Numbered from the whole stretch's first letter, positions 1-62,349 are shown. The stretch: DNA of 62,349 nt, filler included, from Hausera hauseri (GCA_046269625.1; 11 parts of 11 records of this genome joined end to end with filler, not necessarily neighbours in it); one strand, 5' to 3'. Numbers and translations: made by a program. The notes: generated by a model from the letters alone, not told the origin.

Positions 1-1150
1 TGATCCATTTATTTTCGGTAACAATTTTTTATCTCAGTGTAAAAGAAGAGGACCTTTAACGGAAATTTTTGTTTCTTTGCTGGTGCAAAATCTTTTCTAA
101 CTTGCATTCGACATCGTCTGATTGAACGTCTAGATAGTGTTGTATCAGGAATCTCATGACTGACAATAGTTCCTGCAAAAAATACCACACTCCGGTCAGA
201 AAGATGGACTTACTCCAAAGCACTAATAACCCCATGTTACTGCATCATTACTGGAAACCTCAATTCACACTGATTTCACAGATTGATATTCATCTTCGCT
301 TTCAGACTCAGTAAATGGTGCTGAAGAAAATTCCAATGTTGGACTGGAAATTGATTTTGTCTACCTTTCTTCATATCTTACTTTTGCCAAGGCTTTCTTT
401 TCCTCACGCTGTCTCTTTCTGCATTCTTTAGCAGTTTTTTAAGGTCAACTCCACTTATACAACAAGAAAACATGTTCCGCTTTGCTTTTACAGAAATTCT
501 CTATCTTCTTCCTTTTTGAGTTCAGTCAAAACATCTTTTGTGGCTGTTTGAGTTCACTTTTAAAGATTTCTTCGTTTTGTCTTTCACTTTCCCGTCGCCT
601 AGTTCTGTGTTTCCTGTTACTGAATTATTAATGTTACTGAACATTAACAATATGAATTAAATAACATAATTATTAATATTCATACAATAACTTGTTTATG
701 GTAAATAATTCCGATTTGAAAAGACATCCTCTACCGAAATATTTGAATGCGTACGCCACTTGTTTACCATACATAAACTTCACCTGCTGGAACTAAAACT
801 AACCCTATAGAAACAGGCAGGTGAATTTTATCATATTCAGTGTGAGGCAGAACTGATTGGAAATCAGCATATAATACGAATTGACTGGGAATTGATTTAA
901 CCTAATCTCTAAATTCGCAGTATTTTTTGTGGGCATCTTATATAATGTGTCCGATTCAGTGGCCCAAACGCTCATGGACAAGTGCTTTTCAAGTTCCAAA
1001 ACCATGAAGACACATATGACACAACTCCTTGCATTGAATACTAACTTCGTTGCGATGTGGATTTAAAAGGCGTTCTATATTGGTTACCCCTACATAGTAG
1101 TAATTTTCTTCTTCCTCTAACAGAAGCAAGTTTAGCGGGGTACAAGTGGT

Positions 1151-3957
1151 TAGGGTTGTCCAGTAAAACTTAAATTACTGGTATGCGGCAAATTGAAAAT
1201 TTTCCCATTGACATGTTAGAATTTAATAGGAAAATAATTTTTGCCCATTTTTGTGAGAGATTCTGAGGTCCATCAAAGCTCCGGAGCATATATACCCCCA
1301 AAATCGCGGAAATATGCACATTTAATTATGGTAATTTACAGTGTTTACACAACCAGAGTTGCTTCATGAATTGGGATACAACTGCATTTGTCGCTCCACT
1401 GCTTGTACTAAAGCGCCTTACTAAAAGGGATCAGTGATCGTACAGATTGCGACGTCAGTCATCAGTTTCACTCCTCGTTCAGCCGTATCGTTCGCAACTT
1501 TCACAAAACAGAATCTTGGACCGTACAGAAGTCAGGATCGCTGTTCCACTGAGTAACTGGTTTGGTCAGCCATGTGATGGTTACATTGAGACTGCGAAAC
1601 AAAGTATGGGACTCCGGTCCTACTAAATCTACAAATGCTGTATCTCGCACAACCGGCTTTCGCCCACAATGGCACGTAGAATATGCAGAGAAATGTGTTC
1701 AATCAGCGCAGGTTGTTTACAGTTGTGACATCATACTCCATCTGTTTGGCGAACGTAAACATTTTCATAATGTATACGTTGCAAGCCATACACCATGCTT
1801 GATGAATAACACCGGGTTTCATAAAACGATTTCCTCGTGGCGGCGTTGCCCCCAATATCAAAGCGTTCTCAGCACATTCACGATAGTCATCTCGTGTAAT
1901 TTTTTTGTGGAACTACCTGACAGAAGTTTAGTTAGTTCTTCGATTACGCGTGTTTTTAGTTCAGTCAGCCAATGATCGTCCAACTGTAACAGTTCAACAG
2001 GAGCTTGAAGATCAAAATGACCCCATGATTTTTTTAATTTGGCGAAAAGGTTGTTATCTGGTCCAACAACCTTGCCAAACAGAAGTGTTCACACAAGACC
2101 TAGGAGTATTTCCAGAATATGGTGCCAACAAGGTAAGTATAACAGTTTTTTTCCAATTTTATCTTGAAGTAGCTTTGCTGTCCTTCTCTTTACACCTCTG
2201 TTGCTGACTGTGGTGTCAAACACTAGCGCTGTAATGTTGAGTAAAATTACCCACAACTCGAATAAATGAAATGTTGCATCAGCCTGTGACTGGCCGATCG
2301 ATTCTGACAAAGCTGGTATGCCTAACAATTTTCCTTCAGTGTAATCAGGAGCCCCTGACACAATAATAGCAAGTCATTCACTGGCTGCACCAAGGTGATC
2401 CTTTGTCAGTTTTCCATCCCAATGGAGATCAGCAAAGCGAGATGGATTTTCTTTGAATAAATGGGCAACGTTTTCGGTGATTTTCAGCCTTTTAGCCATT
2501 CGTTTCCGGCGAATGGTCTGACATGATATGTCAAAGTCTTTGAGATCGCCATTACCAACTTTAAATACTGTAGAAACCAACATCGTTGTCCGATTGTCGG
2601 ACAGCATGAGCTTGTCTGCTGCACTTGTGATATCGTCGCACTGCATTATCTTTATTGGTAGGTTGATCTTTACATTTTCTTTTTTCTCATCTTGCATGCT
2701 GTAGGAATGAATTCGACATAATCTTGTGTATCATCTTCCTCCTCTGATTCTTTCACTTTATGACTGTCCGTGACTATACCTAATCTTTGTATTTCCATCT
2801 CTTTCACAGACTCCATGTACAAAGCTTTCTGTTGCATTTCTTTACTTTCAGCCTTATTTTGAAATATTTTGTCATGACCGTACATCGTTGCTGCCCTTTC
2901 ACTCCTCTGATCGAAAAAGAACTTTGTGTCTTCTGTTTTCGTCTTTTCTGATAGCAACCGACATTGCATAATTTCATCTATAGCATCTGATGCACCAATA
3001 TCAAAATGTTTATCCAGTTTTAAAATGAAACTCGCTCTTTTTCCACCGGGATCGCCTTCACGTTTTCTAATCTTTGATAAACTCTCATTCTCACCAAAGA
3101 TTTATTACAGATATCATGCAGTTCTGTCGCGTTTTCATTTTGATGAGCGCCATCTTCCAAAATACAATAACACTGTCCACGACTTTATATGCCAGATCTT
3201 TATTTGAAACTTTACTTGTGATATAATCTAACTCATGTCGAAGATAAAAGAAGAATTTCAAAACCTGTCTGTTGGTTGGTAACTTAGATCGACTTATTGA
3301 TGATGATGGCTGCCAAATTAACTAGAAATCCGTCATTTTTCTGGTTAGTGGCTGACGAGATATTAATGATTATGTAGATGTTGATGTTGATGATGAAAGA
3401 CAAGGCATTTCTTCTGTATTATCCGATTTTGATGAAGCAGTAATAACTGAAGATGTTAACATACGAACGCCCACTTCTGTTTGCCATTATTCTACGTTAA
3501 TTCACAACAACATAAATTCAAGTTAACTGATTTCAAATCACTAAAAATTTTGTCATCGTCATGTCTCATTGCACAGACTTTTACTTGCACACACAGTAAC
3601 AGAGTAGCAGGAAGCAGTTGCTACAGAAGCCACTGCTATCATGTGCGACTGTGCGAGTGTGCAACAACACTGCGATGAGCTGTGCAACGTGAAATTTCAT
3701 TCCTTAATTATGGCAACCAAAATGTATTGGCAAACAATCTTTAACCTACTTGCAAAAGAAAATAAAGTGAAAATAACTGAAATAGATGTGTGCATTTTCG
3801 CGATATTGGGGATATACATGCTCCGGAGCTTTGAGGGACTTCAGAACCTCTCACAAAAATGGGAACAAATTGTTTTCACATTAAATGCTAACATGTCAAT
3901 GGGAAAATTTTCAATTTGGAAGAATACCAGTAATTTAAGTTTTTCTGGACTACCCAA
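1151..3957 (-). mobile_element. Decayed hAT-superfamily (hATm-like) DNA transposon with ~190-bp terminal inverted repeats
   Basis: 1151-1340 (TAGGGTTGTCCAGTAAAACTTAAATTACTGGTAT...) is the reverse complement of ~3770-3957. Internal minus-strand fragments LHWDGKL, KLLGIPAL, ALVFDTTVSN, LLYLPCWHHILE and VKVANDTAERGVKLM match hATm-type transposase motifs. No TSD found. Confidence 0.85.
1400..3250 (-). pseudogene. hAT transposase pseudogene (stops and frameshifts)
   Basis: ORF pieces 2670-2969, 2374-2697 and 2089-2361, plus C-terminal NDTAERGVKL near 1460-1500. Confidence 0.8.
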
Positions 3958-4259
3958 ACCTGTTTTGCTCCCGACATCCGGTGTAGTTGTAATCAATAGG
4001 CGTAGTTCATATCAGTAACAGATGAATTATTACGCAAGGGGGTTTAGGCCAAAATCCTCATAACCAACTACTTACTCTAATTTCGTGCATCTCGAAGAAA
4101 AGCGTTATTCCTAACCGAAGCCAGCGAAATCACGATCTTGTCCGAGCCGGATTTTGAGCTTACCTACAAGATGTGAAAGGTATAATTTATTTAGTACATG
4201 TCCTTGCTTTATGCATCCCTGTCCTGTTATTATTTGTTCATAATGGTGATAAAATGAGC

Positions 4260-5030
4260 AACTGTCTATCGAATATTTTTGAATAGTGTGAGTGCCAAAT
4301 TCAACTGAGGGGGAACCCGCATAGGTGTTTTAGGCTCTAAGGAAGCAAAATTCGACAAATGTTTAAGCGGAAACAGATAGGAAGTGCCACATGGTAACCT
4401 GGGTCTTTTATTTCAGATTTTCGAAATTCGGTGCACAACTCGAATAAATATTGATTTTCACCGAATAGTTTCGATTTTCTTGACATCCATAAATCTCTTG
4501 AGAAATCTGAGAGAGCCAGCCGTTTCTCCATGTTCTAATGCCTCTATATAGCATTTTGCATATGTGTCGCACATGCGCAAGTGTGCTTTAGTAAATAATA
4601 ACTGTTTTCCGATAAAACCTTCGAAGTTGACTTTAGCCCACAAGAAAGTGAAAATCGAAAAATGTAAAAGCCTACACACAGAAACTAACATGTGCTGTAT
4701 CCGATTATAACGTCAAATATTCGAAAACTCAAATACATGACGAACTTTTCGAATAATTGATTTTCTATTCAAATAGAAGCAAAAATCGAAAAATCGAAAA
4801 GCATAGAGGGATAGAAATTCATATATGAAGAATCCGAATGTGACGTCAGATATTTGAAAAGCGGATTGAATAAAAAAGCCGATTTTTCGATCGAATTCGA
4901 ATATTCGAATAGTACTATCGGATTCTCCATGTCCGAAAACCTTTGTATAGCAAAAATAGGGTGTGCAAAGTATTTACAAGTGTCTGGAAAAGAATAAAAC
5001 ATTGAAAAATTCGATAATATTCGGTCAAGA
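4260..5030 (+). repeat. Diverged copy of an interspersed repeat family also in contigs 8 and 11
   Basis: TGAGGGGGAACCCGCATAGGTGTTTTAGGCTCTAAGGAAGCAAAATTCGA (~4306) matches TGAGGGAGCAACCGCATAGGTTTTTTAGGCCCTATAGAGTCAAAATTCGA (~42254) and ~57320-57370. Boundaries approximate. Confidence 0.65.
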
Positions 5031-5372
5031 ATAAATTATTGGAACAATTTGATCACTCCATTTGATTGCCCATTTATGAAAACCCTGTTCGAATTTTAAA
5101 TATGGCGCTGTGAAATGTATGCCATTGATGCATTAAAATAAAAAGTTTTAGAATATTTGAAAATATGATATATATATATATTTCGATTTACCCTGCCAGA
5201 TATTTATTTTTTCCTTACACCATCAGATTCCCCACATTTGAAAACCTTAAATAACCCACCATTTAAGTAATAGGTCAAAGTAGTGTATTAAAACAAAGAC
5301 TATTTAGAATTTATTTTTAAATGTGCGCATATAATTAATTACTATAATAAAACGCAAGCATTGAAAGCATAG

Positions 5373-5472
5373 NNNNNNNNNNNNNNNNNNNNNNNNNNNN
5401 NNNNNNNNNNNNNNNNTTAATTAATTAANNNNNNNNNNNNNNNNNNNNNNNNNNNNNNNNNNNNNNNNNNNN
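5373..5472. other. Artificial contig spacer (44N-TTAATTAATTAA-44N); identical spacers at 10861-10960, 16685-16784, 24190-24289, 28873-28972, 33656-33755, 39725-39824, 43861-43960, 49113-49212, 55180-55279
   Basis: Ten identical 100-bp blocks whose core gives stops in all six frames; composition and content change across them. Confidence 0.98.
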
Positions 5473-5599
5473 TGAACCCCATACCTCTAGCTCTCAAGGT
5501 GGATGACTTACCTCGAGACCACTGAGCAAAGTATATCAGTTTTCCACTGCTGCCTGTTAATTCCATTAGTGGAACAAAGGGCAATCATTACAGATCTCT

Positions 5600-5950
5600 A
5601 CTTCTGATGATTGAAAGCTTCCATTCTCATCCTACTCCATGATGTATCTGCTGTGTTAATCTAGGTATCAATGCTCTTTCTCCGGGCTGTCATTCATTTT
5701 TTTATGCTCCTCTGTCTGGCAAAGCATTTCTGGCAATATTATTTTTCTTTTTGCATTGCGTGTCCTATCAACTTCCTGATGTTGCCAATGATTAAGTTCT
5801 GACCTGTTCTCTCTAGTAGGTCCTTATTTAACATAGTGTCTGGCCATCTAATTCTGAGTATTTACCTAAGGCTTTGTTTTGCAAATGTTTGTTGTTTGTG
5901 TTTCACTGTCCCTATGTTTTTCTAAATTTCTGAGCCACAAAGCATCAGTT
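5600..5950 (-). mobile_element. RTE-type LINE 3' remnant
   Basis: Minus-strand translation QTFANKALGKILRIRWPDTMLNKDLLERTGQ...IGHAMQKEKNNIARNAL resembles the RTE ORF C-terminus. Confidence 0.55.
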
Positions 5951-6328
5951 TAAACACTTATTATTATGAGTGTCACTTTACACATAATGTTTTCATATAT
6001 AATGAAAATGAAACTTCAGATCCATATCTCTCATATTAGATTATGTTTATAAAACATTATTCACATTCTTTGTTACTTGTGTCTACAATGAGGTACATAT
6101 TTATATATGTAATGCGTTCAAATTTGATAAAAACATTCATGTTTTTTTAAATTAAAACTGGTCTGAGAGACCAACCATTAATTTTTCGTTCATAATATCT
6201 TAGAAACTAAATAATTATATGCTATAGTCCATTCATCAATGTCCTACAACTTATTACTAAAATATTCCACTTAAAATGATTACTTATTTCACTGCACACT
6301 GCTCTGCTTTTAAAACACAACACTGCAC

Positions 6329-8995
6329 TTACACCAGTTCGAAAGGTTTTTTCCTCTTAAGCCTTCTTCGAACATTTTCATTAGCTAGAAGTTGGACAGC
6401 TTCAGGATTTACGTGGCCATGCAGATGAGCTTCATGTTTGACAGCGAATCTTTTTATTTCGCTGGACACAAAGGGGATGTCGAGATCTCTGTGAAGATCA
6501 CTATTCCTAATATACCAAGGAGCATTAACTAAAGCTCTTAGCACTTTATTTTGGAATTTTTGTATAACCCTTATCTGACTTTCTCTGGCGCAACCCCAAA
6601 GCTGCACACCATAAAGCCAGACTGGTTTCAGAATTTGATTATAAATTAAAACTTTATAATGAAGAGGTAGTTGTGACTGACGTCCCAGTAACCAATATAA
6701 TTTTCTATATTTGAGTCCCAGCTCAGCTCTTTTCATCTTTATGTGCTCCTTCCATTTCAGCTTTGCGTCCAGCGTCATTCCCAAGTATTTCGCTGTGTTT
6801 GCATATGGTACAATGTTTCCATTTATGGCGACTGATAAAGGCTCTGTGATATTTTTATTTGTAAAGTTTATATGAACAGATTTACGTTCGTTTAGGTTTA
6901 TCCTCCACATTTTGGTCCAATGATGTATTTTATCGCATGCCTGCTGTAGTCTGTTTGTTGTTACAACTTGATTTGCATCCACTGTCAAAAGGGCAGTGTC
7001 ATCTGCAAATGTTGCAACTGTGACTCCACTCACTTGAGGAATATCACTTGTATATAATAGATATAATGTGGGTCCTAAAACGCTTCCTTGAGGTACGCCT
7101 GCTCTTATTTCTTTCAGCTCCGAATACTCATCTTCCTGTTTAACTCTAAACAATCTATCTGCCAAATAAGAAGACAGCAGTTCCACATATTGTTTAGGTA
7201 GAAGTGTATTTAATTTGTACAACAAACCCTCATGCCAGACCTTGTCGAATGCCTGTGCTACATCTAGAAAAATGGCAGAACATATCATTCTCTTTTCAAG
7301 GGATTTTTCAATAATATTTGTTATACGATGAACCTGATCGATTGTTGAATGTTTTCTTCTAAAACCAAACTGATGGTTTGGGATTAAATTGTGTTGTTCG
7401 ATTATAGGCATCAGTTTTTTTAGAAGAATTTTCTCAAAGAGCTTCGATATTATTGGCAACAAAGAAATTGGCCTGTAAGATTTCATGTCATGTGGCGGCT
7501 TCCCGGGTTTATGCAGCATAATGACCTCTGCCACTTTCCACACAGAAGGAACATGTCTTAGTCTAAATGATGCATTAAATAGATAAGTTAACATAACTAT
7601 TCCTTTCCGAGGAAGTTGCTTCAAAATTTCACCTGACACAAGATCAAAACCTGGTGTCTTTTTTATACTTAAGTTGGTCTTAATCTCCTTAGCCACCTCA
7701 TCCGTTGTAACAGGATCAATAACCATACCTTCTTGGTCAAATACTGGCTCCATGTCAAAGGAAAGTTCATTCTTGTTTGGCTGAAAAATATCATACAGGT
7801 AGTTAGCAAAAGTTTCTGCTTTTTGCCTGTTGTCCCTAGCCCATGTTCCATCCTCTTTTTTTATCGGCGGAATCTGAGTGATTGGCCTTTTTAATTTTCT
7901 TGTAGCTTTCCACAAAGAAAAGTCTGTCTCTTCTGTGGCTGACAAATTTTGGAGGTAGTTGTTAAACGTTTCATACTTCCAATTTTGAATTTTTCTTTTC
8001 AACTGTTGAGTTTTATTATTAAGAATATTTTTATCAGTTGGATTCCGTGTTTGTTGCCATCTTCTCCTAGCCTTCCTTTTTTCAATAACAAGATTCCTTA
8101 TTTCCTTTGGGTAATTAAAGCCCGCTGTAGTATAGGTGTAGGCCTTTGTGTTATCCCAAGCAGCTTCCTGAATTGCAGTATTTAACTTATCGGCTTCTTC
8201 TTCTAGTTGCAATTTAGTTCTTAGTGGAATGTTCAGATTTATTTTATTTTGTAAATCGACTTTGAATTGTCCCCAATCTGTTGTTTTATTTACTAGTGTA
8301 GGTCTACTTTGCTTTCTAATTACTCTGTTACACAGTGTCAGAATAACTGCTGAATGATCCGAGTTTAGGTCATAATTTTCCTCAATATCAATGTAATTGG
8401 ACGATATTTTCCTCAGTATGAAAAAATCCAAGAGATCAGGAAGTTTGTTTGGATCACTTGGCCAATAGGTCGGCTTTGCTGTTGAATGAAACGAGCATCC
8501 AAGTTCACTGATGGCTTCTCGTAATTCTTTTCCTTTTGTAGTTGTTATCCTAGCCCCCCAGTCAACGTGCTTAGCATTAAAATCTCCACCTAAAATATAT
8601 CTTTCGCCGAGATGTTCGAGTACATGTTTATATTGATTTTTTTTAAGATTATGTCTAGGCGGACAGTACAAGGCTGCAACATTAAATTTTTGTTTAGTTT
8701 CATGGATTCCAATCACTGCAAGCTGCACTTCCTCAGACTGGATATGACTTTCTTCATAATGATTAATATTATCTTTTATGATTACTGCACTTCCCCCTCT
8801 AGCTTGATTGGCAGGATGGATTGCATGGTAAACCTTGTAACCTTGTATTTTTAAATAGGAATGTTTTGTTGAGTGTGTTTCAGAAACAAGACATACATCG
8901 ATGTTTTGAGTTTTTATAAATATTTCCAATTCACACATTTTATTTTGAATGCCATTCGCATTCCATGTAGCTATTTTCATCTCCCTCTGACTCAT
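6329..8995 (-). CDS. LINE ORF2: apurinic-type endonuclease + reverse transcriptase (likely ATG at 8995, just after the ORF1 stop; longest ORF begins 9058)
   Basis: TWNANG, VSETH, GGDFNAKH and SDHSAV (APE); YRPISLL, FLDVAQAFDKVWH, GVPQGSVLGP, FADD and KYLG (RT). Confidence 0.95.
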   Translation of the reverse strand: MSQREMKIATWNANGIQNKMCELEIFIKTQNIDVCLVSETHSTKHSYLKIQGYKVYHAIHPANQARGGSAVIIKDNINHYEESHIQSEEVQLAVIGIHETKQKFNVAALYCPPRHNLKKNQYKHVLEHLGERYILGGDFNAKHVDWGARITTTKGKELREAISELGCSFHSTAKPTYWPSDPNKLPDLLDFFILRKISSNYIDIEENYDLNSDHSAVILTLCNRVIRKQSRPTLVNKTTDWGQFKVDLQNKINLNIPLRTKLQLEEEADKLNTAIQEAAWDNTKAYTYTTAGFNYPKEIRNLVIEKRKARRRWQQTRNPTDKNILNNKTQQLKRKIQNWKYETFNNYLQNLSATEETDFSLWKATRKLKRPITQIPPIKKEDGTWARDNRQKAETFANYLYDIFQPNKNELSFDMEPVFDQEGMVIDPVTTDEVAKEIKTNLSIKKTPGFDLVSGEILKQLPRKGIVMLTYLFNASFRLRHVPSVWKVAEVIMLHKPGKPPHDMKSYRPISLLPIISKLFEKILLKKLMPIIEQHNLIPNHQFGFRRKHSTIDQVHRITNIIEKSLEKRMICSAIFLDVAQAFDKVWHEGLLYKLNTLLPKQYVELLSSYLADRLFRVKQEDEYSELKEIRAGVPQGSVLGPTLYLLYTSDIPQVSGVTVATFADDTALLTVDANQVVTTNRLQQACDKIHHWTKMWRINLNERKSVHINFTNKNITEPLSVAINGNIVPYANTAKYLGMTLDAKLKWKEHIKMKRAELGLKYRKLYWLLGRQSQLPLHYKVLIYNQILKPVWLYGVQLWGCARESQIRVIQKFQNKVLRALVNAPWYIRNSDLHRDLDIPFVSSEIKRFAVKHEAHLHGHVNPEAVQLLANENVRRRLKRKKPFELV

Positions 8996-8999
8996 TTCT

Positions 9000-10493
9000 T
9001 CAATTTGTACCTGCTGAATTTCCGGCCTCCAATCTATCGAGTCTCCCTGATAACTCATTAATTTTTGTAAGTATATCTTGCAACAATTCCATCATGTTTG
9101 ATTGCGATGTGCATTGTTGTTGGATATTTTGTTGCTGTTTCTGTTGGTTATGGTGTTGTAAGTTCGAATTTGTTGCTTTAGTTGCCTGGGCAAACGAAAC
9201 ATTATTTTGTACTTTATGCGATGAAAACGTTTTCTGTTGTGAGGACTGCGACGTCTTGGCATTGTTTAACTTATCTCTTCGCTTTTGAAGCTCCTTTGCT
9301 ACTAAGCATCCTCTGTAGCTTGCAGGATGAGCCTCTGCACAATTAAAGCACTTTGGCGGATCACTTTTTGATTTTGTGCATTCACTAGTTAAATGCTTGC
9401 CTGCACATTTTACACATATCGCTTCATGTTGACAATACTGTTGGGTATGGCCAAAACGCTGACACCTTTTACATTGTGGAATGAATTTATTACTCCTGAG
9501 GGCCTCAATTTTAACTTTCATGTGGCATATAAATTGTATTTCGTATATTTTTTTAATATCTTCTTTGTTATCGAATGAAAGCATAAACAGAGGTAGCCTA
9601 GTAGTATACTCTCGTCCATTTGCTTTGTATTTCTTAATTTTATTTACAACAGTAAGAATTCGTAAACCTTTATTTAGAAGGTCATCCCGAATATCTTCAG
9701 GATCACACGAGGGGTGAAGATCCCGTGCCATAACTCTTATTGGTCGAGTTTGTTTGTTCTCGTAAGTATGCCAATCCAGTTTATTAACTGTCATAAGATT
9801 GGTCAATTTCCTATAATCATCTTCTGTATCAACATTAATTTTTAATTGATTATTACTCATTAAGCTTGATTTAAAGCTTATATTACTTGGCTGTATTATT
9901 TTCTTAACTTCATTGTAGTCTACTACACTGCTTAAAATTACCGGTGGCGGTTTAATAATTTTGGCTTTAGTTTCCTTATTTCTAGTTGGCTTAGGATTTG
10001 GGCCGATATTTGTTTTTACAGATGTTTTTAAAGGTCTCTCTCCTGCTTTACTTTGAAATGATAATGGAGGTGAAGTACTAGCCTTCCTCTTCTTTGTTTG
10101 CCGATGTTTTTGGACTATCCATTCTGTTTCTTTCTGAAATTCTTCCTCATCTGTTGAATATTCCTGACGTATTCTAGAGTCGACCCCACCGGAACCAGAA
10201 CTTAATTCTTTCGGTAAATTAATTGTAGTTTTCTCGGCGGATAACTGTTCTAACACTTCTAATCGCTTTTGGAGCAGTTCAAGAGAATTTTGCAGACTGG
10301 AATTATTCTTTTCTGCTTGATTTAACTTCGCCTCAGATTCCTTCCAGGCATTATACAGAACTTGCTCGATGGCAGTTTTTAACTGATTAGGTTCGATTTT
10401 TGACGGGCTGTATTGAACAGCCATATCTGAATCGGAATTAGAGTTTTCTTCAAATTCCGGTACAAGAAAGCGCGAGGGCCTTACCAAGGACAT
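9000..10493 (-). CDS. LINE ORF1 nucleic-acid-binding protein (497 aa) with three Cys/His knuckles
   Basis: CKRCQRFGHTQQYC, CVKCAGKHLTSEC and CFNCAEAHPASYRGC preceded by a PRE_C2HC-like region; Jockey/I-type ORF1 layout. Confidence 0.92.
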   Translation of the reverse strand: MSLVRPSRFLVPEFEENSNSDSDMAVQYSPSKIEPNQLKTAIEQVLYNAWKESEAKLNQAEKNNSSLQNSLELLQKRLEVLEQLSAEKTTINLPKELSSGSGGVDSRIRQEYSTDEEEFQKETEWIVQKHRQTKKRKASTSPPLSFQSKAGERPLKTSVKTNIGPNPKPTRNKETKAKIIKPPPVILSSVVDYNEVKKIIQPSNISFKSSLMSNNQLKINVDTEDDYRKLTNLMTVNKLDWHTYENKQTRPIRVMARDLHPSCDPEDIRDDLLNKGLRILTVVNKIKKYKANGREYTTRLPLFMLSFDNKEDIKKIYEIQFICHMKVKIEALRSNKFIPQCKRCQRFGHTQQYCQHEAICVKCAGKHLTSECTKSKSDPPKCFNCAEAHPASYRGCLVAKELQKRRDKLNNAKTSQSSQQKTFSSHKVQNNVSFAQATKATNSNLQHHNQQKQQQNIQQQCTSQSNMMELLQDILTKINELSGRLDRLEAGNSAGTN

Positions 10494-12223
10494 TTAAAGA
10501 CCTTGGTAGGCTTTATCTAATTATTTAACTATTTATACACTATTGGTATTAATTAAAATGAAATACCTGTATTAAATTTATGTTGTTTTTAACTCAATAT
10601 CAGAACGCTGACAGTTCACATTCCGTTGGCTTTCATTATGCCATATACAATAAAACTACACACTAAGCTATTCTAATATACTAGCACTACTCCACGACTA
10701 CTCTACGATGTTAACTCCACTGCTGCTAAACAATAACTGTGCTAAATGCAAGGATGCTAAAAAGGCTGCCAAGAAAGCAAGAAAGGCAACATTAAAGAGT
10801 TATACGACTCAACTAAGAAACTATCAGGAAAATCTGGAAGACCAGGAAAACTCATAAAAGNNNNNNNNNNNNNNNNNNNNNNNNNNNNNNNNNNNNNNNN
10901 NNNNTTAATTAATTAANNNNNNNNNNNNNNNNNNNNNNNNNNNNNNNNNNNNNNNNNNNNTTGGTAGCTGTGTCTAATCTCTGGCATTGCAAAGATTATG
11001 ATAAGAGTGAAGCGAGTCTCGGGGGCACGTCGCTCGCTATGTTTGTCACAATGTTGTCAAATATGCAAATGAAGTGACGAAAAAAATGCTGATTTTTTAA
11101 ATTTGGAAAGCAATAAATCAGAACAGGGGAATGATATTAAACAATTTTATCACTCGATTAATGTTCAGCTGTTGCTATTTAAGGTTGTCTCTTTATCCTC
11201 CTTTTACATTTCAGAGCAGATATTATCTCTTCAGGGATGCTTGGCTGACTGTTGTATTACTAATGAAGCATGCAAAGCAAAAAAGAAACAGTAGGAGAGA
11301 AAATGGAAGTTGCGAGCTATAACGGTAGAGAGAAAATTAAGAATTTATCAAGATTAAATAAATATTAAGATTTCTGAACAAAACTATTTCGAAAGTTAAT
11401 TAAGCATTCACTTTGTCATTGTAGACTGAGATTTTCCTTTCACCGTTTGTTTTTTGTTTGTTATGTACAAAATAGCATAAATCAATTAACAGCAAATGAT
11501 ATTAATTTGAATTGATTATTTAAAATTTGTTCTACAAATAGAAATTTTAAAATGATAAATGATGAGTAGGTAGAAGTGTCCTCTACTAACCATTTCCCAA
11601 AAATTACTCATATCGACCTGAAAACCATTTTCCCCACCTATTTCGTAATTCTGAGCATTTTATGTCTGGTGGTCGGAAACCCCCTCTCCCAAGGACAGAA
11701 GGAAATCGTACAATGAACTTTGGTCCCAGACCAATCGGTCGAGCCGGACAAGGCGACCAAAGTCAACAGCGCAGCGAAGCCAAAAAATTAACCCGGCGGC
11801 ACAGGAGGCGGAAGAAAAACGAGAAGTGTGCAACGGGCAACGCAACACATGTTGCTGGTATATCGAAATTTTGTACAGAGGTAAAATTGATGTTGGCAAG
11901 TCGAATGGACACGGTTTCGTCATCGTCAGACCAAGTGAACATGGGGAAAACCGGTTGGGAAAATTTCCGTCGGGTAAAATTTTCCCCTGTTCAAGTCTGC
12001 CGATGATGTAAATGGGTCTCATACATTGCCCATAAGTTGGGGAAAATTTCATATTATAACCGCCTCACGATCAGACCAACGGATCCGAGTGAAAAATGCA
12101 ATCAAAAAACGCATTGTTAAAAGTCATCGTTGTAAATGCGTTAGTTTTTTGTAGAAAAATCGTGAATTTTATTTTTTACGACGACGACGACGCTTAAAAC
12201 CGATCGCACAAATTACCACGAGC

Positions 12224-12332
12224 ATATTCAGACTCACCGCAACGAGTTGAGTCGGAAAAATTTTTAACTGACCCAGTTCTGGACACCTGTATATTCCGAC
12301 TCACCGCAACGAGTTGAGTCGGGAAAAATTTT
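12224..12332. repeat. Two direct copies of a ~41-bp hairpin-forming motif, flanked by (ACG)n and (ACC)n microsatellites
   Basis: ATATTCmGACTCACCGCAACGAGTTGAGTCGGAAAAATTTT at 12224 and 12291; GACTCA...TGAGTC stem. Confidence 0.85.
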
Positions 12333-13479
12333 ACCACCACCACCACCACCAAATATGTAACAGCGATAGTGAAACTCATTAATGAAAATATTATTATTTC
12401 TCATGATTTCTTCGCTTTTTACTCTAAAGTTCAATCCTGAAATATTGGACATTTGAAGTCGAGACTGTTGTTTTTTGGAAGCACTGTTTTCAAAATTAAC
12501 AATGTGTCAATAAAATATGACCACTACACACACACTAACATATAAAATACCATGGCACTTAATTTATCGTCATTTCGAAAATTTGCGACAACCGAAGGTG
12601 GATCCTCCAGCGAATGTTAGTTTTTTTATTTTTTAACAATTTTTTATACTTTTTTATTATTAATTTTAATATTTTAATAATTTTTCCTTTTATTATTAAT
12701 TTTTATTAATGACTCATGATCGGACCACACCTGTCTGGCTGGTTATAACAATTAGGTGTACTAACAAGTCAAATCTGAATCGAACATTTATTTCCCTTTG
12801 TTTTGTACAACAACAACAACAAGTAAATGGTTTTTAATGAATGTTAGGAGCACACAAACCACATGGATTAACCAATTCTGCAGGAGAATAAACGAGTCCA
12901 TCGGAATTAGTTACATTGCAATGTTGCTTGAAACAAATCCGATCTGCTAACTGCCACGTTGGAATGTTGGAATCACCTTTTACAAAATCTTCCACAAACC
13001 GTATTTGACATGGATTGCCATCCAACGCATAGTAATCCGCCAATTTTTGATAAGTGCGAAACAACTGACCGAATATCATATCCATGTCACCAACAACCTG
13101 CTTCATATGTCGTATATAAGGTTCTCATACCCTCCCATTCTTTTCAGCACGCCGGAGTATCTCTTCAGGAGAACAGTATCGTTCATCATGTAAATGTCGA
13201 TTAAGGTTGTAAAGGTGACTCCGGAGACCGTTGAACGAGTGATATAAACGAATGAGTTCTGTTAAATGGAACATGTCCTAATGTCATACCGTAGAGAAGC
13301 GCAAGTATTTATACTGAAATGTAAACAACAAAGACACGTGAAATAAATTATACTGAAAAGTTCAATATTATTCACTTGCAGAATTTGAAAATCTGCAGGG
13401 TGACAGGAAACAATGGTACCTGTCACATCGAGCCGTACCGTACTATGAGGATTTTATTGCCGATGTAGGCGAAAAACTT

Positions 13480-16448
13480 GACGAAAAAATCGTCAACTAC
13501 ACCGAAAAGAGCAGTGGTTGACGAATTGTAAAGACTGTCACTCTCGGCTTTATTCTGACCAAGACGAATGACATGATTTACTTGTTTGGATGTTTAGTCA
13601 TACCGATACCTGCATCCTTGAAGCAGTCTCTGGCGATAGTGAATGTACAAAATACTAACGAGGAATACTGCTTTATTTACAGCATTCTGGCCACATTGAA
13701 ATATGATCAAGTGTCCAGACATCATGTAAATTGTCCAAAGCAGTACAGTAAGTATTTCTCAGAATTGGACTACGACGAGTGTTGGATGCCGATGAAACTC
13801 AAAACCATTCCGGATTTTGTACGGCGTAATTCAACACTGGCAATCAACGTGTCCCGGTACAACGCAATCGTAGAAATACCAGCAGACGAAGAGATATACA
13901 AAAACCCACACGTGAATATAATTTATCGCAGTCGAAACCCGAATGTACGCTCGGTAAATTTGTTGCTGTTGGAGCAAGCAGATAAATTTCACTACGTGAC
14001 AGTAACCAATTTGGACAGACTGCTGAATATGGATCATCATCAATTCATCAAAAATAGTATAATTTGTAAATGGTGCCTTACATGTCTGCATGATTTAAGG
14101 CCAAAAACGACATGGGTAAAACGTGGCGCTGTGCAGACAAAATTCATCATGGACAAAAATGTACGTCATGACAGTCAAAAGGAGCTGAGATTCAGTGACT
14201 GGTCGAAAGCAGACAGTCCGGCATATGCGGTATATGCCGATATCGAGGCAATCCTACAGCGCACAACGCATACGACCAAAAGCACATTCCAATCGCCGTC
14301 GGTATGTTGGTTGTTCCAATAAAAGCCGCCGAACAACCGCAATATTATGTTTTTCATAGCTGGAACTGTATACGCGATTTTCTGCAACAGTTGGAAACGA
14401 TAGTGAAAACGGAAATATTGTTACCGTGGTACAGTAACAATAGCACAAAGCCCTTGATATGGACACACGAATATGAACCGCTGCTTTTCACTGACACCGG
14501 TGAATGTTACCTCTACCACAAAATATTGCCTTTTGATGCACAGGAACGGCTCGTACCCGACCACGATCATTTCACCGCTAAATATCTGGGAGCAGCATGC
14601 AACGCATGCAATTTAACAGGGCGTGTGCGGCCATTCCTACCGGTGATCTTTTATAATTCCCGAAGTTATGATTGTCACCATATACTCAAATGGGCCATCA
14701 ACGGATTTCCTCACTGGGAACTATCCATAATCCCAACAACAATGGAGAAGTACCTGTCCCTATCAGCACGCATAAACCGGTTCTAGGTATGCTTTCTCGA
14801 TTCATTGTAATTTTTCAATGAATCATTGGCGAAGCTGGTAAATGCCTTGCCGGATATGCCGATAACCTCAAAGCAGTTCCCCACACATTGCACACAGCAA
14901 AGGCATATTTCCATATGACTTTGCAAAATCATATGAGCGACTCCGGACAGCAGAGGAATTACCGCCGCGTTGGACAGGAATCACAGAAGATGAATATCGG
15001 AGAGCACAAGAATCTTGGACAGAACTGTTCTGTAGAAACATGTTGGATTACATGCTTCAGTATCTTAAACTGGACGTGTACTTATTAGCCGATATTTTTT
15101 AGGCGTTAAGAGCGAAAGCGTTGGCGCCACTCAACTTTTGCTCAATACCCGGAATGAGTTGGGCATCACCTCTGATGTCACGGGATCGAGATATTGAACT
15201 ATTGCAAGACCCGGAAATGTACAGGCTGTTTGATGTTGGTATTCGTGGAGGTATGTCATTTGTCAACAAGCACCATGTAACCAGTGATGATACCATATCA
15301 CTGTTATATATTGACATTATTAACCTGTACAGCTGGGCGCTTTCAAAACCCTTGCCGTACGGTTCATTCGAATAGGTAGTCAACAAACAGGACCTGGACA
15401 CAATACTGGAAAATGTGTCGAGAACAGACACAACAACAGCAGAAAACAGCTCAATCGGATACCTGATAGAGGTCGATTTCGTGGTACCGGATGAGCTGCA
15501 TGACTTTTTGGATGAACTGCCGGTCGCACCAATTAGCCAATGTCCGCCGGGCTCGAAGTGAAGAAAGTGCTTATCACGCATGAACCGAAGCAAAATTACA
15601 TAGTTTATTGGCGTCTGTTGCAATTTTACATGCGGTTAGTTGTACGCGTCACACGGCTACATCACGCAATCCGATTTGCTCAGGCTCCAATATTCAAGGC
15701 GTACATAGATGGGAATTCGTAGAAATGAACCACAGCTTGTACAAAGTTCGAAAAGGACTACAAGCTGAAAACAATTGTCTGTACGGAAGAACAGTAGAGG
15801 ATCTGAAAAGGCTGCTCAATGTACGCCTGTGCAATAGCGAAAAGCGGTTAGTCACGTACACGAGTAAGGCGCAGTTTCGGCGGTCAGTGCACATTGCCGA
15901 TGGAGTGGTTTCCGTCCTTTTAAACAGAGATGTCTTTCTGGATCAGCCAAGTTACATTGGACAAGTGGTATTTGACCTGAACAAGATGCGGATGTATGAG
16001 CTGCAGTATCGCGATTTGGCACGTTACCGGCAATTGTTCAGCGGCGGCGGCAGGATCAATAAAATTGCCGGTGACACAACAACTGCACCAAATGATGACA
16101 GACGGATTACTAGGCACGTCCAATTACCCACAGAATCATCAATTGTACAGCAATGATATCACAAACAAAATCGGCTGCTTTAAGGATGGAAGTCAAGGTC
16201 GGGTTCAGTATCGGGAATGGGTATTTCTACGGCTAAAATGTTATAGCCTTTTAACTGATGGTGGACCGAAAATGCGCGCCAAAGGAATTCAGTTGCCCCA
16301 GATGGAAATAAATCACGTTGATTATTATCGTGCCTATTACAAAGAAAGAGGACAATCAAGAGCTGATGTGTCTCAAACGATCATCCGATCGATTGAGCAC
16401 CAGCTGTATACGGCGACCAATACAAAAGTCGCTTTATTATGCGTTTAG
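13480..16448 (+). pseudogene. Decayed protein-primed family B DNA polymerase (Polinton/Maverick/adintovirus type)
   Basis: Ordered motifs across frames: IVNVQN..EEYCFIYSILA, YADIEA, DHDHFTAKYLGAACNACNL, FYNSRSYDCH, KGIFPYDF, YLKLDVYLLADIF, GIRGGMS, YIDIINLYSWALSKPLPYG, NCLYGRTVE, GCFKD, KCYS, RAKGI. Confidence 0.9.
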
Positions 16449-17402
16449 AAGAAAACACGTATGAATTCGGTGCTGATGATACAGACAGATCAAATTACTG
16501 TGACAATTCATTGTGATTTCTTTATTTCCTTTTATTTCCTTGTCTTTGTCTTTTGTTTTATTATCATTTAATTTATCTCTATATTTATATATTTAACTAA
16601 ATATGACGAGAAACGATATCAAGAACAAAATCAATAAAACTTCTTAATTATAAGTTCAAATCAAAAACAAAGTAAGTCAAATCANNNNNNNNNNNNNNNN
16701 NNNNNNNNNNNNNNNNNNNNNNNNNNNNTTAATTAATTAANNNNNNNNNNNNNNNNNNNNNNNNNNNNNNNNNNNNNNNNNNNNTTGGTTTTAATACAAA
16801 TGCACCGGATTTTAAAGTTCTTGTAAATCCCAATAATATTATAGTCCAAGAGTCTTTTAAATTGGTCAGTACTTTGATGTATTTTCTCTGTTTCGGCTTG
16901 GCTTGTGCCATTTTTGAGGCATTCTTATCAATAGATCGGTAATTATATAGGCTTGGGCTCCAAACTGATTATAGTAAAACATTTGAAATCTATATCGGTA
17001 GGTTTGTCCGAAATGCAAATAGCAACATTTTCTATGAATTCCATAAGGAAAATCTCATGTTCTCATCGTGGATCTAGTTACAAATATTATTTGAAATTTT
17101 ACATGGCTCTGAATAGGTTCGCTTGCTTCAAACCAACCGCACGGTTTGCTTCAATCCATATCGTACACTCTAAGTGATTGCTTGTTTTTGATATATTTTC
17201 GTCTTGTCACATATTGTAACTTTTCGGTTAGAGTTATCGATTTCACGTTCGGTATGGACGAAGCGATTAACGATAAGGCGAGAACTATTTGCACATATGA
17301 TATTGGTCTGGTCACTATCGACTACGCTTTCTTTTCTTTATTTGTTTTGCTCGAACGCAAATTATAGCGTTTGTTTGGTCTTATATCCGTTTTAACTACT
17401 CT

Positions 17403-18300
17403 TTAAATCGAGATGACCTCTTCCTTGCCATTTTTATTTATATAAACTGTGGTCGGTGTAGTTTTGGTAACTTCATAAGGTCCTCTGCCTATCCTGGTAA
17501 GTTTAAGAAATGTGCCTTTCTTTGCCACTAGATAGTGTACGTAAACCCAATTTCCTGGTTCTAGATCGTGTGGTTCAGCATTTTTGTCATATTGATTCTT
17601 AAATTGTTCCTGATATTCTCTAGATAATTCCTTGGCTATTTCCCAACACTTGTATAGTCTTGACTGTAATACCTCGATAAAATTTTGCTCTAAATCTTCC
17701 GCTCTTGTTGTGTAGGGAATCAACCCTAAATCTGTAGGTAGTACCGCTTCTCTGCCGTACATCATGGAAAATAGAGTGAATCATGTTGCAGGATGTGGAG
17801 TAGTATTAATGGCAAATTGCGTACCTTGTAAAAACTCATCTCAATCTTTCTGGTCCTTTGCGACTACTGTCGATAAGATTCGCATAACTGTCGCGTTTAG
17901 TCGTTCAACCATTCCATTACATTGGGGATGATAAGCTGTTGTAGTTAGTCATTCGATTTCGAAAATTTTGGTAATTTTATAGAACAATTTGCTCTTAAAG
18001 TTTCTCCCTCGGTCTGTCAAAATTTGTTCGGGTGGCCCGTATCTGCAAATAATCTTCCGGACTACTACTTCTGCCAAGATCTCAGCCTTTTGGTCTACTA
18101 AAGCTATAAGTTCAACGAAATGAGTCAGTCTGTCTACACAGGTCAAAATGTATTTGTTGTTTTTGTGGGCCGTGGGTAATAGTCCTACAATATCCATAGA
18201 CATTGCTTGCATTGGTCTATCGGGCACGTCGGATCCTATATCTATGAGTGCATATACTTCCCAATCTTCCAACTGAATTTTTGCAAATGGCCTTCCTTCG
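17403..18300 (-). pseudogene. Aspartic protease N-half fused by deletion to Gypsy integrase core and GPY region
   Basis: GRPFAKIQLEDWEVYALIDIGS, then directly PDRPMQAMSMDIVG..LTDRGRNF..TTAYHPQCNGMVERLN..GRGPYEV; three in-frame TGA stops. Confidence 0.88.
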
Positions 18301-19059
18301 ATTATCATACCATAATGGTTTGGTGCTATCCGAGGGTGTCGGATTGTGGACACTTTATAACCGTTAATGGTGACTTCCGTAGTTCCAGCGGGCTGGTCGA
18401 TTAATTGTCTCAGTTCTTCAATTGGATACAATTCATTATTGGCAATATTCGCGTTTTCTATTGCTTGGTTTCTAACTGGCGGCTGAATTACTTGGTTTCT
18501 GAGATGGTATGTTTCACGGCTTCCGGTAAATATTGACTGCCTTTCGTTTGGTCTAGGTATTCTAGGTGAGTAAATTATGTTGTGATCGTCGACTGCTGTT
18601 CGACGATGTGGGGTAGCCGTTTTTTCCGTTTTGTGGACCTTACCCAATATTCCATAGCGTTTCGTTCCTTCGTAAAGATCCTCTAAACTAAACAGCTTCC
18701 GATAAATATCTGTCTGACACGAGCTCATGGATTGTTTCTCGCAATCTTCATATATAGGTGCCGTTGGCGGCAATATTGGTAATGGTGGTTTCATAACCGA
18801 GTAATTTTTGTGTCTGTTCGGCCTGGGAATGACGTCTCCTCCCTTAGGCTTGTCATCGTCGGAATTATTTCTTCGTATCTTACTATCTATAAACCTTTGC
18901 CTGTAATCGAATATGTGTCTCTTACGTTTTCGATTATGGTAGCTAACATGTCGTTCCACATTTGCTTTCCATTTACTCTCTTCATAAGCCTTTAAGAATT
19001 TGCCGAAAGGGGTAATAATAGCCGTTAAGATTTTGCACGAAAATCCTGTCAAGATGAAT

Positions 19060-20820
19060 ATCTCGTATCCATTTATAACTGCTTGAATTATCGCTTTGAT
19101 CAGCTGGATCCAAAGATAGATTGCTAGGAATCCCGACGTGGCTTGTCCAAATATCAGGAATCTTCCCCAAATTTTGTACAATATTTCCGTGGTTACTTTT
19201 TTATAATATCCAACACCAAGTAGTGACTCCTATTTCGCTTGGTAGCGCGAGTCCTGCAATATTGTATGCATTGCTCTGTTTATTTCATGTGTGCGTTGAC
19301 GGGGAAAAGCGAGAAACTGTCTGAATGCCTCTACTTTCTTTGGTCGATAAATACCCTTTTCAGCCGTATCTTGGAATTTATCATCGGTTATCCCTTTTAT
19401 TAAGTTTGTCTCTGTCAACTTGGTAGGTGGTGCAATAATACCGCCGTTCGGTAAAGTTACCCAGTCGGTTTCGCTTCGTCTGAACATTGGCTCGCGTAAA
19501 CTAGTTTTGCAGTCTCTTAAGATTGTCGGTTGAGTAGAATTAGACAATGGTACTCTGGTAATTGGTGTTACTAACCTCGGTGCGTCCTGGTATATCACTG
19601 GAAACTCTTGTATACACCTCTTCTCTTCCATATTAATCGGTACATCTTTCTTCTCGCACTCATACGTCAATAAGACCTCTCCGGTTACTCGTCCGAAAAC
19701 ATCTTCCTTCATCGAAATTATTAGTGATGCTAATTCAGGATTAGGATATATTAAAGCAAACTTAGTCGTCATAACTTCCAAGTCTAATTTACAATCATTT
19801 CTTATCGTTTTGTGGTATAACTAGGCTATCCCGCCTTGTTCTTTATAGTAGAAATAGTCATCTCTGTTTTTAGATAGTCCTCAATTCAAATGTCTTGAGT
19901 CTCGAGTTTAAACGTCCTAGCGTTTATCTCCGTCTCAGCCACAAAGAATGCTTTGTAATTGGTGGCGTACATTATGACGTCACATCTTGTGAGTACATCT
20001 TTCTTCACAAAGTTTAGTCCGTGAGTATCAGAGATGAGTATTGTAGGTGTGGACTGTTCAGCTACATCTTCTCGCGTTTTAAAATGAGTTTCTGTGCTAC
20101 TTTTATACCGTTTTCCTGTCGTCTCATTGAACTTAAGTTCTTTAATTCTTATAAAGTTGCAATCGGTCTTGGCTGGGGGTTCCCAAATTATTACAGAACT
20201 TCGAAACGGACATGTGCCGTCCTGAATGTGGCACTTGTGGTTTTAGGTATAAAGTTTGGTAACGTTGTGGAACATTACATTCTGTATACGCATTTCGGTT
20301 TCGTAAAAATTTACTACTACGATGTTCGACTCTAATCCCTTTTCGGTGTCGTATTCTGCACCGTAACAATGTCCGGTGTGCATGTCTAGCCTTCCTGCAG
20401 CCACTTTATATACTCTGATTATTTTCCCTTGTTTCATTCCAGTTCCATGCCATACCACTTTATTCTTCCGGTCTCTCTAGCTTGCTTACAATGTTTCCTT
20501 TCTAAATTCATCGGAATTGGTGGGGTTGTTGGCTTGATTATTGACGAGTGTCCATGTACCAGTCCACAATGGAAGATGCTACGAGATCGCCGCAACATAC
20601 ATTCTACTCCATCCACGGATATTAGTTCGAGTTGTTGATATAGCACGTAATTTTTCTCTTTTGTTTCTAATTTGCGTGGTCTCGCGTCGTCGCACGTTTC
20701 TAAGTCCATTAATGAATATTTTTGGCCAAGTTTAAATTTTTCACAATAATATACTGTAACCGCACCCATTTGTCTTATTAACATCATCATGGTCAAAAAA
20801 TTGATTAGCCAGCTCGACTC
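19060..20820 (-). pseudogene. Chuvirus-like (class III, gB/G-type) fusion glycoprotein with signal peptide and C-terminal TM
   Basis: WLINFLTMMMLIRQMGA-VTVYYC..YSLMDLETC..ECMLRRSRSIFHCGLVHGHSS..CKQARETG..GHCYG; later FGRVTGEVLLTYEC..CIQEFPVIY..TPITR..KGIY..FLAFP; TM FLIFGQATSGFLAIYLWIQLIKAII. The Cys pattern is that of chuvirus-type glycoproteins. Confidence 0.8.
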
Positions 20821-21524
20821 ATTTCCTCTGTGATTTCCGGTTACGTTTCGTAGCAGATCTTCAAATATATTGTTACAAAAGAATGATCTACTTTGGTGTT
20901 CTTCCTTTTTTTTCGAATAACTTAGATCAGTTCACTTCTCGAGGTAGTTTCCTGGCAGTCTTCCGTGCTAAGCTAGTGGCTTTGTTGAATTCATCTTCTC
21001 GGTTTGGGTTAGTTTTAACGGCCAGATATAACAACACTTTTCTTAGTTCTTCTACGGTATTTTCTACCATAATCTTTTCGATTATCATCTCGTTCAAAGT
21101 ACTTCTAAATAATTTACATGGCCTTGGCGGCATTAAATATGACCTTCTCTTTCTCATCCAGCATGTCACAGCTGAGACTAGAGTGGTTTACTATTCGTAT
21201 CAAATTCTTCATAAGTTCGCTCAATTCCTCGTTATCCGCATTGAAGTTTGGTATGGACATTTGTCTCAATTCTTTGATTAGGTATCCACTACAGTCGATT
21301 TCTTCTCGCGTTTTCCGTGGTCTACCGATAGGACGCTTCTGTTTTGTTACAGTAGGTACACTGCCGTTTGGCGGTACCAAATTTTTATCGTATTGCTCAT
21401 TATCTTCGTCTGTCTGCAGATATTCGAAATATACTGCGGCATCTCGGACTTCTATTATTCATCCTACCTGCTGTTCTGCTTTAGCCTTCCTTATAACTTC
21501 CTCCTTTGTTTCGTCGATAGTGGT

Positions 21525-21745
21525 GGTTACCACTAACCAGTTTACCTCGCCCGGAATAATGCCAACTTCTATCAATAATTTTGACTCGTCTAGTGTCTTT
21601 CCTCTAAAATAAAGTCTATAGCTCAGCTCATTGGCGTATCCATTGTCATTTATCCACAGTAAAACATCCTTTACAAGGGAGCGCGTAGTGAACTCTTGTT
21701 CCTTCTCGTCCATCCAGTCTGATACTATCTTTACTGGGATTACTT
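21525..21745 (-). pseudogene. Ubiquitin-like domain within the element polyprotein
   Basis: IPVKIVSDWMDEKEQEFTTRSLVKDVLLWINDNGYANELSYRLYFRGKTLDESKLLIEVGIIPGEVNWLVV aligns by eye to ubiquitin [31 protein letters not shown]; no terminal GG. Confidence 0.65.
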
Positions 21746-24700
21746 CCTCTGCCCTTAAATTTAAGATTTTAGAATATTCCTTGAGTAAAAGCTTAAATAC
21801 CGTATAGAAATCGTACCTTCGCTAGCTAATTTAGTTAAAGTGGGAGCTAGATGTCTTAATTGATTTTCAGTAAGGTTCAATTCAATTAATTGAATTAAAT
21901 ATTTCTCGGTTTGTACCAGGTCCAGAAGCACTCCTACATTGAACCTTTGGTTCGGAGAATATACCACCATTACATCCAATTGTATTGGGGTTTCCGGATG
22001 CTCGGCAATCATTGCGTCTAAATATGCCTCCCAATCTGATTCGTTTTTATCGTCTGGTGGTTGATAGCCCCTCGACAATGTATCAGTTGGCCTGTCCACA
22101 CCTGCGGTCCATGTAGTTTTTAGGAGGTCTTGTAGTTTTTGTTGCATTTGAACCATTTTCGTCATTCGGAAATATCGTCCATTAGCGGACGTTTTGTGGA
22201 GAAATGTTAACAACGAGCATAATCCTTCGGGTAAAATTAAACTCTTCTATTGATATTTCGTTAGTTCAGACGTGAGATCTCGTTGCCATCTTTGAACGAA
22301 TTGCGACTTGTCAGCTTTTTCTGCTTCTGTAAGGGCGTATTTGTTTTTATAGACCTCGAGTTCTCTAGCTAGTTCGTCTAATCTTATCGTTCTCTGTTTC
22401 GTCTTAATGCAAGTTTCTTCGACTTGTTGTATCTGTTGCAACAGTTGTCTTAGTTTCTCGTCATTAATTTCTGACATTTCTGCTATCAATAGCGCTAATT
22501 CGTACATCTCGTTAATATTCTTTGAATCAGAATCTATCGCATCTAATATTTTTTTACAAATTTGATCTCTTCGAAACTAAGGCGGTGGTCGATCTTTATT
22601 TTAATTAGTTCAGCATGAAGTCTTTGATCCCTTCCGTCCATCCATTCTTGTGGCTAATGTAAGAACTTCACTGCTTCTTCCACGATTGACAGATATTCGG
22701 GACAAAAGTCCAAGGTTTTAAGATCTTGGATCGTGATTTCTTAAATAGACTTGGCTGTCAGACACCGTATTCCTTTCAGGCGGACATCTCTTAATCGCCG
22801 ATAGAAATCACACGTCGCATTTCGTTTCCGTACGAAGTTCGTTTCTTCGATCATCTTATATAAATCATATAGTATCGTAAATTCTTGTTTCTTTTCCATG
22901 AAGTCCAATTGGCGTCATGCTTCGAATTGGGTTCGGATATTAATTTCTGCCCTCATTGTATCTAGATTTTGGGCGTCTTCCTCCAATCGCTTCTTTACTA
23001 TAGGCTCGCTCTCTGGAAATTCGTTCTTCTGTCTGTTTATTAAGTCACTCAACCATGTTATTACTTTGGACCATACGTTCAACTGATTAGCGATTTTCGG
23101 CTTTGCCAAAATCGCTTTGTCTAACATTTCGCGAGCGTCCTCTAGCTCGTCATATGGACCTTTAATAAAATCGATAATCCGGCAGGCATAATAAAACTCG
23201 TCCTTGTATTCGTCAAACTCGAGGATGCAAGCCATAATTATTTTCTGTGTTTCGTCGTTATTTGGATGCATAATTCTGTTCCTTAAACCACATATCTGCG
23301 ATCGTTTTTCGGCTTCAATCCTAATACGATTTTCCAAATTGGTATATTGCTTTGATGCCGTCGAAGCAATCTTTATCATTTCCATCAAGGGTGGACTATC
23401 TATTGAATCTATGCCCAACATTTCTAGGTCATTTGATCTCGTTCCTTGACCGGTTTCCTCTTGAGTCGTTCGACTACTGCAAATTTAATTTCATCCATGA
23501 CACGCTCTAAGTTACGTGCTGCTCTTTTTAACTTTGGGTTGGTCTTTAATGTAGTTAATACTGACTGAGCTTGGTTGATTCTATCTTCGACATGCTGGGT
23601 AATTTTGTCCCATGCCTCCGGGACCTTCACTCCATTTTTCATCCATATTTCTATTTCATTTTCCCACTTGGCCAATGTTTCTTTTGCCACTTCTTCAGGT
23701 TGATCCAAATCTATAGCTTCACTTAGTTTCCCTTCGCTATATAATTTCATCTTTTTATATAATCTCTCTACAAACTGTTGTTCCTTGCCAGAAATATCCA
23801 CTTGTTCACTCATTGCCTTGAGTTTCTCTAGATTCTGTTGCACTACCTCTGGGTTGAAGCAATTTATCCTCATTCTTTTTAATTAATCGGCATTTTTCCA
23901 CGAGCGTCTGACTTTCCACTTTTTAGGATCGAGTTTCTCTTCATGTTCTGTTTCCTCTTCGCTAGTAGGTAAAGGACATATATCATTTATTTCATTTACA
24001 GATTTCCTTAACTCACCCATGTCGCCTGGCGTAAGTAAATTAATTTCTGGAGTGTTCAAGGCGAATTCTGTGTCACTGTCTAACGCGATTTCGGTTTCTC
24101 TCTTTGCGCTGGACTTCTCCTTAATCATTGGGGATCTCGAACGATCCTTGCGTTTTCGTCTCAATGATGGGCTACGGCCTCTATTCTTGNNNNNNNNNNN
24201 NNNNNNNNNNNNNNNNNNNNNNNNNNNNNNNNNTTAATTAATTAANNNNNNNNNNNNNNNNNNNNNNNNNNNNNNNNNNNNNNNNNNNNGGTCAGTTTCC
24301 CAGATCCAGTTTTCAGCGTCCACCTGAACACATCCGGTATCAGATTGACAACCAAAACCAGAGGCTCCTGATGCAAAACTCAGATGGATGCTGTATATAT
24401 CTGAAGACTACCTGTATGTGTTCTGTGGGCCTAGCCAGACTCACCTCCCCGATCCACAGCTCTGTCTGTCTTCTCAGGCTGCTGAGAAGGAACAATAATA
24501 CAATCCAATTATTAAAAGTCAGAGTCAAAGTTAATTATCTGGTAGCAAGTTCTATCCTGGGACCACAGTGTTTACCTTCAACAGAGTCATAATGCCTCCT
24601 GGTTTGCACAACAGATATTTCTTTTTTTNNNNNNNNNNAGTGAACACCATTCCTTTAACCCTGCAAAATCCAATTCTCTACACCCACTGCATAAAATATT

Positions 24701-25394
24701 CTATTTAAAACAATGTCCTCAATCTTTTAGAATATGTGTTTTGACTCACCACCTGACAGTGAGGACCACTCTCAGGTCTACATTATCCATGTAAACTTTG
24801 TAAAGGATTAGGCAGCATGATTAAATGTAACCACTGCCTGCTATACACTAATCTGCAAATTCGTCCATTTCATAACTATGCTTGTTCACTGCATCTTAAA
24901 TAAAATTCTTGTAATTCAATTCAATTAAGACTATGTATACAACTCCAAGTCATCACAGAGACCATTAGCACTGCACAAAAACGTCTACATGCACCTTTGT
25001 TCACAAAGCACAACCTCATTAACTCATAATGTTCTTAACTCTGTTCTCCTTATGCACTCATAGGACCTGTGTGAAATCTCAAGATGTTTAAAGTCATTTC
25101 ATTTACCAACTAGAATTGTTGTTTTCACCTAAATAACCCAGTTCAGGTAGCTCTTAGAACGAAACAGCTCATAAACTCTAAACAACCTTTGCACTATGTG
25201 ATAAACTCCTTTTGACTGATTAATTTAACCCAAGCATTTCTGTTTCTTTTTAAAAAAATATTAATTAAATTTAAAGACTAAGTTCCTATTCAAGTTTAAG
25301 AAGAAATTTTGGTTAATCTGTTTACAATGTGTCATCTAGAAATGCTTGCATTTAATTTGACCTGTTTATTATTGTTCACTCCTAATCTACAGTC

Positions 25395-25690
25395 AGCTTT
25401 TTCCGTTGCAGGAGTCGCCACAGGGTGTCACCCCTCTCCACCTCACTCTGTCCTCTGCATCCTCTGTCCTCACTCCAACTATCTCCACATCCTCTCTAAC
25501 GTCATCCAGCACTACCTCTTCGGCCTGTGTTCTAAATCACTATGGAAACTTTCCTCCATCCACTTCATCCTGCCTGGTCTGTCGTTTTTCCCCTCTTACC
25601 CACACTTCTTATTTTTCTGGACAGTGGACCCCCATTACTTGAAGTCCTCCACCTCTAATTCACTCCTTCTGACTCCATGTCTCCTATAAA
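25395..25690 (-). mobile_element. RTE/Expander-type LINE 3' fragment (fish-like)
   Basis: Minus strand EVEDFK..GSTVQ and VREDVEIVGVRTEDAEDRVRWRGVTPCGDS, a typical RTE C-terminus. Confidence 0.65.
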
Positions 25691-26963
25691 TTCAGCTACT
25701 TAGTGCTCCTACACAGGACGTCCCTCTCTGGCCCTCTGGCCTTGAGTTTCAAACCTCTGTTGTAGAGCAACTGTTCCAGAGGTCACTGCCTCCTCGTTTA
25801 CCTCTGACACTGATTTGAACAGACAATTGTTTTTCGTCCTTACTGTTTTATCTTCATCCTGTTTAAACTGCAGCTGTCGGAGGCCAGACATAAACAACTG
25901 AATCTTCCTATTGTCTAAGTCCGGTGCCTCTTTATCCTTCTGCTTTTAAATCAAACCAACCTTTACCGCCTACTTCAGCACAAAAAAGCTTTCCTCCACT
26001 CTCTTCCGGCGATTTAAAATTATTCCTGCTGGTTTGTTGTTGTCTAATTTAAGTTCCTGTGTTTGTTTTGATCTTTCACCTTGTCTCAAATTAAGTAATG
26101 AATTAAAACTAACTCCCTCTTTTAGATCTATCCTGTAGACTGTTGTCCACAGGAGTCACATGTTACTCATTCATGAGCCCCCTATCGGTTGATGTTCATC
26201 CACGCACACACGAACACAGCAAAAACATCCACCCCCACTCACACACACACCAACCCTGCCAGAGGCCCGCACACACACAAACCGAAACGCACACACGCAG
26301 TCACACACACAAAAAACACAAACCACGGCAAAACAAATTCTAAAGTTAAACCCTACAACTAAAATGGTCCCAGACCATACAAAATTTGGCGCAAAACCTA
26401 GCTACGTCCCAGACGTTTGCATTTCCCTTTAATTAAACTAAGAATTCCGTCAATGCTGAGTGCCGCAATCCTCCCACAGGATGACGTGTGCCTGAGCTCT
26501 CTGATCCCAGATCAGATTACGTCCCCCTCGTCAGGGAGACGGTTTCTCGCCAGTGCGCAGCAAGGGAAATGCAATCACGTCGTCCCTGACTGACGTCTTA
26601 CGGGTCCAACCCGAGTAACTAACTAAAAGCACCACGTGCACTAGACGTAAAGCCGTGTAAAACAGGCGCACACACACGCACGGAGCGTGCGGCGGGCGCG
26701 CAGACGGTCTGTATAAACGTAACCCCCGCGACAGATACGTCACTAATTACTGTATTAACTTAAATAACCACCTTTATTTCCGGAGATGGTCAGAATGCAC
26801 ACGTAGACGCTAACAAATTTGGTTTAAGGCCAAAAAGCTGAGAATTTCGGACCTCTAGAGGCCTTCCAGGTATCCAGCTTACCTTGATTTTTCTGTAGGG
26901 CCCTTCCGTCTGCGTGTGAACACCAACCACTCGTTCCAATCAGCCAACAGTGCGTCTCGCTGC

Positions 26964-26980
26964 ACGATTCGGGGTCACCA
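26964..26980 (-). promoter_or_regulatory. Primer-binding site complementary to tRNA-Trp
   Basis: TGGTGACCCCGA directly after the LTR-terminal CA; tRNA-Trp ends ...TCGGGGTCACCA. Confidence 0.7.
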
Positions 26981-27536
26981 TGTTGAAGTGGCAAGCACTG
27001 GATCGTGTTCAAAGACAGCTGAGACGATCACCTTAGTTTAAAAGATTTATTGGACACAGGGGTTACAAGTATACAGAGTTAAGCAATCAAAATGAACATT
27101 TGTATGCATACAGGAGCATTTTACAAACCGACCTGATCAGATGAGTTCTGCCAACCAATGCTCACAGAACCTTCTGGTTCTGGAGTTTTATCACTGTTTT
27201 TAGGATTCTAGCGTGCTGATTGGTTAAGAAGTTAGGTTGCCATGGAGACGGTGCCTCTCTGCCCGTCAAGGCCATAAAATGTCTACATTCCATAGATAAC
27301 GAAGTTTTATGACTTTCCTGAGATCAGTTCATTGTGTGTTTTAAGTTAAGTATTTATTCTGCCTTATTGTGTTAATTCTGTTATAAGAATAATTAATCTC
27401 TGTTAATTATTATTAGCTATGTTAAGTTTAAGTGTTGTTAATTGATAAATCCTCACTGTTATACTTGTTTAGAAGTTCAGTTTAGTTACCCTGCCCCCAT
27501 TGCAGCTGTGGTGTAGCCGAGGCCTGCTTTGTTACA
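26981..27536 (-). mobile_element. Putative 5' LTR of an ERV/LTR element
   Basis: TGTAAC...TTCAACA ends on the minus strand, AATAAA near 27046-27051, immediately followed by a PBS; no intact gag downstream. Confidence 0.6.
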
Positions 27537-28171
27537 CACATGAGTTTTCTTTGAGGAACCAAGAATGTGATTCTGTGTTCCTAATCTATGGTTTAGTCTG
27601 ATATTTATTAATGTAACTTTATTCTCTTGTAATCTACTGTTAGATTGAATATTTCTAATGTATTAGTGTGAAAATTAAAACCTGTGTCAGCTCATCTAAA
27701 ATGAAGCCTGCTTCACACAGTGATTAAATAGATTAAATGTTAATTATTATTAACATAATGACCTGAGAGTTTTATTTTACCTGTAACGAAAGGAATACTC
27801 TTCTCTCATGAGTAGTCAGTATCTTACCTGTCTCCTGGCTTCTTTGTTTAGCTTGTACTTATATCAGAATGTGAATTAAAAATTAGACTAACTACTTGTG
27901 TGATTATATATAAAGTAGATTAATATGTTAAATGATTTTAGGCCTCTAATTATAGTGAAACCCTTTTAAGAAAGACAAGTACACACATTTTATCTCATGA
28001 CATTTCAGTCTGGATAGAAAATAATATAAGATAAAGACATGAAATTCAACAAAGGCTATCTGCAATTCTGACACATTAAAGGCTGTTTTTATATTTTCAA
28101 ACAAGCCAACTGTGGAAACTAAACTTGCTTTAAACTTGTCGTCCTGTCGGATTTCTCTGTTCAAATGTGTT

Positions 28172-28751
28172 TGTGACAAACTGAGCAGCAAAGACTTGAC
28201 ATAAATAAAAGCAGCACAGAGCTTTTCAAAGTCAAACAAAATAATTCAGTTAATGGACCAACCGGCAACATCTCATTCTCCACCCTCAAACATCAAGGTT
28301 CAAAGAGGCATGTACCGCCAGTCCAAGTCGCTGCCCAGCAGCTGATGTAATATAGAAACAGCGTAACCATATACAGGCAAAACAAGACAGCAAGGCATCC
28401 AAAGCGCTGCTTTAAATGCAGCGCGCAGGCAATCACGTGCCCAGAAATGAGAACGCAACCCTCTGGGGGAGGAGCGGACCAGCAGAGGATCTGACAACAA
28501 GGGGAAGCCATGCACTGCAACACCAGCCAGCAACACCAGCAGAGCAATAAAAGATTGCAGTAGAATGGATCAAGAACGCCAGCCAGCCAAACAGCTGACG
28601 TGCCGCCAAAACAACAACACACACACACAGTGACGCTACCCGCCCAGCTATAAAGGCACCAGCCCCGCCCATCAATCACCGGCGCGCACCTGATTATACT
28701 GACAAAAAGAGGGGACGGGTCAAACACCATCTTGCCACATTCTACCCCTCT
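28172..28751 (-). mobile_element. Putative 3' LTR with polypurine tract
   Basis: Minus strand AGAGGGGTAGAA then TGTGGCAA (28739) ... TTGTCACA (28172), near-perfect inverted ends. Confidence 0.45.
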
Positions 28752-29628
28752 GTGTTACATTGTCGCCCCGACGATGAACCTGTAGACCTTAACACCAAGA
28801 ATGAAAGCAGACAAACTGAGCATTGAAAACTAGCTGACCAGAACTTGTGGCCTGACCCACAGGTCAAGGCAGNNNNNNNNNNNNNNNNNNNNNNNNNNNN
28901 NNNNNNNNNNNNNNNNTTAATTAATTAANNNNNNNNNNNNNNNNNNNNNNNNNNNNNNNNNNNNNNNNNNNNGATTTCACAAACTGTGTCGCCAAAATAA
29001 AAGTCGTATACCAAAAAACTAATATATATTTGTTTATGCAAATATATAAACAGAGTGGTAAAATGAATCTATAGACGCTAATCACAGATATACCTAAATA
29101 AACTTAATTAAGGTTACTATATTACATTCTTCTTGCAGAGCTGTATCTTACTATCGAGTTTACGTCTAAGAAGGAACTCCAATGACGATGTGAATATCTA
29201 TGGACGGATAAATTTTATCTTCACCAAATAGATCTCCAAGTAGCATCAATATGGACCATAGAATAATGTGGTGGAATTACTTTAAAAGTAAAGGTTGGTT
29301 TAATCAAGCTTCCTGGGTTGGATTCTCTGACTTGATTTTATGGTGTATCCCAATGGACAATGGTTTAGTGATATACTCCAATAAACGACTTTAGTTGGAT
29401 TGGAATAAGAGGTATTCGTTCTTTAATTTACTATATCTGTACAATGTGATATACTGGAGTGATCTTACACTATGGAATGGAGTAATAAGGAGAAACTCTA
29501 GGATAGAATGGTGAAAAGAAATTTCTATGAGAGAAATATTTGATTTGGAAATTATGTATGAAGATGTATAAATAGTGTGGAATTGCTAATTGTTATTTAT
29601 TCCTTGGTTTTTATCGACAATACCAGAT

Positions 29629-29718
29629 ATATTAGAATTAGCTCCACAATATTATTACATAGTAGAATTAGCTCCACAATATTATTACATATTAGAATTA
29701 GTTTCACAATATTATTAC
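29629..29718. repeat. 30-bp tandem repeat x3
   Basis: ATATTAGAATTAGCTCCACAATATTATTAC repeated three times with few mismatches. Confidence 0.95.
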
Positions 29719-30048
29719 GAACGGTTTTGCCTGACAACATTAAAGTGTATAAACCATTTCCTTTGTATAAGAGATTAAGAAAGATAATAATGATAGATTA
29801 TATTATACTATAGGGTTAGTCGAAAGTTTCCATAATAATAGAAAATAACTTAGGCAGGGAAGAGCAGAGGTAAAAAGGGGCGCTGGATCTTAGGATAGGT
29901 CAGACCGCCCTAAGAACTCATGACTTCAGAATACCAAAGGTTAGAATGACACAAGCAAATACCCTGAAGGTTTGGTCGAAATAGATATGACTATTTATAT
30001 GTTGGTATACATTAATATTGGATACTAACACTAACATAAAGAACCCAA

Positions 30049-30477
30049 ATGGATCCAGTGGACTTTTATCGAAAAGTGACCGAAGCTATAACTGACAAGA
30101 TTGTAATTGGAGCCGACGTAATTGAAATAGTTATAAACCATTTCAAATGTACAATCCGGCGGATAACTGGAGTTCGTGATATTTTATATCACGAGGATAT
30201 TATCCGTCGGTATCAATTATCAACCAATAACTATAAAGAGCTAGCTCGGAAGTTTTATGACACAAAGGGCTTCCCTCTGCGAAGCACTGCCCTAGCTCAG
30301 TGTTATCAATCGATTTACAAGCAATTAAAATGGACAGACGAATACATTACTCAGGGTTCGGCCTCCGATACGGTGCGAACAACACCAACGGCGTCGCAGT
30401 GTGCAAGAAAGCGAAAAGTCCAGCTGGATGAAACAGACATATTGGACGATGAAATCTATCAGCCCGAGGCAATTTGA
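30049..30477 (+). CDS. Hypothetical 142-aa protein, possibly a retroelement 3' accessory ORF
   Basis: ATG-initiated intronless ORF in AT-rich DNA, basic RKRK motif and acidic tail; no family recognised. Confidence 0.4.
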   Translation: MDPVDFYRKVTEAITDKIVIGADVIEIVINHFKCTIRRITGVRDILYHEDIIRRYQLSTNNYKELARKFYDTKGFPLRSTALAQCYQSIYKQLKWTDEYITQGSASDTVRTTPTASQCARKRKVQLDETDILDDEIYQPEAI

Positions 30478-31246
30478 TATAAATCAAGAACCTCGGGCAA
30501 ATACATACACATGCCTTTAATGTTCGACCAATGATAAATTAGGGGCAATTTCTTGAAACCCCGTCGATTTGTGCAAACTATGGACTATTATGGACTGTGT
30601 GCAAATTGAATGACATAACTTCTATAAATAAGTGTATTTACTGATGTTCTATACTGATCATGTATTCGACGTTAATTTTTATATCATATGCATGATTATG
30701 TGTTAATTGAAATGGAATTTTCCATGGTCAAACGTCATTTTACTTATCTACAGTGGAATTTTTATGAAATCTTTGACCACAAAAATTGCTATATAAAGGC
30801 TGATTTTTCGTGCACTCACTAGAAATAAAATTGACTTGAAAAGACTTTGATACCTTGTATTATGACTTCATGTGAGTACTATTCTTTTGAGTTTGACTGC
30901 TAATTTGTTATTTTTGTACAGTTGTTAGTGAATATACATATGCATCAGAAGGGTCATCGTTGTGTTTTACTCAATAAACAAAGTAATTAAATAACACCAT
31001 AAGCAATTCGGATAATTTTGTCGTCCAGGTCAAAACTACCTGACGACGGCCAAGTAATTGTCAGTAAATAGGATAGTAACCAATAGGTGAGTAACCGGAA
31101 TTAATTCAACTACTCTCCTTGAAACACATTACCGACTAAAAGTTAGGTAAGACACGCCACATACCACGTCCTCGAATTAAGTGTAATTGTTCTTCTGATT
31201 AATTGGTAAAGTTACGAAATTAAACGTTGTTTAATTAGTGAGAACT

Positions 31247-32011
31247 GAACGGTACAATCATTTCGCAATCTCAAGGAACTTTTTAGCAAAGAAATAACCA
31301 TCTAAACCGATATTGAAAGGTAGTTAAAGAAGTTCAAATCTGGCGATACAAACCTCGAAAATCATGGAAAAAGTTGAATATCAAATTTTGACGACCAGAC
31401 ACTTCTGGCAGCCGTGGAAGAGGATGAAAGCTTGAGAACGAAAATTTTAACCGAAGACTTCCATGTGGACCATTCGATCATCGTTCCTCGACTCAAAAAG
31501 CTCAGAAAAGTATGGAAATTGGTTGGATGGGTACCGCACTAATTCTCCGACAAAAACTAAGTCGAACGTGTCCGAATTTTCACTGATTTTCTGCAGCGAA
31601 ACGAGCAAACTCCGTTCCTGAAGAATCTAATCACTGGCAGTGAATCGTGGCTTCTGTTCAAGAACGTCGAAAGAAAGAAGGTTTGCGTCAAATCCATTGC
31701 CAATAAAGGCTCAGAACTGCTTCCACATCCGCGATATTCTCCAACAGAAGTGCCTATTGACTATCACGTCAATCGATCGCGGAAAAATGTGCTTGCGAAC
31801 AAAGTTTACGACGACTTGGATGGCTTGATGGCCGCTGTCAAACACTGGATTGCCTCTAAAAACAGCCCGTGAAATCAACTGCAAATGGAAAGCAGTAATT
31901 GAAGTGGATGGAGAATATGCTCAGGAATAATCATTTAAAGATGATTTTGTTACATGTTGTTATTGTTTTTCNNNNNNNNNNAATCGCTATTACTTTGTCG
32001 CCAACCTATTA
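31247..32011 (+). mobile_element. Mariner transposon remnant (5' truncated, internally deleted) with right TIR
   Basis: KKFKSGDTNLE, GWVPH, LITGSESW, HPRYSPTEVPIDYH, WKAVIEVDGEY. The right end reads TAATAGGTTGGCGACAAAGTAATAGCGATT on the minus strand, similar to cecropia/Hsmar1-type TIRs. Confidence 0.88.
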
Positions 32012-32286
32012 TTTAGTACTCAATTACCATTCGATATAAACAAATCAATGAAAGAGTATGTACACTGTACCCTAATTGCACCCTAATGTACAGTGTAACC
32101 TAATTAGAGGCGTAAAGATTACAAATGGTCGAGTAAATTAGGTCAATGCAAATTTATTTCCGGGTTCCGTAAATTTGACAAATGACATTAGCAATCATCC
32201 CATGTGCCCCTTCCCAAAACCAAAAAAATAGTTTACTCTATATTTTCGTAACTTGCGAATAATAATTTACCCTTCACAAAGATTAC

Positions 32287-32805
32287 CTGGAAAAGTAAAC
32301 GCAAAATGACACGATACTGCACCTATAATCGATATCGCATTGCTAATATTCGGAATTATCGCAGCCATAACAACAATAACGGTAAAGATCAACAATGTTT
32401 GAATAGTCCTTGCTACCATTTCTTTATCCAGAAACTCGCGAACTTTTTCGTTTCGTATTGAACCAAGCGATTTCGAGTAGAATGAACCAAAAATCGATCT
32501 ACCAAACAAATTAATAAATCCAATAAATCGAATGGTATTTACCGGTCAACGAAGAAAAGTACGGGAAACGTTGTAAAGAGTTTTAAACAAACAATGATAC
32601 TGGCAATATTGGCGAACCAATTGTCTGCGGTGTAATTGAGAAGGAAATCAACGTGCGTGTCTTTAGCGAATGTTAGATAGCCGAATATTGCGGTGATGAG
32701 ATATGAAACAGTAGCTATGGCTAAATAGCTGTATACGGTAAACATGAAATGCTTTAGTTTCTTTTTTTTCAATCCAGCAAACACTAGAGGTGCTTCTATG
32801 TGACC
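32287..32805 (-). CDS. Two internal exons (32543-32805, 32287-32498) of an SLC38/AAAP amino-acid transporter, SLC38A7/8-like; partial
   Basis: GHIEAPLVF..AIFGYLTF..DFLLNY..TTFPVLFFVDR / RTIQTL..IPNISNAISIIG..FAFTFPG; in-phase 44-nt GT-AG intron at 32499-32542. Confidence 0.85.
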
Positions 32806-33098
32806 CTAAAATAGAAAATGCTTTTTAATAATTTTAGTGGCATTATCTGTAACATATACAGAGTATTCGACAAGTCCCGAGTAATTTTAGATATTTTTTG
32901 ATAAATTTCTATGCATTTTCCTTGTTTAAATATATTATTTAAATCAATTTTAATACAATTTTAATTATTTGACTTTCATTACTCTTGTTCATAATTTTCT
33001 CATTACACAAGACACCAATTTTACAACAATTCATGGTGTCCACTTATCTCTAAACATATTCATAAACATAACCTTAATCTAACTATAAAAACAGTAGC

Positions 33099-33200
33099 TT
33101 AACCCTTTAAGTACGGGTCACATCAATAAGCGTTTTAGCCTAACTTCCACGACAGCCGGGTACCATCAATAAGCGTTTACGGATATATTTTAACAAAACT
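33099..33200 (+). mobile_element. Possible piggyBac-type left end
   Basis: TTAA-CCCTTT terminus and a duplicated subterminal CATCAATAAGCGTTT; other end not in the contig. Confidence 0.35.
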
Positions 33201-33888
33201 ATACGAATAACATCCATTGACGCTGCAACTGCAGTTACAATGAATCAGCATTATTTATATATTATTTTTCATTGAAATTTTACTGATTTGTTTTGTTATT
33301 ATTATTATTATTATCATCATAATTATTGTTCATATTATTATTTATAGTAGTAGTTTTACTACTACTATAGTATCTAGTACCTAGTATAACTGACTGAAAT
33401 GACTGAAAAATAAAAGGACAATCTATTGTGTTAATCCCTTTATGACTGAAAAATAAAAGGACAATCTATGTGCAATCCTTAGTGTTAATCCCCTTCTAAG
33501 TTATTTGTATCTACAGTGACAATCCTTTTATGTGTTTATTCTGACATTACATTATTATTATTGATTGTGTAAATTTTATGTATTTTGTTGATTTTTGGGA
33601 TTGCGTATTGTCAATTATGTCATGTAACATAGTATAAATACTGTAGTAATTCTGANNNNNNNNNNNNNNNNNNNNNNNNNNNNNNNNNNNNNNNNNNNNT
33701 TAATTAATTAANNNNNNNNNNNNNNNNNNNNNNNNNNNNNNNNNNNNNNNNNNNNCTGAGGACATTTCTGGATTCTGATTTTCTAACTGAGGGTTTTCGT
33801 CTGATTCGGAGCTACTCCGTGCCGAGTCAGTAATTGAATTTACGTTAGTAGCGTGTCTTCTTCGCAAAGAGTACGACGCCAGTGTGCC

Positions 33889-33906
33889 TCCTCACTCGGG
33901 GCACCA
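33889..33906 (-). promoter_or_regulatory. Primer-binding site, tRNA-Met (elongator type)
   Basis: TGGTGCCCCGAGTGAGGA, complementary to a tRNA-Met-like 3' end TCCTCAC[A/T]CGGGGCACCA. Confidence 0.8.
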
Positions 33907-33907
33907 G

Positions 33908-34149
33908 TGTTAAGTTTATGGGTTATGAAAGAAGCTTGGATTTCACACCCTAAGCTTAAACTCTACTTATTATCGATATAGTCTAGGGTTTCTCCTTCCC
34001 ACTAGACTTGGTTTCTTTTATTTATTCTTAAAAGCAGCCTGTGGGGTCTGCTTGGATTAATTGCCCTTATGGTGGGTTCGGTCAGGAGGTACACTGGCCG
34101 AATAATTCCCTCTACTTATAATAATTTTATAAACTTCCCGACAATTACA
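33908..34149 (-). mobile_element. Putative LTR (~242 bp) of the contig-7 element
   Basis: TGTAA...TTAACA ends, TATA-like TATATAAG and AATAAA inside, PBS 1 nt downstream. The upstream boundary is uncertain because there is no canonical PPT. Confidence 0.65.
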
Positions 34150-34606
34150 GGTCAGGAAAAAAATGCGGGTTAAAAGTTTTGTATATTAAATTTTTCCTTA
34201 ATATTATTTCTAATACAAGTATATTACAAAAGAAATTGAATATCAAAATATTTAATTGATGAGTAAAGTATTTAAAATGATACAAATCAACAATAATCAA
34301 AACAGAAAAACTACGTTATCAAATAAACATAAAACCTTAAAAAGAAACTCACATGAATCGTATTGCATGATAGTAGTCTTTGCTATTGAGAAATAGAGAA
34401 AAATACACCAGTATATATAGGGCGATAAAAGATCAAGGTACGCCCAAAAATTCGGTCAGAATAATAAAAATTCCAGGCAAAATTAAGTGAATTAAAAATA
34501 TATGATCAACAAAAACAAATGAATTAAAATTATGTGATCACACAGGTCAATATCATATGTTATTGTCAATTGGATTATATGTGAGTTGTTTTTGTCAGTC
34601 AAGCTG

Positions 34607-37600
34607 TTATTTCGTCATATGATCAGGACTTGTTGTTGTTGCCTCGACACCTCCCTTGCCAGACGAAGCCGTCCGCGGCTTCAGAGTTCGAGTTTCAATT
34701 GAACCATCGGGATACTGATAATTAACAGAGACCAGAGTTCCCCATTGACCTTCTCGTTTGATGCGTTTTCTTATTGTAACCTTTTGGTTCGATGACCCTG
34801 GTCGCTTTGCCGATTTCGTTAGGTCGATATAGGGGGTAAGATTCTCGGATTGAGTAGAGGTTGGTAGAGAGATCGATTCAACTGGACAGCTTTGGTTTAC
34901 CTTACTTTGAAAAGAATGTTGTTCAGATGGAAGAGCAGGTGTTGGCTCTGGATCTACAGAATTTTCAGTTTCCATAGAGGAATTTAATTTGTTCGTTTCT
35001 ATTAGGTTTTGGTATTCTTCTGTTAGTTTGTATATTTCTAATATGGTTCTAGCTTTATTCATTGTTCTTTGGGGATACCTGTTATTATTGTACTTGCTAA
35101 GCAAGGTCTTGGCCATATTTTCTTGCTTGGGGTTTATTGTTTCATTATAAAGTAGATCACTAAATCCTAACACCTTGCGATAATCTTGCATAAGGATATT
35201 TTCAAACGTACTATATAAATTTAATCCAACAATATATTTTCCAACTATATTTTCCTTAATAGTTGACCGTATTAAAATTAAATCTTCTTTCCCAACAATG
35301 TCCGGTTCCTTTAGGCCGGTGAAATGACTATCATAATTGTCCACCCTGTCACGAGGGCAGATTATTTTATCCATTATTGTTTCACCTTTAATATCTAAGA
35401 GGGTAATTTCTACTAGGGCCATTTCCTTTTTCCTAATGGGGCTTATTAAATATGCGGAATTTACCGCCAATACTAAAATATCGTTACTAGATAAAGTGGG
35501 TGATCGTATAAATGATGTGCCTTTTTCCATTTGGGATGGATTCGGAGCTGTTATTGGGTACATGGGAACTTCTATTTCTAACCGGGGTACAAATTCGCTT
35601 CTCATTGCTTCAATGTATATAATTGGACAAGGTCCTCCATAAGTTCTGAGAAGGAAACTAGCGTTATTAAGAAATCTTCCATCAATTCTTATTGTATTAA
35701 GCATTAGGATCTCTATTGAATCTGAAATGCCATTAGTGTTAGCCTTGCTTTTTATTATAATGCTTTCCTTAGTAACCGAAATATATAAGGCCATTGTATT
35801 CTTTGATATGGTCATTAGGTCATTTAGATTCGTTGACAAACTTCGTAGTTTTATGATGAGGCCTGATCGTTGATTAACTGAGTGTCCTTTTAGATTATTA
35901 GGAATGAGGGAGGCTCTTCCATAATAAGCATAATCCTGGCTGTTGGTTGCCATAAGATTGGCAGTTATATTGTAGTAAAATGATTTCGGCCGCTGAACTG
36001 ATTCTGAGCCTTCTTTGACTATAAATAAACATATCAATGGCAGCCAAAATAGTTTAGGAATATGTATAGTTTTATATTTTATTTGTTTATTGTAGGTCGC
36101 AAGGAATTTGGCGGCCTGATTTTGTACATGCGCACATAGACATAGGGTTATATCTTTCAACGGTTGGTTATGCCGTTTATGGTTGGCTTGCTCGTCAGCT
36201 CGCCATTCTTTATCAACACCCGTATACAGCCCAACTGACTGTTCAAAATCAATAGGTTTTTCAGACTCCAAGTCATTGATACAATTTTCCCGTAATAATT
36301 TTAATTGGCGCAAAGTTTTCCTTGTTTTGATTTTTTTACGTCTTGTTCTATAACAGCAAATTATTATAGGTAATAATATGATTATTAGAACCAGGAAAAC
36401 TCCTAAAGTAATAGCTATCCAAAAATATTTGCTGGGGTATTCTATTGGAATTTGTTTAGTAGTTATTTTTATAGTTTTTGTTGTAGTAACCATTGGTAAT
36501 TTTAACGTTTTCTCCAGTTTTCTAACAATCTGTAACGTCTGCCCATCTTCATCTAGTTCTGTTACGACTACTTTATAATTCGTATTAGCTTCTAAAGGCA
36601 TACAAGCTGATGTGGGTTCTTCCGGAGTTAAAACTCCTTCACTTATAACTTTGTGGTTAAAATAACATTCAAATTTTATATTTGCATTCTTTAAATCAGA
36701 CACTGTAATAATTAGTGAGTAAGTCGTTGGTTGAACAATTACATCCAGTTCTTTGATGCTCTTCTTAGGTTCCATAATAGAGCTGGTTACCGTTGATAAT
36801 GTGGCTGATGTACTTGGTGTATTCGGTCGTGTTGTCAGAGAGGTTGTCTTTCTCGTTGTGGTAGAGATTATTTTTATAGGGGATCTCATTATTATTTCTG
36901 GGCCTATTAACATATCCGACCATGTCCAATCATCATTCGTTTTCAATCCTGTCCAATACCATATCATATATTCCTTATCGAAGGATATGGAACAACATAG
37001 ATAAGGATTTTGATAGAAAGGTCTACACTCTATTATATCAGTTTTGTTGAATATTCTGTATTTAATTGTCCGATACTTGGTTATTGGGGAATCTGGTTCA
37101 GATGTTATACACGGTCCATCCTTCATGACTTTTGTGTAGAATGTTACAAGAAAATCTGGTTTGCTAAAGTAGTATATTGTACCAGGAAACGAGTAATAAG
37201 ATGTGTACCATTTTCCTTCTATTATTTTAGAAACGGCATACTGAATTCTATATGATATTCCATATGATAATCCACAGCAGACGTGATTAGAATGTCCTGC
37301 ATACAAATCACAAGATTCAGTATTTACTCTTTGTGACGTAGATACTTTTGATATCCATATGTAGATATACTCATTTATAGTTAAATTTCTATTTCCGAAT
37401 ATTCTTACGCAGGGGTATTTTCCAACTTGAACTTTATGGTATATCGGCATCAATTCTTGAGCTGATATGCAAGTTACCAAACTTAACATCGTAAGTACTG
37501 TTACTAGTAGTAATTTTAAATTTCCATTCCTTATTTTTGATTCTGTCGGCGCTGATTTACACCGATTTACGTGAACTTTTATCGGATCTATTTTGTTCCT

Positions 37601-39724
37601 TTTATTTTTATTCAAATAGATATTCGTTTCGTCGACCTTCTGGACCATAAATGGACCTTTATATGGTCTATCTAACTTTGGTGTTCTGCCCTTTTTACTC
37701 ATCGGCGTGTGTAACATGACTTTGTCTCCAGGCTTAAAACTGTGGGACTTGGCTTTCTCGTCATATCTATTTTTATACTCTTTTTGGCATAACTTCATGT
37801 GTCGTGAAGCCAGGTTCCACACGTACCCAAGTTTTTCTTTCAGTAATTCTCTATACTCCATGTCCTTTAAATGTGATACAGGCATTTTAAATTCTATATC
37901 AACAGGCATGTGTGTATCTCGAAGATACATTAAATAAAATGGAGTTTCTTTCGTGGCAGGATGAATAGTATTCCTTATAGCAAACAAACATGGTTTAATG
38001 TATTCGTCCCAGTCATTTTGTCGTTCGTTAACCATAGTTGCAAGCATATTGGTCAAGGTTCCGTTAAATCTTTCTACTGTTCCATTGGTTTGTGGGTGAT
38101 ATGGTGTAGTTTTTAGCTGCAGTATATGAAATATTTTCGAGATCTCTGCCATCACTTCTCCAGTAAAGTTTGGAGCCTGATCCGTTAGTAGTTTAGTAGG
38201 AGCTCCATAGTTAAACACGATTTCTTCTACGAAAGCTTGAGCAATAGTTTGAGCCTTTTGGTCAGGTATTGGGATTACCACTGGCCATCTTGAAAATAAG
38301 TCAACAAACACCAACATGTATTTATTTCCGTTTATGGCAATCGGTAACGGTCCCAAAATATCCATTGCTGAGAATTCCATAGGAGCAGGTGGGCATTCTA
38401 TTGGTTTAAGGGGAACTTTTACTTTGGCTCCTGTATTTTTCCGTGTAGCACAGATAGGGCAACTTTTGCACCATTCTTCTACATCTTTAATCATAGTATG
38501 CCAATAGTATTTCCTTTTTAGCCTGCCCAGAGTTCGTTTCTTAAATTGGTGGCCTCCCAGCATGCCATCATGATATTGCGTTAACAATAGTTTTACATCC
38601 TCTTGAGGGACAACAACGACTAATTTTCCTTTTTGATTATAATATAATGTACCATCTTTTATCTGGTAATTTTCAACAAATTTCGTCAAATGTGTATGGA
38701 GATCATTATCTTTTGGCAGAGTCTTCTTTTGAAGATATTCTTTAATTTGCTTCACCTGTTCATCATTTTGCTGTCTTTGTTGTAACGATTTTTCTTGTTC
38801 TGTTACACTCCAGATGGCTTCTATGACACCTGGTTTGTCTGTTACTCCTTTTTCTTTTTGATCCTCATCCTCAGGTATCCTTGACATATAATCAGCGTTG
38901 GCATTAGCTTTGCCAGTTTTATATTCAAATTTCAAGTCATAAGGTTGAAGTAACATCGCCCATTTCATTAGGCGACTATTTGGGTTCTTATGACTTTTCA
39001 ACCACTGTAACGGTTTATGGTCGGTATAAACGATAATCGGTTTCGTTTCAGACAAATATTGACCATATTGTTCTAATGCGTATACTATAGCAAGTAGTTC
39101 TCTTTCAATTGTGGAGTAATTTCTTTCGTGTTTTCTTAACTTTCTTCCTCCGAACGATATAGGATGTTCTTGTCCTTGATCATCTTTTTGTGATAAGACA
39201 ACTCCGATTCCGACCTTGCTGGCATCTGTAGCTAGAAAATATGGTTTTGACATGTTAGGATATGCCAATACTGGTGGAGCTAATAAACAGTTATTTAATT
39301 GTTGGTATGCTTTTTGACACTCTTGAGTCCAGATAAGCTTAGAATTCTCCTGGAGTAATGAATGTAGAGGAGATGCTATCTGTTGATAGTCTTTAACAAA
39401 TTTACGATAATAACCTGTAAGGCCAAGAAACTTCCGAACTCCTCTAACAGTTTTCGGAACAGGAAAATCTTGAATTTTATTGATTTTTCCAATTTGTGGA
39501 CTAATACCGTCTCTACTTATTGTATGACCTAAAAAGTCAACTTTAGTTCGGGCAAAACAGCATTTCTTCAGGCTAATTTTAATTCCCAATAGAGCACATC
39601 TTTCTAGCATGTCTTTAAGATGCTCCTTATGTTGCTTATAATCGGTTGATGCGATTATAACGTCATCCACATAACACATCATATGTGGGGCATCCATGGT
39701 AATTATGTCCATAGCTGTCTGAAA
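34607..39724 (-). CDS. Gypsy Pol (RT C-half, RNase H, integrase) fused in frame to ~980 aa of cargo: membrane protein and exonuclease-like domain; 5' partial
   Basis: YVDD, FLGH, FLGLTGYYRKF, TDAS, NYSTIERELLA, TDHKPL, NADYMSR; H-H-C-C zinc finger, MDILGPLP, TDQAPNF, NGTVERFN, YKGPF. The frame is open from the contig edge to the stop at 34607. Confidence 0.93.
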   Translation of the reverse strand, partial: FQTAMDIITMDAPHMMCYVDDVIIASTDYKQHKEHLKDMLERCALLGIKISLKKCCFARTKVDFLGHTISRDGISPQIGKINKIQDFPVPKTVRGVRKFLGLTGYYRKFVKDYQQIASPLHSLLQENSKLIWTQECQKAYQQLNNCLLAPPVLAYPNMSKPYFLATDASKVGIGVVLSQKDDQGQEHPISFGGRKLRKHERNYSTIERELLAIVYALEQYGQYLSETKPIIVYTDHKPLQWLKSHKNPNSRLMKWAMLLQPYDLKFEYKTGKANANADYMSRIPEDEDQKEKGVTDKPGVIEAIWSVTEQEKSLQQRQQNDEQVKQIKEYLQKKTLPKDNDLHTHLTKFVENYQIKDGTLYYNQKGKLVVVVPQEDVKLLLTQYHDGMLGGHQFKKRTLGRLKRKYYWHTMIKDVEEWCKSCPICATRKNTGAKVKVPLKPIECPPAPMEFSAMDILGPLPIAINGNKYMLVFVDLFSRWPVVIPIPDQKAQTIAQAFVEEIVFNYGAPTKLLTDQAPNFTGEVMAEISKIFHILQLKTTPYHPQTNGTVERFNGTLTNMLATMVNERQNDWDEYIKPCLFAIRNTIHPATKETPFYLMYLRDTHMPVDIEFKMPVSHLKDMEYRELLKEKLGYVWNLASRHMKLCQKEYKNRYDEKAKSHSFKPGDKVMLHTPMSKKGRTPKLDRPYKGPFMVQKVDETNIYLNKNKRNKIDPIKVHVNRCKSAPTESKIRNGNLKLLLVTVLTMLSLVTCISAQELMPIYHKVQVGKYPCVRIFGNRNLTINEYIYIWISKVSTSQRVNTESCDLYAGHSNHVCCGLSYGISYRIQYAVSKIIEGKWYTSYYSFPGTIYYFSKPDFLVTFYTKVMKDGPCITSEPDSPITKYRTIKYRIFNKTDIIECRPFYQNPYLCCSISFDKEYMIWYWTGLKTNDDWTWSDMLIGPEIIMRSPIKIISTTTRKTTSLTTRPNTPSTSATLSTVTSSIMEPKKSIKELDVIVQPTTYSLIITVSDLKNANIKFECYFNHKVISEGVLTPEEPTSACMPLEANTNYKVVVTELDEDGQTLQIVRKLEKTLKLPMVTTTKTIKITTKQIPIEYPSKYFWIAITLGVFLVLIIILLPIIICCYRTRRKKIKTRKTLRQLKLLRENCINDLESEKPIDFEQSVGLYTGVDKEWRADEQANHKRHNQPLKDITLCLCAHVQNQAAKFLATYNKQIKYKTIHIPKLFWLPLICLFIVKEGSESVQRPKSFYYNITANLMATNSQDYAYYGRASLIPNNLKGHSVNQRSGLIIKLRSLSTNLNDLMTISKNTMALYISVTKESIIIKSKANTNGISDSIEILMLNTIRIDGRFLNNASFLLRTYGGPCPIIYIEAMRSEFVPRLEIEVPMYPITAPNPSQMEKGTSFIRSPTLSSNDILVLAVNSAYLISPIRKKEMALVEITLLDIKGETIMDKIICPRDRVDNYDSHFTGLKEPDIVGKEDLILIRSTIKENIVGKYIVGLNLYSTFENILMQDYRKVLGFSDLLYNETINPKQENMAKTLLSKYNNNRYPQRTMNKARTILEIYKLTEEYQNLIETNKLNSSMETENSVDPEPTPALPSEQHSFQSKVNQSCPVESISLPTSTQSENLTPYIDLTKSAKRPGSSNQKVTIRKRIKREGQWGTLVSVNYQYPDGSIETRTLKPRTASSGKGGVEATTTSPDHMTK

Positions 39725-40193
39725 NNNNNNNNNNNNNNNNNNNNNNNNNNNNNNNNNNNNNNNNNNNNTTAATTAATTAANNNNNNNNNNNNNNNNNNNN
39801 NNNNNNNNNNNNNNNNNNNNNNNNCCCCCCCCCCCCTCCCCCCACAAAAAAAACATTTCGTCAAGACTTCAACGAAAGCAATTGATTGTATGCTTCGACA
39901 TACAGTATTTTGTTTGAAATTTGAAATTCGTAATTCTGTCTTATTTAAATGAAACTTTAATTGATAATCATATTGATTATTAAATTAAAATTAACATTAT
40001 AAGTATTTTTCTTGGATTTCAGTTGTGTTCATATTATTATTAATTGGACCAGTTATTTAGGATCAAATCATGTTTTAGCAATCTAGTATTTTCGACTAAT
40101 AAGCCATACGCATGATATCTCAACGTGATTTGTATACCTGTGCACACAGGATATATAGTAGATCATGAAGGAAATTCAACATTCTCAATACAA

Positions 40194-41281
40194 ATGTTGA
40201 AAAGTTTACTATTGAATTACCTTACAATAGCATTCCTAAGTCGAAATTATGAAGCTCTTACAGTTTCTTTTATTTCGTGGAACGTAAATGATAACAATCG
40301 AATTACTTCGTATTCTGAGAGTTTTATTTCAGATATTTTGCAGTTAAATAACAAGTAAACCTATTGAATACAAAACGATATTTCTATGTGATTTACAGGA
40401 ATGTCGACAGTCCGGATATTTATGCAATTACATTCCAGGAAAATTGTTTTCAATGTAATCACAAGAACTGGAATAGTTTAGCAAATCCATTCATTGATGC
40501 AATCAAATCGAGAACATCGAAGCAGTATAAGTTAATATCAATATCAGGTACTCGACGTTCGAGTGTGTGTCAGAGTCTGTACTGTGCAAAAATAGCAAGC
40601 ATGCATGGTACCACACTTTTAATTGTACTGGCTGAATCATCAGTCAACATTACCGATGTTTTCGAAACCAGTGTGAAAGGTTGCACTTACGAATGGATGG
40701 GTAATGAAGAAAAAGGCGTAGCAATTGTTGGTTTTGCGAATAAACAAAATAGGGTATGTTTCGGTGGGTTGCACCTGGATACTACGAATTTAAATAATAG
40801 ACGTTCATGCATTATTGACGCAATAAATTTGATTAAATCGAAGTGTTCGGTGATATTTTTTGGTGGAGATTTCAATACGAGACCTGCTTCAAAAACAACA
40901 AAAGTTCCAAAAGAATTTATAGATGGAAAGAATTTAACATTTCTGGTGGAAATAAAAAAGACCGATGATATGTCGGGCGACAATCCATTCAGTGGTCAAC
41001 CAAATTTACTGAAGTACATTGCACAAAATCAAAATATGAAATTTAATGAACCATTTGGTGTACAACCGAACTTTTTACCCACATATTCAATTGATACTTC
41101 AGTGAAATGTTCAACTTATCCAAATTGTTATAAACCATCAAGATTTCCATCATGGACTGATCGGATAATTTATTTCCCAACTGCAAAGGTCACGTGTTCC
41201 AAATATTCATCAATGAGTTCATTTGAAAATTTAAGCGATCATCTTCCAGTTTATGCTTTTTGTGATGTTAAAGATAATTAA
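40194..41281 (+). CDS. Inositol polyphosphate 5-phosphatase-like (EEP fold) protein, 347 aa, join(40194..40354,40399..41281), with predicted signal peptide
   Basis: ISWNV, DIYAITFQE, CFGGLHL, FFGGDFNTR, FLPTY, PSWTDRIIY, SDHLPVYA; in-phase 44-nt GT-AG intron; AATAAA right after the stop. Confidence 0.88.
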
Positions 41282-41371
41282 AATAAAAGTTTGAACAAAC
41301 CTTTAACTTTATTGATTTATTATTTAAATTGATGTTGTCAGCGTTGTAGTTGATTTTTTGAATAGTTTGTA

Positions 41372-42600
41372 GTAGGGGAAAAATGGGAAGTCTGCTTCAC
41401 GGCCCCGTGGGGTGTGCGAATTGATAAATCAAATTGCACATGTGCCAATTGATAGTGCACACTGTGCACAATCGATCGGTAGTGTGCTAGGCGACGGTGC
41501 TCCTATGTACCGTTGCTAAGCAAAATTTTGCCCATTTCACAAATCGATAGCTGCACAGTGCACAATTGATCGATTCGATGGGGACAAAGTGCTAGTCGAT
41601 AGTGCATATCAGTGCGCATCGATTGGTTCACAGTGCAGGTGCACTGCACAAACGCAAGTGTGCAAACATCAACAATATCGGATTTCCGATAATCTCAATA
41701 TTGATGAATAGGGCACGTCACCGGGTGCACTCGAAAGCACACATGATGGACTGTATGAATGTGCAGTTAGAATTAAAATATATTTATTGGTTTTCGAATA
41801 ATTCTCAACTGAGAGAGAACCTGCATAGGCCTTTCCGCTATATAATAAAAATCGATAATATCAATCCGGGATAAGTACTGGTAGGTAGGACACATGGTGC
41901 ACTGCCGATATGAAAATGTTCAAGGTAAAGGTGCTCTTAAATACGGTTGCCAAGGCATTTTTTCCCTTTTCACATTTGGGTCACTGTGCATCGTAGGATT
42001 GATGGAATCGATTAGGATCAAGTGCAGGTAGATAGAGCACATCGAGATACACCTTAATCTGTACTGCGCAGGTGCGTAGCGCATGTGCAAGTGTGCAAAA
42101 ATCAATAATATCGCTTTTCCGATATTTCCAATATTGATGATTAGGACATATGACCGGGTGCTTTCGAACACGAACATGGTTCAGTATATGAATATGCAGT
42201 TAGAATTTAAATTTATCAAATAATTATCGAATAATATGGATCCAAAGTGCAATTGAGGGAGCAACCGCATAGGTTTTTTAGGCCCTATAGAGTCAAAATT
42301 CGATATTATAATTACCGGGGACAAATATGAAGTCGAATATGGCGATCTGAAATCTTAAGTCATATATTCGAAATTCGAAAATTTTTTAGCTCGAATAGCG
42401 AATATCGAACTATTCGAAAAATCTAACAAAGGCAGTCGATTCCTCATATACGAAAATACCCTATACATAAAAATTATTCCGTGAAAATGTGCTATATAGA
42501 TACAAAAAAATATGTCTAATTTAGCAAAATCTGCATTTAAAGCCTAGTGAAGCGGAAATCAGTAAATCTATAAGCGGTGTTGGAGCTATCCGTGTAATAG
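41372..42600 (+). repeat. Interspersed repeat (TGCACA/TCGA-rich) with an internal ~250-bp duplication; likely non-autonomous transposon
   Basis: Colinear with 56879-57630; both begin GTAGG[G/A]GAAA. Internal units ~41640-41880 and ~42070-42330 are homologous. Confidence 0.8.
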
Positions 42601-43960
42601 AATGGGGTATTTACACCAATATATAATGTTCAAAGGGACCTATGATAATTACTTATGAAATTCATGAAATTCAATTTCTGAAGTCGGTGTTCAGGCAGTT
42701 CGGTGATCGAGGTCAACCTGTGCCCACTAATATTCATGATATTTAGATAAGTTGATCTACATTCTTTAATATTCATGATAATTAGATAAGCTGATTTACA
42801 CTCTTTTCTGTAATATTAATTCGTTTGTTCGAACAAAAGTGATAAGTACTCCTACTAGTTCACTTAATTCTGAATAAATAAGTGCCCTTACTTATCCACT
42901 TACTTTTACAATCAATTAGAATTCCTAAGAGTAGTTGATTCCTACTTATCATCAATTTTTCTATACGTCTCTTTTTGTTGAATCTGAGTAGAGTCCTTCT
43001 GATCCTATAAAATCTTGAATACCTCTTCTTTAAGATAAATTAATTGTAAAATTCATTTTACTATCAGAGGTAAATTAGTTATTCATGGGGTTTAATCATG
43101 TTGAACACATTTGTGGTCAAATTTCCCAAGCTGTAGTTATTTATTCAAAAGAATTTATTTAAATTATATGTACACGTATACTATACAAAACGGTAATCAA
43201 ATTTTTGGTTTTCTTTTTGTCTGACAATATAGAGTCGTCCTCTATTATTGATAATCTGCAAATAAACAATTCATAATAAATAATTGGGTACTATCAGTAA
43301 GTCAAATAATTTATTTTCGATTAGATAATACAAAATACAATCTATTTTGGAGAATCTGGTGTCGCTAATTATCGCTATTCATCTTCAATCGAACAATTAT
43401 TTATACCACGACAACTACACGGCTAGCGATCCCACCGGTTGACATTTTTATGCAACATCAACAGCAGTTTCCACATTTCATTAGTTTCGTTACATAGTAC
43501 AAACGTGATTACGATTGGTATACTCCTTCAACACTCATCCTTCCATTAAGTAAGGCCATAATCATTCCGTTCGAATCTCTATAATCGGGATGGTTGCCAT
43601 CACATGTTCGGCATTAAAGATTTTATTATCTCGCAATGAGTGTATTGTTTCTTTTATATTGACATTCGCTGGTCACCTTCGGTCATATACCCGCCAATTT
43701 CTCGGTACTGTTGTCTGTGCAATATTCCATCATAGCATTTAACCATTAATTTCCTATATACTCACAAACAGATACAATAAATCCAATTTATTATAATACT
43801 GTTTATTATTCACAAAAACAAATTGAAATTTATGAATTCATCAATATTTATTAATAAAAANNNNNNNNNNNNNNNNNNNNNNNNNNNNNNNNNNNNNNNN
43901 NNNNTTAATTAATTAANNNNNNNNNNNNNNNNNNNNNNNNNNNNNNNNNNNNNNNNNNNN

Positions 43961-48852
<4,892 letters not shown>

Positions 48853-49051
48853 TTTCCCTTCTATACTATCTCGTAACTCTGATGTGAATCGACCGTAATC
48901 AATCTTGGTATGTTAATTTAACACTATAGTTATATTTTTGCTGTACCGCTCTCACAAGACAACTTCTACTTTACTCAGCAATATCTACATAAAACAACAG
49001 CAATATCTAACAAAACACAATTTAATGGCTGTACCGCTCTCAGCTTAGTTG

Positions 49052-49111
49052 TTGATTGATGATGATCAATCTTGATTGATGATGATCATTCTTGATTGAT
49101 GATGATCACTT
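49052..49111. repeat. 20-bp tandem repeat x3 in the Gypsy leader
   Basis: TTGATTGATGATGATCA[A/T/C]T[C/T] x3, running into the contig end. Confidence 0.9.
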
Positions 49112-49212
49112 TNNNNNNNNNNNNNNNNNNNNNNNNNNNNNNNNNNNNNNNNNNNNTTAATTAATTAANNNNNNNNNNNNNNNNNNNNNNNNNNNNNNNN
49201 NNNNNNNNNNNN

Positions 49213-49362
49213 GTTTTAAAACAATATAAGTTGATGGCACGCGAGAATAAAGTCATAACATACAATTGGGACACAAATCACCAATTTCTATGGTATTTTA
49301 TGCGTCTGGTAATTTTTGAAATTGATTGGGACACATTGTCTCAATGGTAGTCAAAGGGTTAA
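49213..49362. mobile_element. Possible piggyBac-type right end
   Basis: ...GTCAAAGGG-TTAA with duplicated subterminal TTGGGACACA. Confidence 0.4.
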
Positions 49363-49867
49363 ATAAAAAATATCATAAATGTGTATTTTTTGGTTTCATA
49401 TTGAGGAATTACTTAAGCCAGAGGTACCGATAATACAAAAATTATTATCCAGAACTTAGAATTTCTGGATAAGAACAAAAATAATTTTCATATTTGAATT
49501 CGACATACGAAATTACTTTACTATGCAGAAAATCGTGAAAATTTGGGCTTAGAAGTAAAGTAATACCCCTTATATGATGTGATTGATGTACTAATACTAG
49601 ATTACTTATAAATAGATGTATTGCAAATGAAACTTACAGTATAAAGTAAAGAAAAAATTAATGTTTAAACTTTATATATTTGAAATATTCTGGGGTCTAT
49701 GACCTTAATGATGACTTCTGTGACATGGAATGTGTAAGAAGGAAATTTGATTTGGTAGTGTACGAAAATTCTCACTATAAAAGACAGGTAATAACGATAC
49801 TTAACTGTTCTGTTTAATGCTATTTCATCCATTCATTGGATTTTGGGTTTTGCAAAATCTGTTTGTT

Positions 49868-50241
49868 TACTAACAAGGAACACTCAGAAACTTCGACAAA
49901 CCAAATTGACTGAAAGTTTGGCAGAACATTCATTGTGATTTATTAAAAATCTGACTAAGATTTTAAATGTGATAGTTTCACTTAAAAATGGAAAATTTAA
50001 ATTCAGAATATTTGTAATATTTCCGAAGCCACAAATTTTTATCAAAATTTATCTAAAGCATTCAGAAGATTTTAAAAGAAATTTTAATAAAAATGTCAGA
50101 CTTGAAATTTGAATTTTCTATTGATTAAGTGAATTACCACAACTAAAACTTTGGCCATATTTTTAATAAATCATAATTATCATTTTGGCAAATTTTCAGT
50201 AAATTTAGTTTGTGGCAGTTTTTGAATGTTCCTTGTAAGTG
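49868..50241. mobile_element. Palindromic MITE-like element; second copy at ~53872-54260
   Basis: CTAACAAGGAACACTCAGAAACT... and ...AGTTTTTGAATGTTCCTTGTAAG are inverted; both copies share TTCATTGTGATTTATTAAAAAT. Confidence 0.7.
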
Positions 50242-51594
50242 TAGGCTTTAATTTTGTAATTTTCGTAAAGCTTTTGAATTCAGAATATTTTGAAACTAAA
50301 GAATTGATGTTGCTTATACAATCGATTTTTATACAAGCCTTTATAATTTTCCGTCAATGTTTTATTAAATTTTGCGTCGAGTCGTACGCAATTCTCTTGT
50401 GATTATAACAAGTTTTCCGTATCACGCTTTATCATGATTGTGAATCCTTGACATTTACATGTTCTATACTTCTCATAATTGGCTAATTGAAGTGAAACTG
50501 ACCTTTAATAATTGGAGTAATTAATATCATTCGAATTTGTTTCGGTTTTGAAGTATTGTACTGGAAATTCAAGTGTTAATAATTTAACAGAAATATACAA
50601 TTTAACTTTTCCGATACCGAAACTCTTGATTCCAAAGGGATGCTTTTTGTATCCCAGTAATATTGGACAAAAAGCAAAATATTTTGAATCCTTAGTGAAT
50701 AATTATTAAAATGTCAAAATTGCTTAAAGTAATTTTTATCCAAAATAAAGGTTGTTTTTAGCAACAATTTCCTATGCATTTTTGAGTGACATACAGAACG
50801 TTCTACCTCTAATACGATATATTCTCATATGCGCGTATGATGATAGTCATTGGTAAACACGGAACCAATAGAAAAATTTGCAAAAAATTTTTTTATAAAT
50901 ACCTATTACTGTTTAATTATGTTTTGAACAATGTAATTGGTACCATAACTTTTATTTTGTATAATTAGATATGATAATACTGTGGGGTATTTTTTGCACC
51001 CATTTAGTAATTGGAAGGTTAAAAGTCTTTCACAAATTTTGCAGAAATGAAAATCAATTTCAAAACACTGAAAAACAATTTCATAAAAATTGAAATAAAT
51101 ACAGTGTTTCAAAAAAATGGGCAAACTTAAAAAAAGGTATTTTAAAAATATAAAAATAAGAAATATTTAAAAATACTAAATGAATAAAAACGGATTTAAA
51201 TTTTAAAAGTTGATTACAAAAATGACAAAAATCAATAACAATATATCAACAACAACAACAACAATTGCAATTTTTAAAATATCTTGATTAATTTTGCCCC
51301 ATTTTTTGAAATATTTATTTATTGGAAATTTATTATATTTGAAAAACTTCAATTAACTAATAAATTAGAAGATGGCTAGGGTAAATTTGAATTTTATAGT
51401 TATCTGATTTTTATGTGGTTCTAAATTAGTTAGTTTTCTACAAGCTTCCATAAGATTTCCTTCAATTATAATTGTATAACAATTTTGTAAATGATTATTA
51501 AATATATTTATGGAATTTTGAAAAGGATATGATACTTTCTTATTACATTAACAAGAACCGGACTTTACTGCTAGTTGGAGTTTTACAAGGTCTA

Positions 51595-52136
51595 CTGGTC
51601 TACAAGTACAAAATTTTATGCTAATTAATAATACGAAAAAATGTTGCAAAAGCTAAGATATGGGCTTCCAAATGTCATTTTAAACTTTAATTTTCCACCT
51701 AACAATCAGAAGAATTTTGATATTTCATAAAATTTGTCTTTTCTTTTTAACTAATATTTTATTAAAATCTGATTTCCATTTTTGTTTATGTTATGTCAAA
51801 ATACAATTTATTTGTCTAATTATCAGTTACATCAATATTTCTTCCTGCTGTATAAATTAGCTTTGCACATGAGAGATGACATGTTATGAGCCAAATATTA
51901 GATGGATATTTATTATGTCGACAAAATGTCAAAAAAGCAATTAGTCAAATATTATTGGTTGAAAAAAGTGATGAAAATTTTTGTTTAATCATAAAATTCT
52001 TTTGTATATTTGGGGGAAATTTGAAAAAGTTCGAAATGATGTTACATTTAGAAGTCCTTATTGCATAATCTTAGCTTTGGTTGCAAACATTTTTTGTATC
52101 ATTAATTACCATAAAATTTTGTACTTGTAGAACCTG
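51595..52136. mobile_element. MITE with long TIRs and TA flanks
   Basis: TA-CTGGTCTACAAGTACAAAATTTTATG ... CATAAAATTTTGTACTTGTAGAACCTG-TA. Confidence 0.75.
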
Positions 52137-52496
52137 TATAACTTGTAAAATTCTGTTCATTGTAAGAATCAAATTTCAAACTTTGTAAATTTTCCGTAAT
52201 TCAATTCAAAAATATTTCTGAGTTTAACTGAAATATTTGATAACCATTGGGTGATTAAGTAATTTTTTGGCATATTTGTATAGTGCAGTTTTGTTTCTAA
52301 TAGTTATTGAATTATTGATTGGACTTGATTACTCACTATTAGAAAACATTTGTAATCGAATCAAAGGTTATTGGTGTTGAATGGAACAAAAATTATGGAA
52401 TATAACTTGTGATACAGATGGAAATTTTGTGATATAACACTTTTTCATTATCTTTATAACTTAGAATTTTCTTTACAAATGTAATATCTTCTGCAG

Positions 52497-53315
52497 TAAA
52501 TCTGCCAGAAATTTCAATGAGACAATGTGCAAAGCAGCAAAAGTTACGATTGCCGAAGTGGAAGAAGTTGTAGAAACTGGTCAATTAGATCCCGATCAAA
52601 TTCACGTTCCTGGAATTTATGTTCATCGTCTATTGACCGGTGTTAAGCATAAGAAACGCATTGAACGGACAACATTGAGGAGCACCGAACCAAAGGTCGA
52701 AAAGGAAACAGACGAGAAGAAAAAGTATGCATTTTAATCGTAGTACTAGAAATGGAAATAAAGGTCGTTAGAAAAAAGTCAGTCGAACGGGAGCGAATAA
52801 TTCGGCGCGCTGCCCTGGAGTTACAAGATGGTATGTACATAAATTTAGGAATTGGCATGCCGATGCTTTTGCCGAGTTTCATTCCAAAGGGTATCAATGT
52901 TACGATGCAAACGGAAAATGGTGTTCTTGGAGTTGGACCTTATCCGACTCTTGAGGAAATTGATCCTGACATCATAAATCCCGGGAAAGAAACTGTAACA
53001 GTTTCGCCTGGTGCTTCGTTTTTTTCATCTGATGAGAGCTTTGCTATGATTAGAGGGTAATACAATAATGATTTTTTTAATATGATAATTGTCTATTTTT
53101 ATAAATTATGAAGAGCAGTTGCTAAGGCAATTCTGATAAAATGGGACAAACCTGTTTTGAATATTTAGAACAAATTGCTCAAATTATTTTAGTAAAAAGA
53201 AAAAAAAATATTATTTTCAACTATACTTTCTTCGTTTAGCGGTCACCTTGATGTAGCAGTCCTAGGATCTATGCAAGTATCCAGATTTGGTGACTTGGCC
53301 AATTGGTTGATACCA
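52497..53315 (+). CDS. OXCT1: Succinyl-CoA:3-ketoacid CoA transferase (SCOT), internal exons 52497-52724, 52772-53056, 53240-53315; partial
   Basis: [48 protein letters not shown] (catalytic Glu motif)..[38 protein letters not shown]; phase-consistent GT-AG introns. Confidence 0.95.
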
Positions 53316-54370
53316 GTTAGTATACTCCATTATCTTTATTTTGTATTCATATTATTTTAAAGTAGATTTTTATAAACAATGTCGCAGTTTTGTGAAGAAT
53401 TATAAAATTTCAGAACTGCAATTTATTATTTTACTTCTATATCATTCGTTGGGTTATTTGATTAATTTATCATGATTATTCACCACCTTTGCTACCATAT
53501 ATTTTTACAAAGTTACATTCATGGTGCGTTTATAAATACAATCTGACTGTTATGCTTTTCGAGCTCAGTTTTCCCCGTGACCTTTGTAGTAATGTTAAAG
53601 ATTTCACTTAGTTGTTTCATAATATTGCGATTTACCTGGTAAACCTTATATCTAACATATCGGCCTTCTATATTTCTCGCGGCAGCATCTTGAATTCTGA
53701 TAAAAACTAGAGCAGGAAAAGTGGTACACGAGATGAACTCTTTGCTTTTAGGAATTTAGATTGGAGGATGCTTTTTATTTTTATCAAAGTACTTTTACCA
53801 TGTCAATTTTTCTTTGATTATATTTATCATATGACATAATAATATCTCGTTATTGATTTTGTTGACCAATCTTACTTAAAATGAACACTGAAAAACTCCA
53901 ACACATCAAGTTTGCCACAACGTTCATTGTGATTTATTAAAAATATGGCTAAAATTTTAGTTGTGGTAATTCAATTAATCAACAGATAATTTAAATATAG
54001 AAACTAGAATATTTTTAATATTTACTAAATTGTGATCAACAAATATTTTCCGATCCTAAAAAGTTTGTGAGATTTTTTTACACTTTAATAAAAATTTGTG
54101 GGTTTGGAAGGGCTTTGGTGGTTACAATTTAGTAAATGTTTAAAATATTCTAATTTCGAAATTTAAATTTTCTATTGATTAAATGATTTATCACGTCTAA
54201 AATTTTTGTCATATTTTCAGTCAATCAAGTTTGTCGTAGTTTTTGAGTTTTCTTGTTAAGAACTATTGTAAGGTAGTTTTTGGTGGTACACCATTAACAC
54301 CACAAATGCGTTTCAACGAAACCGCACCGTCAAAATCAAACATGACATAATCACATTGAGAACTTTAATA

Positions 54371-54591
54371 CTGGGTGTGTGTCAATTAACGTCCGCGGGA
54401 AAATAAAAAATTTAAATTTATACTTGTATTTCATTAAATTCAGTTGCAATAAATTACGCTGTAAAGCAGATTGGTCCATAGACCATGGTCTACTTTACAA
54501 CAACACAACTTATTGCAACTGGATTTAATGAAATACGCGTATAAATTTAAATTATTTATTTTCCCGCTGGCGTTAATTTACAGACACCCTG
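54371..54591. mobile_element. Tc1/mariner-type MITE, almost fully palindromic, TA TSD
   Basis: TA-CTGGGTGTGTGTCAATTAACG ... CGTTAATTTACAGACACCCTG-TA; arms pair over ~90 bp. Confidence 0.85.
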
Positions 54592-55279
54592 TACATTTAT
54601 ATTCCCTATGGTAAAAACGAAATTTGAGACGTTATTCTATGGTAATTATTTATCAATTATTTTGTTTACGATAATAATGTAAATTGTTTGCTCAAAGTTT
54701 CTAATAATTTGAACTTTCTTAAAGCCAAACGTAGAAACATTTTGTCGTCCAAATTGAATTTTAATACTATTTACTATTCGTAACAACATGCGCAATAATT
54801 AAGGTTACCGACATTTCATTTCTGACAAGGGAACGCACCCGCTGGTAGCCAGGTTTTTAGTTGCCACCTTTTCAGGACTATACTATTTTTGATGCTGATT
54901 GTGAATATGAAAATTTTTTTGCAATGGCGCCATGATTGTTTTGAAAAAATTAAATTTCATAAATTCGCACAAACTTGAAAGCGTTTGTTTAAATATTACA
55001 ATTTAAATTATAAACTGCAATTTATTTACATTTTGTGATATTGACAATGGATAGATTTTTCGATATAATTATTTTTTAGATTAATGTTCATATAATGTTT
55101 TTAATGTTGTTTGTGTAGATATACCATTTTATATCTTCGACTGGTAGAGTTACTGCTGATGTTAAAAGTTCCTTTGTAANNNNNNNNNNNNNNNNNNNNN
55201 NNNNNNNNNNNNNNNNNNNNNNNTTAATTAATTAANNNNNNNNNNNNNNNNNNNNNNNNNNNNNNNNNNNNNNNNNNNN

Positions 55280-56878
55280 ACCAACACTTGCAGAAATTCC
55301 CTGAAGCCTTAGATGACTTGTTAATGACGTTTCTTAATAAAGAAAATAATGTTCTAGAAATTAAAGAAGCAGCAAAAGAATTAGGAAGAAAAGCAGCTGA
55401 TAAATGGAGATATAATGGCACATCTCGAACTTTGTTAAAAACATTGGGACATTATTACTTAAACGATGATAGATTTTCAAATCAGAGATTAACGCTTAGA
55501 CCAGGTGTAGATTACGATCTTTGCCTGTATTAGAAATGAATCTAGACAGTCGAGTCGCCGACTTAGTGCAAGCAATTAGACTACATACCAGCAAACCGCT
55601 GAAACACCTTCAGACAGTATATCATAATAGTATTCTGGATTCCGAATAATTCATAATAAACATTGGAATGGTACCTGGTATTGTGTGGCCCGTGGAAGCA
55701 ATATCGACAAATGAATTAACCCAAGAAGAGGTCAAACGAAGAATAATAAACGGAAAAAATGACAGAAAAGGAATCCATTATGGGAATTAGAGATAATCAA
55801 GCATAAGATTAACGAAAATCTAACGAAACAAGAAGTCGTGAAACCTATAGTGAAGAAAACTTTACTCTATCTGAACAGGCAAATTGAACGAAACAGAACC
55901 ATAACAAATGGCAAATGTTTTTCTGAACAAATAATGGACTACAAAACCCCAAAATTGTACAGTGTATAAGGAAGTAAAGAAACTAGCTAGGGAAATATTC
56001 TACATAGACATCGGAAAGAACCCTATAACCCATCGTTCTCCAAAATGGAAGAAACGAGTTTACGAACAACTCAAATTTGTGAAGAATATTAAGAAAATTC
56101 ACCAGTGGAAGAATTTCTCTGTTGACGACATTGCACAGAACATTGGAGAAAAACTATCACGCATAAACCTCGAGAAAGCGATAATTTTATTTATCTCGGA
56201 TTTAAAGTGGATTTAAAAGCCACGACTGGGAAAATAATCCAAGCTAGTAAATCAATTATACCTCAATATGGAAAATGGAGTGACTTGTTTTTACGAAACG
56301 AAAATGAAAATCAATCAGAAAATGAACAGACAACATTAGAAAAGGCCTTCTTTGAAATTACACAAAACGCATCACAGGAAGAAGTTGTTCCCATTGTTAT
56401 GGAGAAAATGATAAACCAAATATAAGAGTAATTGCAGAAGGGTGACGGAATAAAATCTATTGGATTCTTCCTACAACTCATGCTATTCATCTTGGTTCTA
56501 TTCTCAAAATTTCCGAGAACAGAAACTATACTGGCTTAAGATTGTGACAAGGTTTTTGAAAGACGTTATTAGTCCTTAATGGATCTACAATCCTGACTGA
56601 ATGCACTTCGAAGGAAATTGGAAACTACAATTTAAAATTTATACATTTATTATGATAAAACCCCATTACATATAAAATGATTGGAGTGTTCACTACGTCT
56701 TTCACGAACTATTACTCACTGGTCACCTACATCATGACTCACTTATTCAGCCAACTACAATGCCAAGATATGTATCAATCAATCCACCTTACTGTAGAAA
56801 TGCAGGTGAAACCCAATAACTGCAATGGGGAGAAATTTTACTAAGTGCATTTAAGGGTCAAATAACACAACAAGAAAA
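55280..56878 (+). pseudogene. Heavily decayed polyprotein ending in the N-terminus of a glycoprotein homologous to that of contig 4
   Basis: 56459-56878 translates IGFFLQLMLFILVLFSKFPRTETILA*DCDK..Y*SLMDLQS*..RRKLET..LECSLRLSRTITH/GHLHHDSLIQPTTMP..CRNAGETQ*LQW. Confidence 0.8.
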
Positions 56879-57760
56879 GTAGGAGAAATATGGAAATCTG
56901 GCCGACCCCGGAGGTGGGTAATCGATAAATCAATTTTGCACATGCGCCAATCGATAATGAACATGGAGCACTATCGATTGGTAATGTGCCAGTCAACGGT
57001 GCAGTTAGGCATCATTGCTAAGCACATTTTTGCACATTTCACAAAACGATGGCTGCACAGTGCACTATTGATCGAATTGATCGGGACAAAGTGCTAATTG
57101 ATGTGCACATTATTGCACATTGATTGTCGCATAGTGCACGTGCACTGCACATGTTCAAGTGTGCAAAAATCAATAATATCGGATTTCCGACAATTCCAAT
57201 ATTGATGATTAGCACATGTGACCGGGTGCAATCGATTGAAAATACGGTGCGCTATACGAGTGTGCAATTAGAATTTAAATCAATCGAGTGGATTTCGAAT
57301 AATATCGACTCGAAGGTGAGGTGGGACAGACTGTCTGTAGGTTTTATTTGCCCTAAGGAGTCGAAATTCGATACAACATTTAGCGGAATTAGATAGGAAG
57401 TAGAGTATGGACATCTCGAATATTAAGTCGAATATTCCAAATTTGAACATTTTCCCCTTCGACTATCGAATATCGAACTATTCATAAAATCTAACAAGTG
57501 CATTCGATTCCCCATGTTTAAATGCACCTTGTGCCATTAAAATTATTCCATGATAAGGAATCAATATTTCTAATTAAGCAAAACGTGCAGTTAAAGCCCA
57601 GTAAAGCAAAAATTGATAAATCCTTAAGCGCGCACATATAGGATGCCATATATTCCGAATCGTATTATGGCGTCAGATATTCGAATTTGAGCTTTAAAGT
57701 CAAATATTTAGCTATTCGAACTCGAAAACTCGAAGAATCTAATGACGTCATTCGATTCGC
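56879..57760 (+). repeat. Copy of the contig-8 interspersed repeat, abutting the truncated glycoprotein relic
   Basis: Colinear similarity to 41372-42600 (for example GATCGGGACAAAGTGCTA and AAGTGTGCAAAAATCAATAATATCG). Confidence 0.8.
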
Positions 57761-58689
57761 CATATATCAGAACCTATAAATAAATTGGCGCCTAAGTGCA
57801 TTTCGTTTATTTGACGCATTAAAACAAAGTGTTCTAGAATGTTCAAAAGTTCAAAATTTAAAAAATCCATAAATGAGGCAATGTGCACAGACATGGTTAT
57901 ACGTTTCATTATTTCCAAAATCACTTCCACGAATGGTGAGATTTTTATTTGTGATCCTCAAATAATTGATTTTTACATGTACAATATATACAAAGAGGGC
58001 TTGTCTCAAATCCACGAGCATGAAAATCGTCACAACATTATGAAGAAATATTTCAGCCATCTTTACAACAGGGCTGAGTATTATATATGCCCTACATGTG
58101 AGGTAGTGTGCCAAACCAATTATGAGGATTTTTACGATGCCAATAAACAACACCTGATTTCCTTCACCAAGTCGAAAAAACAAATATTCAGTACCACTAT
58201 GCCAATAATGGCTTCCATGCCTAAGCCAAATCAAAGATGCAGCTCATATGTGTATTCAATAGGATCCTCTATTATATTTTCCCATGATGTGAGGCTGTAT
58301 GTGATGGAGAATACATGCAGTTTTACGAAGATCATATTGCCCATTTAACAGATTTCAAATCAAAGTCAAAGAAGATCATCTTTAATGAGCAGCAGCCTGC
58401 TTCGGCAGCAAGGCCCGATGCAGGACTAAAACGCATAGCAGCAGCAGCAGCAGATGATCCATCAAAAAGCCAGTTGATGCGGCAGCATTAAAGAGGAAAG
58501 TCCGCAGATATGTTATTGATGCAAGTGGTCAAACAACTCTCCAAGATTTCCTCTTATACTCAAAGGAAAAGACAGAGGGAATTCTCCAGGACAACGTGGA
58601 TGAGCTCAAAGCCGCATTTATCAATGTTGATGGCGAAGAATCCAATAGGGCCTTTAAGACCAAAAATAGCCCCATATTGAAAAACACCA

Positions 58690-61517
58690 ATATAGTAGAA
58701 TGACTGCAATAGGCGCATGAAAATTTGATACGTGAAGCCGAGGCGAGCCAGGATAAGAAGAGAGGATGGACTCTGACAACCATCAAGAGACTTATTATGT
58801 ATGTGTACAAGTACTCCTCCATGCTGGGCAGTTCATATATTCAGCTTCAATAATAGATCATTAATAAAAAATAATGCATCAGTGTCAATAATAGCGATAA
58901 CATGTGTTTCATGTATGTTATTCTATCAAAAATCGTAACGGATGAAAAGCATGCTTACCGTGTTTCACTATATCAGAACGTCCAGCACAATTATGATGTA
59001 TTCCAATGTATTACGTTCCCTCCATCCATAGATGAAGTCAAAAATTAGGAAAAGTCAACATGTCCATCAATATCTTTGGGTCGGATGATGAGAACAAATT
59101 CTATCCCCTGCAGATATGTGATGTTGAATTGAAAGATCATAGGGATATTATGTTTGGACCAAAGTCAGATCACAAATTACAAAACATCATGGACAAATAG
59201 AAATATGCAAACGTTGCTTCTCCCAATTCAATAGCGATGTAGTAGTATTAAAACTTGCAGAGCAGATGTGCTGCAACAACAATTATTGTATCAGGTCAGA
59301 ATTTCCCAAGGGGGATTACATTGAATTCAAGGAGTTCAAGAAGATCAATGTCCTAATAGTTATCTATTTGAGACTATTCTGCGTCCAGTTCAGAGATATA
59401 GCCCAAATCCACAATACGGCAGGACAACGACATACAAATATCATGGACTCTCATCATATTGTATGTATGCCAAAGGACTGGACAGTGAACCATATATATT
59501 CAGGGGTCCAGGCGTAGCAGTTCATTTCATGATGGGACTTGAAGATATGGTTCATAGGCTTGGAGATATGCTGCAGCGGCATAAGGATAACATGAGCATG
59601 TCGAAGCAACAAGAAGAAGAATGGCACAAGCCAACAGCATGTTACTTGTGTGACAAGTCCTTCACAGCGGAGAATCATAAAGTCAGGAATCATTGCTATT
59701 TTACATGCAAATATCGAGGCGCGGCATGGAACAACTGCAATCTATGCTGCAGAACATGTACATATGTGTCTGTAGTTTTCCATTATCTCAGTGGCTATAA
59801 CTCACACTTCATTGTGAAGAACCCGCCTGTAGAAGAAGTCAAGGAGACGAAGTGGTTATTGCCCACGACATTTGACTTAGTCAAAAGGAAAGGCCTGTTT
59901 CCCTATGACTATGTAACATCATGGGAAACACTAGATCAAGCCTCATTGCCGGCCAAGAAGGACTTTTACAATATCCTCTCAGACAGCGCTATCAGTGATG
60001 AATACTGCCAGCATGTGCATGCATTCCAATGCTGGACATTAGGAGAATATAGCGACATACACTTTAATATGGACGTGATGCTGCTGATGGATGTCTTTGA
60101 AAGTTTCAGGAATGTTACGATGACGAGCCACGCATTGGATCCGGCTCATTTATTTACGGCTCCAGGGCTGAGTTTGACATCAATGCTGCGCTATGCAGAT
60201 GTCCGGCTGCAGATCATAAAGGAATATGACATAATCCTCACGATCTAGAGAGGCATTAGAGCAGGAATATGCCAGGCCATTCAACGGTATAGCGAGGCCA
60301 ACAACAAGTATATGGCCCAGTATGATCCATCCAAGGCATCCTTGTATATATCATATGTGGATGCCAACAATTTGTATGGATGGGCAATAAGCCCCCCATT
60401 GCCATATGATGACTTCAAGTGGGTCGAGCATCCTGAAAACATCTCTATAGTGGACCTAGATCCCAGTGGAGATACGGGCTACATATTGGAGGCGGATATG
60501 CAATATCCGGCATCCATCCAAGCGAGGCATCAACAGCTGCCTTTCCTCCCTGAGAGCAAGCCACCGCCCATGGAAAGCATAGAAAGCTGCTCTGCCATCT
60601 GGATTGTAGGGAGAGGTGTGTAGTCCACTACATAAATCTCCAGCAGGTGTCAGGAATAGACTCCGCATCACTAAGATCCATAGGCCCTACAGTTCAGCCA
60701 GTCCATATAGCTGCAGCCGTACATAGATCTCAATACGAAGCTGCGGACAAATGCCAAGAACGACCAGTTGAAGCTTTACAACAAGAGCGTTTTTAGCAAG
60801 ACCATGGAGAATATCTGCAACTAGATTAACATCGAACTGGTCTGTGAGTGGCAGCGGGCAAAGAAGTTCATTATCAAGCCCAACTTTCAAAGCAGAACCA
60901 TGTATGCTGAGAACTTGGTCAGCGTCCATATGCTGAAAAAATCCTTGGAATTCAGTAAACCCATATATGTGGGTATGGCAATACTATACAAATTTCACTA
61001 TGACATCACGGTCCCCGCATTCAAGTCCATACAGGTGATGTATATGGATACTGATAGTGTCATCTATCAGATCCATACGGAGGACATTTATGAGGATTTT
61101 GCTAAGTTGGTACAGCATATAGATACGTCTGAGTATCTGAAAGAGCATCCCAACTATTCAAATACCAACAAGAAAGTCCTTGGGAAAATCAAAGACAAGG
61201 TTAATGGGGCAATTATCTCGAGATCTGTAGATCTTAGGTCCAAAATATATGCAAGTGATGTATGTGGCCAAGTAAAGAAGTGTGCGAAAGGGGTTCAAAG
61301 GGTGACCTTAGCCAAGAATATCAGCTTCGATGACTTTGTTGGTGTTCTGCATGAGCCGACTCACATCATATCCGAAATGCGAAAGATCCAGTCTAGGGCT
61401 CATACCATTGAGAGAGTAACACTACAGAAGAAAAGCCTAGATTGGATGGATGACAAGAGGCAGAACTTGGGTGATGGAATAAGCACACTACATCATGGGC
61501 ATGTTTCATTAATGTAA
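58690..61517 (+). pseudogene. Second decayed protein-primed family B DNA polymerase (Polinton/adintovirus type)
   Basis: GWTL, GSSYIQL, NSDNMCFMY, VRNHCYFTCKYRGAAWNNCNL, FHYLSGYNSH, RKGLFPYDY, DVMLLMDVFESFR, YVDANNLYGWA, KTMEN, YMDTDS, KKVLGKIKD, AKGV, DDKR. Confidence 0.92.
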
Positions 61518-62349
61518 ATATCTTTGTATTTGTTATGACGTGTTGCATTTATTGTACTGATAAAATCTTATAAAAATATCGTGTTGTCTCCTTGATCAAG
61601 TAATGTGAAATATATGATAAGGCCAAGTAAAATTATATAAGACAAGTAAATATATTAATCAGTAAATCAATACATTTTCATTACTTGTATTAATCCATCA
61701 TTATTTTAAAATCAAGATGTATAAAACAAATAAAAACACACGGTAAAAACTATATTTCTGTACACTGTCAAACTAAAAATCAGTCATGAAACCAAACTCA
61801 AGAGATAGGATTTTTTCACTTCTTGCCAAGAAATCATTTACATTTCATCCGTGTGACCAGAGGCCATGGCCAGATCTATTCCATTATAAAACAAGATTTG
61901 ACTTCTTCCTGACAATAAGTAGTGTTTTCTGTTCTGACTTTGACTCCAAGCTATATTTTTCATCACATTAGTTTAATGGGATTTCAGCCGACCCACACTC
62001 TGTTTCTGCACTGGCAGCATTGCTGTTGGCAAATTAGGATGAACACATTGTTCCTTTGCTTTGGGCCTGAAATACAAATGTGTTAGAAAAATGCAGGATG
62101 TCCTAACTTTTTCATAGGAATAAATATATTTCATTGTATATTTAATTTTAACTATATCAGTTCCGCAAAGAATTCAAAATTCTGCCAATAATGCCTGTTT
62201 TTAAAATCGGCTGAGGCTGCAATGTTGTATAACTGTAGGATTTATGAAATAGAAACAATTAGGGGATTTATGCTATTCTGTGCCCAAGTAAAAAAGGCAA
62301 ATTACTAATCACACAAAAGTGTAAGAGCTGAAATAAGCACCTTTAAATC

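Follow-up and report, generated by a model that had tools for sequence, protein, structure and literature searches.

The DNA analysed here (the window, 62,349 nucleotides of Hausera hauseri) is a series of short contigs with N-TTAATTAATTAA-N linkers between them. A stop-free minus-strand frame runs over 34607-39772 (-), and because of these linkers the real sequence within it shrinks to 34607-39724. The contig bearing the element covers 33756-39724 and begins inside the RT, 15 codons ahead of YVDD. With residues numbered from aa 1 at window position 39718 on the minus strand, 1,703 codons are open from 39718 to the stop at 34607, leading from a 5'-truncated RT through the integrase and into approximately 980 further residues, and so bearing out the in-frame linkage of this cargo that had been proposed from the sequence alone (the original prediction). 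At the local composition, the chance of 970 open codons is about 1e-32. The Pol had been called intact, which holds for the frame but not for the element, because gag, protease and the 5' RT are absent from the contig, as is an env region. All of the motifs originally named (KVHVNRCK, the signal-like stretch, the Cys pattern, the Thr stalk, LEANTNYKVVV, the transmembrane (TM) segment and a second hydrophobic stretch) were recovered in their predicted positions. In coding order, the features are:

37556..39724 (-): Ty3/gypsy Pol, truncated at the contig end, with 3' RT, RNase H and an integrase that has H2C2, core and GPF motif; Pfam RVT_1, RT_RNaseH, Integrase_H2C2 and rve, catalytic motifs present
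37460..37519 (-): signal-peptide-like internal segment, aa 734-753; hydropathy, helix in model, matching segment in 18/20 relatives
37169..37459 (-): distal Cys-patterned domain 1, aa ~754-850; Cys pattern, clade repeat profile 0.7 bits (not significant), pLDDT <50
36884..37156 (-): Cys-patterned domain 2, aa ~855-945; Cys pattern, no profile match, pLDDT <50
36767..36865 (-): Thr/Ser-rich stalk; sequence
36500..36751 (-): predicted membrane-proximal FN3-fold domain, aa ~990-1073; relatives' profile, structural model
36317..36427 (-): transmembrane helix and basic stop-transfer run; hydropathy 3.24, helix pLDDT ~80
36017..36316 (-): cytoplasmic-side linker, whose last 12 aa are hydrophobic and come from a T-rich tract with AG at its end; hydropathy, sequence
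35579..36001 (-): predicted AlkB/2OG-Fe(II)-oxygenase-like double-stranded beta-helix fold, without HxD/E; model pLDDT 81, structural matches, motif scan
35009..35488 (-): predicted ISG20/REX4-like DEDDh exonuclease fold, a pseudo-nuclease in that its catalytic positions are substituted; sequence, profile, fold
34607..35008 (-): low-complexity C-terminal tail and stop, without a PDZ-type ending; sequence
33756..34000 (-): candidate polypurine tract (34000-33989) and candidate 3' LTR start, cut by the contig end; purine run, single LTR copy, boundary tentative

Pfam matches above cut-off were RT, RNase H, H2C2 and rve, with zero in the cargo past aa 562. The order RT-RNase H-integrase in these matches, the GPF at aa 688 and best Pol matches that are all gypsy-type place the element in Ty3/gypsy (Metaviridae). 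The Pol searches listed 120 of 920 near-length matches and 14 longer ones, and a tree of 127 out of 136 sequences, the 9 with an incomplete RT or integrase being excluded, positioned the window Pol within a clade of 21 with FastTree support of 1.0. It is 43-48% identical to these relatives across most of the query. PF24664 (Monjiviricetes fusion glycoprotein; chuvirus/gB-type) is present in the polyprotein of 14/20 relatives, the records of the remaining 6 beginning <=651 aa before RT, and it precedes the protease in 12/12 relatives with scanned positions. The env of the relatives opens with an internal hydrophobic segment like the one that follows the integrase. An in-frame signal-like segment and TM after the integrase occur in 18/20 relatives compared with 4/113 other hits, the layout being env upstream of the protease, then integrase, signal-like segment, one to three repeats, stalk, TM and a short tail. 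A profile built from the relatives' tails detected 32 repeat domains in 16/22 clade tails and 0 in the other 119 of 135 proteins. The C-terminal ending [ST]-x-[VIL], which we take to be the class I PDZ-binding consensus, was found in 10/20 relatives and 1/113 others; as the relatives are kin, neither this count nor the 18/20 represents independent events. Tails after the TM measure 21-121 aa in the relatives, compared with approximately 580 aa and no PDZ-type ending in the window copy. The content of the slot varies, with a small Cys-rich domain and no repeat in P0038, P0040 and L005, and the ectodomains diverge fast while Pol stays 43-48% identical across the clade. Of the original proposal of a novel cargo, the real and linked cassette therefore stands, but as a trait of the clade rather than a one-off capture, since it is found in 18/20 relatives.

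Many relatives have two or three protease-like domains, and some have ubiquitin-like or ankyrin domains. Among the 17 relatives scanned, several of whose records are partial, ubiquitin-like domains were found in 1 and ankyrin in 3, and MATH, BIR, BCL2 and dUTPase were absent at E 0.01. Extra aspartic-protease-like domains follow the integrase (by Pfam or by eye) in P0036, P0037, P0038, P0042, P0044 and P0047 and in the further tails P0154, P0155, P0157, P0158, P0159 and P0161, with ankyrin repeats beside them in P0036 and P0037. Upstream of RT, L003 has an extra signal-repeat-TM cassette (aa 1371-1560 of ORF 1-9636) and P0039 an extra repeat (aa 63-163), and the cassette has therefore been duplicated within the polyprotein. 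Two clade members, P0035 and P0043, are filed under bacterial MAG names and are likely to be misbinned animal contigs.

In the window copy, KVHVNRCK ends the integrase at 37579-37556 (-) and the signal-like stretch follows at 37519-37460 (19-aa hydropathy 2.13), where the polyprotein may be cleaved after aa 753. The PC/C/CC cysteines lie at aa 770/803/814-815 in domain 1 and 870/898/908-909 in domain 2. These had been predicted to be two tandem domains, and the pattern is indeed present in both, but their mutual likeness is confined to 16 residues (score 41, with 9/1000 shuffles equally high). Domain 1 is possibly a diverged FN3-like repeat, and domain 2 aligns with the second repeat of the relatives in one alignment; an FN3 fold was not recovered for either of these distal domains by modelling (pLDDT <50) or by the repeat profile (0.7 bits for domain 1, no match for domain 2), and alignment A8, used in folding the ectodomain, is poor across domain 1. 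For the membrane-proximal domain, which includes LEANTNYKVVV at 36595-36563 (-), a profile made from the relatives only, with the window outside the training set, gives aa 990-1088 a score of 22.6 bits, the highest among 200 shuffles being 5.9. The model of this domain (pLDDT 57-82) aligns with fibronectin 6mfa at Z 9.2 (rmsd 2.5 over 82) and with CD45 d3-d4 at Z 8.8, and FN3 rows dominate its structural list, although unrelated Ig-like folds reach Z 8.5 against the FN3 best of 9.2. Foldseek returned zero matches for it at E 0.001 or better, Pfam fn3 had no sequence match in the cargo at E 0.5, and Atlas scores for FN3 features (0.86-0.87) are treated as a lead only. The profile and the model are consistent with a seven-stranded FN3 beta-sandwich, and agree with the type I membrane-protein cassette with an FN3-like domain that had been put forward; the structural check suggested for the ectodomain thus succeeded for the proximal domain by Z score but not by Foldseek. 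The whole ectodomain model has a pLDDT of 49, its usable parts being the proximal domain, the signal helix and the TM. The TM proper spans 36427-36353 (hydropathy 3.24) with the basic run after it, the linker of approximately 110 codons is open throughout, and the second hydrophobic stretch, at 36052-36017, reaches merely 1.56 over 19 aa.

The cargo has no Pfam match to known retroelement envelope families (F-type, gB/chuvirus-type or phlebovirus-type), in agreement with what had been noticed originally; in contrast, PF24664 scores approximately 300 bits in the relatives' env. A word-based search with the cargo gave 5,837 candidates, 0 of them at E 0.001, and scans with the ectodomain of viral and metagenome contigs gave 3 and 37 pattern matches, respectively, of which 0 were confirmed. 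No specific host receptor matched the cassette in sequence, either in the word-based search or with HMMER over cluster representatives. The latter search, of 1.84 billion cluster representatives against the cargo, returned 27 proteins, all matching the AlkB-fold/exonuclease part and 0 the ectodomain, and its best matches were stand-alone proteins of 210-575 aa, mostly with both a 140-residue N-domain and the exonuclease.

What had been described only as soluble domains can be given identities, namely an AlkB-like fold and an apparently dead ISG20-like exonuclease. The model of window 34970-36010 (pLDDT 81) has the AlkB double-stranded beta-helix fold, and the domain aligns with ALKBH6 (Z 11.8, rmsd 4.4 over 141), the viral prolyl hydroxylase vCPH (Z 11.4) and Ofd2 (Z 10.9). 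Of the HxD/E...H iron-binding triad, no HxD/E was found in the window domain or in 9/13 relatives, the other 4 having an unaligned HxE. Sequons are present at aa 1250 and 1352. A PCNA-like identity for the domain before the exonuclease was considered and rejected, the fold search giving AlkB-like structures and its Atlas hits staying <0.8. The exonuclease domain matched ISG20 (E 5.7e-4) and also ISG20L2 in a PDB sequence search, its family profile matched ISG20L2 at E 4e-24, and its model matched ISG20 by Foldseek at E 1.2e-9 (Z 18.1, rmsd 2.4 over 159), a DnaQ-like fold nearest ISG20. At the catalytic D, E, D/E, H and D the window copy has A, N, T, Q and K, so that all five are lost, and we predict from these replacements that the module is catalytically dead. 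The catalytic residues are retained in 12/15 aligned family members, the third position often being E, and are lost in the window copy, P0002 and P0006, although P0006 retains one acid. These dead copies cluster with support of 0.97 (0.92 with P0025) and sit apart from cellular-type REX4/ISG20-like proteins in the tree. P0002, the closest dead relative, also bears a hydrophobic leader.

Exonuclease-family scans of viral and genome contigs, and a genome-contig scan with P0043, yielded no confirmed match. A metagenome scan for the module gave five loci (L001-L005, of which L001 and L002 are short). In L003 and L004 the module is intact and forms a separate ORF downstream of a gypsy polyprotein of >2,900 aa, and in L005 the AlkB-fold/exonuclease gene lies downstream of a signal-TM ORF. 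The in-frame fusion of Pol and module was observed in the window copy only, 0/135 other Pol proteins holding the exonuclease module. As judged from sequence, the clade carries the nuclease module as an accessory gene, which in the window copy is fused and predicted to be dead. A second fragment of a dead exonuclease module lies at window 30043-30516 (+) and shares 48% identity with P0002 across 160 aa (E 1e-44); the host therefore carries more than one lineage with the exonuclease gene. Small accessory ORFs that are coiled-coil-like and have no Pfam match above cut-off flank the exonuclease gene at L004 9105-9770 and L003 11586-12020.

Two public runs (X1 and X2) contain the stretch, X1 being possibly the source sample, and the contigs of both cover all 30 bins, with no listed piece spanning the whole. 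No RNA data set was listed as containing it, a result that has no bearing on expression. Among the variant rows shown, which leave out 15 indel rows and 51 joints, length variants within the cargo preserve the frame: one contig per run has three 1-base insertions in the Thr stalk that sum to +3, and a contig with a variant C-terminal tail has 89 bases in place of 77 (net +12). Indels of one base, by contrast, lie in the non-coding 3' part. A diverged X2 contig covers 35761-36179 gap-free and with 48 differences (stops not being visible), diverged X1 contigs cross the integrase-signal junction, and one X1 contig joins 36142 to 36601, omitting 458 bases that include the TM. In a selection test, 12 of 28 listed differences were synonymous (p 0.05), and in a count over 38 listed ORF differences, a biased set, 4/10 in Pol were synonymous.

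Other elements are present in the window. A decayed element of similar layout occupies 16785-24189 (-), with the protease-RT region absent, chuvirus/gB-type env pieces at 20931-18993 containing stops and frameshifts, and an integrase at 18230-17350; beyond it follow a signal-like stretch and a motif of Cys residues with weak similarity to domain 1 (score 40, equalled in 13/300 shuffles). A broken ordinary gypsy at 43961-48586 (-) has Ty3 capsid, protease, a weak dUTPase (E 0.011), RT, RNase H and the start of an integrase, and a two-ORF LINE lies at 6329-10493 (-), with PRE_C2HC in ORF1 and endonuclease and RT in ORF2. The broken ORFs at 13522-14786 and 59325-61517 (+), for which Pfam gives Endonuclease_7 only, presumably resemble Polinton-type DNA polymerase B. 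An intronless 309-aa ORF at 40352-41281 (+) matches Exo_endo_phos2 (E 2.6e-20) and lies near a repeat shared with 56936-57515.

On balance, we lean towards the cassette being a second, non-fusogenic surface protein, serving attachment or junction targeting beside a gB-type fusogen, because the relatives already carry such a fusogen (14/20). The best reading of the window element, on present comparisons, is that it is the 3' part of a Burro-like, GAG-ENV-POL errantivirus-type giant Ty3/gypsy element; an upstream env of its own would be expected from the clade, two surface proteins being evident in the relatives only. The paired signal and TM segments suggest that the polyprotein would thread the ER membrane repeatedly, once at each signal/TM pair, and that signal peptidase could free the env and the post-integrase cassette, with protease-RT-RNase H-integrase remaining cytosolic and the repeats lying outside the cell. 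In the relatives, the PDZ-type motif with which the short tail often ends would direct the protein to cell junctions or to one cell pole, where particles may bud or may pass to neighbouring or germ cells. In the window lineage the tail runs instead into the AlkB-fold/ISG20-fold module without catalytic residues. We are inclined to place this module on the cytosolic face, either tethered to the membrane or expressed separately by splicing, where it would be a pseudo-enzyme that binds RNA and shields or recruits that of the element, because the second hydrophobic stretch is short, the two folds are both nucleic-acid folds and the intact relatives lack a leader; the alternative, to which we give rather less weight, is a secreted module for which this stretch would serve as an additional signal. 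Maelstrom and EXD1 are given in the available text of one report as precedents for catalytically dead DEDD proteins that still bind RNA (PMC5408684). More tentatively, these elements may constitute an undescribed invertebrate clade of 'complex' gypsy elements, in which entry is split between a gB-type fusogen and a swappable, junction-steered FN3 attachment protein with a PDZ tail, both from one polyprotein of 3,000-4,000 residues, with the addition of an AlkB-fold/ISG20-like counter-defence gene that would here be a membrane-tethered RNA-binding pseudo-nuclease.

Several other explanations can be weighed against the same data. Instead of being carried on particles, the cassette could be displayed by the cell that expresses it and act as a decoy or by interference, blocking re-infection by related elements or damping a host receptor pathway, and this would fit with structural lists topped by FN3 folds from fibronectin, CD45 and cytokine receptors, with ectodomains that change fast while Pol stays 43-48% identical, and with PDZ-type tails, which suit a resident cell-surface protein. 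We regard it as unlikely, as a product encoded in one frame with the integrase would be present where and when particles assemble, no specific host receptor was matched in sequence, and a shared fold proves no function. Still less probable is that the cassette is the envelope of the element, a new fusogen replacing the gB-type env in the window lineage. FN3 repeats on stalks are binding and not fusion modules, known fusion-protein families are unmatched, gB-type env is retained in 14/20 relatives, and a gB-type env precedes the integrase of the decayed, related element at 16785-24189 (-); this outweighs the arrangement of signal, ectodomain, TM and tail in the env slot of GAG-POL-ENV elements, the env-like sequence in the same slot of two other hits (P0103 and P0144), and the fact that the window copy shows no other env. 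An assembly chimera, or the one-off capture of a host receptor gene, might be suspected from a short contig in a repetitive family that no listed piece of either run spans as a whole, but we give it hardly any credence: the parts are ordered identically in independent assemblies of the relatives, homology links the proximal domain to the repeats of these relatives, all 30 bins are covered in each of the two runs, and diverged contigs of X1, possibly the source sample, cross the integrase-signal junction.

A further explanation concerns the joining of the TM tail to the nuclease module and is compatible with the cassette being a second surface protein. The fusion could be an incidental read-through of a formerly intergenic region, with a spliced subgenomic RNA as the source of the module and a T-rich splice-acceptor tract that happens to be in frame accounting for the second hydrophobic stretch, which we consider possible but doubtful. 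In 3/5 related loci the module ATG has a pyrimidine-AG no more than 2 bases away, compared with 68/763 of all ATGs in these loci (p 0.006, post hoc), a T-rich tract ending in AG is directly upstream of the start of homology in the window, no further in-frame fusion occurs among 135 Pol proteins, and the ORF3s of LTR elements are described as typically spliced (PMC5408684). Yet the approximately 110 linker codons are all open and are crossed without gaps by a diverged X2 contig (in which stops are not visible), there is no ATG between the AG and the start of the module, and a hydrophobic leader is likewise present in P0002, the closest dead relative.

Herpesvirus gB-type fusogens depend on separate receptor-binding partners, and no such partner for a retroelement gB-type env was found in the literature searched, the scope of which excluded Repbase and subscription journals. 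With its conserved signal-to-TM architecture behind the integrase, fast-changing ectodomains and PDZ-type tails, the slot that we favour as encoding a second surface protein is a concrete candidate for this partner, and its topology, location and binding are testable with a single protein. The AlkB-fold/DEDDh gene, occurring in active and dead versions, likewise offers a matched pair for studying how these elements cope with host RNA surveillance. The cell-to-cell route of env-bearing gypsy elements outside Drosophila is described as an open question in a published report (PMC13524379).

Neither a post-integrase FN3-TM cassette nor an AlkB-fold/DEDDh gene has been described in the literature searched (Repbase and subscription journals being outside its scope), and the production of two surface proteins, which is likely for these elements, is absent from that literature. 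Parts of the system have known counterparts, which are compared here from the accessible portions of the papers cited. The BEL/Pao element Anakin represents the capture of a chuvirus-type glycoprotein by an LTR retrotransposon (PMC7642597; PMC12440569), but it is not a Ty3/gypsy element and the cargo described here differs from a chuvirus glycoprotein. Troyka was considered and rejected, having neither env nor GPY/F (PMC12440569). Orchid Ty3/gypsy elements carry an AlkB m6A demethylase ORF, and so share with the elements described here an AlkB-type 2OG-oxygenase domain as extra cargo of a large gypsy element; the orchid AlkB is active, whereas here there is the predicted fold only, without HxD/E and joined to an exonuclease, in an animal element (PMC9289625). 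Behind pol, the rotifer gypsy elements Juno and Vesta have an extra ORF for either a small TM protein or a 3'-5' exonuclease of the DEDD family, but their ORF3 is RNase D-like, DEDDy and catalytically intact, in contrast to an ISG20/REX4-like DEDDh domain with an AlkB-like fold, and the window module differs further in being apparently dead and fused, with an FN3 membrane protein in front of it (PMC5408684).

Closer counterparts are the GAG-ENV-POL errantiviruses whose env is of the HSV/gB type and which are known from Nematoda, Bryozoa and Platyhelminthes, with which the clade shares a Ty3/gypsy Pol and, in the relatives, a gB/chuvirus-like env before pol (PMC13524379). The main text of that report has 0 mentions of fibronectin, exonuclease, ankyrin or Burro, its accessible portions name no second surface protein, and its supplements may list members of the clade (PMC13524379). 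In Burro/GYPSM1, a giant planarian gypsy element, env lies in frame between gag and pol (PMC6431247). Shared with Burro are the very long polyprotein with gag-env-pol in frame, the env of Burro matching mononegavirus glycoproteins, the ubiquitin/SUMO-like and ankyrin domains, found here in P0156, P0036 and P0037, and accessory ORFs that could instead be subdomains of the polyprotein (PMC6431247). The likeness is drawn from the published description, and scanning of 17 relatives, several with partial records, detected none of the MATH, BIR and BCL2 domains of Burro. Unlike Burro as described, the elements of the present clade combine a post-integrase signal-FN3-TM cassette with repeated proteases and an AlkB-fold/exonuclease gene (PMC6431247).
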